Origin: Blasia pusilla
Lineage: Eukaryota
DNA length: 64,000 nt
Reading direction: 5' to 3'
Assembly: GCA_050084515.1 (NCBI GenBank)
Contig: CM114271.1
Location: 12,400,001 to 12,464,000 of the forward strand
The notes beneath the pieces were generated by a model that searched no databases, was not told where the DNA came from, and saw only the letters and a list, made by a program, of their open reading frames with translations. The position numbers were made by a program, and so were the translations under genes. This document shows, piece by piece, positions 1-64,000 of this stretch (within the stretch, counting starts at the first letter, position 1; every line of letters starts with the position of its first letter).

Positions 1-1006
1 CAACATATGTAGGTACGAGTACCCAGCCTGCTCTCTGGTCACACTTGTCCGCTCACGTGGTACCGGTGCTCGCTGTGGCACCTGTGGGATCACCTTCACT
101 CGTGGACCCATCGATTCTTGAGAAAATCCAGCGGTCACTACCTGCTCCTCACTCATGTTGAGCTCAATACGCTCAAACAACTCAAAGACCACCTTCAATA
201 TGGGCTTCGCTATGTGAATCAACACCGCATCTCGGACTCTCCTCCGTAGTTCTCAATCTAGAACCCCATAATAATACTGGACTAACTGCGCCTCAGTCAC
301 TCCATACGTAGCAATGATCAGCCTCCTCATGCGTGTGAATGCCTCTCTCAGACTCTCATCCGATTGTCGCTGAAAATCCTGTAGACTCTTAAGCTTGTCG
401 GTGCGTACGCCTTGGTAGCTCTTCCCCAACTATCGGAAGAACTCCATTGTGGGGCTGAAGCAGGATGGCCCTCTACCACCAGAGGTTTCTGCCACATCGC
501 TTGTCTCACTGCCCTCCTCTCCATCTAGTCTCCGGGCTGATGGTGTGGGTCTCTCTCCTCTCATGATCTCATCATATGCCTTGCGACCACTAGTGGACAC
601 ATACCATGGAGCCCAATTCATCCTCGAGGCATCAATCTCTACTAAATATAGTGATCAAAACTCCATGTAGTCATCCATCGAAGGAAGCTCCAAGTGTTGG
701 GTTGAACCGTGTCGGGGTCTGTATCTCCTGGAAGTCGCAACACGTGTCGAACTCCTAGATAAAATCATTTAAGTCAATGGTGCCCATTGCACCCGAGAAA
801 CGACGCATGCCTTGATGGCCCATGTCGTCCATCTCCTGCCAAGTGATACTGCCTCCATCTGCAATCTTGTCACCAGACCCAGTGTCTAGTGATGACGATC
901 CAACCATGGATGGATGTTGAGGCAGCTCCTCACTTGTAACCCCTCGGTATCTCAGTCCACTCCGTGTCACACCACTACTACTGCTCGCACTATCCTGTTC
1001 TTCCAA
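1..1006 (-). pseudogene. gag-like ORF with stops (N-terminus SGVTRSGLRY...FSGAMGTIDLNDFI*EFDTCCDFQ)
   Basis: Homologous to the ORF starts at 35294(-) and 6309(+)/13792(+); lies where gag is expected. Confidence 0.65.
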
Positions 1007-2377
1007 ACCCTGGAAGAACGATGTGATGACAACCTTGTCTTACTTGCTCAAGCATTGAGACTCACCGAGAGTCTCCCACACTCCTCATTAGCTCACCTAT
1101 GCTAACGTCAATTCTGTGACGACACACCCAACCTCACGCACACTCAACACTTGGGCTCACCATGAGCCTCCCACTAACTCACCTAACCTACCAACACGCT
1201 CGGGTCATACATACAACCCCTACTTGGCAACCGCCGCATATCCACCAACATGCTACACATCAAAAGAGTCTACACTCGTCACCATCACTGCACCCACCTA
1301 GCACAAGATTCTACTTGATACCCAGCACTCTCAATCACAGAAGATAAGTGCGAGAAAAGGGACTCGAATGGGTAACTTGATCATGCCCTCCAACCTACGC
1401 ATCGTCAACACTCACTCCTCCATGTGGCACGGCAACCTCTGCAACATGATACTCTCCTCGACCAACACGTCAAACCTCCCATCAATAGATGCAGCCTACC
1501 CGTCGGCATCAGTGCATGTATCTCCAGCACTCCACTCCGTCGAAACACTCTCCACCACAAACTGATGGTGCGGACTCATCTCACTCCCAATCCGCAACAA
1601 ACAACCATTACCAATGGACTATGAAGGTCCTCGGAAAAATTTCAACCCTGAGAAATCCAAGGTTAGCCCGCTCTACCATGTCCACGCCCACCCACTTCTT
1701 CTACCTTGCTCAACCCCGTTGACCCTACAACCACGTCGACCGCCCAACCTTGTAAAGTCACAACCACGTTACCCACATCCAGGATTCTATCGTCCATCCC
1801 AACCACATCCGCCCGTTCCCTTACCACGTCCCCTTGGCATCTACCATGTCGATGCGGGGTTGGCTGGCCTGCGTCCCTATGCGGGATGGGCCTCTTTAAA
1901 TGCGAGGGGGGTAAGGGATGGCCCCGGCGGATGGCCCTCGAGATGGCCCCCGGGGATGGTTGGCGGATGGTCCGCTCACTCTGCCAATCTGCCTCGTCAA
2001 TACGCTTGACCACGTTTGTACAACCTAGCCCTACACGGATAGGAACGACCTAATTCCTGGTGCGACCTATTAGCCGCCTATACTTGACAGCCCCCCGGCA
2101 GGTGCAAGCCCTAAAGGTTTACTTCTCCACTCTCTCTCAACACTCCCGCTTGCGTACACTCGACGCCACACCGCGGGCTACACCCGGCTACTGTCTCCCG
2201 TCAATCCGTATGAAAGAACTCTGAGAAAAATGGACAGCGCTTCCGTGCACGGCCTTCCGAACACAAAATGACCAACAAAACATGCCAACCAGCGTCTCCA
2301 TGGCTCCCCACCAAGGCAACTTGCTTGCCTACCTGCAAACAACAAATTCCCACTAGCCCTTGACATCTTTCTCATGT

Positions 2378-2858
2378 AAAAATAAAGAGTAGTAAAAAAC
2401 GGCACACTCAGCCTAAAACTCCACTCCTCAATCTACATCGGCATATCGAGCCTCGTCCACCCTGTGCTATCAAGGAATCCGGACGCTAGCACCCTAGTCC
2501 TATCTCACACACATACCAGAGATGTGCTCCAACGGCCCAACATGAGAAAGATGGCTTCGGAAAGCCATCTTCCTCTCTTATATAGTGTTGGGAAGAGCCA
2601 CAAAGCTCTTCCCCTAAAAATAGCCATCCCCTTGGTAACCTGCGGGCACAAGTTACCACGGGCGGGTGACATGGTCAACAAGTCACCCGGTTGTGAAAGA
2701 CCTCAACACCAAAGTTGTCAGAAACGACGTTCTTGACACAATGGACCTATCCTTAACCTCATCCGACACTGTGGGACAAAGTTACACTCAAGATAGTCCG
2801 CTGGCTCCTATGCCCTATCCACGATAGATCTCAGCCTATCGGCTACTCAGATGTGACA
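2378..2858 (-). repeat. Terminal block A1 (U3 part-R-U5-like) of the family II element
   Basis: Same ~480-bp sequence as 29445-29923 and 36457-36935; 14-bp self-complementary pair at 2364-2377/2540-2553. Confidence 0.85.
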
Positions 2859-3619
2859 AATTGCAAACACCTCTTTGTTTGACACGTGACAACTAGGCAG
2901 CAAAAAATAAGTTTGAATTTGTGTGCTACATCATTAATCGCTTCCCTTCACAAGTTACACATTAACAAAAGTTCTTCATACACTTTTTATTCCCGTGCAT
3001 CGCACGTACACCTTACTATTTTAGGTATAATTTCCACTCTTATAAATCTCAAAAGAGTAAGAAAATCACCTTCACATAATATCCATCTCCCCTAAATAAT
3101 TACATTCCTCCCTAAAAGTTCCAACAAAAATTATTCTTTCCCTTCCACTCTTCCCACCAAAATCACATTCACTAATTTTTTTAAAATTATTTTTAATTAA
3201 TGAAATCATTTTTCTTTTCCATTCTTTTTCTTTTCCATTCAAATTTAAATGACATCCCAATCCCCAAAATAATTTTAACCTTCCATAAAATTTGATCTAC
3301 TCTTTCTCTATTAAAATTTATTTTCCCTTTCTATCACATGTGAGTTAAGACACATATCCTATATATTTTTTCTTTATCAGAATTCTTTCATTTTATTACT
3401 ATCTATAATAACCAGTTATACTTTTAAATAAATTATTAATTACTTAATGAAATATTTTTCTATTTCATTCAAATGCTTATAGGTTTTTTCTACTTGTGCT
3501 ATTTGTACCCATCTAATGTGGTTCAAATAATAAAATTCAATCATGTTGATTACGGCCCTACATGTATTATTCGTTTTGCATCTCGGTTGGGCAGGCTATG
3601 AAAATTTCTGTGTGTCTTT

Positions 3620-3830
3620 AAATTTAACCCAATTCGTGTGACTTGTGTGAATTAAATTTGTATCCTGAATTCGTGTAACCCAATTCGTGTGACTCATGTG
3701 AATTAAAATTTATGTGATTAAATTCGTACGACTTTGGGGTGTCTCTCAATTGTGGATTCCTATAACACCAATCGTGTGAATTAAATTTGTACCATGGATT
3801 GGATTGGTGTAACCAATTCGTGTGACTTTG
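3620..3830. repeat. Short degenerate tandem repeats (CCAATTCGTGTGACT..GTGAATTAAATTT)
   Basis: Motif recurs about 4-5 times. Confidence 0.7.
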
Positions 3831-4024
3831 TGCTTTTTGTGCTACTTCATCCTGTCGTATCCTCTCCTTGTATACAACTCCTCGTATACAAACATATAAA
3901 TCCTCTCCTTCCTATTCTCAACTTCCCTTCCCTCCCTAGTATACAAATCTTCCTATACAAACAAATAAATCCCTTGCGAAAGCTTTCCTTCTTGGTATAC
4001 ATGACTAGTGGTTTATATTTCGTA

Positions 4025-4148
4025 TGTCGTGGACATACACATCGCTACACAATATACATCACTGTCATCAAACACACACTCAAACACACACAATCCCATG
4101 CTAACTCATGGCATCCATACATAGAGGCGAGAAGTATCAAAATATCTC
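4025..4148 (-). repeat. Inverted copy of terminal block B
   Basis: Reverse complement of 20039-20162; also matches 46920-47047. Confidence 0.9.
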
Positions 4149-4476
4149 TCTATAATAGATCGATGGGATCTAGCAGAGCACCTTCGTGAGTAGTAGGGAA
4201 TATGCTTAGTAAGTGAGGATGACATGTTGAGGTCTAGGGAAACTTGAGAGAGTAGGTTTTCCCTTCGTTTCGGCTCATTTGGAGCCATGTTGAGGAACTT
4301 ACTATTTTAGGTAAGTACCAATTTAAGTATATATGATCGATTTTCTATTTTTGGTAAGTGGCCCTTGACCTCCTACATCAGGTCAAGAGCCAAAGAGATG
4401 ACTTGGGAGCATAGGTTACCATGGAGAGAGCTTGGGAGAGGGGAGGGGTATACCTCAAGGAGAGAGAGCTTGAGAG

Positions 4477-4668
4477 CTCATTCTCTCTTTGTTGAACCTC
4501 TTAGCATAAGGCGGTGGAGCTATTCTCCCTTGCCTTGTGAGTGTAACCCAAGCCTCTCATTAGGAGAGTGGGTTTGGTTTGACATGAGAGAGAGTGCACA
4601 CCTTTGAGAGCTATGGTGTGAGATGGTGTAGAGAGAGATTGGATCTTACTTTACAAAGAGAGAATGAG
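4477..4668 (+). promoter_or_regulatory. Putative self-priming pair (transcript 5' end / PBS)
   Basis: CTCATTCTCTCTTTGT 4477-4492 is the perfect reverse complement of ACAAAGAGAGAATGAG 4653-4668, which lies just after block A. Confidence 0.6.
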
Positions 4669-6480
4669 AGAATGAGAGAGTGAGAGAGCTTCATGGAAGA
4701 GCTCGCTCATCACTCGCTATTTTTGCAGGTTGGGGACTGTGTTCCCCGTTCAGCAGCTCATGGGAGTGCTCACCGGAGCAAGGGCTGCTTTGATTGTTAT
4801 TTGCATTTGCCGATTTTTCGTGTGGAAGAGTGGCGCGCGGAAGCGTTGCCCAATTTCTGATAGGGATTGATTTTGGGGGCGGGTTTCCCCATACCGGCGC
4901 CCTTCGGAGCACCATGTAGCTTGTTGATTTGTATTTTTACAAGTTTGACATTTTTGTCGGGAGAAATCAGCGCGGAAGCGTTGCCAAATTTTGTGGAGGA
5001 GAAAGAGACATTGGGCTTTACAACAGTCTGTTTGTTTCTATTAAAATATTTGATTCTAAATGTTTTTTGACGCTCTTGTAAATCGTGAAGTTGTGCACGC
5101 TGTAAAATAAACAGTGCGCCATTTGGAGTTGCAAGAAAAAAAGTTATGGTCAATCTTGCAAAGGTGCCATTGCTAGGCGATTCTTAGGGTTAAATTGTTC
5201 AAACCCTAAACCAGTTGCCATGCCTACGGCGGCCGTCGCCATCATAGTCATCGTCAATGATCCGATGTCGATGGTCAATTGTTACCATCAACGGTCCACC
5301 GTCCGTTGTCCACCCTTTGGTTGCCATTGCAGCCATTACGGAGTGGAGGGTCTTCCACGATGTTCGTTGATTCTCTGACTTGCGTCGCCACCACTTACTT
5401 TGTTTTGGATGCCACCATCATCGCAATTTTTTCATCAACCAATAATGGAAGATGACCTCCGGTTATGGTATTTGAGTTTTGATTTCATGCTGCTATGTTG
5501 TGATTGGTAGCCGCTTGACGACGATCGAGTATTGTGCCGTGACGCCCGTAGCCGCAACGCGCCGCCGATTGCTGCGTTGTGCGGCTCGTGGCCGCACCGC
5601 ACTGTCTCAATCACGGAACCGCTCCTTCACTAAGGAGCAAAGCATGTGAATTTTTGAGTGAGGAGGATATGCCGCTGAGTACTGCACCCCATTCCCGAGA
5701 GCCATGCTATTTGTAGCCGTTCTGTGCCGCACATCGAGGAGGTTGAGCAGCATCAGTACGAGAGGAGTATGACTTGCTGATTGGAGGAGTTGTCGTCATG
5801 ACTGAGTTGGGATCAAGATTTTCACTTGCTGAGGAGTGACATCAACATGTCTTAAGGTTACCCATTCTGGTCCTTTACCCTGCACGTGTGAGGGATTTTG
5901 GAAGTTGGGTAGTTTATTTGGGGATATTGGGTTGTGTGGATGCTGAGAGCATCATTCATGTATGTGGTTTAGGGGACATAGACCTGTGTGGGATGTCCGG
6001 AGTTGAGGGTAGGTTGTCAATGAGATGATAACATGGTTGATTTGTCGCACCACGCCGCGTGTTGCCGCACGTTACACGTCTCGGACAGGGAGAGTGTAGA
6101 TCGAGTGCCGCATGTTTGGGATGAGTGATTGAAGGATTACTTGCAAGGTTGAGAGTGATCGGGTGAGAGAGGTACGAGGGTCATCACGACGTCCGTTTGG
6201 TACTTTGAGAGGCAAGGTGGTGAACCCAAGAGTAGTTCTTGAGGTTTTACCCGGAGTGGCGCGAGGTTCCGAGGGTCTCCACGTGAGGGACCACCTCAAC
6301 CTCCTTCTATGTCATCGTCACACGAGGGGGAGGGTGTAGAAGAGTTTGTGAGCATATTGCCACATATTGTGCGTGATCCTACCAGTTGGGCATACGAGAT
6401 GGATGATCGGGGTAGAGGACCGCGTACGTTTTCAGATGCAGTAGGCACGATAGGGTTGCACGATTTCATAGCAGAGTTTA

Positions 6481-7468
6481 TGTCGTGCGCCTACTCTCCT
6501 TGAATGTCCATCTCTAGTATTGCGGAAGCGTACGTTCAGTAGGACACGCTCTCATCGCCGACCTGCACCCAAACGCTCTCACATTAGTCTCACTTTGGGT
6601 CAAGCGGCCTTCCAACCCATTGAGTTCTCAACTCGGCATCTTATCAAGCTCAACCTTCCTTACTTTCTAGGTTCCCAACATGGCAAGTCCTTCAAGACTT
6701 GGAACAGACTTTTTCGTTAGTCGAGATCCTAAAATGGCAACTACGCGCCTAGCCGTTCCAACTGTTCAACGGACCTCGTGCGAGTTCCTAACGGGGACCC
6801 AAGTAATTGAGTCGCGGGTTGGAATCCAAAAGGGATCTCTAAAAATCACCTCAATAGACTTGGTTCATGTTTTCAAGCCCAACTCCAAACTCTTGATCCG
6901 TTCCAAGCCCTTGAGCCGCCTCCTGGCGCCCAAAGTGGGGTTCGAGTCCCAAGCACCCTTGGAGACCTTTCCCCTTACTAGTACTTGGGGATCTCCAAAC
7001 ACCCCTTACTTTTGGAAAAGGATGGTCGGACCCTTCATTGTGGCTCAACACGACTATACTTACAGTCATTTTCGGGTTGTTTCTCAGCCTCTACTTGTGC
7101 GTTTGCGGAGATCTTTAGTGGCTTTTAATAAGCTTTCCAACGCATCCTTACTCGTTCCAAACGCATCTTGGCGCTAAAAGTTATGGCCATAAATACAATT
7201 AGAAACTCTCAAACGCTAGTGGCGTCCCAAATCCAGATTTCCTTCCTTTGGCAACCCACTTCTTACACTTGACTCCTCTCAAGTCTTGATCCGTGTTTGG
7301 TCCAGGTTTCTCAGTCGCGAGCACAACATATGAAGCACGAAGCCTTGCTTGCGTCTCATCTCTTGTCTCTTCTCCGAGACCACTCCAACGCGCAAACCAT
7401 CTTAGCGTGAGCCTGCTAGTGTTCCGATGTTCCGCTTTGGCGCTCGTTTGGTCATGAGGATCGCGACA
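6481..7468 (-). repeat. 3' LTR of the chromovirus
   Basis: Direct repeat of 12785-13786; adjacent to the PPT. Confidence 0.95.
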
Positions 7469-8158
7469 CTCACTCCTCTTTAGAGGTTGATGCCCTCATC
7501 AATGCAAACCTTTGTTATGTGAAGTCTCCTGGGCAGCCTACCTCTTGACATCAAATTGCGTTCTTGTGGCTAACCCGCAATTCCTCTTTAAGTCTCAAGT
7601 TGTCGCTTTGTAACACTTAGAAGTATTAGCATCTCCTCTTCGATAAGCCTGGACGTGTACCGAAGAACTAATCTATCAAATAGACTAACTAATTATGCAC
7701 CTTAGACTATTCTTGCTCACTCTCGTAAACATCCCACCTGTTTATACGGTCCACAAATCGTACTATTATTGGGTCGCTCTCGTATTCGACTTAGGCGCGT
7801 CACTACGTTTACTTATGTAGCCACAAGTAAGATCACCCGAAGCCCCAATACAGATTCATCTGCCCCGCCAACGCTAGGGCGAGCCTGAGTGTCATCCAAC
7901 ACTGGTCTTGTTCTAGGTGCTTATCCAAATACGAGCTCCCACCTCAAATACTCCTTGTCTCTCCTCTTGACTTACATCCTAAGCATATGATGAACGACTC
8001 ATAGCCATGCACTACCACATACAAATTGCAATGAAACACTAGCATCGAATCTCCAAATCCATGCATTCCTTTATTGCAACACTAGCCTGTTCTAGTTACA
8101 ACGGCATTCGGCCCAAGATTCCTATGGTCACAAGTTATGTCTTTAGCTTCTCCGCCTA

Positions 8159-9481
8159 CTAGCGTATGTGCTTCTCCTGCGTCCGCTTGAAGTCTCGCAA
8201 CACCTCTTGCGCGTGTTCCAAATCTGCCTCCGCAATCCAAGTTGCCTCCTTCACATGGTAGCCCTTCCATTTAACCAAGTACTCGTTCTTGTTGGCCCGA
8301 CGCCTTGAACGCAAGATGGTCTCCACCTCGAACTCCGGTTCTTCATCCACGATTACCGGTTGCGGTCTCAACACTTGTCTCCGCTTGAAACGCCCATTAT
8401 CTTGAAGATATTTTTTCAACAATGGCACATGAAAGGTCGGGTGAATCTTGAACTCGTCCGGCAGCTGCGATGTAAACACGTCCTCAAACGGGTTTGCCAT
8501 AATCACATACGGTCCAGCATACTTGGCAGATAGCTTTGCAGACAACTCTTTTGGCAGAGTGAGATTCTTCACACTCAACCATACTTGCTCTCCAACTTGG
8601 AATCGTACTTGGCGCCGACTCTTGTTAGCATGCTTAACGTACCTCATTTGAGCCTTTTCAAGACTTCGCCTTGCTCGCTCTTCCCATTCTTGCATCTCTA
8701 CTAACAAACCTTCTGCCCTTGCTTGTCGTGTCCGTACCAATGTAGAACCCTTCGAAAGGGCTAGGTCAAGAGGCCCTTCTGGCTCTCGTCCATTTTCCAG
8801 GAGAAACGGAGATTCTCTAGCTGCAGAATGCTTGGTCGAGTTGTAGCAGTACTCTGCGATGCTTAGCCACTTGACTGAATCTCGTTGATCCACACTCACA
8901 TAATTCCTAAAGTATTGATTCATGATCGAATTTACCTTTTCAGTTTGCCCATCCGTTTGTGGATGGAAGGAAGTGGTGAAACTCAACTTGGTCTTAAATT
9001 TTGTGAATAAGTGCTTCCAAAAAGCACTGGTAAACTTTGGATCTCGATCTGAAACAATACTCCTTGACAAACCGTGAGTCTGCCACCAGCCATCCAGGAA
9101 CAATTGCGCAATCGTATAAGCTGTTGCGGAATCCACCGTCAGCACCAATCTCACCAACTTGCTAAACCGATCCACAATCACAAGTATAGCATTGTATCCC
9201 TCAGATTCCGGAAGACTCGTGATGAAATCCATACTCACACTTTGCAAGGGTCCTTCTGGAATCGGCAAGGGATGCAACATGCCTTGTCTCTTATCATAAG
9301 AAACTTTGTTTGCTTGGCAGATCACACAGGTCTTTACATATTGAGCTACATCCTCTTTCATGTTGGGCCAGAAGAACCGCTTAGACAGAACAACCAACGT
9401 AGATTTCTCTCCTTTATGTCCTGCCAAGGGTCGGTCATGACATTCCACTAACACCTTAGTCCGCATCCTGCCTTGCCCCAC
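8159..9481 (-). pseudogene. Integrase plus C-terminal chromodomain
   Basis: HDRPLAGH..CVIC zinc finger; SMDF / SDRD / GQTE DDE; AGPY (GPY/F); FEVETIL..EYLVKWKGY..EATW chromodomain. Confidence 0.95.
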
Positions 9482-9504
9482 ATAGATCCTGCTCTGCTTG
9501 AACC

Positions 9505-11000
9505 TTAGTTAACCTGCCTCAAACTTATGTGGGCCACCTTCTCACCTTGCTTCGACCTCTTCAGAAACTCCAATGCTAGGTCGTCTCTCATGTATCCCTC
9601 ACGAATCCTTCTCTCCAGATCTGTTTCCTTAGGGAACATTGCTCTCAAGACCTGTGTCATCAATGGCATGTGTTCCTCCTTGCGACTCAACGCATCTAGA
9701 ATCACATTATCTTTACCTGGCTTGTGAAACAACTCAACATTCATCAACGCCAAGGTATCATGCCATCGCAGTTGTTTCGATATCACTCGATCCTGGGTCT
9801 CAAAATACTTGAGCGATATGTAATCCGTGAACACTCGAGTTTTTTGAAGTCCCAAATAGTGACGCCACTTCCTCAAACAATGGACCACCGTAAAAAACTC
9901 TTTCTCATGAGTAGGCCATCTTCTTTGAGTGTCGCTAAGCTTCTTGCTCTTGTATGCTACAGGTCTCCCTTCTTGCACCAACATTCTTGCAATTGCGAAA
10001 TCACTAGCATCAGTATGCACCTTGAATGGTTTGTCATACTCTGGCAGCTTCAGTACTGGTTCCTGCGATAGAATCTGCTTCACTCGGTTGAACATCTCAT
10101 TAACTTCTTGGGTCCATGTCGTGTTGGCACACTTTGTTGTCCAATACGTAAGAGAGCTCACAATTCCAAAAAAGTTCCTCACATAAGTGCGATAGAACTG
10201 CACCGCACCTATGAACCTCCTCATCCCCTTTACGGTGGACGGCGGTTCCCACTCGGCAATTTCTTTCACCTTCTCCATGTCTGGACTGACTCCATCTGTG
10301 CTAACCACATGACCCAAGAATTTGATCTTGCTCAACCCGAATTCACTCTTCTCTACATTCGCATACAGCTGATTCGCCCTTAGTTTTGACAAAACCGCTC
10401 TCACATGTCGAGCGTGCTCCTCTAGCGACTTCGAATATATAAATATATCATCAATGTACATGATCACATACTCATCCGTCTCCTTGTGAAAAATGGAGTT
10501 CATCAATGTGGTGAACGTTGGAGGCGCATTGCATAGACCGAAAGGCATCACTACAAACTCAAAGGATCCATATCTTGTCCTGCTCGCAGTCTTCACATCT
10601 GCCTCAGCAATCCGGATCTGGTAATAGGTAATATCTTGACTTCAAGTCAATCCTACTAAAGTATCTCGTGCCTGCCAACCTATCAAAGAGATCATCTATC
10701 CTCAGAAGAGGTTAGTTATTTCAAACTGTCACTTTATTCAGCGCACGATAATCAACACACAACCTCATCTTCCCATCCTTCTTTTTCACAAAGAGAACGA
10801 GTGCTCCATAAGGTGACTTGCTAGTCTTAATGTAACCCTTTTCCAAGAGCTCACTTAACTGCCTTTTTAACTCAAGAAGTTCTTCTTGATTCAACCTATA
10901 TGGTGCCTTGGAAGGCGGTTGGGAACTAGGTATGATCTCTATCTTATGATCGAGTGCTCTATGCGGCGGCAACTCAGTTGGAAGCTCATTTGTCAAGACA
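9505..11000 (-). pseudogene. Reverse transcriptase and RNase H (frameshifted)
   Basis: [48 protein letters not shown]. Confidence 0.95.
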
Positions 11001-12701
11001 TCCTTAAACTCATTGACCACTTCCTGAAGTAGTGTTGGGGTTCCCCTTGAAGTAGTGTCTTGATCTCTGCGTATTTTGCTTGTAGTCTCCTCCACTTGTC
11101 TCATCAAGGAGAGAAATTCATCCTCTAACTCGGTCATGCTCCTCCTTGTAATAGTATTCACCAACTCCTTTTTCACCGGAACCTCACAAACCAACCGCAT
11201 ATGCACCCGTTTGCCTTTCAGCAAGACGCTCAACCTCAATGGTCTACGTCTTAACTCCACCTCATACGTGTCCACAAATGTATTCCCCAAGACTCCGTCA
11301 ATGCCATCCATCTCGCACACAGTGAAATTCTCCTTCAACTCGAATACTCCGCATCCTATGGTTGAACCCAAGACCAACTTGGAAGTCCGATGAGACTTGC
11401 CTCCGGCAAATCCCACTCAAATGGGCTCGTCCGCCTTAGAGGTGGACAAACCCAGCTCCTTAAGGATTCTCGGGCTTAGGAAGGAGTGCAAAGCACCTGT
11501 ATCCATGAGCAACAACATATCACAATCAGCAATCTTGGATCTTAGGTACACCAAATTAGGCGTCCTCTTGGAGACCTGAAGGGACGTCTCGAGACCACCT
11601 ACCGACAAGTGCTTAGCAGCAAACTCAATCATACTCCCATTACTAACCTTCGGTTTTGAGCACCCTTTCGCCATGTGTCCAGGCTCGCCACAGTTGTAGC
11701 ATATGACCTTGCCGTTTCTTGACTTAGAATGTTGTCCTCCTCTTGGCTTCGCATGAAGTTCCACTCATTTTGTTGCCGTGGCAAGCGACTCTCCTTGGTC
11801 GCGTGAGCCCCCACTCCAGACTCTCTTGGATGTTTCCTTATTTTTTGCATTCTTCGAAAAACCTTTTGACTCAAAGAGCTTTTGAGTTTGAACTTCATCG
11901 TCCCACATCCGCTCGAGTAGCTTTAGAAGGTCTGCATAGGTATCTAGCAATGCCGGCATTCGGTAAAGGGCCTTTTCAGCACTCGGTTTAAGTCCGCTAA
12001 TGAAGATAGCCTTCTTCGCGTGCTCATCCATTTTAGGAAGAGAAGTCAGTTTCGCACTAAACTCCCTCACGTAAGCGCTTAAGGAACCACTCTGCCGCAA
12101 CCGTATGCATTCCACCGTGTCGCGCAACCCTTGGTACTCCAAAGTCAATCAATCACCAATAAACACCTTAAACTCCTCCCAACTCAAGGGTGACTCGCCA
12201 GCCAGATGTTCCTCTTATTGAGCTTTCCACCACTGTAGCGCATGATCTTTTAAGAAAGTAACGGCCACCGTCACCTTGTCCTGCTCAACTGCCCTTGGCG
12301 CCTTGAAGTATAGTTCCAGCTCCGTAAGGAAATCCTTCACTTTCCGAGAACGCCCCACCCCCACTGAATGGCGTGGGCAGGTTTGTCTTGCAAAGCTTTT
12401 TGCCAGCACCCAGGGTTCGGTCTGCCTCTAGCTCTGCAATCCGCTTGCTTTGCTGGGACATATGCTCTACCAACAACTTCAACAAGTCCAACATCTGACT
12501 TGACTCAGTTGGTTCCTCTGAGTTTGGAGCTGATGGCCCCGCTGAAGGATTTTCCTCTGGAACATCCTCATGTCTGGCGTTCAGCTCTTTGGGAGTCTCC
12601 GTCTCCTCCATAGCTTCACGGTCCGGCATTGGTTCGACTCTCGGTTCACGTCGCTTGATTAAGTGCTTCTTGGGTTTGTCTCCCTCGATCGCTATCTTCA
12701 A
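11001..12701 (-). pseudogene. gag (CCHC knuckle) and aspartic protease
   Basis: FLKDHALQWW, LRQSGSLSAYVREF, CYNCGEPGHMAKGC, LLMDTGALHSF; several stops. Confidence 0.9.
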
Positions 12702-12784
12702 GCCGCCTCACTCAGATCTCCAACTTGTTTCTTCCGTCCCTCCTCGAGCATCTTGGCCTAACCGCTACCTTGAGTTTCCACAAG

Positions 12785-13786
12785 CGTCATGCGCCTACTC
12801 TCCTTAAACGTCAATCTCTAGTATTGCGGAAGCGTACGTTCAGTAGGACACGCTCTCATCGCCGACCTGCACCCAAACGCACTCACATTAGTCTCGCTTT
12901 GGGTCAAGCGGCCTTCCAACCCATCGAGTTCTCAACTCGGCATCTTATCAAGCTCAACCTTCCTTACTTCCTAGGTTCCCAACATGGCAAGTCCTTCAAG
13001 ACGTCGAACAGACTTTCTGATTAGTCCAGGAACCTAAAATGGCAATTGCGTGCCTAGCCGTTCCAACTGTTCAATGGACCTCTTGCAAGTTCCTAACGGG
13101 GACCCAAGTAATTGAGTTGTGGGTTGGAATCCAAGAGGGATCTTTAAAAATCACCTCAATAGATTTGGTTCATGTTTTCAAGCCCAACTGCAAACTCCTG
13201 ATCCGTCCAAGCCCTTGAGCTGCCCCGTGGCATCCAAAGTGGGGTTCGAGTCCCAAGCACCCTTGGAGACCTTCCCCCTTACTAGTACTTCTGGGGATCT
13301 CCAAACACCCCTTACTTTTGGAAAAGGATGGTCGGACCCTTCATTGTGGCCCTCAACGCGACTATACTTATAGTCGTTTTCGGGTTGTTTCTCAGCCTCT
13401 ACTTATGCGTTTGCAAAAATCTTTAGTGCGTCTAAAGTAACTTTTAATAAGATTTCCAACGCATCCTTACTCGTCCCAAACGCGTCTTGGCGCTAAAAGT
13501 TATGGCCATAAATACAGTCGGAAACTCTCAAACGCTAGTGGCGTCCCAAATCCAGATTTCCTTCCTTTGGCAACCCACTTCCTACACTTGACTCCTCTCA
13601 AGTCTTGATCCGCGTTTGGTCCAGGTTTCTCAGTCGCGAGCACAACATATGAAGCGTGAAGCTTTGCTTGGGTCTCGTCTCTTGTCTCTTCTCCGTGACC
13701 ACTCCAACGCGCGAACCATCTTAGCGTGAGCCTACTAGTGTTCTGATGTTCCGCTTTGGCACTTGTTTGGTCATGAGGTCACGACA
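12785..13786 (-). repeat. 5' LTR of the chromovirus
   Basis: Direct repeat of 6481-7468. Confidence 0.95.
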
Positions 13787-14479
13787 ATTTAGGACTTGGT
13801 GTGACTTCCAACGGGCCAGGAACTCTCGAGAGTTCAGCTGGTTTACAACATGAAACGGTATGTTCCAGCATTTAGAGGGGGCACCCATGGACGATTACCA
13901 TGAGTTCTCCCATAGATATGCCGAGGAGATTGAGGCATGGAGACTCTACTATGACCCACACTATGTGTCATGGACGGAGCCGTTCCTAGATGAGGAGGAG
14001 GAGTCTGGAGAGGCTACTTACTGTTCCATTTATGATGTTTAAGGAGGGGTCACTCGCACTGGAGCAGTTGCACCATCTAGTTGGGTTCGTCCCAAGTTCA
14101 ACCCTGTGGTTGAGTTCTTTGCTGAGATCAGGGCGAGCTACTAGGGGTACGGACGGAAAAGTTGCGGAGCATCCACGACTTCTAGAGGCACCCAGGTGAG
14201 AGTTTGTGTGAGGCTTACACTTGCTTGCGCCAATTGATCAACGTCACTTAAGGGGTGACAGAGGCTTAGGCTATGGAGTCATGGTACGCGATGCTGGACC
14301 GGACCCTACAGACATGGGTGCGGGAGGGGTGCTTCTTATGAACACCTCCCCTACGTTGAGAGATGTTCTTAGGACTGCCAAGAACATTGAGCGCAACATG
14401 GCAGAGGAGAGCGTAGCCACCATGGATTCTCGGCAAGAGCAGTCACGATTGGCTGCACCACCTATGGACGGCCACCGTT

Positions 14480-15540
14480 GTGTACCCCACTCCTTTATTT
14501 TCTGCTTCTGATGTTATGATGTTGGGGGTTACGCCCACCGAGGCTCTTCGACTGCCCGCTTCATTATATGAGTGCGGAGTTGGAGTTTCTGCATCACATT
14601 CAGAGGTGATTATAGAGGAGGTGATGGTCTTGCCCTTGGAGCGGATGCTCGAGCCGTCCACGTCAGATTCATGGCAGGCTACGGCTGCAAGGATGGCGGA
14701 GATGCCCGCTAGATCCACGGTAGAGCATGCCATGGCTTCTCCTGGTATTGTGTTGCTGGATAACCAAGGAGAGGTCTTCCAATTGGTTAGTCTCGGAGGT
14801 AGAGCTTTTAGTCCACAACGCGTCTTGTTGGATTCAAGAACGCAACCCCTAATGTTGGGGAAAGCGTCATTAAGAGGATTGGGCTTCACGAGGGCCGATG
14901 TGGAGCGTTGTTCGTTCCAGATACAGACATCCTTGGGTGGAGCAAGTACCACACAGTATATCACCCAACAAGAGGTCGTGGTGAGGATTCGCCCGGGACA
15001 TCCTATAGATGAGTCCATGGTACGAGCCAAGGCGATAGTGACTGATGTAGAGTCGTACGACGTCTTGGCTGGTGGAGCAGTGTTAATTCTGATGGGGTTT
15101 TCCCTGGATTACTGGGAGGAGTCAGCGTCCTATAGTCCAGGATGGCAGCCAGGTGATGGGCGCCTTAGCTCATTACCCGTTCGATTCACAGGTGTAGTGA
15201 TCGAGCGACGGCCAGGAGAGGTGGCGAACTCAGCAGCATTTAGCAGTGCCATCACTTGGCCTAATGATTTGATTGAGGGACATATCCATGCACAGGATAC
15301 TCCCGTTTCTGACATTTCTATGGAGAGGAGTGTTATGGTAGCCGCATCATTCTGTGGAGGAGAGGTGTTGTTGTGGGGCTCAACTGAGGAGCTTCGACGA
15401 TTGGAAGAAGAGCACGTGCAGACCGCGTGGAGCGAGACGTTTGCATCAGAGCGTGACGGATCTGAGGAACCTGAGGTAGCAGGGAGTGCTACGATGACAC
15501 CCTTGGATACCACACCCATTGTGTGGTGTATCCAAGAGGA
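14480..15540 (+). pseudogene. Retropepsin-like protease and linker
   Basis: RVLLDSRTQPLMLG (VLLDSGAQPLILG in the family II copy) and YDVLAG. Confidence 0.8.
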
Positions 15541-16490
15541 GGGTATTTGAGTGTTAGATCTCTTTGGAGGGATTAGCACCGGGTTAGCTGTTGTTTTGCA
15601 AGGAGTGCTAGTGCAGCAATACCTATATGTGGAGAGTAATGATGTTGCAAGGCGCGTCTCACTACAACATGTGGCGCAGTTACGCCTAGATTTTCTTGAC
15701 TTATTGTCTGCATCTACGGTACATGGGTACCAGAGTTCCCTATGGAGGGATATTTTGTTGCTGGAGGCGCATGATTTAGAGTTTAGGAACCATTGATTTG
15801 GTCATTGCCGGTTGGCCATCTCAGGGCCAATCGAATGTTGGACGAGGCAACGGGTTGGCTGACACTCGGTCCATGTTGTTTTGGGAAATGTTGAGGGTCT
15901 TACGACAGTTGTAGGAGCACCAGTCTTGTTCTCCAACCTACATTATGGAGAATGTGCCAATCTTAGGAGACTCCAAGTCATGGGTGGTGACGAGTGCTCA
16001 TCAGCAGTGTTCTTGGATGCGGCGAGTGTAAGTTCTAGAGCCCATCGCCTGAGTCTATGGTGGACCAACTTGGTGCCCCATGCAGTGTTACGGAGGGCGT
16101 ATGCGAGAGTGGAGCGTCCCTCCCATTTGTTAGTGGATCCCATTCTGGATCCAAGTTGTCGGTCACAGGAAGTGAGGCACAATGATCGATCACCGTTGAA
16201 TGTGGTCAAGAGGGTAGGCAGGCCGCGGGCAACGTTGCCCACGTTTGTGAGTTTTCCCGCTTCCTATGCATACAAGGAGGCCAGTCCTGGCTTGGTTTGG
16301 GATGACCAAGTTGAGCGGTTGGTGGAACCCAACGCCGACGAGAGAGAGCGAGCGATGGGATTTCCCACAAGAGTGACGGCAGCACCGTCAATTTCAGAGG
16401 CATCACGACGCCATGTCTTGGGTCATGCTATGGACCTAAACTGTTTGACATTGATCCTTAGCTTGGGAGTGGCTGAGCAGCGCCGTATGA
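15541..16490 (+). pseudogene. DNMT3-like C5 cytosine methyltransferase domain inside pol
   Basis: Motif I VLDLFGGISTG; II YVE; IV DLVIAGWPSQG (~15795-15826); VI YIMENVP (~15940-15960); VIII AHRLSLWWTNL; IX ERERAMGFP; X RRHVLGHAMD. Confidence 0.9.
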
Positions 16491-16780
16491 GATCGCGATA
16501 GATCACTGTGGTTGCATTGGTGAGCCCCATGCCTACCGAGACAGTGGAGGCAATGGTTGGGGGCGAGACTCGAGGAGATCTCCACACCAGGGGAGATCCG
16601 GAGAGACACCCTTGGACTTCTTGGGATGTTTTGCAGGTACGCAAGGAGATGATAGCCACATCATCGAGCGTGGTTCTAGGCACTACACATGGAGGAGACC
16701 AAAGTTTGCATTTGGCTGCGGGAGAGCGGCCGAGTGTTGTTGTTTGAGACGGAGTTGCACCATAGCAACCACCGATACCC

Positions 16781-18235
16781 GTGCCGCAGAGTCCTACCAT
16801 AGTCACGATGGAGACTTGGGAGCCAAATATGGGCCCTAAGTTGATAGGAGGAGAGCGGCGCCGGATACATCACTTCCTCAGGAGTTATAGGAGTTGCTTT
16901 GCGTTTAGCATGGAGGATTTGGGTATGCTGAAGGGACCGGGGATCCACATTGAGTTGTCAAGTGATACGCCACTCTTCCCACGACCCTATAAGTATAGTG
17001 ATATGGAGAGGGATCAGATTCAAAGAAGGAGCGAGGACTTGGTCGGAGGAGGACTAGTAGAGATGTCTCATGGGGAGTATGCATCTGCTAGTGTCATGCT
17101 CACCAAGAAGGATGTGCATGGCAACTGGATAGATAGGCGGATGTGTGGGGATAGTTTGATAGGTATGCCATGCCTACCCGTGAGGAGATCTTTGATGCGA
17201 TTGGTCACGTAAAGGTCTTCAGTTCATTTGATTTGCGAGCCGAATACCATCAGCTGCCTATCAGATTGGAGGATAGGCAGGAGACGGAATTTTGGGGCAT
17301 CGATCCTCACGGGAAGGATTGTTTGTACCAGTGGCCGTTCTTACCATTTGGGTTAAAGAACGCCCCAACAGAGTTTCAGAGGGTCATAGATAAGATCTTG
17401 GCTCGTCTGGATTTTGCTAGGTGTTATATTGATGACATTGTAGTCTTTAGCGCCACGGTTGAGGAGCATGAGCGACATCTAGAGGAGGTGTTTCGACGAT
17501 TGCAATTACATGGGCTGAAGCTAGATACAGGCAAGTGCAAGTTCTTCTACGACCAGATTGAGTACTTGGGTCATACAATATACCCAGGGGGCTTGGTATT
17601 CAGCAGACGAAGGTAGAGGCTATCTCATGCATTCCACGCCCTAAAGGTGTGATCCGTGTTCGCGTATTCATGGGATTGGCGAACTTCTATCGACGGTACG
17701 TCAAGGGATTCAGTTTGATTGCAAAACCGCTAACCTTGCTGACCAAGATGGATCACGAGTGGCACTTGGGGGATGAGCAAGAGCAAGCATTTCAGTTGCT
17801 CAAGGATAGGTTGACGTCCGCGCCTATCTTGAGGAGACTGATCAGGGGGCGTCCTTTCCAGTTGCACACAGATTGGAGCATGTTGGGGCTTGGAGCGGTG
17901 CTCACCCAACATGATGATGAGGGTAGAGAGTTTGTGGTGGCTTACGGTAGCTGCTCAAAAAATGCTGCAGAGGTGAAGTACAGCTCGTATGAGGGTGAGT
18001 GGTGGCTGCAGTATGGACTTTCGCGCATTTCAGCTGTTACTTATTTGGCATACCCTTTACCATCATCACTAATCATCAACCATTGAAGTGGTTGATGGAG
18101 TCCGAAAAGCTTACAAGGAAACTTGCGAGATGGGCTCTGTTGTTGCAGGAGTATGATTTTCAAGTGGTACATAGACCTGGGACGCTCAACGAGGATGCAC
18201 ATGGGTTGAGTCGTAACCCATGCCCGAGTCGATGA
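16781..18235 (+). pseudogene. Reverse transcriptase and RNase H
   Basis: RRMCGD, FDLRAEYHQ, LPFGLKNAP, CYIDDIVVFS, LHTDWS, LARWALLLQEYDF..HRPG. Confidence 0.95.
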
Positions 18236-18436
18236 GATGCGACTGGAGCTCGATGGCATGAAGAGAGTGATGAGGAGTCAGTGCGAGGATGGCACGCGTC
18301 AGCCTATTTAGGCATGTTGGCTATGGAGAGACAAAGTGTGGAGACTTTGATGGCGAGGTCTAGTGGAGAGTCCTTGGATCACAAGGCCATTGAGGAGACC
18401 ACAGGTGGCTGAAATATTCATGATGATGGAGTAGTC

Positions 18437-19848
18437 TTGGAGTATCTTCGTATCGGCAGCGTTGCAAGCACCATGGGTGCTAGAGAGGGGGATTGGATCC
18501 TACAGCAGGCCAGACAGTTCCGTTGGGAGGGGACACATGTTTTGAGGGTTTGGGAGGATGGTAGAGTAAGCGTAGTGCCGCATCGTTTGCAGAGAGCACG
18601 ACTAGTGCAGCATGCCCATGAGGTCACTTTGGGATGAAGAAGACGTACAACTTGCTCCAGATTCAGTATTGGTGGCGAGGCATGCAGACTGACATTCAAC
18701 AGTTTGTTGCCAGGTGCATGGTGTGTGATCGGGTCCGAGCATCGTTCAATGCTCTGATTCCACAATTGCATCCATTACCGATCATGGGCTTAGGGTATAG
18801 ATGGAGTTTGGATTTTGCAGGACCTCTGCCTTTGACGGAGCGTCACAGTTGTTATGTGTTGGTGATAGTCGAGCTCTTCTCGAAGTGGATCGAGTTCGTT
18901 GCATTGCCTGACAAAGCGAATGAGGGAGTAGCTTATGCCTTCCTTGATAGAGTGTTGAGTCATTATGGTGCACCGGCTAAGGTGTTGACGGACCAGGATA
19001 CCAAGTTTTGCGGTGAGTTCCAGGCCTTGTGTGATGAGGCGCTGATCGACCATCGCACGACTTTGCAAGATCAACTTGAGGCGGATGGATTAGCGAAGAG
19101 AGTTGTGCAAACAGTGAAGAGGGGTCTATGCAAGTATGGCTTGCAGAGAGTTCACCTAGGAGATTGGGACCTCCAATTGTCGTGGTTGGCGATGGGATAC
19201 AGATTCAGCAAGAAGGCATCCTTAGTATCTTTTTCACCGTACTTGCTACTTTATGGCGGAGAGCCAGATTTACCTGCAGCCATTCATCGAGATGCTGGTG
19301 AGGTGCTGGACCTCGAGGACCTAGATGTATGGATGCAAGCATGTTGTCAGACGGCTGAGTTGTTTCAGAGAGTGATGCCGATGGCGTTCGAGAACTTGGC
19401 GATTGCGCAACAGCGGGATACGTTGAGGTATGCGACTATTCGGGGTGGTGGTTATCGACCAACTATCCATAGGTTTCATCAAGGAGATTATGTCTTCTTG
19501 CAACAGACGGCACCGACGAGGTTGGATGTGACTGTATGGCGCACTATCTTGAGAGTGCGTGACATTTTGCCATCCCGTGTTCTCTTGCTGGAGGGACGCA
19601 ATGGTATGGTATGGAAGGACCATGTGCGTGATTTTGCGCCATGTCACCTTGCTAACATTGATGGTACAATAGATCCGAGCTCACTAGTAGTTCCTACAGG
19701 CTTGCGTTGTATGTTGTGTGGTTCTGCTCGTGGTGCGGCCACGATGCTAGTCTGTGATGGATGTTCGAGAGGTTGGCATATGGCATGTCTGGCGCCACCT
19801 CTCACTAGGGTTCTTCGGGGATGATGGATATGTCCCTGATGTACATAG
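18437..19848 (+). pseudogene. DDE integrase with C-terminal PHD finger (19708-19842)
   Basis: HAH..CMVC, WSLDFAGP, LTDQ, ADGLA(E/K)R; C4HC3 CMLC..CDGCSRGWHMACLAPPL..WICP*C. Confidence 0.9.
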
Positions 19849-20025
19849 AGGAGATACTAGGTAGGTTTCGATTCCGACTTTTTTTGTGATATGGATGATA
19901 GGAAGGCGACTAACGATGGGGCCACATGAGCACCCGACCTTTCTGCTCTTAGCGTCCTAGAGATGTATGTCGTGGTAGGTAGGGATAGATGGCTAGCTGG
20001 AGTTAGAGGGACCTAACCACCTACT

Positions 20026-20336
20026 AGGGGGGCGATTGGAGATATTTTGGTACTTCTCGCCTCTGTGTATGGATGCCATGAGTTAGCATGGGATTGTGTG
20101 TGTTTGTGTGTGTGTTCGATGACAACGATGTATGTTGTGTTGCGATGTATATGCGCACGATAGGTGTCACGACTGTTAGGATATATTCTAGACCTACTTA
20201 ACACGTCCTCCACTACTCACGAAGGCACTCTGCTAGTTCCCACCGATCTATCCTACCTCGATCTACTGAGCACGTCCTCCACTACTCACGAAGGCGCTCT
20301 GCTAGATCCCACCAATCTATCCTAACAATCGTGACA
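20026..20336 (+). repeat. PPT (20026-20034), block B (20035-20162), GG, start of A (20165-20187), inverted A start (20190-20336)
   Basis: AGGGGGGCG; junction CGATA-GG-TGTCACG; 20190-20336 has two ~65-bp units that are reverse-complementary to 4154-4215 and to 37917-37975. Confidence 0.85.
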
Positions 20337-22975
20337 CGTGGCGTGAGGATATTTTTGGGTATACATAACTAGTGGTCCTATTCAAAACAATTTCTTGTTC
20401 CCAAAAACTTCTCCTCCCGGCCTTTGATATACAAACTCAAAGTGTAAGAATGTGTCTCTCTCTCCCACCCTTACCAAAACACCTTCCCTACCTCTAAAAC
20501 CTAGCTACTTGAATGCCCCCCTTAGCCGTCCCCGCTCCCATGAATACCCCTTAGCCGTCCCGTACCCCCCTGCCATGTGGCCACTAAACAATCTGTGTCG
20601 TTCAGGAAGGCTTCAAAACGCCTGCGTAGTTAGGAGAGGACGGGACCCCGTCCTCTCCTTTAATAATATAGATTGTATCTAAGAAAAGCTATGTGAGGCT
20701 TCGTCAACGTTATCATCTTATGGAACTTTATGGCACAGCAGATCCGATGGGTCGAGGTGGCGTGGCATGAAAGGGAGGTTGGTGTGGGGTCGGGGTTGGC
20801 AGAGATTTACAGCTCATGGCGCTGAACTCTGAATCTTCGAAATCAAGAATTCTACAAAAATCGCCTCTCGATTGATCGTGCTCAAAATATTTGTTAGGGG
20901 TGAAGCCAGAAATCCCGACAATTGCATGCGTAATTAAGCCATGAAATTGGAGTTGAGAGAGGTTGCTGGTAGTTGATGACGGTGGATGCCATCAACCGGC
21001 ATCGACCTCGCCAACGGTAGCTATGGAATTGAGGCACGAAATTTCCTCTCGGAGATAAGACAGGCCGAGGCGATTTCTTGTGGAGGGGCGCTAGTATTGG
21101 TGTCGCTTGCGATGGATAGTTTCTGTCATCAGATCTTTTACTTACTCCCCGTTTGTGCAGATGTCTCGATTCAACTCGATTGTGAGAACCCTCGCTCGCT
21201 CGCTGTGGAGCTTACTTGTGGACGACAAACAGACGCAGAGAGGTATATGCAGCGAAGAAGGGCACCGTCAAACAATTAGGTAACTCTAGACAGGCGGGCG
21301 GCCGAGGTTGGTTCGGCCAGATGAGGTCACGTCTTGTGTCGAGACCGGGGAACACCACGAATCATCCTAGTCTTCATGGACAGCGTTGGGCCCCGGCTCC
21401 CAGATCCTAAAATTTTGTGATTCTTAGGAGGGAAAGCAGAGGGATCAAACTTCCTCCCCAGTTTGATCCCTTTGACGAAAATTTACAAGTTGGTTTAGTT
21501 GTCCTGATTGCATGCAGCCTACGATTACTTTCGCACAGCTTTTCAAACATTGGGTCCTATCTCATCTCCAGGAGTCTAGCTCCGGTAGGCTCGATCTGTA
21601 CTCTGGGGCTAGATCTAGATTTCGGACAGGATAGATTTCGTCCCTTCTGAGCCCTATGACCGATCGAGCTCTGAACTAAATCCCCGAAGAAACGTAGTTG
21701 CTTTGCCAAGGAGGCTAGCTATCTAAGAAACCATAATACCTAGGTCCTTCGACGAGTAGATCTAGATCACCTTGCAAGGGTTACCGTTCAAGCTATTTCG
21801 ACGGATTCAAGTGTGTTTATAAGCAGCTGACTGAACTGCGTTTATCACGACTCCCGGAATTCTGTGCACGCTGAATTCTGCGTTCATTAACCTCTAGCCG
21901 CGCGCGCCTGAGTGTCGTTAACTAGCTCCTTGCAGCGACTACAGATGAGATCGTGCGTACGTAAGTATTCATCATATGCCTCGAATCAGATTTTCATAGT
22001 CAAGTTTCTGAAGATGACGCAGGCTCAAGACCACATAAATCAATCCCTTGCTGCAAACCCAGTTGATTCTCCAGCTGTACTGAAGACTTGAGATAATCGG
22101 AATTGAATTGATTTCTGATTAATAACCATAAAAAAATGAATTTACTTCTGGTAGATACATATCCGAATACGAATTCCCGGTTAAACGCAATCGACGATAC
22201 TCATGTGCCATCCCTGGAGTAGATAGATGTGCCATAGCTTTGCATGACTGAGTTTGCATTATTATCATCAGGTCCCCACCACGCTATCTCAAGCAAGAAA
22301 AGCCCACTTCAACAAAAGAGTGCTGGAAAATGGCGTAATCAGCTTTTATTCTATATATTCCACGGAATGTTTCTTCGCTGTCGAGATTCGAACTTTGTCA
22401 AGGTTATATTTAGTTCTGAAATATCGACAGATGTGCTTGTCGCCGTCGCGTAATACACTAATGTACGCCCACTAAGAACATTGATAGTCGTGTTCACATC
22501 CACAGTTACAGTCAACTGGCTACCAAATTGATTACATTTGGACGAATTGGAGATAGATTCGCACCGTGTAAAATTCCGTTTGAAGATAACTTGAGTCAAG
22601 AGGACTCGAGGAGCGAAAAGGCGTAAAGCTCACTCTAATCTCTACGTGATGTGTTGTTGTTCGTGGCCGGGATAGTGAGCTCCATCCCGATGTATTGACC
22701 GTCCACGTCGCTGCCTGGCCACTGTAACGTCCGCTGACCAAGTACAATGCCCTATTCACAGGGTATATCTCTCAGCTATTCACATAGAGCACGCGTGTTT
22801 CAAGTTTACGAAACGATGCGGGAAACTATTGCTGGAGAATTCCGCCTGTATCCAGTGCGCAACAACTCCAGCTTTAGACGAATTCTTGCTACAGTTTTTG
22901 ACCATTCATGCTCAGTCATAATTTTCCTTACTTTATATGAGTCTATATGGCTCTGAATTTTCGCACACTTATTAA

Positions 22976-23006
22976 TCACCGTATCCCTCTCTGAGGGATA
23001 CGGTGA
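22976..23006. repeat. Perfect 14-bp hairpin
   Basis: TCACCGTATCCCTC-TCT-GAGGGATACGGTGA. Confidence 0.9.
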
Positions 23007-25806
23007 CAGCCGATTAATCCGCGCTGACTAGCGGATGAGGAAGGGCATGTACTTTCAACTTGAAAGGCAAAAGTAATCACAACAGCATATCCACTTTGTT
23101 TGACGGGAATATGTATGTGAGACAAAGGAGCAAACTTTAGGCAGTTTGAGTATTCCTGCGAGTTTTGAAAACGAAAGCCAGATTTGCGGGGGCGTCGACA
23201 CGCTCTGCAGTGACATCCATACTCTGCAGGTAATTTGGATTACCATCCTTGTGCTTTAAACTGAACCCTAATAGCCCTTCGAAAATCAGCGAGACATCTT
23301 TAATGTATTGCTCGAGTAACAAGTAATGAAGATGGATTCGTTTGTCAGGACGCTCTTATCAATCTTGGGTTTCGTCCAGATTCAGTGATAGTTATTTGAA
23401 CAGGGGTCCTCTTGCACAAGAATATTGATATCCGTCCACTGCGTACCTTTGCGACGCTGGACCGGGGTGCCTGGAACAGTTATGTGGTGCACGAGTACCA
23501 CCTCCGTCATTCAGGATTCGACAATTGCAAGTAAACGAGTATTGAGCTCGGTCGATAATAATTATCGCAAACATGGTGGCCAGACGAAGCTGACTGTCCA
23601 GAACGTGGGTACTGCTGCTGGCATTCAATTTTGATTCTTTAGCAGCATCCGATTACGTCGGGAAGCATATAGTCATGTGGAGCTAAGTGCACAGTTGTAG
23701 TGATGCAAAATTTGCGGTTGCAAGAGCTAAATTTGTTCTGCTGTCTATATGCCCAGGATTTCGACCGGATCCCCCGCGTGCGAGCTCAGTTCGCATCGTC
23801 TAAGCCGGGAGACCCGATTAGTTGAACTGTGAAACTTTTAAGCGGTAGCAGTACATGGACCATACAGATCATCCAAAGTCGAGACATTGAAACGCCCACA
23901 CTACACTTGGACAGATGTGGATCCATATAGTCCAGACGTACAGAATTTGGGGTATGTTCTCTCCAGCCATATGTCTCAACCGCATCGCATCGTGAGCATC
24001 CATCCCATCGTCAGCAAAGCGTGGCTAGTGCCGATGTGGGTCGCACCCACACAGACTCACAATCAAACAATTCACCAATTTTCTTTCTCATAGGAATGGG
24101 GCGATATGAATTGATTCGCGGTAGGAAACCGCATCGGAACAACTTTCGTTGAACATGTTCTATCGTCCCATGCGCCAATGAGTGCGTTGGAAAATGTATC
24201 GCATATTGGGCTCCGGGCTTGCCATTCGTTGCCCCGGTGCCTCGCTCACACATCCCGCACATGCGTGATATCACCTCCAGGTCGTCACTGAGCGTTCCGG
24301 TCCCACTGACTTGAGTGTTGCTAAAACACTGACAATCCCTTCGACCAGAGATCTGGTCTCCAAATCCCTTCCCGAAACATTTGATGGCAGCTGACCCGAT
24401 CCCTCCACTATTCGCGTATCAATTACAAGTACATGCTCACTTTTCAACCCAGCGCCTAGCTTTATAGAACCTACTAGTTTATGATTATCATAGGTGACCT
24501 GATTCGTACCGCGTCCGGTCCGGTTAAGCTCGACACCTTGAAATAGACCTTACCCCGGGAGGGCTCTGTCTAGGAATGTCGTGTCAAAGGGAAAGTTTAC
24601 TCCTACGGCCATGTCTGTCTGCATACCCGAGCTCATTCGGAACAGATTGGTCGACTAAATTGCAACCTTAAGTATGACGAGATTATGACTCGGTACGTCG
24701 CACTTCCATGTACAAGATGAGATCAATCATATATAACTACCAGTCTGTCTGCCTGCCTGCCGGCCGGCTTGCTTTGTGCAAGCGGCTCCACACTTTGTCT
24801 TGCATGTAGTAGGGTCTTCCTCAGTTTTTACAGTCACTCGTAGGTAGTTCAATAAGCCAACGCAGTGCGTGCCATGGGCTGGCACTCGCATCCGCCACTC
24901 CACTGACTCATACTACTTGATGTCAAATCGATGAGCTTGGTACCACACATGAGTCACACAGTACGCAACGCTGTTGGTTTCACTAGACTAAGTTTGCTTC
25001 CAAGATCATGAAGTACTTACTGACTACGTATTGGAAGTTCGTACGAACGTTATCGATTGTCCAGAGATCCTTGGCAGATCTTGAGTCAAACCTAGTACTC
25101 TAACGACATTTTCTGTCACTAGCAAGATGACAATAGAACCCACAAGTTGTGACAATTCGTGGAATTGACAGAACATTTTACTATTAAGGCCTTAATTGGC
25201 GTTCACACTTGCTGAACGAACGAAGGATTCCGAAGGAAGAAACGTCTAGACAATGTGCTTCTCTGCAAATCGCACGGGGGGGCAATATAGAACTGCTATG
25301 ATTGATTGCTACTTTGAAAACTACATAATCTGCAAGTGAAATCAGAGCTTTATGGGTGAGTAACGCACGTCACATGCGTTTAGTTGGCGATCGAGTAAAA
25401 TTGGAGGAACATTCCGCGCACGTGCAGTCGTCATGATTCTCTAGGCTCGACCTTCATTTCGTGGCAGTCCAGAGGTTCCAAAGACATCTAGCACGGTGAG
25501 ATGTCAGACCATCCCATAATGTTCCTCATCTGTAAAGGTTCCTTCCCATTAAAGACATCATTCACCCTGGCCATCAACGACAAAGGCGCCCGGAAAGAGC
25601 TCGCATCTCGATCCTCCCGTCAACCTCTACGCAGGAAAGCAACGAGTCTCATCTTCTGGCTGGTGAGGCTCCAGGGGGTAAAACCCCATTGAGTGAACCA
25701 ACCCCCACCATCTCCATCTCTGTCGTTCGAGTGGGCATCTTCCTCCGGTCAACGAGCACGCAAGAAAGCACTCGCTCCATTGGTGGCCAGCTCCGTAGTC
25801 CAGATA

Positions 25807-25889
25807 AATACTCCTCCAAAATAATTCCGAACCCCAATTCATTTCGGTATTTTACAAGTTGGGGTTCGGAATTATTCTCGAGGAGTATT
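25807..25889. repeat. 31-bp-arm inverted repeat (possible miRNA-like hairpin)
   Basis: 25807-25837 versus 25859-25889, 2 mismatches, 21-nt loop. Confidence 0.75.
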
Positions 25890-27764
25890 AGTCCGTATCA
25901 AAACACTGAAACAAAACGCTCATGAAATAGTCGTGACAACCACATGAGAGCAAGTGAGAGCTCAGCGCATATATCCTTTCGATCGACAGTCTCCATGCTG
26001 CCAATCTCGGTGTACCTCGCTGACGGAGATGAAAACCAGCAGAGATCCCACGAACGGGATCTCTGGTTAGGGAGCAGATGATACCGGAACTATGCATATT
26101 CAGGAACACTAACTGCTGACACTTTCTGGTCGAATCATTCGCTATGTTCCAGGAAACTAACTACTACCACTTTCTAGATGAATGATTTGCCTCCCAGCTA
26201 ACTAGTTCGAAAGTCACGAGACCTCCTCACCCGTGGGGCGCGGCTTTCTAACATTAACATTGGTTTTGGCATTTAATTGGGCCCCCGAAAAACGCCAAGA
26301 CAAAAGAGAAAGCTGTAGGAGATCTCTCTTTTCTCAACTAACGCCCAAAAAAGAGTTCTGCCTTCTGATGAAACTGACATCAGTTCTTCTGGTATAGAGC
26401 ATCGTAATTTTCGTCAGTGCATATCATGCCACACGGTCACAATCCATGTTCGAACTCCACCCCACCCCACCCTACGGTCCTACCGAGCATGCGATGACGA
26501 TATGTTCCACTGCAAACGGCTTTGATTTTCCACATTCTTCTCGAAACATAGGGGCGAGCAAACGAAGGTGACGCTCTTCCCTATGCAGGGACATCAAAAC
26601 GAATTTCACACGCTCCCTTCTACCTTCTTCACATTCATTTTCGCCAGCTGGGATGATTCGCCTTAGCTCTTTCCAGATTTGGGGAAGACGTTAAAGCGAG
26701 TTTTCATAACTATTTCACCCCAACAAGTCTTGATGAAACCCAAATAGAAATCCGCGACTTGTGTAACCACAATCTCCATTTTTTGTAAGGATGCACCTAC
26801 GAAGCTCCTAGCGCTAAGAAGAGAGTTATTCCCCTGAGGCAGTTGGACGGTTGGACCTCCCCTTGTCATCCGAAAATAGACCCCACCCACATTAGAGTTA
26901 CGGTGTCATATCCGACGTGTAGAGAATCCTACTAGAATGTTACATAAGTATCTTGGTGCCCATTCCTTGCAACGGATGGAAAAATTTAACGGCATGAAAT
27001 TTTGACAATGAAAGATAAAACTTCGGGTGGCTACTTCGAACAAATATTCCGTTGAAAACTTTTGAAAATTCTTTTTGGGTTTTTTGTGAAAATGGTTTGA
27101 ACCAGCGTTTTCGGGTTGCATATGGGATGAGAATACTTTACCCGTTAGCAATTTCTGTTTATATAGTTCTGATTAGAATTTTTTCCCCTGAAAAAAAGTT
27201 AATATGAGGAAATGCATACAACACCTATTTAGATGAAAGTGGTGAATTAGAATTAGATCTTTCATCGGTCTCACGACACCTTAAACTCCTAGTTTGAGAT
27301 AAGAACTTAACCTCATGGTTTGAAATGGAACTTAATTTATTTTAAGAGGGAAGACTTGCTATCTCCCCTCCTAAAATAATGTTTGAGTCGTGTAACTCTA
27401 CGACATTTACGGTCCCATACCCTAATGTTTAGGATAAGATAAAAGTGTGAACACGTTAACCACATATTAGAAGGAGAACTAGAGAATTCAAGGAGAAGTA
27501 TAAAGATCAAACCGGCTGGAAAGTACACATGTGGGAAGCAAGGAAGTACGTACTCATAAGTAGGTAGAGTGAAGAGATAAAATCAGAACTTAACATCAAA
27601 ACTAACTTGCACAAAATTAGGGGCCATAACCAAACGTAAGACCACATTTCCCAATGAGTAATAATATATTGAGGGAAATTTTTTAATATAAGATCATAAT
27701 TAAGATTAAAAGGATGTGGAGTCAATAAAATATTCTCCAAAATTGAGAAGGAATGGGGGCCAAA

Positions 27765-27935
27765 ATGGATTTGGAACTTAAGTTCCTAAAGTACACATTT
27801 ACAATGGGGGATGAAAATTGATTTGGAACTTAAGTTCCTAGAGTGCACCGTGAGGGCAAAAACTGATTTCGAACTTAAGCTCCAAGAGTACACTTGCACG
27901 TTTCAAAATTAATTTGGAACTTAAGTTCCAAGAAT
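27765..27935. repeat. Four copies of the palindromic GGAACTTAAGTTCC motif, ~45-52 bp apart
   Basis: Copies at ~27773, 27825, 27870, 27916. Confidence 0.8.
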
Positions 27936-28644
27936 ACAATGGGGACTTGAAGTCACTATATCACCTCCTCAAGGCCAATGTCTACTTCCACCACTTCAAA
28001 TAGTTTCTTCGTGTACTCTTCTAACTTTATACTATAAGATGCCCTATCAAACCTATGTCACACTTCAAAGTAAAATTAAATATTAATTATGTTCACTCGG
28101 ATTCATTCCGAGAGGAAACATATTATTAGAACCCTTAAACTACTTCATTCTTTGAATATGGAAGAGGTTTTGACATTCAAAAGAAGTTAGCACTATCCTC
28201 TTGACATATAATTGAATAATTTCCCTTCCTTAAATTTTCCTTCACTTTCTCATGTAATTACACTTCCTCTAAAAAAAGAAAGTCTTATTAGCTTCCTCCC
28301 CTCTTGAAACATAGTGAGACAGAAAAGAAGGCAATTTCATGTGGAAAATGGGGGCCGGCTCCTTTCAAACCAATGGATCGTTCCTCCCTTTGAATCCACT
28401 CTTCACCACATACTCACCTCTCCACGGGTTCTTGTCTCTTTTGAATCTTTTGTCCCCACACCAAAGAATTCCTTGAATTCTTTTATGAGTCCTTTTCACA
28501 ATAAGGAGAGGGAACTCTCTTCTCTGATCCACTTTTTGTAGTAGAGAATAACTTCGATAACATCAAAGTCACAATCCTTGCCTTCACGATCATAGCTTTT
28601 CACATCTGATTGAGATTTTCATGCACATATGTACAAATGACATC

Positions 28645-29306
28645 TCAATTTGAACTATAGATCAAGTCTAGAAATAAAAACTCGACCCAACTATGTATCT
28701 TAATAATAAGCATTCGGAACTATAGTTTTCAATGATACCATTGGCCTCTGTTGGGGCTACCTCACAATTGGAAATATAGATCGAGTTCCATAAATTAGAA
28801 TAAAACCCAACTACCTAAAGGATGAACATTCAAAACTCTAGTTCCAAATGATATTGTTGGCATCTCTCAAGACTACCTCATAATCTCAAAAATTCCAGTT
28901 CTAGAGCTCAACTTTCTAAATAATTAGTATTCATAACTCTAGTTTCGAATCACATCGTTGGCCTGTATCTGGAATACATCACAATCAAAACTATAGATCC
29001 CGTTCCAAAAATAAGAATTGAACCCATCTACCTAAACGATCAGCATTCAGAACTGTAAGTCCAAATGATACCGCTAGCCTCCGTAAGGACTAACTCACAA
29101 TTCGAACTAAAGATTAAGTTCAAAAAATGAGAATTTAACCCAACTATCTAAACGATGACTATTTGGACCTCTAGTTCCAAATGATTTCCGTGGCCTCTCT
29201 TTGGACGACCTCGCAAACGAAACTATAGATCTAGTTCTAGAAATGAAGATTGAACCCAACTTTCTAAAAAAATGAGCATTCAAAACTTAATCCAATTCCA
29301 AATCAC
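28645..29306. repeat. ~116-bp satellite, segment 1
   Basis: Units GGAACTATAGAT..GAACCCAACT..GATGAGCATT..GTTGGCCTC; anchors at 29021, 29137, 29253. Confidence 0.85.
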
Positions 29307-30115
29307 TGTCATGCGCATACATATCAATACACAACGTACATCGCTCGTCACATCTACACCACACAACACCGATCTTCCCCACACACGGGTCGATCCACAC
29401 ATGTACAAAAATCAACTCATACATATACATGGAGATCACACAACAAAAATAAAGAGTAGTAAAAACGGCACACCCGGCCTAAAACTCCACTCCTCAATCT
29501 ACATCGGCATATCTAGCCTCGTCCACCATGTGCTATCAAGGAATCCGGACGCTAGCACCCTAGTCCTAGCTCACACACATACAAGGGAGGTGCTCCAACG
29601 GCCCAACATGAGAAAGATGGCTTAGGAAAGCCATCTTCCTCTCTTATATAGGTTGGGAAGAGCCAAAAGGCTCTTCCCCTAAAAATAGCCCTTCCCTTGG
29701 TAACCTGCGTGCACAGGTTACCAGGGGCGGGTGACCTGGTCAACAAGTCATCCGGATGTACAAGACCTCAACATGAAAGTCGTCAGAAACGACGTTCCTG
29801 ACACAATAGACATATCCTCAACCTCATCCGACACTGTGGGACAAAGTTACACTCAAGATAGTCGGCTGGCTCCTACGCCCTATCCACGATAGATCTCGGC
29901 CTATCGGCTACTCAGATATGACAGCTGTCGTGCGCATACATCGCTCGTCACATCTACACCACACAACACCAATCTTCCCCACACACGGGTCGATCCACAC
30001 ATGTACAAAAATCAACTCATACATATACATGGAGATCACACAACCGCCTCCCTAGCTGGCAGTTGGATCCCCCTAACTCCAGATAGAAAATATCACATAT
30101 CTCTGACATGACCTA

Positions 30116-31450
30116 CTACCCTATACACATCTCGGACACATCTGCAGATCCGCACAACATACACCTCAAGCCTGCAGGTACCACTGCCAAGCTCGGATCC
30201 ACCGTCCCATCTACGTTCGGAAGATGACATGGCGCACAATTGCGCACATGATCCTTCCAAACCATACCATCCCGTCCCTCCAACATGAGGACTCCGGTCG
30301 GTAATACCTCGCGCACACATAGGATCGTGCGCCCTGTAGTGACATCTAGCGTCGTGGGTGCCGCCTGCTATAAATACACGTAATCTCCAGGATGAAACCT
30401 CCTAATCCCTGGACGATAACCTCCTCCACGAATGGTCGCGTACCTCAATGTATCTCTATGTTGGGCAATAGCTAAGTTCTCAAAGGCCATAGGCATAACT
30501 CTACGAAAAACTTCTGCCCTCTGAGAACATGCTTGAACCCACACCTCTGGATCATCAAGATCTAACACCTCCGCCATGTCACGTCGAATCGCTGCAGGTA
30601 AATCAGGCTCTCTCCCAAAGAGCAAAAAGTACGGTGAAAATGACGCCAAGGATGCCTGCCGACTAAAGCGATAACTCATAGCCAACCATGGCAATTGTAG
30701 GTCCCACTCCCTCAACTGTCCCCGCTGCAAGCCATACTTGCGCAATCCTCTCTTCACCGTCTGTACCACTCTCTCTGCCAACCCATCCGCCTGAGGATGA
30801 TCCCTGGACGTGGTGCGGTGATCTATCAACACCTGATCACACAAGGCCTGAAACTCTCCCCTGAACTCGGTACCCTGGTCAGTCAACACCTCCGCCGGTG
30901 CACCAAAGTGACTAAGCACACGATCTAGAAACGCATAAGTTCTTCCCTCGCTCGCCTTGTCTGGTAGTGCCACCAACTCTATCCACTTGGAGAAATGCTC
31001 CACCATGACCGACACGTACCTATGATGACGCACTGTCAATGGCAAAGGTCCCGCAAAGTCTAAACTCCACCGATAACCTAAACCCATAATCGACAAAGGA
31101 TGTAAGTGCGGAGTGGGAGCATTGAAGGATGCTCGCACTCTGTCACATACCATACATCTGGCCACAAACTACTGTACCCCAGTATGCATGCCGCGCCACC
31201 AATACTGAACCTGGAGTAAAATTTGTAAATGCACGCTTTACTCCGAAATGTCCCAACTCCTTATGGGCATGTCGCACTACACGTGCTCGCTGGGAAGGAT
31301 GAGGTACCACTCGTATCCTACCATCTCCCCATACCCACAAAATGTGAGTCCCCTCCCACCTGAACCTCTTGGCTCTCTGTAGGATCCGATCCCGCTCCCT
31401 AGCACTCACTGTAATTGCAATGACGTCAGTGCGCAAGAACTCCACAACCT
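30116..31450 (-). pseudogene. Integrase, with a PHD truncated after CMLC
   Basis: HAHKELGHFG, CMVC, WSLDFAGP, LTDQGTEF, ADGLAER; LRCMLCGSA then a deletion. Confidence 0.9.
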
Positions 31451-31619
31451 CCACGTCGTCATGGATATCACGACCACCTGTCGCCTCCTCACTAACCTCC
31501 GGATCCAAAGACTCATCATCCAATCCCACCACTAGAGTCATCACCTGTGGCTGACCTGCCATAGTTAACCAACAAAGATAGGCAGATGCATGCCAACCGG
31601 GCACCATCTCCTCATCACT

Positions 31620-32842
31620 CTCTCCGTGCCATCAAGCTCCCGTGACGTCTCTCTGACTCGGCTCAACCCATCCGCATCCTGGTTCAGCCGACCTGGCCTA
31701 TGAACCACCTCGAACTCATACTCTTGTAGTAATAGAGCCCACCTGGCAAGCTTTCCCGTAAGCTTGTCGGACTCCATCAACCACCTCAACGGCTGATGAT
31801 CAGTGATAAGTGTGAAAGGGTTGCCGAAAAAATAGCACCTTAAATGTGCCACGGCCCACACTGCAGCCAAGCACTCTCCCTCGTAGGAGTTGTACTTCGC
31901 CTCTGCAATGTTGTTCGATCGGCTTGCGTAAGCCACAACGAACTCCCTCTCCTCATCATCCCTCTGAGTAAGCACTGCTCCTAGACCCAACATGCTCTTA
32001 TCCGTATGTAACTGGAATGGGCGACCCCTAAACGGTCTCTGTAAAATGGGTGAGGACGTCAACCTGTCCTTGAGCTCCAGAAATGCTCGCTCTTGATCAT
32101 CTCCCCACAACCACACCTGATCAAGTCTCGTCAACAAGGTCAAAGACTTTGCGATCGCACTAAAACCCTTGACATACCGTCGATAGAAGTTTGCCAGTCC
32201 AAGAAATGCTCGGACTCGACTCACATCTGTATTTGGATTGAAGAGCTCCGCAGGCGCGTTCTTCAATCCAAATGGTAAGAACCGCCACTGATACAAGCAA
32301 TCTCTCCCGAACCGATCTATCCCCCAGAATGATGTCTTCTCTCCTGCCCTCCAACCTGATAGGGAAGCGATGATAGCCAAAGACGGAGATCTAAAGTACT
32401 GAAGATCTTTGCATGCCCTACCGCATCAAAGATATCCTCAGGAGTAGGCATGGCATACCGATCTGACCTCGTCTGTCGGTTGATAGGACGGTAATCTCCA
32501 CACATCCGCCTATCCGTCCAATTGCCAAACATATCCTTCTTCGCCGGCATGACTGTGGCATATGCATACTCCCCACGTGATAACTCCACAAGTCCTGCCT
32601 CCAACAAGTCCTGACTCCTACTTTGAATCAAGGCTCGCTCCATATCAGAATACCTGTAGCTAGGGTCGACGAAAGATTGGCGTATCACTAGCCAACTCAA
32701 TCCGTATCCCGGGACCCTTTAGCGTACCCAAGTCTATCATACTGAAGGCAAAACAACTGACATGCCCTCTCAAAAACCTATGAACTCGCCGTCGCTCTCC
32801 TCCTATCAACTTGAGACCTATCACAGGCTCCCAAGTCTCCAT
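31620..32842 (-). pseudogene. RT (YxDD segment deleted) and RNase H
   Basis: RRMCGDYRPIN, FSTLDLR; LPFGLKNAPAE joined directly to RVRAFLGLANFYRR; FQLHTD. Confidence 0.9.
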
Positions 32843-33129
32843 CGTGACCTCACTCGGAGAGGACGCAACCTCCGGCTTTGGTTGCTATGTAGCAACCCTA
32901 GCCACCTCCGCAACAGCCACTCCACTCTGACCTCCTACACCATGCTCCACATCCAAAAAATGAATATGTCCTACTCTAGCCGCCTTCGCACTCTCTGCTT
33001 GAACAACGTCCCAGGAAGTCCATGGGTGCCTATCTCTCCTCGTCTCGCCCCCAGCCAATGCCTGTACAGACCCTGTAGGCAGTGGTCCAACTCGTGGACG
33101 TGACGGCATGGATGACACTCGCATCCGTC

Positions 33130-34060
33130 TCTGCTCAGCCATACCTAGGCTGACTATCCATGTGAGACAGTTGAGGTCCATCGCCTGCCCCAACACCTGT
33201 CTCCGTGATGCCTCAGTCATCCCTAGCACCGCCGTAGTACCGGAAGTGAACCCCATGGCGCGCTTGCGCTCATCTGCTGTAGGCTCCTCCAATACTCCGG
33301 TCACCTCATCCCAAATCATGCCTAGCCCTCCCTGACGAAAGGCATGGGATGCTGGGAAGCTCACCAACGTAGGTAAGGCTGCCCTCAACTCCCCCACCCT
33401 ATTGGCCGTGGCCAACGGTGGTCTATCATCGCGTGTCACCACCTGAGATTGAGGCCCTGAGTCCAAAATAGCATCCACTGTGAGATGTGGTGCTCTTTGG
33501 ACTCCACTGTAGGCTCGACTCAGTACCTGATGGTATCAGGTTCGTCCACCACAGTCGTGGACGATGGGCACGTGACCCAACTCTCGCTGCATCAAACAAC
33601 ACAGCAGGTCCCAACCAGGACCTCACCTGATGTACACTTGTCATCACACGTGCACGAGTATCTCCCAACAACGACTCTCCTGCAAGTGTTGTACTACTCG
33701 CAGCATCTCCCAAAACATCCCTGACCTCGGATCCTGCAATCCAAATCCTCGGCCAGCTGATGAATGACCCTGACATGGCCATCCAGCAATCACCAAATGA
33801 ATGGTGCCAACTCTATCCACATCCTGCGCCCCCACCAAAGATATGTCGACGGGTAGCGTATGCTGGTATCCCCGTACTGCAGATACCGACAACAACTCAG
33901 GATACCTCTGGACCAATCTCGCCACATGACGTAATGATACTCCCCGCGCGGTCTCATCTCTCTCCACATAAAGGTACTGACGCACCCGCATGCCCGCTTG
34001 CAATACTGCAGCCAATCCGGTGTTAATCCCTCCGAAGAGATCTAACACCCTAACACCCTC
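33130..34060 (-). pseudogene. DNMT3-like C5 methyltransferase domain
   Basis: VRVLDLFGGINTG, YVERD, LVIAGWPCQG (catalytic PC intact), AHRPRLWWTNL, ERKRAMGF, RRQVLGQAMD; the ENV segment is deleted. Confidence 0.9.
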
Positions 34061-34489
34061 CTCTGGGCATTGCCACACAACAAGTGTGGTATCTAGTGGG
34101 GTCATCGTCTCCACTCCAAAAGCCCGATCGCCACGTGACTATCGCTGCTCTCGGATAAAAACATGACTCCACGCCTGCCTCACAAGGTCGTCGGCACTCC
34201 TCTGTAGCTCTCAAGTCGTACCCCATAATGGTGAAGAGACATCGCTAACATGGGAAGAGACACCCGCCATGGCCTGTCTCTCCGTGGGACTATCCGCTAC
34301 TGGGACATCCTCCGCATGTGCGTTCCCCTCCAACAACTCTCCTGGCCAGCTAACACTACCTGTGAAAGCCACCAACGTGGTCACAGACTCGCCTCGTGAT
34401 CGACCACCTCGTCCCGCAAACTGCACGGGTAACTGACTCATCTGACCGTGGCCTAACCGCCATCTTGGCCGATAAGCAACGGTCTCCTC

Positions 34490-35294
34490 CTAGAAGTCAA
34501 GGATGAATCCTAGGGGATATAACACTGTACTCCCAATCAACACATCGTACGACTCAGCTGGTGTCGTAATCACACGTGTGCGCACCATAGCACTATCTGT
34601 CGCATGCTTTGGCTGGACTCTGACAACAATCTCCTGTCGAGTCATATACTGAGTGGGTGATACGCCCCCAATCGAGGTCTGTATTTGGAAGGGACAAGGC
34701 TCAATGTCGGCCTTCTGTAACCCCAATGCTAAACACGCCGCCTTCCCTAATATCAAGGGTTGCGCTCCTGAATCAAGTAGGACGCGCTGCGGGTGGTATA
34801 CTGTCCCCGTCGGACTAACCAAGTGAAATACTCCAGCTCGGTTATCCAGTAACACTACTCCAGGTGTCACCACTGCTCGCTCTATGGCCGGTCGAGCTGG
34901 CATATCTACCAACTTTGTCGCCGCCGCATGCCATGACTTTGTGGGGAACGTCCCAAGCACCGGGTCTGAGGGCAAGTCCACCACCTCCTCAACTAAACTC
35001 TTGGATGAAATCATCTAAGTCGATGGTGCCCACTGCACCCGAGAAATGACGCATGCCCCGATGGCCCATGTCGTCCATCTCCTGCCAAGTACTACTGTCT
35101 CTGTCGGTGATCTCGTCACCAGACCCAGTGTCCACTGATGACGATCCAGTCACGGAGGGATGTCGAGGGAGCTCCTCACTGGTAACCCCTCGGTATCTCA
35201 CTCCACTCCGTGTCACACCACTACCACTACTCACACTACCCCGTTCTTCTGAACCCTGGAAGAACGCCGTGATGACAAACCCTGTCTCACCCAC
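34490..35294 (-). pseudogene. gag N-terminus fused by deletion to the protease
   Basis: DFIQEF (~35000) joined to EEVVDLP; VLLDSGAQ, YDVLIG. Confidence 0.8.
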
Positions 35295-36442
35295 TCAAGC
35301 ACTCAGACTCACCGAGAGTCTCCCACACGCCTCACTAGCTCACCTATGCTAACGTCAATCCCGTGATGACATACCCGGCCTCACGCACGCTCAACACTCG
35401 GGCTCACCATGAGCCTCCCAACTGACTCATCTAACCTAGCAACACTCTCTCGGGTCATACACGCGACCCCTACTTGGCAACCGCCGTATATCCACCAACA
35501 TGCTACACATGAAAAGAATCTACACTTGTCACCATCACTGCACCCATCTAGCACCAGCTACTACCCGATACCCAACACTCTCAATCACACACGACAAGTG
35601 CGGGAAAAGGGACTCGAATGGGTAACCTGATCACGCCCTCCAACCTGCTGCACCGTCAATAATCACTCCTCCACATGATATGACAATCTCTGCAACATAA
35701 CACTCCCCTCGACCAATACGTCGATCCTCCCGTCAACAGATGCGGACAATCCGTCGGCATCATGCACACTGCCCCTCCATCGTAAACTCTCGCAACCCTG
35801 TCGCACCCCAAAACATCATGTCGCGCAGACCCCTCTGTCTATCCCCATGCGCGGCATGTAACGTGACTCACCCTGGTCGGCTCCCACTCATGTCCAGAAA
35901 ATCTCAACTCACGTTCGCCCGACTAACCTCGTCTGTCTTGCCAACCACGTATGCGACAACTGTTCGACCAACTATGGTCGGTGCTACCACGTTGGAGAGG
36001 GGGGGTGAACTTGGGCCCGCGGCCCTTTGCGGGCCCTTGGGCCCTAAATGCCTGGCCCGCACCCCTATGGGCCTCCCCAACGTTTGGGGAGAGAAATTAT
36101 GAGGGGGGAGGGGCGCGCCGTCCGTCGCCCCTCGGCCCTCGCCGCCGCGCCCTAACCCTAGACCGGCCGTTTTACTTGACACAACTGGCGGCTGCAAGCT
36201 CTAACTCTTCTCTCTCTCGACACCCTCACTTGCGTACACCCGACGCCCCACCACACACTACACTCGGCTGCTGTCCCCCATCAATCCGCACCAGCAAAAT
36301 CTGAGAAAAATGGACAGCGCTTCCGCCCACGGCCTTCCGAGCAGAAAAATGACACAAAACGTCACACACACGACTTCAGGGGCTCCCGACCAAGGCAACT
36401 CGCTTGCCTACCTGCAAACAACAAATTCCCACCAGCCCCTGA

Positions 36443-36662
36443 CATCTTTCTCATGTAAAAATAAAGAGTAGTAAAAATGGCACGCCCGGCCTAAAACTCC
36501 ACTCCTCAATCTACATCGGCATATCGAGCCTCGTCCACGCTCTGCTATCAAGGAATCCGGACGCTAGCACCCTAGTCCTAGCTCACACACATACAAGGGA
36601 GGTGCTCCAACGGCCCAACATGAGAAAGATGGCTTAGGAAAGCCATCTTCCTCTCTTATATA
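36443..36662 (-). promoter_or_regulatory. TATA box, predicted TSS and self-priming PBS
   Basis: TATATAA at 36662-36656; 31 nt downstream is CATCTTTCTCATGT (36631-36618), complementary to ACATGAGAAAGATG (36456-36443), which abuts A1. Confidence 0.65.
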
Positions 36663-36935
36663 GGTTGGGAAGAGCCAAAAGGCTCTTCCCCTAAAAATAG
36701 CCCTTCCCTTGATAACCTACGCGCACAGGTTACCAGGGGCGGGTGACCTGGTCAACAAGTCACCCGGCTGTAAAAGACCTCAACATGAAAGTCGTCAGAA
36801 ACGACGTTCCTCACACAATGGACCTATCCTCAACCTCATCCGACATTGTGGGACAAAGTTACACTCAAGATAGTCCGATGGCTCCTATGCCCTATCCACG
36901 ATAGATCTCGGCCAATCGGCTACTCAGATGTGACA

Positions 36936-37916
36936 TCTCGTGGTTGGTCTCAATGGGGGCTGCGTCACAATTGGAACTATAGATTGGGTTCCAAGAATAA
37001 GAACTGACCCCAAGTATCTAAATGATGAGCATTCAGAACTATAATTCTTAATTACATTTCTTGCCTCAATCAAGGTCACCTTTGAATCCGAACTATAGTT
37101 CTAGTTCCAAAAATGAGAATTGACCCATCCGAGAACTTTCAAATTCAAGACTCGGGTTGCAAATGATATTGTTGGCCTTTGTCAAAATTCCCTCACAATC
37201 AAAACTATACATCCAGTTCCACGAATAAAAACTCGATCCGACTACCTTAATGATGAGCATTTGGAACTATAGTTTCCAATGATATCGTTGGCCTCTACTA
37301 GGGCTACCTCAAAATTGGAACTATAGATTGAGCTCTAGAATTTAGAATTGAACCCAACTACCTAAATGATGAGCATTAAGAACTCTAGTTCTGAATGACA
37401 TTGTTGGCTCTTGGGACTACCTAAGAATGGAAACTATAGATCCAGTTCTAGAAATGAGAAATGACCCAAACTTTCTAAACGATGAACATTCAAACCTCTA
37501 CTTTAAAACGACATCACTTGCCTCAACCAAGACTACCGGAACTATAGATTAAGTTTCACAAATGAGAACTGAACCCTACTATCTAAGCAATGAGCATTCG
37601 GATTTCTAGTTCCGAATGATATTGTTGGCCTCTGTTGGGACTGTCTTTCAATCAAAAATATAATTCCACTTCCAAAAATAAGAATTGAATCCAACTTTCT
37701 AAATAATGTGCAATCAAAATTCTACTTTGAATAACATTGTTGGCCTCTTTCTGGACCACATCATAATCAGAACAATAGATATAGTTCTAGAAATGAGAAT
37801 TGAATCAACCTACCTAAACGATGAGCATTGGGAACTCTATTTCTGAGTGACATCCCTACCGTCTATCAAGACTACATCAGAATTGAAACTATATATATTT
37901 ATATCGAATTCCAAAA
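36936..37916. repeat. ~116-bp satellite, segment 2
   Basis: Resumes in phase with the unit interrupted at 29306. Confidence 0.85.
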
Positions 37917-40226
37917 TATCACGTATTTTAGGATAGATCAGCGAGATCTAGCAGAGCGCCTTTGGAGATACTGGAGGACAGCCTCGAGAGGTCAAAGAGG
38001 TTGTCCTCCAGACAGCCTCTTCGACCTCTCGAGCTTACTCTCCAGAGGTAACCTGTGAGAGTAAGCTTCCCCTTTCATTTAGGCTCATTTGGAGCCATAT
38101 TGAGGAACTTACTATTTAGGATAAGTTATCGTTTATGGTATAGTTGACTTTCCACTTTGGGAAGTCTCCCTTCACCCGCTACAGCAAGTCAAGATCCAAA
38201 GAGGTGACTTGCGAGCATAGGTTACTGTGGAGAGGGCTTGGGCAAGGGAAGGGGGTCTACCTCCAAGAGAGAGAGCTTGAGAGCTCATTCTCTCTTTGTT
38301 GAACCTCTTGGCATGAGGCGGCAGCACTATGGCCCTCCTTGCCTTGTGTGTGACCCAAGCCTCTCATTAGGAGAGTGGGTTTGGTTTGACATGAGAGAGA
38401 GTGCACACCATGGAGAGCTTGGTGTGAGATCGTGTTGGTATTAATGAGAGATTCCATTGATTTACAAAGAGAGAATGAGAGAGAGAGGGCTTCAGTGGGG
38501 GAGCTCGTAGATCACTCATTGTTGTTGCAGGTTGGGGACCGTATTCCCCGTTCAGCGGTTCATTTGAGTGCTCACTAGAGCAAGAGCGCTTGTTGGGGTT
38601 GTTTCCTTTTCCAATTTTTCGTGTGGAAGAGTGGCGTGTGGAAGCGCTGCCCAAATTTCTTTAGAGGTTGAGTAATGGGGGCGGGTGGCCTATGCCAATG
38701 CTCTTGAGAGCACCATGAACCTCTCTGATTTCTAATTTTATAGGTTTGAAGTTTTTGTTGGGAGGAATCAACACGGAAGAGCTGCTGAATTTTCGTAGGA
38801 GTGCAGATTAAAGGGCTGCATTATAGTCCCCGTCAGTTATTTTTTGGAATTTCTAACAGAATTTTTTTTGACACTGTCATAGATCCAAAAGCCATGCACC
38901 ATGTGGAACAAAGGATGCACAATTTGGAGCTACGAGCTGAAAGTTATGGCCAATTTTGCAAACTTCCATAACTATTTTTAGGGTAAAAAATCATCTAACC
39001 CTAACCCAGCGGCCGCTGCCAACGGTGCCATCACCTTCCACGCCGTCGTTGCTGCTGCGGCCAGTTGTTTTCGGCACCGCCGTAGTTCAGGACCACATTT
39101 TTTGCCGCCCCCACCGCTATTGCGGCCACTGTTACCAATGGCAGCCACCGCCACTATTTTGGGCCATGTCCAACCGTGAGTGTTGGAGTAGGTTGAATGC
39201 ATACGCATTGCTGCTACTTGTATACTCCCCCCACATCGACAAGGGGACCTTTTGATTCATTGGGTCCTGGATCCTTTGCCATTTTGCTATGTCTTGAAGT
39301 TGGAACCACTCGACGATGATCGAGTTCCGTGCCGTGACGCCCATAGCGGCAACGCGCTGTCGATTGCCGCGTCGTGCCGCTCGTGGCTGCACCGCACCAT
39401 CTCGATCGCGGAGCCCTATCATCATTGTGGAGCAGAGCATGTGTTGTTGTTGTTGAGGAGGGTATGCTACTAAGTGCGGCATCCCATTATCGAGTGTCGT
39501 GTAGGTTGTAGCCATTCCGTGCCGCCTGTGCCGCACCATACCTCTGGACCCGCACTGCATATTGAAGACATTTGAGCATCGTCAGTACTAGGGGAGTTTA
39601 ACGTGCTATTTGGAGGAGTTTTTCTTCATGACTGAGTTGGGGTTAAGATTTGCAGTTGCTAAGGAGCGACACAGACATTTATTTAGGTTACCCATTCTGG
39701 TCTTTTGCCTTGCACGTGTTAGGGATTTCCGGGTATTGGGTAGTTACTTGGGATATTGGATTTTGTGCGAATGTTGAGAGCATCATTGATATATGGGTTT
39801 AGGGGACATAGACCTATGTGGGATGTCCACAGTTGAGGGTATGTCCTATTCATGAGATGATATGACAGCAGCCAATTGCCGCACCATGCCACTTGTTGTC
39901 GCACAACACACATCTCAATGAGAGAGAGTGTAGATTGAGTGTTGCATGTCTAGTTTGAGTGATTGAGTGATTACTCGCAGGATTGAGAGTGATCATGTGA
40001 GAGGGGCACAAGGCTCATCACGGCGTCCTTTCGGGACTTTGAGAGGCAAGGTGGTGGACCGGAGGATAGCTCTAGAAGGTTTACGCCGAGTGGCACGAGG
40101 TTTCGAGGGTCTCTATGTAGGTGGGAAGTTGTGGAGCATCCACGACTTCCAAAGGTGCCCAAGTGAGAGTTTGCACCTGTTGATTAACGTCACTCAGAGG
40201 GTGACAGAGTCCCGGAATATCCAATC

Positions 40227-40891
40227 ATGGTACGCGATGCTGGACTGAACCCTACAGACACGGGTGCGGGAGGGTTGCTTCTTTTGAATACCTCACCTAT
40301 GTTAAGGGATGTTTTTAGGACTGCCAAGAATATTGAGCGCAACATGGTAGAGGAGAGCATAGCCACCATGGGTTCTAAGCAAGAGCAATCACAATTGTCT
40401 ACACCACCAGTGCAACAACTTGGATTCCGAGATAGGTCTGTGGCACCATGAGCTTAGGGAGGATATCGGAAGGCCATGCCACAAATACGTGCGCCTTCAT
40501 ATGTGGCTCAGCAATAGCCGCTTGAGATTATTTGTTGGGCATGTGGTGGAGCCCATCACCAGCGCTATTGCACCCGTCAGGGTCATGGACGCGTACCTCA
40601 TCATGGAGGAGGTGATGGTGCTGCACTAGGAGGTTATTAGTGTGACTATTGTCAAAGGTACGGTCACACACAAGCTAGATTTTTGAGCCTACACCGTCAA
40701 TTACGTCCAGACCGAGGGCCAGAGAGGGCACCAGAGTGAGTTGCCGGTCCAGGTGGGCCTAGAGGTTGTGTACCAGGTGATCCCGTTGGGGGACAAGGAG
40801 CTGGATTTTCTCGAGGGGGTGGTGGAGTTTCCCATGGAGGAGGTAGAGTCCCACCACCTAGATGCGTCGAGGGAGACGCCGCGCGTGAGGC
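40227..40891 (+). pseudogene. gag C-terminal part with two zinc knuckles
   Basis: TAKNIERNM; CWACGGAHHQRYC (~40533); CDYCQRYGHTQAR (~40640). Confidence 0.7.
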
Positions 40892-43800
40892 TGTAATGGC
40901 TGCTCAAATAGAGCAACTTGTAATGTATAACTGAAGGAAAAAGATACTCTTTTTATCGCAAAGTACTAATTGCGTTCCCAAGAGACCACTGTTTCCTGAG
41001 TAAAGAGAGGTTTTATAAAGAATATCAAGAATAAACTCCTTTTTCTTTCTTTCCACTCTTTGATGTAGAAGAAGAGTTTTCTCTCATTCTTTCTGATGCG
41101 CGGAGTTGAGTGTAAAACCTTATTGGGCTCTAGTAGAGATCTTTCGGAATTCTAGAAGATAATCAAGAAGAGCTTAGGAAAGTTGTTAGATAGTGAGTAA
41201 CCTGCCATGACAAATGTAGTTCTAAAAGTAGGGTGAGCCGCCATTCTTGAGATCTCTTTGTGGTCTTCGTGGAGCTTTGTTATTGCAGATTCGCAAGAGT
41301 CTTCGTATGCATTTGAGAAGAGTCTTTTCCATGAGGAAAGAAAAAGCCTTTTATTCTTTTGTACTTGTAATACAATGTCGTTGTAGTTAGTGAAGCATTT
41401 TAGGTAAACTCAAGATACATAGAACAGTATTGAGGAATTCAAGACACAAGGGAATGATACCTTCTTCTACTAATTTGCTCTTTAAATAGTCTTTTACAAT
41501 CCTTGACTGCTCTTCCTATTCTTATCTAGATTTATAACTGCTAATCTTAACCTACTCTATTCAAATTCTCCAACCCTTCATCTTCCTAAGTCGGTTGGTT
41601 GTGCTGACGTTTCATTTCCGCTCCCTTTAAACCACTGCGCCACTCCATTTCCAGCTTCCGAAACCGCCGCGATGATTCAGTCTTCATAGTCTTCCGCTCT
41701 TTGCAGTCTTTATAGTCTGTGTAGTCTTTCTCTTCGCTATCCTATCTTCCCGCGAAGACTCTTTATCCTTTTGCCGCCATGAAGAGTTCTTCTTTCTACT
41801 TTCTTTCACTCCGCTGTCTTCAAAACATTTCCTATCTTTCTATCCTTATTCTTAATACACTTTTCTGCTTTCTAAAGACTCTTTGACTTCTTTTGCTTCT
41901 TCATCTTAGAGTTCTTAGTCTTTGCTCTTGGGTCTAGGCTCTTTCATTCCTTATACCTGGTCTTTGCACAAAGACTATCTTTAGTTTTCTTTACAAAGAA
42001 GCTTTTTCTTAGTCTTTGTTGACAGTCTTGAACTTCCGTTCTTACTACGGTCTTCTTAACTTCTTTTCTAGTCTTTTACACCATTCTCACTCTTCCAAGA
42101 CAATCCTTAATCTTCTAACATCCCTTGTCCTCTCATCATAGGTCTATTAGTCACTCTTCACACAATTTCGATAAAGTAAGACTCTTTACTTCCGGTATTG
42201 AGTCTTTAGTCCTTGCTCAAGGAAGACTCCTATACAAAAAATGCTCTTTCTGTCAAATTTTCAAAAACGTGGGCACTACATACCCCCTCACTCAAATGTG
42301 AGCCATCCCAGCGAACACTCTTTTGGTTCTACTCTATTTCTGTAATGTCTCTACGGACTCCTATCATCTGGTAACTCTACAATTTCTACATCAAGAGGAG
42401 GTCGGCCATGAATGGTCGAAAGTCTGTTGATAAGATTTGGCGTGTTATTCTTCATCCTCTCCCTCCATCCTTCTAAAAATTTTGAAGAACCTAAAACCTC
42501 ATTCTGCACTCTTACCTCCAAAGGTACGAAAGGTGCGATGGGCGGTTCCTGTACACATGGTGGATCAGCCACCTGAGGTAATGGAGCAGTATGTTGCGCA
42601 AACTGTCTATTCCAATGTTGGTCGATATACTCCAGCTCCTCCGTGATGTGGGCTTAAAAGTTCTGGATTGCCTTGTTGATTAAATCCTAGGCCACTTCTG
42701 GTTCTTCGTGTACATCTGCCCTAAGTTTTTGATCGGCCTCCAGCACTACAAGCTTTGCTGTGACTCGGCTCCTCTGAGATACCAAGTCACCCTTTTTCTT
42801 TTGCTGATCCCTATTCAACTTCCCTTTCTTTGCACTCTCCGACATTGCACTTTGGAAACTAGCCTGGAGAAGATCAATCCGCTCCTGTAGTTTCTCTGCG
42901 TTGAGCAAAGATTGCTGCAGTTGCGCAAAGAGCTAATCTACTCCATGCTCAATGTTCATAGCCAAGCTCTCCAATTTTGATTTCTTGCGCCCGATTCTGG
43001 CGCTCCATTGACTCATTGATCGTCTTCTGCATCTAAGTGAGCCGTAGGTTTCAGAGGACGTTTATGTACTCTTGTCATGTGGTGTGATTGGACAAGTTGC
43101 CTATTTGTTTGAGCTCCCCAAGTAGGGGTTATGCGATTTGTAGAAACGAAGTCAAATGTCTTAAGGTTGTGTGCAGAGGTTGCACCACCAAACTTTCTAC
43201 GGAATCGGAAGGGACAACAGATGGTTCCACTGCCTCCGTCGTGGGTGTCTCTATTGCTTCCTCCTTCACTTCTTGATATGGTTCGATTCAAAACCTTTTT
43301 GGTCTTGGTACCTCCGACAATTGTGAGGGTGGCGGGGATGAAGATCCATCTGAGGTGTTTTCACTTGTGGTATTGCCGCTACGTCTCTAGAACCCAAAGT
43401 AGATGCTTTGGTGGGCTTTTGGTCTTCGAATGGGAGTATCCGTGACCCACTCCGAAGACTCGTCAAGGGTAATCTCTCCAACTCGTGAATACAACCAAAT
43501 TAAGAAGGGAGAGAGAAACAATTTCTCCCCTGGTGTTATCAAATCAAGTACATGGGCTTGTACAAGCCCCGTAAAATTAACTCCTTGCTCTTCGGGCTGC
43601 CGATGCATATTCCAAAGAGTGTAACATTGCTTTACAAGCTTATTACTCATATAATAGGTCCTACTTGGATTGAAAAAGACCTAGTATAACCTAGAGAATT
43701 GTGCAAATAGAGTAGGACTCGACATCTGCAGTTTGTAGCCCTTCCTCTCTAATCGCTCTACTACGACGCACCCCAATTCTTCAAGTTCCTCTTGTCAAAC

Positions 43801-46490
43801 AAGAGCAGGTAACTCATACGTGACCCGCCACAAGTCGACGGTCCAATTGTTTGGCTGCGCTCGATACTTGTATCCCTTATTACCAAATTCAATCACCTTG
43901 GAGCTCGAATGTAGCTCCGTGAGTAATGCCACTGAAGATTGCAACCAATCTCCTCCAAAGAACTGCCACAAAGACCTTTCCTCCAAGGCTTCACGCAGTT
44001 CACTCAAAATCCCTAATGTTGGGTACACCCCGCACTTCATGAGCGCCATGTCTTCCTTGCTACTATGGTCTGTCTGCTTCCGACGGTTCTTGCACGATCT
44101 CTACAGGGCCCTCCTTGGTTGACTCTTGACAGTTCCAAGTGCTCTTGTCATGAGAAATGAGCAAACTCATGCCCCCCATCCGACTACACTGCGCTTGATA
44201 ATCGCCAATCTTACGTAATGGCCGCCCCTTCCGTAACGGCTTCTTGGCATTCTTCGCAATCTAGGGCGAAGAAATTGAGGAAAAAGACTATGCTGGAAAA
44301 GAAAAAGACTGCGAAGACAAAGAAGGAAAAGACCCGAGACGAAGACCACCATCCCTTGTCTTTCTTGAGTCTTAGCGAGTCCTTGGAGTCCTTACTTCAC
44401 CCGGTATGAAATGTTTAGCGCTAGGTCCTGTGCCTGCGCTTTCCCTACCCCCTCCCTCAGTCTTCAGGTAGGTGTATAATATCTTGGCACATGCATGCCA
44501 TTTACCCTTGTCGGCAATGCTTCTCCTTTCAACGTTTCCAATTGTAAAGAACCATTTTCAAAAATCTCCAAACTCGGTAAGGCTCCATCCTGTTTAACTT
44601 CAGCTTCCTAGGGAACTTTAGATGACTGTTGTCAAAAAGTAACACCAAGTCCCCTTCACTTATTGATTGCGGTCTCAGGTTCTTGTCATAGCATGTCTTC
44701 CTTTGTGCTTGGATAGTCTTTGTATGTCCAAGGGCAAGATGTCTTGCCTCCTACACCGCAACAAGTCTTCATTCCTTTTTACTATGGTAGCCAACTCATC
44801 TTCGTCCCTCTCTTCTCCGAAAATTTGGTAGGTTGGCACATCCCATTCAATTGGAACAAGGGGTTGTATTTCGTACGTTAGATAGAATGGTTGTACTTGG
44901 TAGTGACGTTCTCCACAGTTTGGTATGCCTAGAGGGCAGCAAGAATCTTGGTATCCTAGTCATATGAATAGGTGACAGTGAGGCGGTTCAAGATCCTGCA
45001 AATAAGCCCATTGGAGTTCTCAGTTAACCCATTAGCTTTGGGGTTGTATGCGGTAGTCTTCTTGTGCTTGAGCAAGAAATGGTCGGTCAAAGCTTTGACC
45101 GTTTGGTTGAGGAAATGAGTTCCCTAGTTGCTCAATAACTCTAGAAGACAACCATATCTAGTAATGATCATTTCATATAAAAATTTAGCCATTGTAGCGA
45201 CTGCTTCAACCATCTTGGTGCAATAACCCGTAGCAATTAAAATATACTTTCGACGGGTCTGTTGAGTGGCAGGTGAGATAGGTCCCACAAAATCAATACC
45301 CCACTTCTGAAAAGGTGCTAAGGGAAGAATAAGTACCAGAGGCCAGCGTGAGGTTGTTGTGGGCCTTCATGCTCTTTGACAAGCATCACACTTTTGTATA
45401 AAGAACCTGACATCCCGATACATTGTGGGCCACTAATAATGTGCGGCCAGGATCTTCTTGACCGTATTCTTAACTGCATAATGCCCTCCTGCATCCTTTG
45501 AGTGCATAGTCGCAACCCTTGGATAGGACCTGCTTCTCTCTGATTGTAGAAATTCTTCATCTATCTCATAGCGCTCTAGATAGAACGCATAGGATGAGGA
45601 CTCTATGTCCATACCCCTCATCTGTGGCAGCCCTGAGACGGCCGAGACTTCCAAGAAAATTTGACCAGCTTCTTGAAAGTACTTGAAGGCGCTTGGAAAG
45701 TAAATATTTTTCTTTTCCAATCTGTATTGACCTAAGCCCCATAAAGCCACGGTCTTCCAATGAGTAAGGGGTAACCTCTGACTATCAAAGGCTAAAGGAC
45801 AAGATAGTCCGGTAGGAATAGCACCCCTCCTATCATAGTGGGTATCTGGGTAAGCTACCCCAAGGGCCGCTTACGAGACTCATCCGCAAAGCGTAAATAC
45901 TTATTCGTGGGTTCATACTTAATGTAACCCAAAGCGTGCGCGGTCTACTCAGTCATGATGTTGATCCCACTTCCAGAATCTATAGGCACCTTCTTGATGG
46001 TTTGCCCTTCAATTTCAACCTCTATTTCCGGCGCACCAAGGTCTTCAACTTCTATATGGAACAGATCCACCATTGGGAGCTTCCTTGCTCTTGCCTTCTT
46101 CTCACGTCCAACCTTCCAACGTTGGAGAATTTTCCCATAAATGGGATTATCCATAAGTAATTGCAGTAAGGATATATTTGTTGGGCTGGCTGCCAAATCC
46201 TTCAGCAAGTCGTAAGCTTCCATCACCAATGGGAAGCCACTGAAGTCTCCACTTTTACTTCTTTGTGCTTGTGTAAGGGTCCTGGGTGAAGACTCCTCTT
46301 GCTTGATCTTCCTGAACTTGGTTACAAACTTGCTCTTCTACTTCCGGATGGAAGTACTCCGGATGATTATGATCAAAATCCGGGTCCTCATCACCTTTTA
46401 GAATAGCTTTCCCCGCTCGGTACGTCTCAACCGCTTTCTTCATAGCCAGAACACCTCGCAAAGATTAAGACTCTCGCAAGATGACTTGTT
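40892..46490 (-). mobile_element. Truncated non-chromovirus Gypsy (Athila/Tat-like layout)
   Basis: Single 3' LTR 40892-42280 (TGTA..TACA); PPT GAGTGAGGGGG; ~2.5-kb 3' region; integrase; protease PIDSGSGINIM (~45960-45990); RT/RH absent. Confidence 0.75.
44850..45560 (-). pseudogene. Integrase remnant
   Basis: MHSKDAGGHY..ILAAHY, FQKWGIDFVGPI, GTHFLN, TAYNPKANGLTE. Confidence 0.9.
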
Positions 46491-47047
46491 GAGGCCACGG
46501 AAACCTGCGAGAGCAGATTTCCCGTTTGTTTCGACTCATTTGGAGCCATTTTGAGGAACTTACTATTTTAGGTAAGTTATCATTTATGGTATGGTTGACT
46601 TTCCACTTTGGAAAGTGGCCCTTGACCTGCTTCAGTAGGTCAAGAGCCAGGTAGGTGAACTGCAAGCATAGGTACCGTGGAGAGGGCTTGGGAGAGGAAA
46701 TGGGATATATCTCTAAGAGAGAGAGCTTGAGAGTTGATTCTCCCTTTGTTGAACCTCTTGGCATGAGGCGGCAGAGTTATGGTCCTCCTTGCCTTGTATG
46801 TGTAACCCAAGCCTCTGATTAGGAGAGTGGATTTGGTTTGACATGAGAGAGAGTGCACATCATGGAGAGCTTGGTGTGAGACCTTGTTGGTGTTGATGAG
46901 AGATTCCACTAATTATTTAATTGGAGATATTTTGGTACTTCTCGTCTTATTTTTTGGATGCCATGAGTTAGCCTGGGATTGTGTGTGTTTGTGTGTATGT
47001 TCGGTGGCAGCGATGTATGTTGTGTAGCGATGTGTATGCACACAACA

Positions 47048-47925
47048 GAACTAAACCTAAATTTCTAAACGATGAGCATTAGGAACTCTAGTTTCAAATA
47101 ACATCAATGACCTCCATAAGGACTACAGCACAATCCAAACTATAGATCTAGTTCAAGAAATGAGAAATAAAGCCAACTATCTAAACGATGGGCATTCGGA
47201 CCTCTCATTCCGTATGATTTACCTCAAAATCATAATTCTAGATCCAATTCTAGAAATAAGAATTGAACCCAACTTTCTAAACACTAAGCATTCGAAACTC
47301 TATTTCCAAATTACATCGTTGGCCTCAATGGGGACTGCCTCACAATTGGAACAATAAGTTTACTTCCAAAAATCATAACTGACTCCAACTACCGAAACAA
47401 TGAGCATTTGGAACTCTAGTTCCAGATCACATTGCTAGCCTAGCTAAAGATCCAATTCCAAAAATGAGAATTGAACCGTCCAAGAACTTCCAAATTTAGG
47501 ACTCTAGTTTTGACTAACTTTGTTGGTCTCTATCAAGATTCTCCCACAATCGGAACTAAAGATCGAGTTCCAAAAAAAAACTTGACCCAACTACCTAAAT
47601 AATGAGCACTTGGAACCATAGTTCCCAATGACATCATAATCAAAACTATAGATCGAGTCTATAAATAAAAAATCAACCCAACTACCTTAACGATAAGCAT
47701 ATGTTTGGAACTATAGTTTCTAATGACATTGTTAGCCTCTGTTGGACCTACCTCAAAATCAAAACTATAGATCTAGTTTGAGAAATGAGAGCTAAAACCA
47801 ACTACATAAAAAATGAGTATTGAGAGTGTAGTTTCAAACAACATCGTTAGCCTCTATCTAGACTACATCACAATCACAACTATAGGTCCACTTCTAGAAA
47901 TGAGAACTTGACCCAACTACCTAGG
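47048..47925. repeat. ~116-bp satellite, segment 3
   Basis: Same unit as segments 1 and 2. Confidence 0.85.
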
Positions 47926-49269
47926 AACTCAAAGTTTTGGGCATAAGGTTTAGGGCTTAGGACGTGGTCGAAACTAGAGTTCCAAAATGAACTCGATGAT
48001 CCCTCGCTCAACCCACCCAAAATATATGGTTCCTAAGCAAATGGGTAACCTAGTAGTTGGATCTTTGGACCAAATTCAAGCTCAATGGATCTTCAAATCC
48101 ATTAAATGACTTGAACATTCTGAATTGTAGTTCATCATTACATTGGGAACACCTTTACCAATAGATCGACACCATATAGATGCCATTCAAAATATGTTTA
48201 GAATTGGGAATTAGTATCCTATCCAAAATGCATACCTATGTAGAAAAATAGATATTGTAGATCTAGACAAACGGTCATCACACACAGAGCGCGCCGAACA
48301 AAGAGTGGCCTAGGAAGAGACGGCACAACTTTGAACCTCCACAAGCGAACTTCATCAATCACCTTCCTTTAGGGTCAAAATTCATAGTATCTGAAACCCT
48401 CAAATCATTTTTATCTTACCTCCATTGACATCACAAAAAAATCCTATTAAACTCCACCATAGACTAGATCGACACCAAAACAAGTGTCACATATGGAAGC
48501 AGAATTTTTTTTGCCTCAGGATTGAATTTTTGTGTCAACCTACAAAATTTCAAAATTTTTGCAGGGAGCTTATATTCTTCCATTACTTCCACAGATTGCA
48601 CTCTCCACCTTTAATATAAAGAGATCGCTAGCTCATATCGCAAACATTTCAAATCTTCTAATATCCTCATTCATTCCATCAAATTCATTTTTCCCTCATT
48701 CTTGAATAAACCCAACCTTAGGAGCCCAATGTCCCAACCTCCTCTTTCCACATAGAGAAGGTTGTCTCCAAGACATGTTAGCGTAATACTTGCATTCTAA
48801 TACAATCGTAATGATAGAAATGATAAGCTTATGAATTAAATATCATAACGGACTCTATATACAAGTTGAGTCTTTTTTACTCTTCATATATTCTTAATTT
48901 CCACGTGGATTCCACTTATTATCTCTTCCCACATAAATTTCCCCTCTCAAAGGGGCCGCACACTGGTTTGAGAAATTCTCTTGAAAATCACTCAAACTAT
49001 TACTGTATTACACCTTCGATTCTTACTTCATCATCATCGCATGATAAGAAGTTTGTTCTAAAGATGAGGCAGAGAAGCTTTCAAATAATCTTGATAAAAT
49101 TAATATAACGTAAGTTACGTAACCTTTAAAACTTATGATTTCCATTGCTTTTTTCTGAATCAATTTTATTAGAATAGCCAATTTTAATACAAAGATAAGT
49201 TCACTAGGCATGCTTTTGATTGTCTTAAAAATGATTCTTACGACCTTATTAGAGATCAACCACTTTTGG

Positions 49270-50410
49270 AATCAAGAGGGTGTCCCTCTTCCTCAATGAG
49301 CCGCACTCTACCTATTGGATCTTAAGCTCTGATTTCACCATGGTCGAAACTACATTACCAATTCTATCCAACCCACCCAACCACGTAAGATGGGTGTAGT
49401 CTTGCACACAGCTTCTTGGAATATCTTTTGAGCCCCAATTGGATCTTAAGATCCAATTCATCTACTATCGGACAATCTACATTTCTTCTAAATAGCTTAC
49501 CAAAGATTCACATGCTCGCCAATAGTTCTATTCTTGTTTCGGAGAGAGGCATCATAGGTTCTTTTCAATTGGATCTTAAGATCTCATTGAAACTCATTTG
49601 GAACTATAGTTTTGAATGACTACAAGCCCACAAGCATGGCCTCCAAACTTGTAACCTCTCCCTTGACTACCTTGGTTTGATGTCATGTGAGCACTATCGA
49701 AACTATATCTCTAATTGCATAGCTGTCCTAAGGGTTGTCCCTCCTCTCGATTGGATCTTAAGCTCCAATTTGACCAAAGTGAAAAGTGTACTACCGATTC
49801 CGTCTAGCCCATCCAAACCACATGAGATGGGTGGAGCCCTCCACGAGCTTTCTTGCAAGATGCCTATGCCAGAATCAGACTTAAGATCTTATTTATTTGC
49901 TATCATATTATCTTTCTTGTAAATAGCTAATTGATGATTCAAATCTTGCAAACCATCGAGTTATATATGTAAGACCGCCAAGAGTGCTATTCCCATCTCA
50001 AGAAGAAACGCTACTAGTTGAATTGGATCTTAAGATCCGATTGAAACTCATTTGGAACTTTACTTTTGAAGTACCTCAAGCCCACAGGTGGGCCTCACTT
50101 GTGGGTGGGTAATAATGAGAGAGGATACTCGTATCCTCTCTCATTATTACCTTAGGTAGATATCCCCTCGCCATTATCGAAACTATAGTTCTAAATTGAG
50201 AACTTCCCTAGCCTAAGGTGTGTCCCGCTTCCAGAGTGGGCGCCAACCTCCCAATTTCATCCAACCCACCCAAACACGTGAGATGGGAAGAGCCCTACAC
50301 AACCTTTCTTGAAAAATGTCTACACCAGAATTGAATCTTAAGATCCTATTCATTTTTTATTGAATTATCTTTCTTTTAAATAGCTAACCAGAGATTCAAA
50401 TCTCCGAGAC
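49270..50410. repeat. Degenerate ~440-bp tandem units carrying GGATCTTAAGATCC palindromes
   Basis: GGATCTTAAGCTC at 49317 and 49752; shared AAATAGCT..GATTCA and TTGAAACTCATTTGGAAC blocks. Confidence 0.65.
50108..50151. repeat. Perfect 21-bp hairpin
   Basis: GGTAATAATGAGAGAGGATAC-TC-GTATCCTCTCTCATTATTACC. Confidence 0.95.
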
Positions 50411-50419
50411 TACCCAATT

Positions 50420-52510
50420 ATGTATAGTAACACCTGTCACAACAAGCAAAGAGAAGGCGGTTGTTAAAGTCTTAGAATGTATAGTGGAACATGATCAATG
50501 ACCTGCAAAGGTTCCAATGGATTTTATATATATTGCACTTGGCGAGCCAAATCCATGCATCATCTTGAGTCTTATCTTTAGTGCGGAAATAACCATAGAT
50601 GAGGATGAGTTTCGCTTTGCCCAATCCAAGAAAAAATGGATGGTTTCAAAATAGGTTTGCCAAGGGTATGGCAAAAAAGAAAAAAAATTGGCTCAGGCTC
50701 TACCGTTTCTTGTTACTTGTATGTTGTCAAATAAATGTTTTGAAATAACAATGCATTATACTAGAGAGTGGTCAAACAAAAAATGATAGTTAGATTCTTT
50801 GTACGGCTATCTTGACGTTGATCACTTAATATGACTTAAGTTAAAAAAAATTCTCCACACCAAAAATAGTTCCCTAAGGATAAAGAGATCAGTTTGCGCC
50901 CCCTCTATTAATTGGAAATCAAGTTCTTATAGAGCTGGCCATTTCTTGCCATTAGCAACATGCAGAAAAAGGTGTTACTTGCTACATGTACCCCATTTGG
51001 AGAAACGGGCATCTCTTTAAGTACTCGAATATTAAGCTAAGTTAGCTCTAAGTCACTTTTTTCTTATTGCAAGTTTCTTGACTCATAGGCATGGACTGTG
51101 TTCAATTTCTCAATTTGACATAGGAATCTACAAGTTGGGGTCTAATTGGATTATTGGATCATTGGCAAAGTTTTTTTGAAGTTTGGAAAACCTTTGCAAT
51201 GAAAAAAAGAAGTTCTTGGATAGCCTTCATCTAACTCCACTTCATAGTCGATTCTTGAAATGAAGTGAAAAGCTTGATGGGTTACCTTATGCTGATTGTA
51301 GGTTCATGGAGTCTGTCAAAGAGGGTGGGGAAGTTGGCTAAGGTTCAGAATCTATAAATTGATAACTCTGGAAAAGATAACAAAAATATTTACGTCACGA
51401 CGTTCTTGGCCTTTTTGGTTCATAGGGAGGTATTCAAAGAGATTCAATTGGATTTTCTCATCCCCGAGCACACTCACAAAGATTTTGATGCCATGTCTAG
51501 CAAGTTTTTGGGAACCTTACGACGACATAATTCATACACTTTGAAAGAACTTGCCACGTAGATTTTTAACTTAATCTCTGAATCACCGAATCCAACATCA
51601 TAAGTGGTTCAAGATATTCACGACTTTAAGGAGTACTTGAAAGGTTTTATCAAGCTTGAGACAAAAAAATCAATGATATAGATTGTAGAAACAATGTCAA
51701 TTTCAATTTTCTAGCTAGATCTTTGGATGGTATGCCCATCATGCACTATAAGATTTTTGATTCTAATAATAAGTGGCTGTCAAATGAACATGAATATAAC
51801 ATATTTTTACATTATGAAATTAGTGAAGTTCCTCTTATCCCTACTGTGAACCAAAGCGCTTACTGCCCACACCGTTGAAAATATTTTCCAATGTCAAGAA
51901 AGGTGTTGCTCAATATATTGAGAACTTTGATAATATGGGAAGCAAGTCTTTCAGAAGCACTACGGTGGAATTCAAACAACTAGCAAGGCAATGAAAGAAG
52001 AGGATTGAATAATTAGACCAATTGTTTCCTCATGGAAACCCTGAGAACAAGGTACAAAACATGTGATTAAATCATAAGGAACAAGAAATAAAGACTATGG
52101 TACCAATAATAGGAGTAGTTTGATAGCCCATGACATCGCTTCATCGTTCTCTGAGACACTGAAGAACTTTTGGCCTGTAACCAAAAAAAATACTCAAGTT
52201 CCTATTGTCTTTGGAAGTGGAATTCTTTAGAATCCAGATCACTATTGTGGCCCCACTAGATTCGGGCCTAGACTTGATATGTTATCAATGGAGGAAACAA
52301 AAGGTACATTGGTTGAGACTTTGTAATAATTAGACTAAGACAAGAAGGAAAAGAAATATCCCATATGGATGGGATAATTTCTTGTTGGAGTTAGTGCAGA
52401 TACTAATTTCAGAATTCAATATTGGTGGCCATTGAATATATTCGGATGAGGAAACATTACTCCAAGCTGAATATATTAAAATTGGGATGTAAAGAAATGG
52501 GAAAAATGTT
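50420..52510 (+). pseudogene. Decayed Sola-like (DUF7869-type) DDE transposase
   Basis: Frame from 51361 reads DNSGKDNKNIYVTTFLAFLVHREVFKEIQLDFLIPEHTHKDFDAMSSKF (cf. DN..xNKN..FL..GHTHxDxD..FS); upstream FLTHRHG..LGSNWIIGSL; boundaries approximate. Confidence 0.65.
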
Positions 52511-54689
52511 AGTGAAAACCTGATGTGAAAACACTGATATGGCTAATTTTGTTCCATTAAAATCTAGAATAATCTTTGGCCTAGTACTAAAAGATTGAGT
52601 TCAAAATTACTCAATCTTTATTATAATTTAATATAATATTGTTAGGATTCATCACTTTATTTTATAAAGTGTGTTTAACTTAGTAACATTATAATACTTG
52701 AAATTAAATATGAGTATAATTATTTCTTGGTGTAATGAGTTTTGGACCATCCGTAATTTCATGAAGGACATTAAATGTAATTTTTTATTTATTTAAATGA
52801 TTATAGTTGCACATGTTGGATGAACGTATGGAAAAAATGGTTATGTTTAAGCTTTAATTGTTTGAATCCATGTTAGATCCAAATCAGTCCTTTTTAGGAT
52901 CTACCTCCAACTTGCATGAATTACTAGACTAAGGCACATACAAGAATAAATTCAATGGCAACAATTACATTTATTAATAAAATCCTAAACACTTGATTAT
53001 GTAAACTAAATCTTGGAATTTTCTCCATTATGTACTAGTTGATTATTTCGAGTCAAGTTCTTAAATCCATTCATAATTATGTGTTCATCTATATGGACAT
53101 TAATAAAAACTGGGTTTACTAGACCCTAAACACTTTATTATATAAAATAAATCATGGAAGTTTCTCCGCAATGTACCAGTTGATCATTTCAAGCCAAATT
53201 CTGAAATTAACCCATAATTATATGTTCGTTCATTTGGACATTAGATAAAAATCGAGTTTACTAAACCCTATATAGTAGATCCAGATCCTACACCCTTAAT
53301 ACGCCCTACATCCTAAACCCTAAGGCATACACCTTGAGGATACATCCAATTAATTCATTGGCCATGAATCCCAAGCAATATACCCAAATCATGTTAAACT
53401 TTAAACACTCAATCTTGAGCCTTTATCTCGTAAATCTAAGCCATAGGCCCTAAAAAAATATGATGCAAAAAATACAACGTTACCCTTGTTTGAAGTTAAC
53501 TCTTTAGAAAAAATACTCAAAACTTACAACAAAACTTCACGAAATGGACATCAATCTAGAAATCCTTGTTTGAAGTAAACTCTTTAGTATAAACAATACA
53601 ACATTACCCTTTTTTGGAGTAAATTCTTTAGTAAAAAATTAATACACAAAACTTACAAAAAAACTGACGATAGGGATGGTAATATAGAAACATCCGTAAA
53701 TTTTCAACTCTTATATCCATGAATATTGATATTAGAACAAAATGGAGTTTTCCAAAGCACCAGATTTGTCGGAATTGGTATTTTTATTGAACATCTTTAT
53801 TGAGGTGGCAGAGCTATGGTCCTCCTTGCTTTGTGAGTAATCTAAGCCAATTATTAGAACACCAATTTCGGCATTCTTGGTGAATTAAAACATTTTGGGT
53901 TTTCAGCTTTCTTGAAGTCATGCTTACAAGTAAAATAAGGACTTAAGTCCATTTAAATATGACCATATATTCAAATTCTTTTGCAACCAATCAAGTCTCT
54001 TTTAGTCGTCGGCAGCCTATATAGTATGATCTCGAAGTTAAAACGTTAAAAATGATGTTGATAGTGTTTATTTTGTTCGTTTCTTTGGACATCTCGAGAG
54101 AGCGGAAGCTAGCGTGTGATGTGGTTAAAGTCGTCGTACACCCGTCAGAGCAATATTTGCAACATAAACTAATTTATTTCGCAACTTCATTGTAAAGGAG
54201 GTGGCAGACGATTGAATGCGGACTCTGCCAAGGTTTGTGCGTTCATCAGCCAAATCAGAGCTTAAGACCTAATTCCAAAGCATTCTCAAGTAAAGAAACA
54301 AATTATCTTGGCCTTATGGACCCTCTGCCCCAACCCTATTTCTCCCCAGTTGGCAAGAATCTGTAAAGTCCTCCTATCGGTAGACCTACTACTGCCCGCT
54401 GAAGGAGCTCTTCGAGCTTTGGAATATATCCTACAGACATTTCTACGGCATTTGGAACTATTTTTCCAATGGAAGATTATTGAATGGCGTTTGGAACTCT
54501 AGTTCTAAACAAACTTGGAAGTATTTGGTTTCTACCAGTTGAGATAGCCCTGAAGTTGACAACGCAATGTGCTGGTTCGGCCCCGGAGAAGCTCCCACTC
54601 GGTGCCAAGAAAAAGCAATCAGAACTCTAGAGTTCCGATTTGGACTCAGACTAAGTTTGGCAAAAAATGTAGTTTGGATTTGGACTCTA

Positions 54690-55730
54690 ACTAAGTTTGG
54701 CTCTAAATGACGTTCAACGGTCGCGGCAATTTAGGACACAATCAGAACTAGGGTTCCAATTCTACAATTGTTGCCAACCTATTGAGATGTAAGGAGCAGG
54801 CCATTTGGACCCACAGTTCCAATTGAAAATTGGGATTTAAAATTGGGAACCCACAGTTCCAATTGAAAATAGGGAGTAGGCCATTTGGAACTACAATTCC
54901 AATCAAGGATGGGGATTTCCCTTTACCGGATGCCTTCTGCGACCGGAATGGGATCTTAGGATCCAATTGGACTCACACAAAGTTTGGCTCTAAATGACCT
55001 TCAACGGGCGCGGCAGTTTGGGACACAATCAAAACTAAGGTTGTGATTCCACATTTGTTGCCGACCTATTGGGATGTAAGGAGGAGGCCATGCGGAACTA
55101 CAGTTCCAATGGAAGATGGGTATTTCCCTTTACCAGACGCCTTCTGCGGCCGAAATTGGATCTTAGGATCCAATTGGACTCACACTAAGTTTGGCTCCAA
55201 ATAACCTTCAGTAGGCACGGTAGTTTGGGACACAGTCAAAACTAAGGTTTCGATTCCATTCTTGTTTTCAACCTATTGGGATGCAAGGAGCAGGCCATTC
55301 GGAACTACAGTTCCAATCAAGGATGGGGATTTCCCTTTACCGGATGCCTTTTGCGGCCGGAATTCGATCTTAGGATCCAATTGGACTTTGACTAAGTTTG
55401 GCTCCAAATGACCTTCAACGAGCGCGGCAGTTTGGGAAACAATCAGAACTAAGGTTCCGATTCTCCAATGTCTGTCAACCTATTGGGAGGTAAAGAGCAA
55501 GCCATTAAAAACTACGGTTCCAATCGAGGATGGGGATTTCCCTTTCTTGGGCGCCTTCTATGGCCGGAATTGGATCTTAGGATCCTATTGGACTGAATCT
55601 AAGTTTGGCTCCAAATGACTTTCAACAAGCGCGGCAGTTTGGGAGACAATGAGAACCAACGTTCGGATTCTATAATTTTTCCCGATAAAGGGATCTCAAG
55701 AGCTACAGGCTTATTGGAACTACAGTTCCA
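54690..55730. repeat. 207-bp tandem repeat, ~5 copies
   Basis: AGTTTGGCTC anchors at 54694, 54981, 55188, 55395, 55602. Confidence 0.9.
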
Positions 55731-56031
55731 GTTAATCCTGAGGGTGGCAACGTTGAGGATGCAAGTGGTGACAAAACATTTCCAATCGGAGGAGATTCTC
55801 ATCTGTTGCTATACTTGTGACATTGATCGGCTCAAATTTGGGCAACATACTTCCTTAATCCATCTACTTCAATATGCTACATTTCACGTTCTTTTTACAA
55901 ATGTATCCAATGGCATCAAAATAGAGTATCATTTCAGCTACCTATTACCCTCGGTGAGGTCTCTTCCTACTCAATCGCAAGAGTGTCTCATCTGTGGCAA
56001 GGTTGGTAATCTCCTCCTAAACCTCACGGAT

Positions 56032-56958
56032 TTACTTATTGAGTCCATTGACGAAGTGACTCCAACTAAACCTTCCCTCCCTTGGAATTAGAACAATCCT
56101 CGTGAGATCAATTTGGAGATCTTTCTTTAGGGTCTGGAAGATAGCTTGGAACTTATCGTAATTCTTCTTCTGATACTCCTCGGCCAAATTGCGTAGGTCC
56201 ATATCCAAGTCCCTTGCCTTTGCAATGATGTAGCTGAAAAGACGATGCTTCAGTTCATGCAAGCTGTACTCATCAAGGAAAAAATGGGCACCTTCTTGTC
56301 CCGTCATCAGCAAGCACTGTTTTGGTGGTTGTTGGAGAGATCATTCCCTTAATTTCATGGAATAGTCAAATACGTTATCCACCACAGCTGAGGCCTTGAA
56401 GTTGAAGAAGAGTTAGTTTGCCTTCTTACATTCCCGGTCTAGGCGGGAAGCTAGAGTATCTACAATGGTGATCGACTTGGCAGCAACCCTTAGCACAAAG
56501 TGATGGTCATGCACAGTGACGATAAACACCTTGTCGGTTCCCTCGTACGACACCACTTCATTCCACACAGTGTCCATGCTCTCATCTGGCATGGTACCAT
56601 AAGGGAAAACGTCATAAATATAAGGGAGGGAGACATAATCCACAAAGTTCATGTTGTTGTTGATATAGACACTGAATGACGGTCCACCCTTCTAACTCCA
56701 CCCTGCTACGGACTCCAGGTCTAAGAAGCCGCTTTTATCAACTATGTCCCTGAAACCAAACTGATTCTCCCACTTTGCATACAAATGAGCCCCCAACTTC
56801 ATGATGCCGTCCAGAACTCCAACCATGAGATATTTCTTTGTTAGATACTCCAAACACCACCTGGCAGTAAGGATGGCATTGATACTGCATGTTGGCCTCG
56901 TAACTTCCATATATATCTGATCCACACTGCCGAAGATGACATCTTCGATGATCTCCAC
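56032..56958 (-). pseudogene. Ulp1/SENP (C48)-like protease remnant
   Basis: DKVFIVTVHDHHFVLRV..ITIVDTL resembles the FxPxH..HWxL..IxxxDSL core; PKQ..GQEGAHF lies where Q..DCG is expected. Confidence 0.45.
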
Positions 56959-57249
56959 TCTTGGACATTCCTTGCATACTTTCCGAGTCAGTTGTTCAAG
57001 TACATTCTGGAATAAGACCGAGGCCTTTAGCTTTTCTTGGATTGCATGGAGAAGATGTTTACCATTACCGCCAGTAGAATATGGCTTTGGAAAACCAATC
57101 CCGTAATACTAATAAAATGACTAACACTCATCCCATCCTAGAAACACTCTTTCATTATTCAAAGGTAAGAGAGAATAGTACGAGCCTCGCAATGATGTTT
57201 TTTGTCTCAGGGTCCTAGAAGTATATTAAATTTTGGAAGGGCTATAACG

Positions 57250-58588
57250 CTATTTGGATCATTCAAAAGGAGGGAATTGATCCCAATGTCCACCAAGACT
57301 GTATTCTTTGGGCAGGAGAAGTTTCTAAACTCTCTAATAGCGTAAAAGAACCCCAGATCTTTCACATACTTTGAGAGATCCTTTGTCCCCTTTCAAACAG
57401 AGTAGTCCCGCACAGACCAAAAAAATTTGGCCTTCTTGATGAAAGATTCAGATAAATAGCAGGAATCTACTAGCCTCTCAAGCATTTCAAGTGCATCTTC
57501 CCTATTCATCATGGTCCAAAACCCATAATCATATTCTCTCTCTATCATGTCTGTTAGTATTCTGACGTAGGGGAGGAAAAATACAACCCATCCATCTCCC
57601 GACATGAAGGCATTGTTTCCCCTAAGACCAAGGGGATACGGTTTGCTAACCTTGTCCATAATTCGGAAAATAATTCCGTCAATTTCGAGGATAAGAAGAG
57701 GCCTAAGGGATTTCACCTATCCAACAACCAATGCAAGATATTAGCCTCTCAAAGAAGGAATTAGAACTATAGTTCTATCAGGAAATATTCATTCACGGAA
57801 CTATCATAGTGCCAGTGCTTACCTTTCTGCCTGAAGATCGATGTCCAACATTTTGAGTCGCAGCACGCTCTTTTGGTTCATAGTAGCGTCGATAATCACC
57901 AGGCTACACGAAACACTTTAGTATTATGAACAATCCCAACTTTATAGATGTAAGATTCGTTAAGATTGGTTCACAGTGGGTAGAAATTCACATTACCTTC
58001 CTACAATAAGAGGGAAAATTGAACTGTTAGATAAACTCCCACGAAGTCTGGAAGTGGCTGTTGTGTATGCTGAGTTGCAGCAGTTTGACATAATGTGTCA
58101 ACAACGTCATGAGAAAACTATCTTTTGACAATGATGCCTTCTATTTCGACACCTTCCTAAAATACTGTACACTATCATGGTGGTTCTCGTTTTCGACCAC
58201 ATCAAAACACAAAATGTGTTGTTGGTTGTCTAAATCCAGCCAGAGTCTTGTTGCCTCGTCAAAATAGTTCAGTAGTTTGAATGGAGCCGCTCGACCTCCA
58301 AGCGGACTGTCATTTGCAACTTACCAAAGTAAACCCAACCCGGGGAAGATTCCTCTCTTGTAAGTGATCCAAAATTGCAACCTCTATTCTAGCCAGACTA
58401 TCTTCATTCTTATATGTCCATAGGCCCAAAGCAAAGAAATCACTTGTTGCGTGGAGAAAATCTCCACACCCTGGTCTAATACTAATACTTTTCAAGTTTC
58501 CAGAGTTTCGATATGCATGGCAAAAAAGCAGGACCTCATGCGGTTCAAAAAGCAACATGATTTTACCAGATCTAGGCCGAGTCTGCAT
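57250..58588 (-). pseudogene. Spliced gene with two FCP1/NIF (HAD)-like domains
   Basis: IRPGCGDFL..FALGLWT and LLILEIDGIIF..LPYV..YDYGFWT; GT-AG introns at 57996-57904 and 57822-57717. Confidence 0.55.
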
Positions 58589-59547
58589 CAGACATTTTTT
58601 TCATCAGAATCCAAAGAATCATACAGAAATTCAAAGGTGATGCAAGGTTGTAGGAGAAAATGAAACACAACATGAACATAGGAATCCTCAACTCTTGGAC
58701 TGGTAACATTACATTAACTAGTGCACCTCTCGTGTGCAGAAGGGATGCAAGGTCAAAACCCTTACACTTCATAATACAATTGATAGAAGGTAGTCACAGG
58801 GGAATGAATGGGAACTCAAGTTCGGATTAAGATATGAATGAAAATGATTGTCACTTCAAGCTCCCCGGTGCTAAAATCCAAAGATCTAATTTCCGCACTC
58901 ATTACCCTAATGGTTTCCAAAGAGGTTCTATCTTCCATGCTCGACTTTATGGAACCACCACCCGCTAGTAATCTCAACTCTCTTTCAGCATGATCAAATT
59001 CTGTGTGAAACCCTTGATAGTAAAGATGTCGATTGAGTCTTACCAAGGATGAGGTACCCCGCTTGATGTTGGTCCACGGGCCAGTATTGTTCCAACTGCT
59101 AGGGATGGGTTATTATGCTTCTTTTTCTTTGAAGGTTTAACGACTATAATTTTTGGATAAGTGTCTGAACCGCTAGAGTCTCCAACTGTTGTTGATACTG
59201 TTGTACGTGGGATCCGTTTCGTTTTTTTTTCTCGGTCCATATTTCCCACAGAAGCCTTCGCCGCGATGACTCTACGTGTCCTGGATATGTCAGTGTTCGT
59301 TCTCCCTTCATATTGTGGCCTAGCATCTTTTTACGGCAATGTACTTCTTGCTAAATCCGCAGGCTTTGTAGACATTGGAGCTCGAGGTGGAACTTGAGAC
59401 GTATCATTTTTTTGTGCATTTACACATTTGATTGTTAAATTGCGTCTAGAGTTGTCAAAATCTGATATTTTGAGTGTAATGGCTAAGTCATTCCCGAGGA
59501 TAGTGTTTACTACTTTTCTAAGTTGCAAGTCACCAACCGCTTTCTGT

Positions 59548-59592
59548 TGCCAGCAACCGCGGTAATTCCAGCTCCAATAGCGTATATTTAAG
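59548..59592 (+). rRNA. 45-bp fragment of 18S rRNA (helix 18 / 530-loop region); not a gene
   Basis: TGCCAGCAACCGCGGTAATTCCAGCTCCAATAGCGTATATTTAAG; 1 mismatch to the recalled green-plant 18S sequence. Confidence 0.9.
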
Positions 59593-59829
59593 CTACACTC
59601 AGACGTCGACCTACTACTTGTTCCATTATATGACTCCTGCATGAAACCACAATATGAGGTCTTCTTTTCTGAATTCAAAGTATGGAGAACCAAAATACAG
59701 TGAGAACTTTAGATGAGTTAATCACTATTTTAGTTGCTCACTTGATTCGGAGAAGTCGATAACGTTGCTGTGAGCTTTTCCGTACCCTTGAGTTCCTCAA
59801 TCCCCTTTTCTCCTTTTGGAGTCTGCTTT

Positions 59830-60245
59830 TCTAGTCCCTCGCTCTCCTCTTCTCCCTATGTAGTGGAAAAATGTTCGACATAATGAGAACTTAAGTTCTA
59901 TATCAGTGCAAGTTGAGGCAAAAAAACTGAAAGCATAATATGAAAGATTAATTGGGTTGCTCATCTCATAAGGAGATTTCGATGACGTAGGAGTCTTCTT
60001 TTCCATCCCAAGCAGTCCCTCTCTCTCCTCTTCTCCCTGTGTAGTGGTAAAATGCTCCACATAATGAGAACTTAAGTTCTACATTAGTGCAATAAGAGGT
60101 TGGGGAACTGAAATTAGAATAGGAAAAAATAATTGGATTGCTCATCAGAGTAGGAAAGCCCTATGACGTCAGAATCTGCTTCCCCGTCCCACACAATCCC
60201 TCCCTTTCATTTTCTCCCTGTGGACACTCAATATAATGAGAAAAA
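59830..60245. repeat. 180-bp tandem repeat, ~2.3 copies
   Basis: CTCTCCTCTTCTCCCT..CATAATGAGAACTTAAGTTC at ~59842 and ~60022; a third ATAATGAGAA at ~60233. Confidence 0.8.
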
Positions 60246-60534
60246 AAAATATTAATTTGAATCTAATACCGAGAAGGATTTGCATGCATTAGGAGGATCA
60301 TAGAGGATCATGTAAATTTCTCGTCGTAATTGGTGTTTTTGATGATGGCATCTGCTTGGATCTGCTCTCCAGCACTTCGTCATCCTTCTCTCCCTCGAAA
60401 GTAAGTACTGATACTCCAAGTGATTTTTCACCAATCAATGATGATTGCTTTGCAAACAGATACTTAGATTAGAATTCCATTTGTAACAGTCATCGTCCCA
60501 CTCAAAAGCATGAAGTTTTTTCATAACCAACTTC

Positions 60535-63500
60535 TTAAATTGAACTTATAGTATTTTCTCCCAGCGGTGTGGGGATAGTTTTGGCAAAATATCTTGCCAA
60601 AACAAGAGTAGCTAGAGCACTAGTCTCCCTTGTCAAAATTTTAGGATTCAACACATCATGCGATGTCACCCTTTCAAAAGTTGGGGGAGCTGATCCCTCA
60701 CCCTCATCCCTCTCTGCAACTCCTTCGTCTTGAGCCACAAACTAACCAAAATCATAAATAGGCCTGCTTGAATCTAATAGCAGTGCAAAGAGAAACAAAC
60801 GTCTAGCTTGATTCAAGGCACGAAATCCCTGAGCTTACTTTTGATTTGTCATCATCTTTTGACTCCGCTTCCATGTCCGGGTTCTTTGCTCCTTTGCAAT
60901 TCTGGCCATGCGTATCTTTTTGCCTTTGAAAGGTGCCACCTTCTGGTGTGGTTCGGACTTCACTGGAGGGATAGTCCTTAGAAGACTATGGTTTGCATCG
61001 ATCTTGAAGAATTGATCGAATTTCAGGCAGAATTCCGACAATGTCGCCCCATCCACTTGCGGAAAAAATGCTTAGAAATTGATGTTCGAAACGTGTAACA
61101 AGACGAGTTTGGGGAGTAAGTACATATCTTCGAATAAGAAATTAAGTTGAATGCATGTAATCATGATCAGAACTTAGGTTCCGAAAGAGAAACTCACCAC
61201 TAGAGTTGCCAGTACGCGGCAACCAAGATTTATCACAATGGCATTCTTTCGCGCTCCAACCTTTGATAAGCCAGAGAAAATCTCCACAAGTTCACCCATT
61301 CAAAACTCGTTCTCTCCGAGGATCAGAAGGAATCTATACTCCTCGTTGATCACATCTCTTGTGTTGTTGAGGGAGGCAGAAAGAAATTTTCCGCCAAGTA
61401 CTCTATTTACAGTAGCAAGTTGTTCGTCCAAAGTGGACTCATCAAAACCATTGACAAATACCGCTATAACAACCATGAGACATCCTCCACTCCGAATCTT
61501 CTATCTCTTTGGATCCGTCATTGGAAATCTCACTGTACAAGGAATTACTCTAAACCAAAGATTGGAGGCTCTATGGCAAGCAACTATAAGATTCCCGAGT
61601 ATTTCGATCTCAACAAAGAACACCAGTAATCTTTCGGTTGCATTAAGACGAGATCCCTCGACAAAATATTCTCAAAATTCTTCTACACTGAGCCGCTCAT
61701 AATCATTTGAAGCCCTAACCATATTTGCAAATACTACATCAAAAAGTACATCCCACTCATCATCTTCCACTGCCCAATTTACAACGGCCCGGAAAAATCC
61801 GGGTGAGGTTGTATCAAAACTACTAATGACTTCCTTGTGGATAGATACAAGAAAGTTAGTTGTTGGGCATTTGGCCCTCCGCAATCGCATTAAATATCGC
61901 AACCTTCTACAAAATTCATCAAGAGGAACATTGAATTTGGCTTGCGTGCCAAAGGCAAGATGCTTCTTCAAATACATCTTCTCCTTGAGCAGAATGTCAA
62001 GAAGAATCTGTGCATCATCAACGCAGAATTCCTTATTCGAAATGAGCTTCTCATAGAAATCTTGGCAACTTCTCCCAATAGAGATCTCCCTCTTTGGAAA
62101 AAAGAACTTGTAGATGTCGCCTACATTCACTTGATTGCGTTTTAATTTGTCATAGTAGGATTTTACGTCCATCAAGTCTTCATTTTGTATTTTTTGAGTA
62201 GATGTTGGCCGCAATTGCACCCTCAATTATAGGAGTTCTTGTGTGACTCGCATCACATTATCCTTGTCAAGCCCTTGGAGCGGTCTCAAGTTGGTCCTCT
62301 TGAGCCTCCTCTTCTCAACCCTTTTTTTTATGTCTCAGCCAGTACTCGGAGTACGCGATACCATCTCGAGCCATGAGTTTACCTTCCTCGTAGGCAACCA
62401 TGATAGCATGCCACATATTCCATGTCGCGGGAGAGCAATTGTAGAGGAAGGTTTTTATCTCCCTGTGGCTGGAACCAAAATGGGTGTTCAACCTCTTCAT
62501 CATGGTCAACAGAAACCATGGAACTTAAGTATGATTAGAATACCAATGAGAACATGTCAGAATGATTAAAGATAGAGATGGCATGTGTGGTCAATGTTCT
62601 ATCAGAATTCAAGTTCTAATTCGAAATTCAAATTTTGATTCGAATGGTACTGCATTAGCGATCCTCAATGCAAGGAAACCCACCACTTCTCCAATCTTCT
62701 TCTTCTTGGTCTTCTTGATCGTTGCCAAAAGTGGCAATATGCATTCTTATCGAAATCTCCACTTTGCTGGCATATGCGTCCACTTTATTGTGAAGTGAGG
62801 AGAGGCTGCAATACCGAAGATGGTTTTGAGGAAAATCTTCTCCCCAAACTACAGTACACAAAAGACTTTGGAAAAAAATCGTCCCCGGTTGTCTCATAAA
62901 GTTTAGAGAAGGCGACTCTTGTATGCTCACCAGCAATTGCCCACTAGTAGATTTTTGTACCATCACGTAGGTACCCATTCACTATCTCCTCTTTTGAGGG
63001 GACAACTAGTAAATGGTCCCCCCAATATTCATCACATGCTCTTGCAATATTGTATGTACAAGGAACAACAATAGATGTGTTTATATTTTTCGCTATGATA
63101 TTTCTAGTCCCTAAGAGACTATAGTCAGGGCATTCACTCGCTCCTCATAAAGCTCCCTCGTTTTGATGTCAAGCGGGGCAAGTTTGAGATCATTGATATC
63201 TAATCAAAAGATTTTCAAAGAATAGATCGGAATATGAAGATCCTTGAACTGCTCCCACAATCTCTGTTGTACCGGTCTCGCACACTCGACGAGTTCCTGT
63301 GTTGCCATCTCCACTTTGCTGGCATCCTAAACGAAAACGAAGTCTAGGCGACTTCGTTTTCCTAGACTATGACAATAGACCGAATCTCTAACACAGAGTC
63401 TGTAGCCTTTGCTAGACAAGCACTTGTCGTCTCTTTCCCCAACCCAAGGCACGCTACCTTTTTTTCTTCTTGTACCATCAATGGTAATGCAAAATCAGGG

Positions 63501-63997
63501 GTAGGAACCCCGGTAGCTACCCGAATCATCTCTCTAAAAAATTTACCAATATCCTGAATTTCTGATGAAACAGGACCTCTCATCACTAGCTCCTGGATAT
63601 TGGAGGGAAGAGTTTGAACTCCCAAATCCAGTTTGGCTCGGTAAATGACGGATTGAGTAACATCCACATGCTAGTTCTTTTCATTATCCTTGTCTAAAAG
63701 ATGCAACACCAAGAACGTGTCACTAGCAACAATGCTACATCCAATCAAGCGTATTCCACCCAAAATTATGCTCTCCTTCCTTGCAAGTTTGATATTCAGT
63801 CTTATTTTGGATACCCCTTGCGTAGCCGATATTCTAAAGTTCATCCCATCAACCCAAAAAATCGGCTTTACGAAATTCAAATTGAAAGGCACTCTTTGGT
63901 CGTGGATCAAAGCGCCTATAACCTTTGTCCGGGTAAGAATCTGCTTCTTAAAAATGATTGTAGACTGAAAAAACTTTACTGCTACACGAGAATTCAT
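60535..63997 (-). pseudogene. Fragmented, probably spliced ORFs of unknown function (likely TE cargo)
   Basis: Series of same-strand ORF pieces up to 184 aa, collinear with the FCP1/Ulp1-like pieces; no family recognised. Confidence 0.35.
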
Positions 63998-64000
63998 AAG

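Follow-up and report, generated by a model that had tools for sequence, protein, structure and literature searches.

An inverted, DIRS1-like copy in Blasia pusilla suggests that a Ty3/Gypsy lineage is cut for insertion inside its terminal repeat

We analyzed a window of 64,000 nucleotides from Blasia pusilla (GenBank assembly GCA_050084515.1, contig CM114271.1, positions 12,400,001 to 12,464,000), and coordinates below refer to this window. The copy at 4025-20336 is a Gypsy element by its domains. The order of reverse transcriptase, RNase H, and DDE integrase is that of Ty3/Gypsy, and the hallmarks of that group are present, namely a primer-binding site (PBS), a polypurine tract (PPT), TG...CA ends, and a short target-site duplication (TSD) (Table 1). 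A C5 cytosine methyltransferase, broken in this copy, sits inside the Gypsy pol, and a younger Ty3/Gypsy element is nested upstream of it. No Pfam match to gag was found in the 5' frames. A tyrosine recombinase was likewise not found, with no Phage_integrase match in 40 frames from this copy, six relatives, and the nested element, frames that are decayed enough for a remnant to have been lost.

Table 1. Features of the copy at 4025-20336 (A and B are the two parts of the terminal repeat; A1 and A2 are the first and second copies of A).
Feature	Position	Strand	Remarks
Left TSD, CGTA	4021..4024	.	4-bp
Terminal B, inverted	4025..4148	-	CA end adjoins host DNA; 4 nt missing at the PPT-side end
6-nt filler at head-to-head B/A junction	4149..4154	.	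read from sequence
A1, from position 17 on (first 16 nt absent)	4155..4652	+	U3-R-U5-like LTR part
16-nt exact PBS complement	4477..4492	+	putative transcript 5' end and self-primer
PBS, immediately 3' of A1	4653..4668	+	
Nested younger Ty3/Gypsy with chromodomain integrase	6481..13786	-	LTRs 6481-7468 and 12786-13786, 93.7% identical; TSD GTTTA/ATTTA
C5 cytosine methyltransferase remnant, broken	15482..15917	+	59-67% identical to the PF00145-positive frame of a sister copy, 33647-34138
Reverse transcriptase (PF00078) and RNase H (PF17919, PF17917), separate broken frames	17155..18083	+	
Integrase (PF17921, PF00665) with C-terminal PHD finger (PF00628)	18622..19821	+	catalytic triad incomplete here
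PPT, immediately 5' of B	20026..20034	+	
Internal B	20035..20162	+	
Internal att junction	20159..20168	.	GATA-GG-TGTC, decayed version of family palindrome GACA-GC-TGTC
A2, nt 1-22 only, then fold-back junction	20165..20186	+	
Inverted A(12-80), inner copy of 69-bp tandem duplication	20188..20256	-	
Inverted A(1-80)	20257..20336	-	TG end adjoins host DNA
Right TSD, CGTG	20337..20340	.	

The initial annotation had described a left end made of an inverted B joined to a 5'-truncated A, and a right end made of B-GG-A, with about 23 nt of A, followed by the inverted start of A. Both descriptions hold. The terminal B matches the reverse complement of 20039-20162 at 112 of 124 positions (90.3%), and it is separated from A1 by a filler whose first five nucleotides are the reverse complement of the first five of the adjoining A. 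At the right end the order is PPT, B, GG, A(1-22), inverted A(12-80), and inverted A(1-80), the inverted part spanning 20188-20336. This part is a 69-bp tandem duplication, which had not been mentioned before; the terminal inverted A is 88.4% identical to its duplicate. As had also been proposed, the internal B-GG-A region (20035-20186) is complementary to both outer ends, and the termini are inverted. The arrangement thus agrees with the lITR/ICR/rITR geometry published for DIRS1-like elements (PMC3266345), where ICR is the internal complementary region. In the family palindrome a 2-nt spacer sets the two halves apart, in place of the 3-bp overlap of two ICRs at the circular junction of DIRS1-like elements. 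The reported TSD around the inverted ends is present with one mismatch; the chance of such a match is 0.0525, which is weak by itself, but TSDs of 4 bp are the rule across the family and support the reading. The only further TSD found within the copy belongs to the nested element.

We next consider the form that the family normally takes in this genome, where it is present in well over a thousand copies. The usual integrated form is TG-A1-PBS-coding-PPT-B1-GC-A2/B2-CA with a 4-bp TSD, so that the family has A-coding-B-GC-A/B instead of two full direct LTRs flanking the element, and the unit bounded by PBS and PPT is B-GC-A, not A-B. B-A-B was found in 26 of 29 loci of one set and 18 of 30 of another, and is absent from the copy at 4025-20336. 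Within the window, the full direct form is represented by a sister-subfamily copy on the minus strand (29301-36938). The copy at 37917-47047, which the initial annotation had offered as an example of direct split repeats, does contain A1, part of A2, and B at its terminus, though no internal B. Three loci (L012, C5:37.44M, and L121) carry complete B-GC-A units, either placed at the 5' end or repeated in tandem. The same architecture, palindrome, and right-end fold-back were also found in metagenome contigs from another host. Within A, the PBS has an exact 16-nt complement, making it self-complementary, although the two are not paired in the minimum-energy RNA fold of 4455-4690.

The join between A2 and B2 varies between copies, and some retain remnants of PBS or PPT. 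In a listing of 100 direct A/B joins, at least 5 still carry between 2 and 16 nt of the PBS, one has a leftover of the PPT, and one shows a deletion. Variable remnants and deletions of this kind are a pattern familiar from LTR-LTR end-joins. Join types are dispersed across the tree of A2, and one pair of near-copies differs in join type; clustering on the tree is weak (10 changes against a shuffled mean of 12.3, with a value as low in 9 of 200 shuffles). The mirror form, A/B-GC-A-PBS-coding-B, was found in none of 3 pattern matches, against 851 normal junctions, and in none of the 30 loci of the second set above.

The inverted layout is not the multiplying form of the family, as its unique right junction, its rarity, and its varying breakpoints indicate. 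Genome-wide, the right fold-back junction has one match, which is itself. In searches for exact matches, which miss decayed copies, we found 1751 direct A/B joins and 7 head-to-head joins with the same B motif, and 627 and 1, respectively, in the sister subfamily; control patterns gave 0. In all 29 other loci examined, the A that follows the internal B is in direct orientation. The suggestion that an integrase-encoding lineage replicates in both terminal geometries of tyrosine recombinase (YR) elements therefore finds no support. The initial annotation had also raised a repair product, in which both att ends were integrated and rejoined to an inverted core under an internal-att model, and it had linked variable breakpoints in a genome-wide comparison of inverted and direct forms to such products; our comparison did find breakpoints that vary between loci, in support of this option.

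Head-to-head joins were collected at ten loci, nine of the main family and one found in the sister-subfamily search. Their partner breakpoints differ from locus to locus. A TSD with at most one mismatch is present at 6 of the 10 (P of at least 6 of 10 = 3.6e-6 at 0.0525 each), and at 4 no second end or TSD could be made out. In four of the head-to-head loci the unintegrated A retains its TG plus one or two extra nucleotides (GT, AT, TC; A), as would be expected from a 2-nt overhang. Five loci other than 4025-20336 have the same end polarity together with TSDs. L223, L211, and C3:4.92M also end on the right in B-NN-A followed by an inverted A. Their breakpoints are different, and the 18-30 kb examined showed no matching inverted-B left end, so that none was accepted as a second full DIRS1-like copy. 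A fold-back exactly at the PBS complement was found at 23 loci, and both arm orientations expected of an opened hairpin occur. In the other host, two loci (L144/L163 and L149) have a common fold-back point, again the PBS complement; the metagenome contigs stop short of the left ends of such loci. No closed copy was obtained at L012, C3:9.94M, C4:2.81M, C1:17.41M, and C1:51.65M.

Integrase acts, in ordinary LTR elements, on the termini that PBS and PPT define. For this family, the aberrant copies, taken with the variable A/B join and the placement of PBS and PPT, indicate that the integrase ends are different ones. Since the PPT precedes B, the PBS follows A, and the A/B join is variable with remnants, the reverse-transcribed LTR is probably B-GC-A, and integrase probably cuts the internal palindrome GACA-GC-TGTC, after which host repair would join the free ends. 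The transcript would self-prime, as that of Tf1 does, and reverse transcription would yield B-GC-A-coding-B-GC-A. Integrase would then cut the palindrome in the left LTR with a 2-nt stagger, and the two CA ends would be inserted. Host end-joining would connect what is left over, namely A2 at its U5 end and B at its PPT end, and so give the split direct repeats. Because the mirror form is absent although it would be expected if both junctions were cut alike, an asymmetry must be assumed. We also considered a symmetrical 2-LTR circle intermediate, which was rejected since it would give mirror forms as often as normal ones and none were found. The retained GACA-AC before TG at L126 is not predicted by a single cut, and C5:37.44M would require a tandem template under the model.

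For the copy at 4025-20336, the best reading is that its plus strand had folded back on itself prior to integration. While growing, this strand would have halted at position 22 of A2, taken the A1 plus strand as its new template from about position 80, and, with a single slip, been extended back across the junction. The TG-A end inserted into the host would come from the folded-back arm, while the freed 5' end of A1 would have been shortened, so that A1 begins at position 17, and ligated to B on its PPT side. The DIRS1-like appearance of the copy would then result from a fold-back combined with the presence of the end junction inside the element. Lacking R, the A2 of this copy should not support minus-strand transfer, and the copy should not breed true. 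The identities of the two B copies (90.3%) and of A and its duplicate (88.4%) show divergence similar to or greater than that of the nested LTRs (93.7%), and the rearrangement is thus probably as old as the insertion itself. It counts against the fold-back model that it must invoke an additional slip to account for the 69-bp duplication and that two of the ends must have been trimmed. Over 68 nt, the left A shares only 74-79% identity with the copies on the right, less than the 90% between the two B copies, and a second template may have been involved. On balance of the sequence evidence, we regard the copy as likely to be an aberrant integrant, dead on arrival, from a Ty3/Gypsy lineage in which integrase and reverse transcription have different ends. 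Accidents of this kind suggest a cut for insertion within the terminal repeat of the family, with the host left to join the remaining ends.

Several other explanations bear on the same observations. A family with an internal att could have inserted both att ends without any fold-back during reverse transcription, the attached A arm having broken or having come from a second cDNA, and host repair could have patched the core backwards by templated synthesis; this is the simplest version of the repair product raised in the initial annotation. The filler and the 69-bp duplication do resemble repair synthesis, the left A diverges more from the right copies than B from B, and scrambled or tandem cores exist at C5:37.44M and C3:4.92M. 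This account nevertheless needs a third template for A(17-80), and it leaves unexplained the 23 exact fold-backs at the PBS as well as the intact TG plus 1-2 nt at the unintegrated A; we consider it unlikely. A little less probable still is a normal direct insertion that was inverted later in the chromosome, through template switching or recombination between short repeats. Such a history would fit outer ends and a TSD that match a normal minus-strand insertion, rearrangement does happen in old repeats, and spans of 70-120 nt permit only rough dating. Yet a plain inversion neither duplicates A(17-80) nor removes A2(23-513), the head-to-head join lies at the PPT end of B in 10 loci, often beside an intact TG, and the duplicated arms are not younger than the pair of B copies.

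That the ends belong to separate insertions, or that the region is misassembled, is very improbable. The mismatch in the TSD could be taken in favor of it, as could the low short-read depth at the right junction, the only part for which reads were used as support: at 20166-20237 the reads reached a depth of roughly 1 in run X10 and roughly 5 to 13 in X13, and X9 had none at 20166-20189. The Logan contigs of run X1 include none spanning the junction. Two of three runs do cover the junction zone, with three allelic differences inside it among the short reads, and five other loci share the end polarity and have TSDs. Inside the copy itself, the nested element accounts for the only additional TSD found. 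All repeat pairs within the copy are diverged (74-90% identity) rather than identical, which argues against an assembly artefact, and misassembly was rejected on this ground. We give the least credence of all to a self-propagating second architecture of DIRS1 type within an integrase-encoding lineage. The geometry does agree with lE/lITR/ICR/rITR/rE, further B-NN-A plus inverted A right ends exist (L223, L211, C3:4.92M), and a fold-back point is common to L144/L163 and L149. The right junction is unique, however, and other inverted right ends break elsewhere; the breakpoint common to loci of the other host coincides with the PBS complement, an intrinsic hot spot; the inverted repeat lies upstream of the putative transcription start; a TSD is present; and no tyrosine recombinase was found in the frames searched.

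Returning to the fold-back reading, the copy itself is a dead accident, and its worth lies in the class to which it belongs. We lean, with some reserve, towards a broader proposal for a Ty3/Gypsy lineage of bryophytes and green algae. In this proposal, the ends used by integrase have become uncoupled from those made by reverse transcription, the LTR carries a ready-made circle-junction palindrome whose cutting is the only way to integrate, and each insertion is completed by end-joining of the host, PAT/Ngaro-like split direct repeats being the rule and DIRS1-like inverted termini plus ICR a fold-back accident. If true, this would be a natural case of two YR-type terminal layouts interconverting in one step without a recombinase. 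LTR finders that require two full direct LTRs should miss or mis-bound the family. A literature search over titles and abstract beginnings, which reached few subscription journals and no Repbase reports, returned no mechanism or inverted forms for the lineage.

Among the closest published systems is KnitGypsy-Dnmt3 from Klebsormidium nitens, for which the legend of Fig. 4c notes a DIRS-like repeat arrangement with Gypsy domains (de Mendoza et al. 2018, PMC5890265). It shares the Gypsy pol with a C5 methyltransferase, and its A-coding-B-A-B repeats match the normal form of the Blasia family and not the inverted copy. In the portions consulted, that paper proposes no mechanism and describes neither a PBS or PPT nor an internal palindrome, a TSD, or inverted forms (PMC5890265). 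Our proposal offers a testable mechanism for this layout, which we found reported once, there, without explanation. Integrase-PHD proteins of K. nitens are 45-49% identical to the integrase of the copy but may not belong to the named element. PAT/Ngaro elements likewise have the A-coding-B-A-B layout (PMC7192593); they differ in integrating by a YR, while the Blasia family has an integrase, PBS, PPT, TSD, and variable A/B join. DIRS1-like elements have the lE/lITR/ICR/rITR/rE layout (PMC3266345), a tyrosine recombinase, a 3-bp circular junction, no TSD, and an ICR needed to rebuild their ends (PMC3266345, PMC7192593), a need demonstrated by deletion in DIRS-1. The copy shares with them the inverted termini, the internal region complementary to both outer ends, and the left and right extensions, but it has a DDE integrase, a 2-bp spacer in its CA-NN-TG palindrome, and a 4-bp TSD, and it is a single copy. 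The resemblance to DIRS1 is geometric only, and inverted termini plus ICR do not by themselves identify a DIRS1 element.

A PBS complementary to a segment of the element's own LTR is also found in Tf1/Sushi and Tcn1 (PMC6317226), although in these the LTRs form a regular direct pair and the att sites lie at the termini of the cDNA; Tcn1 belongs to the chromovirus clade, whereas the integrase of the copy ends in a PHD finger. Cleavage inside a palindromic junction has its counterpart in retroviruses. In vitro, the integrase of HIV-1 cuts within the palindromic 2-LTR junction (PMC1905944), and integrase cleavage of retroviral 2-LTR circle junctions is also the subject of PMC1180852 and PMC4372172. 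In both cases integrase would cut inside a palindromic CA...TG junction; in retroviruses this is a side route acting on a junction formed after reverse transcription, whereas here the palindrome is LTR-encoded and its cleavage would be the sole route. If this is correct, a side activity of retroviral integrase would have become the main route of integration in this lineage.

We found that the map of 4025-20336 proposed in the initial annotation was borne out for the focal copy, with self-comparison and the raw sequence in agreement. The map is given in the table, where A and B are the two pieces of the family's terminal repeat, A1 is the first A copy along the element, and A positions are numbered on a natural copy, L003. 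Absent from the earlier description was a 69-bp duplication in the inverted A. Near-identical 21-bp sequences lie in both host flanks (3993-4013 and 20357-20377; 11 bp left and 20 bp right of the copy), which suggests that the target carries a short tandem repeat.

Features of the focal copy and of the complete direct-form copy in the window
Feature	Position	Strand	Remarks
Left TSD			CGTA; adjoins left end
Inverted B	4025-4148	-	90.3% identity to internal B
Filler	between inverted B and A		6 nt
A1	4155-4652		starts at A position 17
Body (coding)	between A1 and PPT
Nested chromodomain Ty3/Gypsy	6481-13786	-	younger; ordinary LTRs 93.7% identical; 5-bp TSD GTTTA/ATTTA
C5-methyltransferase remnant	15482-15917		broken; in body
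PPT	20026-20034
Internal B	20035-20162		then GG, then A(1-22)
Inverted A(12-80), then inverted A(1-80)	ends 20336
Right TSD	after 20336		CGTG; right end
Complete direct-form sister-subfamily copy	29301-36938	-	TSD GAGA/GTGA

The body also contains RT, RNase H, integrase (zinc-binding and core domains) and a PHD finger, while a search of 40 frames, themselves decayed, found no tyrosine recombinase (YR). Named relatives of the integrase are from Calypogeia, Riccia, Marchantia, Sphagnum, Klebsormidium, and Haematococcus, which points to a bryophyte as the probable host, likely a liverwort. The LTR ends of the nested Gypsy resemble the B end of the surrounding family. In both subfamilies a likely 3' splice site (TTTGCAG/GT) lies approximately 70-80 nt past the PBS (4690-4735; 36410-36470 on the minus strand), which hints at a spliced transcript.

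Our data indicate that the normal form of the family is direct. The genome searched comprises 390 Mb in 26 contigs, and since its pattern searches were exact, their counts are lower bounds. A follows the internal B in direct orientation in all 29 other loci fetched by their right end, and a second B is present in 26 of the 29. The 5' end was reached in 5 of 20 longer stretches, and in each of the five the TSD was 4 bp long and had no more than one mismatch. Thirty direct A/B joins (A end to B end), chosen by position, comprised 18 A-coding-B-NN-A/B right ends (NN, 2-nt spacer), nine solo A/B (TSD read in eight) and three deleted forms, and none had the mirror form A/B-GC-A-PBS-coding-B. At the internal junction lies the palindrome GACA-GC-TGTC, decaying C to T and G to A. 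A 16-nt PBS, in the focal copy the exact complement of 4477-4492 within A, directly follows A1, and a PPT precedes B1 (851 matches); PBS and PPT thus bound the unit B-GC-A. Whole units occur at 5' ends or in tandem at loci L012, C5:37.44M and L121 (G000:C5:15.64M), and at L121 coding-PPT-B-GC-A abuts a second B-GC-A without a gap, as would be expected where two complete reverse-transcription ends meet. The A/B join is variable; among the 100 matches listed, at least five retain 2-16 nt of the PBS, one retains part of the PPT, and another is deleted. Primer-site sequence left in joins is typical of LTR-LTR end-joins. Join types were scattered with weak clustering over a tree of 39 A2 copies, from 39 of 62 candidate loci with full A and readable join (10 changes against a mean of 12.3 after shuffling, with 10 or fewer in 9 of 200 shuffles).

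The sister copy at 37917 had been described as having direct split repeats; 37917-47047 lacks an internal B, and the complete direct layout was seen at 29301-36938, a copy that also has the family palindrome, a self-complementary PBS of its own and a methyltransferase frame positive for PF00145. Both copies are inserted in a satellite-like AT-rich array of approximately 115-bp units (28635-29306, 36943-37900, 47047-47923). The 5' part of another sister-subfamily copy lies at 750-2858 (minus strand), its 3' side cut off at approximately 750. Other tandem arrays occupy 54680-55733 (207 bp), 52980-53270 (141 bp) and 59833-60222 (181 bp).

A related integrase led to 78 metagenome loci, of which 41 had enough 3' flank and were mapped. 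Among these, 14 entries (some being one locus in different assemblies) have B-NN-A/B with the same palindrome and three (two loci) have a B-NN-A end folded back at the PBS complement, so neither architecture nor fold-back is private to this genome. Most remaining mapped entries end at B, two with a readable TSD. Single-copy A-coding-B forms lacking the internal junction are common among metagenome loci (L165, L184), and one occurs at L228/L229 (G000:C8:6448470-6452960; TSD CACT/CACT); 1-LTR circles and B1-B2 recombination are possible sources of such forms.

From layout, counts and junction sequences, all observed, we infer the following cycle. Self-primed reverse transcription would yield B-GC-A-coding-B-GC-A, integrase would cut both strands of the left-LTR palindrome, in each case after CA, the two CA ends would be inserted into host DNA with a 4-bp stagger, and host repair would link A2, at its U5 end, with the PPT end of B. 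Pattern searches for the mirror form gave 0 of 3 hits, versus the 851 normal PPT-B1 matches; given this absence, only the left junction must be cut in the proposed cycle, perhaps because it turns double-stranded first. Inverted copies would arise when the plus strand folds back onto its 5' portion and is extended across the junction. For the focal copy this would mean a switch from A2(22) to about position 80 of A1 and a single slip, making the whole element the loop. Judged from sequence, this fold-back origin within the internal-palindrome cycle is most likely.

The initial annotation had proposed either a second replicating architecture or a repair product. The right junction of the focal copy matches only itself genome-wide, head-to-head joins (B and A meeting in inverted orientation) number 7 versus 1751 direct with the same B motif and 1 versus 627 in the sister subfamily, and the other junctions of 10 head-to-head loci (all in the genome, both subfamilies' motifs pooled) all differ. 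A replicating DIRS1-type form is therefore extremely improbable despite its matching geometry, and the focal copy is a dead one-off; the varying breakpoints support the repair-product alternative. Breakpoints also differ among L223, L211 and C3:4.92M, inverted loci seen as right ends only. Separate insertions or misassembly are scarcely more credible: at six of the ten loci a TSD accompanies both att ends (CGTA/CGTG in the focal copy, CATA/CATA, CTAG/CTAG, ACCG/AGCG, TAAT/TAGT, GGCA/GACA; P = 3.6e-6 for at least six), the other four not being closed. The right junction zone of the focal copy has short-read coverage, at low depth and with three allelic differences, in two of three raw-read runs, and zero depth in the third. 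Locus L047 (G000:C4:2811000-2816000) holds two inverted solo B pieces within one family copy, one between A positions 17 and 15, an arrangement resembling one-ended self-insertion by a B piece. Inside A and B, several rearranged copies have long expansions of (GA)n or (CA)n (L032 913-1059, L053, L054).

Later chromosomal inversion is unlikely, as the divergence of the arms in the focal copy about equals that of its B pair and exceeds that of the nested LTRs, which fits rearrangement at or near insertion. Repair without fold-back is doubtful too, if slightly less so. Several observations speak against the proposed fold-back cycle: identity between the left A of the focal copy and the right copies reaches only 74-79%, L126 retains GACA-AC ahead of TG, C5:37.44M requires a tandem template, and RNA folding did not choose PBS pairing. 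The strongest sign for plus-strand fold-back is that 23 loci in the genome fold back exactly at the PBS complement. Furthermore, both arm orientations expected from hairpin opening are present, with varying opening points (L227 has TSD TACG/TACG), and the free A end retains TG plus 1-2 nt in four head-to-head loci.

The base layout of the family is already published: de Mendoza et al. 2018 (PMC5890265) describe KnitGypsy-Dnmt3, a Gypsy that carries a C5 methyltransferase and whose repeats are of DIRS type. The text examined gives no mechanism, and in the literature searched the name occurs only there. Searches of that literature, which leaves out most subscription journals, turned up no account of an att site within an LTR or of inverted forms of the lineage. 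Tf1/Sushi and Tcn1 are described as self-priming (PMC6317226), and HIV-1 integrase is reported to cleave a palindromic 2-LTR junction internally in vitro (PMC1905944). By definition, a DIRS1-like element has a YR and a circular junction of 3 bp and lacks a TSD (PMC3266345), and DIRS-1 is reported to need its ICR (PMC7192593). The focal copy shares their geometry but differs in YR, TSD, circular junction and recurrence alike; it resembles DIRS1 without being one or working in the same way. Its inverted accidents, and those of its relatives, make an unexplained integration mechanism testable.

Follow-up and report, generated by a model that had tools for sequence, protein, structure and literature searches.

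A Ty3/Gypsy retrotransposon lineage with a predicted DNMT3-type cytosine methyltransferase: two dead copies and their relatives

Known retrotransposon-borne methyltransferases

A DNMT3-type domain within a Gypsy element was described by de Mendoza et al. in 2018 for KnitGypsy-Dnmt3 of Klebsormidium nitens (PMC5890265), and the kind of element dealt with here has been known since then. In the tree of that paper, the copies of the K. nitens element are placed within the DNMT3 clade (PMC5890265). In yeast, the domain produced no methylation, a result that the authors call inconclusive; as far as the account of that paper goes, this is the only published test of a Gypsy-borne DNMT3 (PMC5890265). 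A further retrotransposon-encoded DNMT3-type domain is that of SymbioDIRS-Dnmt3 from Symbiodinium, which methylates CG de novo in yeast and was acquired independently according to the same authors (PMC5890265). In contrast to the elements studied here, SymbioDIRS-Dnmt3 belongs to the DIRS elements and has a tyrosine recombinase instead of LTRs and an integrase, and its host is a dinoflagellate (PMC5890265). On Gypsy-borne DNMT3 in bryophytes or chlorophytes, the only papers that a literature search brought up were that of de Mendoza et al. and later ones in which it is cited for "streptophytes"; the supplements may list more species.

The elements of the window, i.e. of the 64,000-nucleotide stretch of DNA that was analysed, share with KnitGypsy-Dnmt3 an intronless, non-permuted DNMT3-type domain in the coding region of a streptophyte Gypsy LTR element. 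In both cases the domain is under purifying selection, with Ka/Ks values < 0.2 reported for K. nitens (PMC5890265) and values of 0.10-0.18 found here. The hosts differ: the named relatives in the present case are from bryophytes, Closterium and Haematococcus, whereas the text of the paper places the acquisition "in the K. nitens lineage". The repeats of KnitGypsy-Dnmt3 are DIRS-like according to a figure legend, whereas one of the two copies in the window (copy B) has plain direct LTRs.

The two element copies in the window

The window contains two dead and diverged Ty3/Gypsy copies, in both of which protease and reverse transcriptase (RT) flank a C5 cytosine methyltransferase. Copy A (family I) lies on the plus strand at about 14.2-20.2 kb, copy B (family II) on the minus strand at 29.4-36.9 kb. 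A tblastn search with the intact relative L039 identified exactly two methyltransferase-bearing stretches, 14642-16483 (+) and 34912-33128 (-). The DNA identity of the two copies, as determined by self-BLAST, is 65% over the methyltransferase and 72-74% over RT and integrase. The Gypsy domain order of protease, RT, RNase H and integrase is present in the window copies and in L039 (Pfam, tblastn). The features are listed by position.

4218..6279, plus strand: 5' part of copy A, LTR-like repeat (4218-4640) followed by degenerate gag (self-BLAST); split from the remainder of copy A by the nested element
6482..13786, minus strand: nested chromodomain-type Gypsy element without methyltransferase, interrupting copy A
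14159..15550, plus strand: gag end and protease region of copy A (tblastn of L039 ORF1 residues 648-1260 onto 14642-16483, translation)
15551..16501, plus strand: predicted DNMT3-type C5 methyltransferase of copy A, broken, Ser for catalytic Cys (translation, PF00145 30.0 bits)
16763..16771, plus strand: ORF1 stop context TAG CAA CCA of copy A, RT next in the same frame; conserved across relatives
16766..18235, plus strand: RT and RNase H of copy A, in pieces (PF00078 95.8 bits, PF17919 72.2 bits, tblastn)
18622..19824, plus strand: integrase of copy A, zinc-binding H2C2 and core (PF17921 49.6 bits, PF00665 47.1 bits)
about 19708-19806, plus strand: PHD finger at the C-terminus of the copy A integrase, truncated (PF00628 29.9 bits)
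20035..20160, plus strand: terminal 126-base repeat unit of copy A, matching 46920-47043 directly and 4027-4148 inverted
29445..29926, minus strand: 3' LTR of copy B (self-BLAST)
30116..32884, minus strand: RT, RNase H and integrase of copy B, in pieces, with the start of the PHD finger only (translation, tblastn of L039 ORF2)
32879..32887, minus strand: ORF1 stop context TAG CAA CCA of copy B, RT next in the same frame
33128..34060, minus strand: predicted DNMT3-type methyltransferase of copy B, broken (translation, PF00145 33.3 bits)
34490..35014, minus strand: protease region of copy B, VLLDSGAQPLILGK (translation, tblastn of L039 ORF1)
36457..36938, minus strand: 5' LTR of copy B, sharing 95.4% identity with 29445-29926 (482 bases)

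Copy B is bounded by its direct LTR pair of 482 bases. When its LTR edges were inspected by eye, neither a recognisable tRNA-complementary site nor TG..CA ends could be assigned; at the edges of the 3' LTR, 546 loose read ends were counted at 29445 and 512 at 29923. A further loose end of 559 reads is located at 30142, where sibling copies continue differently. Copy A has only a 5' repeat: a direct repeat pair was not found by self-comparison, and its 3' end consists of the 126-base unit, with no full 3' LTR seen there. This edge is marked by 592 loose read ends at 20035 and 498 at 20160; the high-copy sequence stops at 20160, and the DNA depth drops to about 1 after 20383. The 5' repeat of copy A is similar to two direct repeats, 38047-38462 and 46480-46905, that belong to a different element, and the stretch 38047-40408 is collinear with 4238-6279 and 14159-14462 (self-BLAST). 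The nested element has direct repeats of its own (6482-7468 and 12786-13786, 92% identical by self-BLAST), and its long ORFs between 8159 and 12148 code for protease, RT and integrase with a C-terminus that is chromodomain-like by eye. A satellite with units of 113-116 bases adjoins the copies. In the ORFs of 47.9-64 kb, no conserved host gene was recognisable by eye.

Both copies had been called dead in the first-pass annotation, and their reading frames bear this out. In copy A, in-frame stops end at 15550, 15796, 15914, 16501 and 16747, and the frame changes twice, near 15795 and near 15988; its methyltransferase is spread over three frame pieces with internal stops (15551-15796, 15798-16028 and 15863-16501). 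Its protease region reads LLDSRT where copy B has LLDSGA. Pfam did not call a protease in 14159..15550 of copy A, and in L039 the protease match stays below the cut-off (22.4 versus 24.3 bits). Residues 667-1260 of L039 ORF1 align onto 34912-33128 of copy B (tblastn). Here, the ORF 34138-33644 keeps motifs I-IV intact, whereas a deletion at 33673 has removed motif VI, and further frame changes follow beyond it. In 266 DNA reads, 34-38 extra letters are found at 33671-33675, which by eye encode a PAYILENV stretch on the minus strand, and two extra letters at 33526 occur in 328 of 518 reads.

The CpG observed/expected ratio is 0.65-0.75 in copies A and B, compared to 0.73 in the nested element. 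Since this methyltransferase-free element has a similar value, CpG depletion was dismissed as an uninformative mark of self-methylation.

The methyltransferase domain and its lineage

In a three-frame translation of 15500-16560, motif I of copy A begins at 15551 (VLDLFGGISTG). Motif IV reads GWPSQG, with a Ser in place of the catalytic Cys, and motif VI reads YIMENVP; AHRLSLWWTNL, ADERERAMGFP and SRRHVLGHAMDLN follow, the latter ending at about 16483. Copy B (34060-33128, minus strand) contains VLDLFGGINTG, an intact GWPCQG, AHRPRLWWTNL, ERKRAMGF and RRQVLGQAMDLN, and has no ENV. The first-pass annotation had reported C5 methyltransferase motifs in order in two diverged families, with PC intact in family II and ENV intact in family I. 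Both statements can be read directly from the translations: since copy A has ENV but a Ser for the Cys, and copy B has the Cys but no ENV, the defects are indeed complementary. The catalytic motifs are thus complete at the level of the family, while neither window copy alone has all of them.

A PF00145 search had been named beforehand as a refuting test, and both window copies score above the cut-off of 22 bits: the ORF 34138-33644 of copy B with 33.3 bits (E 4.7e-8), and 15798-16028 of copy A, with its internal stop read as X, with 30.0 bits (E 4.6e-7). Note that two of the four window pieces tested matched, and that these were motif IV-VI pieces only; the two longest pieces of copy A alone had no Pfam match at E<=1. 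The intact ORF1 of L039 reached 51.1 bits, and PF00145 was matched in six of eight database relatives scanned. A look-up in the ESM Atlas yielded generic PF00145 clusters only.

A profile of the family was compared to PDB sequences. DNMT3A was matched with an E-value of 3e-17 and DNMT3B/3C with about 1e-15, followed by HaeIII (6e-7), tobacco DRM (7e-7), HhaI (1e-4), DRM2 (2e-3) and DNMT2 (0.02). The profile aligns collinearly to residues 6-38, 59-172 and 236-265 of DNMT3A, which comprise motifs I, IV-VIII and IX-X. An AlphaFold2 model of the methyltransferase (pLDDT 89.3, pTM 0.89) was used for a Foldseek search of the PDB; the best 49 chains listed were all DNMT3A/3B/3C, with a top E-value of 2e-20 and a TM-score of 0.83. 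The earlier description of the domain as DNMT3-like and non-permuted, unlike DRM, agrees with both comparisons. By profile and model, the domain is therefore confirmed as a DNMT3-type C5 methyltransferase with a predicted DNMT3-like fold.

Cellular DNMT3A/3B/3C are the best matches in sequence and fold and share the motif order and DNMT3-like motifs I, VIII and IX-X. However, the identity is only about 20-23%, and the domain of the element lies within a Gag-protease polyprotein without an adjacent PWWP or ADD domain. On the whole ORF1 of L039, Pfam identified protease and PF00145 only, and no PWWP or ADD reader; the sole histone-reader-like module of the element is a PHD finger on the integrase, in the other ORF. 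Since companion domains are absent from many DNMT3s according to a 2025 survey (PMC12344493), their lack is not decisive for DNMT3 membership.

Two other functions of the domain have to be weighed against DNA methylation. As the enzyme is made as part of an RNA-binding Gag polyprotein, with which it shares ORF1, it could act on RNA and introduce m5C into the genomic RNA of the element or the tRNA primer, as DNMT2 does on tRNA. RNA methylation was raised by de Mendoza et al. for a LINE-borne DNMT, and the missing DNA methylation by the K. nitens domain in yeast would fit as well (PMC5890265). The profile, however, prefers DNMT3A over DNMT2 by many orders of magnitude, and DNMT2 is absent from the 49 best Foldseek chains listed; an RNA target is considered improbable. 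The same yeast result (PMC5890265) would be expected from a catalytically silent scaffold that, like DNMT3L, recruits or modulates host methyltransferases. Against this stands that the PC Cys, the Glu-Asn of ENV and the His and Arg of the HR.R motif are among the residues invariant in 31 aligned domains, that the glycine-rich loop of motif I is conserved across relatives, and that both Cys and ENV persist in the host's sibling copies. A scaffold role is likewise improbable, slightly more so than an RNA target.

The state of these sibling copies was deduced from DNA reads and three RNA runs of the same species, which were aligned to the window. DNA reads cover both elements to a depth of about 480-1000, compared to about 0.7 on 20384-29002, i.e. 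roughly 1000 times that of the flank, and the methyltransferase bins are as deep as those of RT and integrase. In all three RNA runs, the strand bias is opposite on the two oppositely oriented copies, and both families are covered; that this RNA is called sense rests on the usual convention for stranded libraries. Most RNA reads are only 90-95% similar to the window and were therefore assigned to sibling copies. The lineage is present at high copy number in this host, with strand-specific transcripts. At position 15820, a Cys codon is found in 431 of 460 DNA reads and in all 32 RNA reads from sibling copies. Since the sibling copies keep both the catalytic Cys and, in DNA reads, the ENV stretch, the catalytic defect of each window copy is private to that copy.

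Selection on the domain was assessed by means of NG86 for pairs between lineages and for copy A against copy B. For L039 and L041 (dS 0.25), the methyltransferase has a dN/dS of 0.14, and values of 0.10-0.18 were calculated for another five pairs from different lineages; a value of 0.83 was obtained for two near-identical dead copies. In ORF2, two pairs have values of 0.055-0.059, and a third, short pair has 0.34. The comparison of copies A and B, for which dS is saturated, puts dN/dS of the methyltransferase at about 0.18 and that of RT, RNase H and integrase at about 0.10. Trees of the methyltransferase and of RT/RNase H, calculated from family members only, agree in their major split and in their subclades. 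In the methyltransferase tree, the window copies fall into a clade with proteins of Marchantia, Calypogeia and Sphagnum that has 100% support, which indirectly supports the extension to land plants proposed earlier.

The named relatives among the matches listed are from Marchantia polymorpha, Calypogeia fissa, four Sphagnum species, Closterium and Haematococcus lacustris; 624 representatives of clusters at 50% identity match at E<=1e-30. The lists of 62, 41 and 120 proteins from the homologue searches contain no K. nitens sequence, and the matches listed in the homologue and representative searches are filled by members of the element family, with no cellular DNMT3 among them. The lineage is present in bryophytes, a zygnematophyte and a chlorophyte. 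Judged by its relatives in mosses, liverworts and green algae, it is an old retrotransposon lineage that is still transcribed.

In view of the two broken window copies, each of which lacks one catalytic motif, the domain might be regarded as a recently captured host DNMT3 fragment that drifts neutrally. The purifying selection indicated by dN/dS values of 0.10-0.18, the co-divergence with RT, the presence of the same domain in elements of bryophytes, Closterium and Haematococcus, and a read depth equal to that of RT and integrase across about 1000 copies argue against it, and in intact relatives such as L039 the methyltransferase is in frame. A recent neutral capture therefore has a negligible probability.

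A second group of elements, with the order RT, RNase H, methyltransferase, integrase and PHD finger, is represented by the Haematococcus lacustris proteins P0087 and P0092, by locus L052 and by many further contigs. Their methyltransferase is 35-45% identical, their RT, RNase H and integrase are homologous, and the integrase likewise has a C-terminal PHD finger. In contrast to the window copies, the methyltransferase follows RNase H and not the protease, as part of a single long ORF. Of the two orders, it is the more common one, with 39 of 41 long proteins, and 78 versus 12 among 141 representatives. The two domain orders form separate clades in both the methyltransferase and the RT/RNase H tree.

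Cytosine methylation is the main weapon of the host against transposons, and a standing puzzle is therefore posed by a transposon lineage that has retained, under selection, a de novo methyltransferase of its own. This puzzle has so far been based on one charophyte and on dinoflagellates. It can now be added that Gypsy-borne DNMT3 is widespread (the 624 clusters mentioned above), extends into land plants and exists in two domain orders, and that the lineage is abundant and transcribed in this host. Tractable systems, Marchantia foremost, thus become available for asking what a transposon gains from methylating DNA. Many "hypothetical proteins" of Marchantia, Calypogeia and Sphagnum belong to the Gypsy-DNMT3 lineage, and counts of DNMT genes in bryophyte genomes will be inflated by copies of the element.

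ORF layout and possible mode of action

In intact relatives, ORF1 comprises gag, aspartic protease and methyltransferase, and ORF2 comprises RT, RNase H, integrase and a PHD finger; the two are separated by a UAG in a CAR-YYN context. For example, L039 contains an ORF1 of 1369 aa with the methyltransferase in frame, a TAG and, without a change of frame, an ORF2 of 1047 aa. Within its 9317 bases no repeats were found, which is probably due to the contig ending within the element. ORF2 also follows the ORF1 stop directly and in frame in L038, L024, L041, L056 and L058 (TAG) and in L006 (TAA), and both window copies have it in frame directly behind TAG CAA CCA. The methyltransferase had originally been described as embedded in pol between protease and RT. 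Its flanks were correctly named; however, it constitutes the C-terminal part of ORF1, and the stop codon splits off the ORF of RT.

Gammaretroviruses express Pol by readthrough of a UAG between Gag and Pol. The junction of the present elements resembles those of gammaretroviruses and tobamoviruses in having an in-frame UAG between structural and polymerase ORFs, and the next six bases fit, or nearly fit, CAR-YYA. It differs in that the stop follows protease and methyltransferase and not gag directly, and in that no downstream pseudoknot or stem was found. An alignment of 14 junctions from about eight lineages has TAG as the stop in 13 cases and CAR as the following codon in 13; the codon after that is YYN in all 14 (YYA in nine, YYC or YYT in five). 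Nine junctions fit CAR-YYA in full, and all 14 fit CAR-YYN or are one base off. UAG-CAR-YYA is the published readthrough motif of the tobamovirus type (PMC3542737). The conserved TAG-CAR-YYN between ORF1 and ORF2 hence suggests expression by a leaky stop. The junction would offer a directly testable example of readthrough of a viral type in a retrotransposon of plants.

Alternatively, TAG could be a true terminator, with RT and integrase produced from a spliced or subgenomic RNA or by re-initiation. RNAalifold predicted only three pairs 3' of the stop (-0.45 kcal/mol, no covariation), so that a structure-dependent readthrough signal is unsupported. RNA-only joints exist inside the copy A element at 16928-17974 and 17664-17697, and in P0064 and some other relatives protease, methyltransferase and RT form one uninterrupted protein. 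These findings are compatible with termination. On the other hand, ORF2 is in frame right behind the stop in both window copies and in seven readable loci, TAG and CAR are retained although the codons flanking the junction vary, and inspection by eye revealed no conserved start codon at the beginning of ORF2. Taken together, true termination is a serious alternative to the leaky stop, albeit an unlikely one.

If the UAG is leaky, ORF2 would be made by occasional readthrough, and the level of the methyltransferase would be similar to that of Gag and would exceed those of RT and integrase. Following cleavage by the protease, the enzyme may carry out de novo methylation of the element's DNA, at the stage of the cDNA or after its integration, and new copies would then bear the methylation marks of the host. 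We consider the explanation as a whole to be probable; it comprises two dead members of separate, diverged families within a Ty3/Gypsy lineage that has its own DNMT3-type methyltransferase, together with the presumed leaky UAG, self-methylation and steering of integration by the PHD finger.

A more far-reaching reading is tentative, and we deem it rather doubtful. Gypsy-DNMT3 elements would then not be peculiar to Klebsormidium but form an ancient clade spread across green plants, equipped with a kit of methylation writer and PHD reader, and the land-plant branch would have moved the writer into ORF1 before a leaky UAG. Particles would contain methyltransferase in Gag-like amounts, and in this host, where the branch is transcribed and has about a thousand copies per family, the targets of the enzyme would be new cDNA or fresh insertions and possibly also host DNA in their vicinity. 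If this were true, enzymes encoded by transposons would write part of a bryophyte-type methylome.

The PHD finger may steer integration by reading histone H3 tails. With respect to the fusion of a chromatin-reader module to the C-terminus of integrase, the elements resemble chromoviruses, which contain a chromodomain instead of a PHD finger. The best solved relatives of the finger are the PHD fingers of CHD4, PHF12, PHF21A, KDM5, KAT6A, ATXR5, UHRF1 and AIRE, which mostly read unmodified H3 tails.

Two Gypsy elements with a DNMT3-like domain

The eukaryotic sequence of the window is filled with nested retroelements. Copy A (family I) and copy B (family II) are the only methyltransferase-bearing stretches in the 64 kb, as judged by tblastn with an intact relative. 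Copy A is interrupted by a chromodomain-type Gypsy element, whose ORFs contain no methyltransferase. Its high-copy sequence stops at 20160, and neither self-comparison nor read mapping revealed a full 3' LTR.

Features of the two elements and of the nested element
4218-6279, plus strand: 5' part of copy A (self-comparison and read mapping)
6482-13786, minus strand: nested chromodomain-type Gypsy element, nearly intact; LTRs 6482-7468 and 12786-13786, 92% identical; ORFs 8159-12148
14417-19824, plus strand: copy A domain series in stop-to-stop frames, comprising protease-like region, methyltransferase, reverse transcriptase (RT; PF00078, 95.8 bits), RNase H (PF17919, 72.2 bits), integrase (zinc-binding domain 49.6 bits, core domain 47.1 bits) and PHD finger
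16763-16771, plus strand: copy A junction TAG CAA CCA, with the in-frame TAG directly ahead of the conserved RT N-terminus
19708-19806, plus strand: C-terminal PHD finger of copy A (PF00628, 29.9 bits)
29445-29926 and 36457-36938, minus strand: direct LTRs of copy B, 95.4% identical (self-comparison)
32887-32879, minus strand: copy B junction TAG CAA CCA, with the in-frame TAG directly ahead of the conserved RT N-terminus

The DNA of the two copies is 65% identical over the methyltransferase domain and 72–74% over RT/integrase; they therefore represent two diverged families. Three-frame translation of 15500-16560 yielded for copy A, in this order, the motifs VLDLFGGISTG, GWPSQG, YIMENVP, AHRLSLWWTNL, ADERERAMGFP and SRRHVLGHAMDLN, distributed over three frame pieces. 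The equivalent series of copy B lies at 34060-33128 on the minus strand, with GWPCQG intact and ENV absent. Translation and tblastn thus bear out the first-pass annotation, which had read ordered C5-methyltransferase motifs, collinear with pol, in two families, with PC intact in family II and ENV in family I. PF00145 (cut-off 22 bits) matched the motif IV–VI pieces of copy B (33.3 bits) and of copy A (30.0 bits, internal stop read as X); the long end pieces, searched alone, gave no Pfam match. In either copy, one catalytic motif is lost and the reading frame is disrupted by several in-frame stops and frame changes. Both copies are dead, as had been annotated.

A profile built from ten intact relatives was compared with all PDB sequences. 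The best matches were DNMT3A (E 3e-17) and DNMT3B and DNMT3C (E about 1e-15), followed by HaeIII (6e-7), tobacco DRM (7e-7), HhaI (1e-4), DRM2 (2e-3) and DNMT2 (0.02). Matches fall in three stretches (motif I; IV–VIII; IX–X) collinear with DNMT3A, and the motif order is therefore non-permuted, unlike that of DRM. For a relative of 368 residues, an AlphaFold2 model calculated from 31 aligned sequences reached a pLDDT of 89.3 and a pTM of 0.89. Among the Foldseek matches listed for this model, ranks 1–49 are all DNMT3A, 3B or 3C chains; the top match has an E of 2e-20 and a TM of 0.83 on the target at 20–23% identity. The assignment as DNMT3-like thus holds by profile and by fold. All 31 sequences share the catalytic Cys, the ENV Glu-Asn, and both His and Arg in the HR.R motif.

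Intact relatives, selection and domain orders

Metagenome loci encoding a relative were searched for intact copies. The whole matched stretch lies in one open frame in 16 of the 63 loci and is broken in 47. One locus, L039, contains an apparently whole coding region. Its ORF1 (1369 aa) comprises a protease motif just under the cut-off (22.4 bits) and the methyltransferase (PF00145, 51.1 bits) and ends with TAG; ORF2 (1047 aa, same frame) contains RT, RNase H, integrase and a PHD finger (residues 990-1034).

dN/dS values (own Nei-Gojobori script)
Methyltransferase, L039-L041 (dS 0.25): 0.14
Methyltransferase, five further between-lineage pairs: 0.10–0.18
Methyltransferase, near-identical copies L004-L006 (dS 0.06): 0.83
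ORF2, two pairs: 0.055–0.059
ORF2, one short pair: 0.34
Methyltransferase, copy A versus copy B: about 0.18 (rough, synonymous sites saturated)
RT/RNase H/integrase, copy A versus copy B: about 0.10 (rough, synonymous sites saturated)

The value for L004-L006 is that expected of dead copies decaying after insertion. The methyltransferase tree (58 rows, quick search, SH-aLRT only) and the RT/RNase H tree (28 rows) have the major split and subclades in common. A recent host-gene capture evolving neutrally is contradicted by the intact in-frame relatives, the low between-lineage dN/dS and the co-inheritance with RT/RNase H; the rough value between families likewise does not point to neutral evolution.

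Named relatives with the domain order of the window (protease-methyltransferase-RT) are many "hypothetical proteins" of Marchantia polymorpha and sequences from Calypogeia fissa, Sphagnum troendelagicum, S. jensenii, S. tenellum and S. fallax; Closterium is more distant (42–43% identity). In the methyltransferase tree, a clade of 21 rows (support 100) unites both window copies with sequences from Marchantia, Calypogeia and Sphagnum; the copies lie near its base, adjoining no named species. The host is therefore likely to be bryophyte-like. A second order, RT-RNase H-methyltransferase-integrase-PHD, places the homologous methyltransferase after RNase H and ahead of integrase within a single long ORF. 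It was found in 39 of 41 long proteins (P0065-P0103, including P0087 and P0092 of the chlorophyte Haematococcus lacustris) and at metagenome locus L052 (2-4729). The split between the orders has a support of 100 in the methyltransferase tree, and of 82 and 90 in the RT tree. An exhaustive profile search yielded, at E<=1e-30, 624 clusters (50% identity); among 141 new representatives, 78 have the second order, 12 the window order, and 51, mostly short, the methyltransferase alone. The second-order set is a sister group of elements, commoner and more diverse than the window order. One family member, P0114, carries a public label as a DNA cytosine methyltransferase from a genome bin of Candidatus Obscuribacterales; the bacterial bin probably took in eukaryotic DNA.

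As the annotation had noted, the concept is not new: KnitGypsy-Dnmt3 of Klebsormidium nitens was described in 2018 (PMC5890265), and later papers mention "streptophytes (Gypsy-DNMT3)" (bioRxiv 10.64898/2026.05.21.726589; PMC12344493). Full-text searches yielded no report of such elements from bryophytes or chlorophytes, nor of the two domain orders, the stop-codon junction or the integrase PHD finger; figures and supplements of the 2018 and 2025 papers may cover part of this. Several features of these elements merit specialist attention.

The ORF junction and the presumed roles of methyltransferase and PHD finger

Many database proteins end at the same site, shortly past the methyltransferase; one tail is common to five Marchantia proteins and another to ten unnamed ones. 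ORF2 directly follows the ORF1 stop in the same frame in both window copies, after TAG in L039, L038, L024, L041, L056 and L058, and after TAA in L006. We aligned 14 junctions from about eight lineages (the window copies and L001, L004, L006, L024, L028, L036, L038, L039, L041, L056, L058 and L059). TAG is the stop in 13 of them, and one dead copy has TAA instead. CAA or CAG comes next in 13 of 14; the codon thereafter is YYN in all 14 and YYA in nine. The codons flanking the conserved junction on either side are variable. The consensus TAG-CAR-YYN fits the leaky stop of tobamovirus-type readthrough, UAG-CAR-YYA (PMC3542737). No conserved RNA stem was found downstream of the stop across the junctions, which fits a context-only signal. 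Occasional readthrough of TAG would yield ORF2; RT and integrase would then be outnumbered by Gag, protease and methyltransferase.

The conserved catalytic residues, the predicted DNMT3 fold and the purifying selection argue, tentatively, for an active DNA methyltransferase important for element propagation. The most economical reading, after de Mendoza et al. (PMC5890265), is that element cDNA or a fresh insertion would be methylated de novo. For a Gypsy-borne domain a single assay has been published, that of the K. nitens domain in yeast; it gave no methylation and was considered inconclusive by its authors because human DNMT3B failed there too (PMC5890265). Rival readings of the domain are that it methylates RNA or that it is a scaffold. 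CpG depletion does not discriminate, the observed/expected ratio being 0.65–0.75 in copies A and B versus 0.73 in the nested element without methyltransferase.

At the integrase end, where chromoviruses carry a chromodomain, copy A and the L039 element contain a PHD finger. Its best solved relatives are those of CHD4, PHF12, PHF21A, KDM5, KAT6A, ATXR5, UHRF1 and AIRE, several of which read unmodified H3 tails. By analogy with chromodomain integrases, this finger may help to choose integration sites.

Copy number and transcription in the host

One DNA run and three RNA runs with the same species label were mapped to 14417-34300 at 90% likeness. The DNA depth is about 480–925 on copy A and about 730–1000 on copy B, compared to a mean of about 0.7 in the inter-copy stretch 20384-29002 (13 bins). 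Provided that this stretch is single-copy, the copies that resemble the window copy by at least 90% number in the order of a thousand per family, and with about 1970 million letters read, the host genome size would be in the order of a few gigabases. The methyltransferase bins (A 476–742, B 726–829) match the RT and integrase bins in depth. Since 53205 of 68250 DNA reads are only 90–95% alike to the window, the window copies are old, diverged family members. Where copy A has its Ser codon, Cys is encoded in 431 of 460 DNA reads and in 32 of 32 RNA reads. Across 33671-33675 of copy B, 34–38 extra letters are present in 266 DNA reads and encode a PAYILENV stretch (minus strand, read by eye). These "complementary" defects are thus private to copies A and B; the annotation was right that each copy retains the motif missing from the other.

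For RNA, the first mate maps to the minus strand of copy A at a depth of 16–77 versus 0–7 in the other direction; the bias is reversed on copy B (1–18 versus 0–4) and holds in all three runs. Under the common convention for stranded libraries, assumed here, both families are transcribed in sense, including the methyltransferase region. That the bias flips with the orientation of the copies speaks against contamination by DNA. Two plus-strand joints, 16928-17974 (38 reads, three runs) and 17664-17697 (28 reads), occur in RNA only; they were absent from the DNA run, whose sampling was thin. Their sources may be spliced or deleted sibling-copy transcripts, or deletion derivatives that are expressed.

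Further traces of the families were seen in the window. A family II 5' LTR with a gag fragment lies at its start (100-2858, minus strand). An element at 38047-46914 (plus strand) has family I-like LTRs (85% identical) and gag, and a different, rearranged interior with an integrase piece on the minus strand (44983-45486). Arrays of a satellite with a 113–116-base unit directly flank this element and copy B (28635-29306, 36943-37896, 47047-47923), a 69-base tandem repeat follows copy A (20194-20324), and DNA reads connect 20255 or 20325 with 29919 elsewhere in the genome. The families of copies A and B may insert repeatedly into the same repeats.

Follow-up and report, generated by a model that had tools for sequence, protein, structure and literature searches.

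KnitGypsy-Dnmt3 of Klebsormidium nitens combines a DIRS-type repeat structure with Gypsy domains, according to de Mendoza et al. 2018 (PMC5890265, legend to Fig. 4c). The layout described below had thus already been noted once in print in 2018, for a relative, and the original prediction's remark that no description was known for Ty3/Gypsy is not supported. Self-priming is known from Tf1/sushi elements and Tcn1, in which the PBS pairs with the 5' end of the RNA of the same element and not with a tRNA (Neumann et al. 2019, PMC6317226). For cleavage by integrase of a palindromic LTR-LTR junction, PFV offers a precedent, with 2-LTR circles as the substrate (PMC1180852).

The window, i.e. the whole stretch of DNA analysed here, comprises 64,000 nucleotides of Blasia pusilla (contig CM114271.1). 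Positions 29307-36935 (minus strand, as are all features of this copy) are a decayed, dead copy of a streptophyte Ty3/Gypsy clade, the clade of KnitGypsy-Dnmt3. In sense orientation it reads A1, PBS, PR-DNMT-RT-RNaseH-IN, polypurine tract (PPT), B1-GC-A2-B2, with every coding domain broken and with the termini TGTCA...TGACA. The 5' terminal repeat A1 (36457-36935, 479 nt, starting TGTCA) shares 95.6% identity with A2 (29445-29923), the second A copy, which comprises the remainder of U3, followed by R and U5. A1 contains a TATA box (36655-36662) and, 31 nt downstream of it, the putative transcript 5' end and self-primer CATCTTTCTCATGT (36618-36631). The candidate self-priming PBS ACATGAGAAAGATG (36443-36456) begins with the first base after A1. 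The PPT AGGGAGGCG (30045-30053) adjoins, without a gap, the internal B copy B1 (29926-30044, ending CGACA), which would form the 5' part of U3 in the LTR made by reverse transcription. B1 and A2 are separated by the spacer GC (29925-29924). Where they meet, the right end of B, these two bases and the left end of A form the 10-bp joint GACAGCTGTC (29929-29920), GACA-GC-TGTC, a perfect palindrome and the presumptive integrase site. The 3' terminal copy B2 (29307-29444, ending TGACA) is fused to the last base of A2; B1 and B2 are 99% identical across 108 nt, with 19 nt of B2 missing from B1. B2 begins with the base at which B1 takes over from the PPT, and the last base of A2 corresponds to the boundary between A1 and the internal region. 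Both flanks consist of a 116-bp satellite, and the two TSD copies, GAGA at the 5' side (sense, 36936-36939) and GTGA at the 3' side (sense, 29303-29306), differ by one mismatch. On rechecking, all coordinates originally predicted for this copy hold.

A decayed aspartic protease region (34430-35002) has a weak PF13975 match and was recovered by tblastn with P0008 residues 80-242. It is followed by a decayed C5 cytosine DNA methyltransferase region inside pol (33125-34099; PF00145, E=4e-8; tblastn with P0065 residues 286-635 and P0008 residues 235-484) and by frameshifted reverse transcriptase remnants (32252-32821), found by tblastn, RVT_1 being absent by Pfam from the ORF pieces of the element. 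RNase H (31658-32362; PF17917, E=2e-34; tblastn) precedes a decayed DDE integrase with H2C2 zinc finger and rve core (30146-31508; PF00665, E=7e-14; tblastn with P0065 residues 1286-1740). The C-terminal PHD finger known from relatives was not recovered in the window copy. The nearest relatives are Gypsy polyproteins of liverwort, Closterium and Klebsormidium, many with PF00145 and PF00628; the window copy matches liverwort sequences best, at 79-80% identity, and the K. nitens proteins among the relatives reach 58% identity over the RT/RNase H query. Three relatives spanning PR/DNMT to PHD (P0065, P0052 and P0022) have the order (PR-)DNMT-RT-RH-IN-PHD. Among solved relatives, Ty3 Gag-Pol ranks best (E=2e-94). 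Across 16 relatives the integrase DD35E is conserved, D1169 and D1229 being invariant and E1264 present in at least 90%. As ORFs are broken in all 10 complete metagenome copies scanned as well as in the window copy, activity of the A–genes–B–A–B architecture would have to be deduced from intact relatives, which were compared at the level of the polyprotein.

The window contains three further copies. A second copy of the same family is present as its 5' part (1-2858, minus strand; A 2378-2858, about 93% identical, then internal sequence up to the window edge); behind a different flank it possesses the identical TGTCA start, the same PBS (2364-2377) and the same internal sequence. A sister-family copy (4157-20340, plus strand) consists of a 5'-clipped A, PBS, core, PPT ending at 20034, B1 (20035-20162), a GG spacer and a truncated A2, breaking off after B1-GG-TGTCAC. 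Its core hosts a nested ordinary Gypsy element (6482-13786) with a normal 1-kb LTR pair, so that normal LTRs are detectable by our method. A rearranged sister-family copy (37917-47047, plus strand) retains A1 (37917-38467), PBS, core, a foreign integrase fragment, A2 (46499-46919) and B2 (46920-47047, beginning ATTGGAG); its B1 is missing, its A2 lacks ~130 nt at the start, and a search for a TSD at its flanks found none. Its A...A-B right end is as predicted, but the PPT before 20035, which had been invoked along with it, is part of the separate copy from 4157.

The same layout recurs outside the window. Homology annotation of 80 related metagenome loci, 45 of which carry A or B, yields 23 distinct right ends of the form B1-nn-A2-B2, and left ends begin at A in 18 of 18 distinct cases. 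Right ends with a single B occur in 14 loci (about 12 distinct), with exact TSDs in two of the four having both ends; these may have arisen by direct A-core-B insertion or by B1xB2 deletion and, being open to either origin, do not discriminate between the readings discussed below. One locus (L009) ends B-nn-A, without B2. In a self-BLAST of 40 related loci, an A pair together with a B pair is present in 11 and a B pair ~480 nt apart in 9 more, with no ordinary full LTR pair among the 40. Most copies are A..BAB or A..B, as had been foreseen. The related copies have the termini TGTCATG...ACA, and the spacer between CA and TG is exactly 2 nt in all 20 B|A junctions read. The predicted 4-bp TSDs around the whole A...B unit are likewise borne out: nine complete long copies include three with exact TSDs, five with one mismatch and one with two (at most one mismatch in 8/9), against 0/45 exact and 6/45 with at most one mismatch in shifted controls. 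In runs with the same organism label, the sequence past the first base of A is heterogeneous (agreement 0.43 for 20 contigs, 0.41 for 16), the joint between the A end and the PBS recurs in 17 contigs of X1 and 11 reads of the RNA run X24, and mapped reads show no pile-up of starts or ends on the element. Occurrence of one layout in dozens of unrelated loci excludes chance; the A–genes–B–A–B layout is common to the whole plant and green-alga Gypsy clade and is neither a rearrangement nor an artefact.

The PBS of the window element is a 14-nt perfect reverse complement of 36618-36631 (controls: mean 6.6 nt, maximum 9), and a tRNA site was rejected as its identity. Perfect self-complements of 11-16 nt, starting at most 3 nt from the A end, are present in 8/15 left ends with four different sequences, and in five copies the complement lies 30-31 nt past the TATA box (controls averaged 5-7 nt). 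In 5/15 left ends (L007, L019, L039, L066 and L017) the complementarity is missing or at control level, and two more have only 8 nt. The complement at the A1 end points to a Tf1-like self-priming. In 13/13 related loci the G-run of the PPT directly adjoins the first base of B. In the window copy as in relatives, A1 runs straight into the PBS and the PPT leads straight into B1, so that reverse transcription would make an LTR reading B-nn-A, in agreement with the original prediction. The B|A junction, from which the TG/CA termini derive, would then sit inside U3, with the transcription start probably near A position 305. The A2|B2 joint is blunt in 8/14 copies and has indels in six (-2, -2, -1, +1, -3, and -5 with a 15-nt filler); the columns next to it are almost indel-free. 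Such indels are expected if the joint is made anew by end-joining, a reading against which it counts that they are located in AT-rich, slippage-prone sequence.

The layout implies that the integrase cuts a site inside the repeat, away from the cDNA ends. The best explanation on the present comparison of sequences, and in our judgement a probable one, is that the copy descends from a streptophyte Gypsy element whose integrase would cut inside U3 and whose cDNA ends would be joined. Transcription would start in A1, ~30 nt past the TATA box. The RNA would fold its first 11-16 nt back onto the site directly after A1, so priming the minus strand as in Tf1, and the G-rich PPT flush against B1 would prime the plus strand. 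Given the PBS and PPT positions, the linear cDNA would bear B-nn-A LTRs with outer ends lacking TG/CA. The DDE integrase of the element would act on the near-palindrome ...CA-nn-TG... inside U3; a cut after CA on both strands would leave two CA ends, each 3'-recessed beneath a 5' overhang of 2 nt, the form on which integrases normally act. If the palindrome of the left LTR alone were cut and the original cDNA termini (end of A, start of B) were united by end-joining, the product would be TG-A-core-B-nn-A|B-CA with a 4-bp TSD. Joining could take place before insertion of both processed ends, as a 2-LTR circle, or after it, as the sequence fits either. The polarity might be due to the left LTR becoming double-stranded long before the right one, which we offer as a suggestion. 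Directly observed are the anatomy, termini, TSDs, PBS and PPT positions, DD35E conservation, the variable A|B joint, recurrence across loci and the polarity; cleavage by the integrase, the agent and time of joining and the cause of the polarity are deductions. The predicted cleavage of an internal CA-nn-TG is thus supported, short of proof; the plain circle proposed along with it lacks the polarity.

In its simple form, a 2-LTR circle would be ligated and the integrase would open either of two identical internal palindromes. This would account for the long form observed as well as for its TG/CA ends, TSD and variable A|B joint, and it has the precedent of PFV, with a further one in HIV-1 integrase, which reportedly also cuts the palindromic LTR-LTR junction. 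The mirror isomer A-B-nn-A-core-B should then occur about as often, yet it is found in 0/18 distinct left ends versus 23 long right ends. A randomly cut symmetric circle is therefore insufficient; it needs an added polarity, or else a near-complete and fast AxA deletion of the isomer, while the BxB deletion of the long form is incomplete. We regard this variant as unlikely. Reverse transcriptase instead of host ligation could make the A|B joint, by switching templates end to end, from the terminus of A to that of B. The product would be a concatemer or a right end that is extended, out of which the integrase would excise the unit between two palindromes. The observed polarity could follow from extension on one side, and the microhomology at the joint (-2 at AT), the 1-nt changes and the templated-looking 15-nt filler are also products of template switching. 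End-joining has the identical junction spectrum, however, and the switch requires second-strand synthesis of the extension and has no direct evidence; it appears quite improbable.

A misassignment of PBS and PPT, with A+B (TG...CA) as the true LTR, B1 in the 3' untranslated region and the 5' B lost from the copies found, is very improbable. A2+B2 does resemble a normal TG...CA LTR, with ends similar to those of the nested ordinary Gypsy, but B follows A in 0/18 left ends, no purine run precedes A2, and nothing PBS-like lies past B2, which meets the flank with its TSD. The complementarity to the TATA-proximal site is placed exactly at the A1 end in four sequence variants, and the G-run exactly at the B1 start. 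Insertion of a circular cDNA by a tyrosine recombinase acting in trans or by host recombination, as in DIRS-like elements, with the integrase irrelevant, would suit the repeat layout, which is the A1-[ORFs]-B1A2B2 of Ngaro/PAT (PMC8547959), and is hardly credible. PF00589 is absent from the 38 ORF pieces of the window element (both strands), from five relatives scanned (three of them spanning PR/DNMT to PHD) and from the precomputed Pfam lists of the 120 listed relatives, so that the DDE integrase is the only recombinase found, as anticipated; 4-bp TSDs and TG...CA ends are the hallmarks of DDE integration, and the DD35E is conserved. A one-off structure (a solo LTR or second insertion beside an ordinary element, a rearrangement at this site or an error of the assembly) has a negligible probability, for although the copy is old, lies in a satellite and has rearranged neighbours in the window, its A1 and B2 flanks share one satellite register with a 4-bp overlap, and the one-off reading is contradicted by the recurrence of the layout with own flanks and TSDs in independent assemblies and in contigs of other runs.

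Among the closest known systems is KnitGypsy-Dnmt3, with which the locus shares a Gypsy pol with a C5 DNA methyltransferase inside the polyprotein, A-coding-B-A-B repeats and membership of the same PR-DNMT-RT-RH-IN(-PHD) clade; the window copy differs in being decayed and nearer to liverwort sequences. The main-text passages on KnitGypsy-Dnmt3 (PMC5890265) do not give termini, TSD, PBS/PPT or mechanism. Ngaro/PAT-like elements (DIRS order) have the identical repeat topology, which in both cases implies joined cDNA ends, and are described as possessing a tyrosine recombinase and lacking an integrase (PMC8547959), whereas the window clade encodes a DDE integrase and lacks PF00589, and its copies have TG...CA ends with 4-bp TSDs. 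Tf1/sushi elements and Tcn1 share a PBS matching the 5' end of the element's own RNA, but are presented as chromoviruses with ordinary LTRs (PMC6317226), while the window clade has a PHD finger in place of the chromodomain, and split repeats. Canonical Ty3/Gypsy elements, such as the nested 6482-13786, agree in pol order and sequence, in the terminal motif TGTC.TG...CGACA and in a TSD of 4-5 bp, but have two LTRs, complete and identical, that end where the cDNA ends. In the cleavage of retroviral 2-LTR circles, as treated for PFV (PMC1180852) and HIV-1, a CA...TG palindrome is likewise cut into two 3'-processed ends at once, but there ligation of true LTR ends creates the palindrome, in a pathway of accessory or disputed standing. 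The window clade inherits its palindrome, spacer of 2 nt included, as part of U3; the ligated A|B joint would stay uncut, and the route would be obligatory.

The decayed Gypsy element at 29307-36935 (minus strand) reads A1-core-B1-nn-A2-B2 in sense orientation, A and B being split terminal repeats and nn a 2-nt spacer. This order, put forward in the original prediction, was confirmed by repeat finding, self-BLAST and direct reading of the sequence. A1 (36935->36457, minus strand, 479 nt) starts with TGTCA. The plus-strand priming site (PPT, AGGGAGGCG, 30053-30045, minus strand) is followed by B1 (30044->29926, minus strand), which ends in CGACA, by the spacer GC on the same strand and by A2 (29923->29445, minus strand), 95.6% identical to A1. 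B2 (29444->29307, minus strand) ends in TGACA and shares 99% identity with B1 over 108 nt, B1 lacking 19 nt that are present in B2 and in a sister family. The first base of B2 corresponds to the one directly downstream of the purine tract at B1, the last base of A2 is the point where A1 meets the internal region, and the B1|A2 joint is a perfect 10-bp palindrome, GACAGCTGTC. Both flanks consist of a 116-bp satellite, the outer four bases being GAGA and GTGA.

The window contains a second copy of the same family, with A at 2858->2378, the same TGTCA start, an unrelated flank and the same internal sequence onward. The sister family, about 73% identical in pol, is present in two rearranged copies. 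The copy at 4157-20340 possesses A, the minus-strand priming site (PBS), core, PPT, B1 (from 20035), GG and TGTCAC before it is truncated, and its 5' end adjoins an inverted B (4148->4025). At this aberrant junction (4025-4217), which may have arisen by autointegration or palindromic rearrangement, its A lacks the first ~17 nt. The truncated A2 (20165-20340) forms an inverted repeat of ~170 bp, TGTCACGACTGTTAGGATA ... TATCCTAACAATCGTGACA, and internal inverted repeats also occur in the first ~130 nt of the sister-family A (37971-38033). The second copy, 37917-47047, was cited in the original prediction for its A-B right end, and A2-B2 is indeed found there (B2 from 46920), but the copy has neither B1 nor the first part of A2 and no target-site duplication (TSD) was found at its flanks, so that it is not a clean example. 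The missing part was apparently lost to a foreign insertion, a probable explanation in view of an integrase fragment of a different Gypsy element at 45016-45657 (minus strand) within this copy. A tandem repeat of ~207 bp (54680-55671, units 81-84% identical) is unrelated to the element.

The internal region of the window copy is a decayed Gypsy pol with protease, DNA methyltransferase (DNMT), reverse transcriptase (RT) remnants, RNase H and integrase. Pfam scans of its 38 stop-to-stop ORF pieces from both strands detected a C5 DNA methyltransferase (PF00145, E=4e-8, 33647-34138; also matched by tblastn to the DNMT part of the relative proteins P0065 and P0008), RNase H (PF17917, E=2e-34) and an integrase zinc finger with rve core (E=7e-14). 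RVT_1 was not found by Pfam in these pieces; frameshifted RT remnants were recovered by tblastn. The domain scan suggested with the original prediction found no tyrosine recombinase (PF00589) in any of the 38 pieces on either strand or in the five relatives scanned, nor is it among the Pfam entries of the 120 relatives listed, and the rve domain is present.

The closest relatives of the RT/RNase H ORF are liverwort polyproteins of Calypogeia fissa (79%), Riccia sorocarpa (80%) and Marchantia polymorpha (71%), followed by those of Closterium and Klebsormidium nitens. Many of the 120 relatives listed combine PF00145 with a C-terminal PHD finger (PF00628). The order (PR-)DNMT-RT-RNaseH-IN-PHD, with the methyltransferase placed between protease and RT, was found in the three relatives spanning PR/DNMT to PHD (P0065, P0052 and P0022), which among solved structures resemble Ty3 Gag-Pol most closely (7q5b, E=2e-94 for P0065); the window copy and its relatives thus share the Gypsy pol order PR-RT-RNaseH-IN and similarity to Ty3. 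When 16 relatives were aligned, the first two residues of the DD35E triad, D1169 and D1229, proved invariant, and E1264 is present in at least 90%. The PHD finger, likened among solved structures to readers of the histone H3 tail, stands at the integrase C-terminus of the clade, in place of the chromodomain of chromoviruses. Methyltransferase and PHD finger in the same elements bear on the interplay of transposons and chromatin. Arrays of the 116-bp satellite (28636-29306, 36936-37916 and 47048-47923) host at least two elements of the clade, 29307-36935 and 37917-47047, head to head and ~1 kb apart, a location that may reflect either targeting by the PHD finger or plain accumulation in heterochromatin.

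Metagenome contigs were scanned with the alignment of 16 relatives, which yielded 80 loci, and self-BLAST was run on the 40 with useful flanks. Eleven of these have an A pair across the core together with a B pair around the downstream A, nine a B pair alone (left flank missing), two an A pair alone (one of them, L017, with its right end cut by the contig end) and 18 neither. A plain full-length LTR pair was detected in 0 of the 40 loci, contrary to what would be seen if most members carried ordinary identical LTRs. A useful positive control for ordinary-LTR detection by the same method is an unrelated Gypsy element nested in the first sister-family copy (6482-13786, minus strand), with a ~1-kb LTR pair 92% identical, a 5-bp TSD (G/A)TTTA and ends (TGTCGTG...CGCGACA) that resemble those of the split-repeat clade.

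Homology annotation of all 80 loci with five reference A and B pieces revealed A or B in 45. After merging of duplicates (L015/L016, L043/L044 and L067/L068), right ends comprise 23 distinct B-nn-A-B (two with truncated B2), two cut by the contig end after A2 and one B-nn-A followed by unrelated DNA; 14 loci (~12 distinct) have a single-B end. Left ends start at A in 18 of 18 distinct cases, A-B-A occurring in none. The exceptional right end (L009:14275-14830) has B-nn-A directly against unrelated DNA, without B2, as would be expected for unpermuted linear cDNA or for a deletion. Locus L068 harbours a second clade element (9280-9967) in opposite orientation, 3.8 kb from the first and also with a B-A-B end. 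Open reading frames are broken in all ten complete metagenome loci scanned, and where long ORFs do occur, the locus is a short contig or belongs to a Gypsy lineage further removed.

Other sequencing runs carrying the organism label of the window show heterogeneous sequence outside the start of A, agreement being 0.43 among 20 contigs of X1 and 0.41 among 16 of X2. The joint of the A end with the internal site is found repeatedly, in 17 X1 contigs and in 11 reads of an RNA run (X24). A rearrangement, a second insertion or an assembly error, the latter two foreseen in the original prediction as possible sources of the right end, are therefore excluded, given that the layout itself recurs in the loci and in contigs of other runs. 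Judged from these sequences, the split-repeat layout is common to the whole clade and not a property of one copy.

Termini of the relatives read TGTCATG...ACGACA. For TSDs, the four bases outside each end were compared in nine long (A-core-B-nn-A-B) copies with both termini fixed, i.e. the window copy and eight loci; excluded were L019 and L047 for their truncated B2, L043/L044 because the left terminus could not be placed, and L017 and L048 because the contig stops within them. The two flanks are identical in three copies (CATA, ATAA and ACCT), differ by one mismatch in five and by two, both transitions, in one, with a mean of 0.78 mismatches against 2.76 in shifted controls. The predicted 4-bp TSD thus surrounds the whole unit with at most one mismatch in 8/9 complete copies, compared to 6/45 controls, none of which is exact (0/45). 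Such short TSDs, together with the conserved DD35E triad, are of the DDE-integrase type known from Gypsy. Exactly two bases separate (C/T)A from T(G/A/T) in all 20 B1|A2 junctions read (GC six times, AC and AT five times each, GG, TC, GA and GT once each), and the AC, GT and AT spacers could be explained as transitions from GC.

Directly after A1, 14 nt (36456->36443) form a perfect reverse complement of 36631->36618 within A, which sits 31 nt past a TATA box. The second window copy retains both self-complementary sequences. Among 15 left ends, eight possess a perfect complement of 11-16 nt starting no more than 3 nt from the A end, in four different sequences, and in five copies the complement lies 30-31 nt past the TATA box. 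Two more have an 8-nt complement at the right place, and in five no complement above control level was found (200 internal windows per element; mean 5-7 nt, maximum 8-13). Self-priming has been described for Tf1/sushi, Tcn1 and TAR elements (PMC6317226), and the complementarity at the A end is a signature of the Tf1 type, with the PBS predicted in silico and the transcription start site (TSS) inferred.

From the position of the self-priming complement, U5 ends where A ends. A G-run directly adjoins B1 in all 13 aligned loci and in the window copy, and U3 accordingly begins with B. Reverse transcription would consequently produce an LTR of the form B-nn-A, with outer ends lacking TG/CA, so that the predicted LTR is borne out by the positions of PBS and PPT, and the integrated TG...CA termini would sit at the palindrome inside U3. 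Instead of the two complete identical LTRs of Gypsy, whose outer ends are the cDNA ends, the repeats are split. Mapped reads gave no place where molecules begin or end; along B1, coverage was too sparse, and too strongly affected by divergence between copies, for reading a poly(A) site or TSS. Reads of the RNA run cross the A end into the PBS and 3' core coverage is one-stranded, DNA carry-over being possible.

For one subfamily, 14 distinct right ends were compared at the A2|B2 joint. The joint is the blunt sum of A end and B start in eight; the other six deviate by -2, -2, -1, +1 and -3 nt and, in L026, by a 5-nt loss with a 15-nt filler. At this last joint (L026:6150-6175) the first 5 nt of B are lost, and the filler partly repeats sequence ~18 nt upstream, which looks like templated insertion in alternative end-joining. 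The ~80 columns flanking the joint have scattered single-base gaps only, and PPT|B1 is free of indels. Such variation is predicted by end-joining or template switching of cDNA termini and not expected of an inherited, templated joint. The A2|B2 joint therefore looks as if made anew at each insertion, though slippage could also act on so AT-rich a joint.

The long form has exactly the content of linear B-nn-A...B-nn-A cDNA, except that the left B is shifted to the right end. In the simplest route, integrase would cut past CA on both strands of one palindrome, leaving a 2-nt 5' overhang at each of the two processed ends, and the original cDNA termini would be joined either beforehand, as a 2-LTR circle, or after insertion of both ends, by repair of the resulting chromosomal break. 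Cleavage of palindromic LTR-LTR junctions by retroviral integrase is described for PFV (PMC1180852) and reportedly also for HIV-1. Integrase action at the internal palindrome combined with end-joining probably explains the insertions of the clade. The comparative evidence largely favours the integrase mechanism originally proposed, but not its plain form without polarity: both joining routes are symmetric for the two LTR palindromes, so that the mirror isomer A-B-nn-A-core-B should be equally frequent, and it occurs in 0 of 18 distinct left ends. As insertions are independent of one another and the mirror form is at least as stable, the palindrome of the left LTR must be preferred. Timing is suggested as a cause, as plus-strand strong-stop DNA would keep the left-LTR palindrome double-stranded from early on and the right LTR would become double-stranded only once plus-strand synthesis has passed through the entire core. 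An alternative is proximity, B (115-180 nt) being always shorter than A (290-480 nt).

Single-B copies would be dead ends; they may result when both palindromes are used or when a 1-LTR circle is the source, and equally well through B1xB2 deletion. Two of the four with both ends have exact TSDs (TACA and TTTT), which fit either origin. Short A-core-B copies were rejected as proof that both LTR palindromes are used directly, since B1xB2 deletion of a long copy yields the same product with the same TSD. Homologous recombination of a 1-LTR circle into an existing solo A-B was dropped because it would need such a target everywhere, and a rolling-circle plus strand because it yields A-PBS, never A|B. 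The wider proposal, to which we give an even chance, is of a streptophyte Gypsy clade that cannot integrate its linear cDNA as made: the termini must join, and the att site on which its DDE integrase acts is a palindrome inherited within U3 and opened preferentially in the left LTR.

LTR-finding software and textbook definitions treat a DDE-integrase retroelement as having two identical LTRs, with integrase acting on their tips. This rule is broken by the clade in liverworts, zygnematophytes and Klebsormidium, so that standard pipelines will mis-annotate its members as solo LTRs, truncated elements or DIRS. If the proposal is true, a circle-junction or cut-and-rejoin route, accessory at most in retroviruses, would be the regular life cycle of the clade; split repeats, an architecture commonly associated with tyrosine-recombinase retroelements, could run on a DDE integrase, and the clade would be a possible model for the origin of DIRS/Ngaro-type elements from Gypsy-like ancestors. 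It would further offer a natural system for integrase cleavage of an internal palindrome, for the dependence of retrotransposition on host end-joining and for the link between Gypsy and split-repeat (Ngaro/PAT) architectures.

The original prediction knew of no description for Ty3/Gypsy; this fails, as de Mendoza et al. 2018 (PMC5890265) report KnitGypsy-Dnmt3 of K. nitens, with a DIRS-type repeat structure and Gypsy domains. In the main-text parts covered, that paper is silent on its termini, TSD, priming sites and mechanism. In the open-access literature, i.e. outside Repbase reports and subscription journals, "KnitGypsy" was found only there, and within the same scope no mechanism was found for a split-LTR Gypsy with integrase. 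The window copy agrees with the KnitGypsy-Dnmt3-like clade in carrying a DNMT inside a Gypsy polyprotein, in the same order in intact relatives, and in its DIRS-like A-coding-B-A-B layout; similarity ranks suggest kinship with the K. nitens elements. The split-repeat architecture is thus already in print for a relative, and the window copy is a dead, liverwort-type member of a barely characterised kind.

With the DIRS order (DIRS1, Ngaro, PAT and VIPER) the element shares the split repeats A1-core-B1A2B2, but that order uses a tyrosine recombinase without DDE integrase, whereas the window element has rve and lacks PF00589. DIRS-order insertion is not known to produce a target-site duplication, in contrast to the split-repeat clade, where TSDs are present. 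Ngaro is defined by the same split-repeat topology but uses a tyrosine recombinase (PMC8547959). With Tf1-type elements the window copy shares a PBS that is, in silico, complementary to its own inferred transcript start, and while Tf1/sushi chromoviruses carry a chromodomain at the integrase C-terminus, the relatives in the split-repeat clade possess the PHD finger PF00628 instead.
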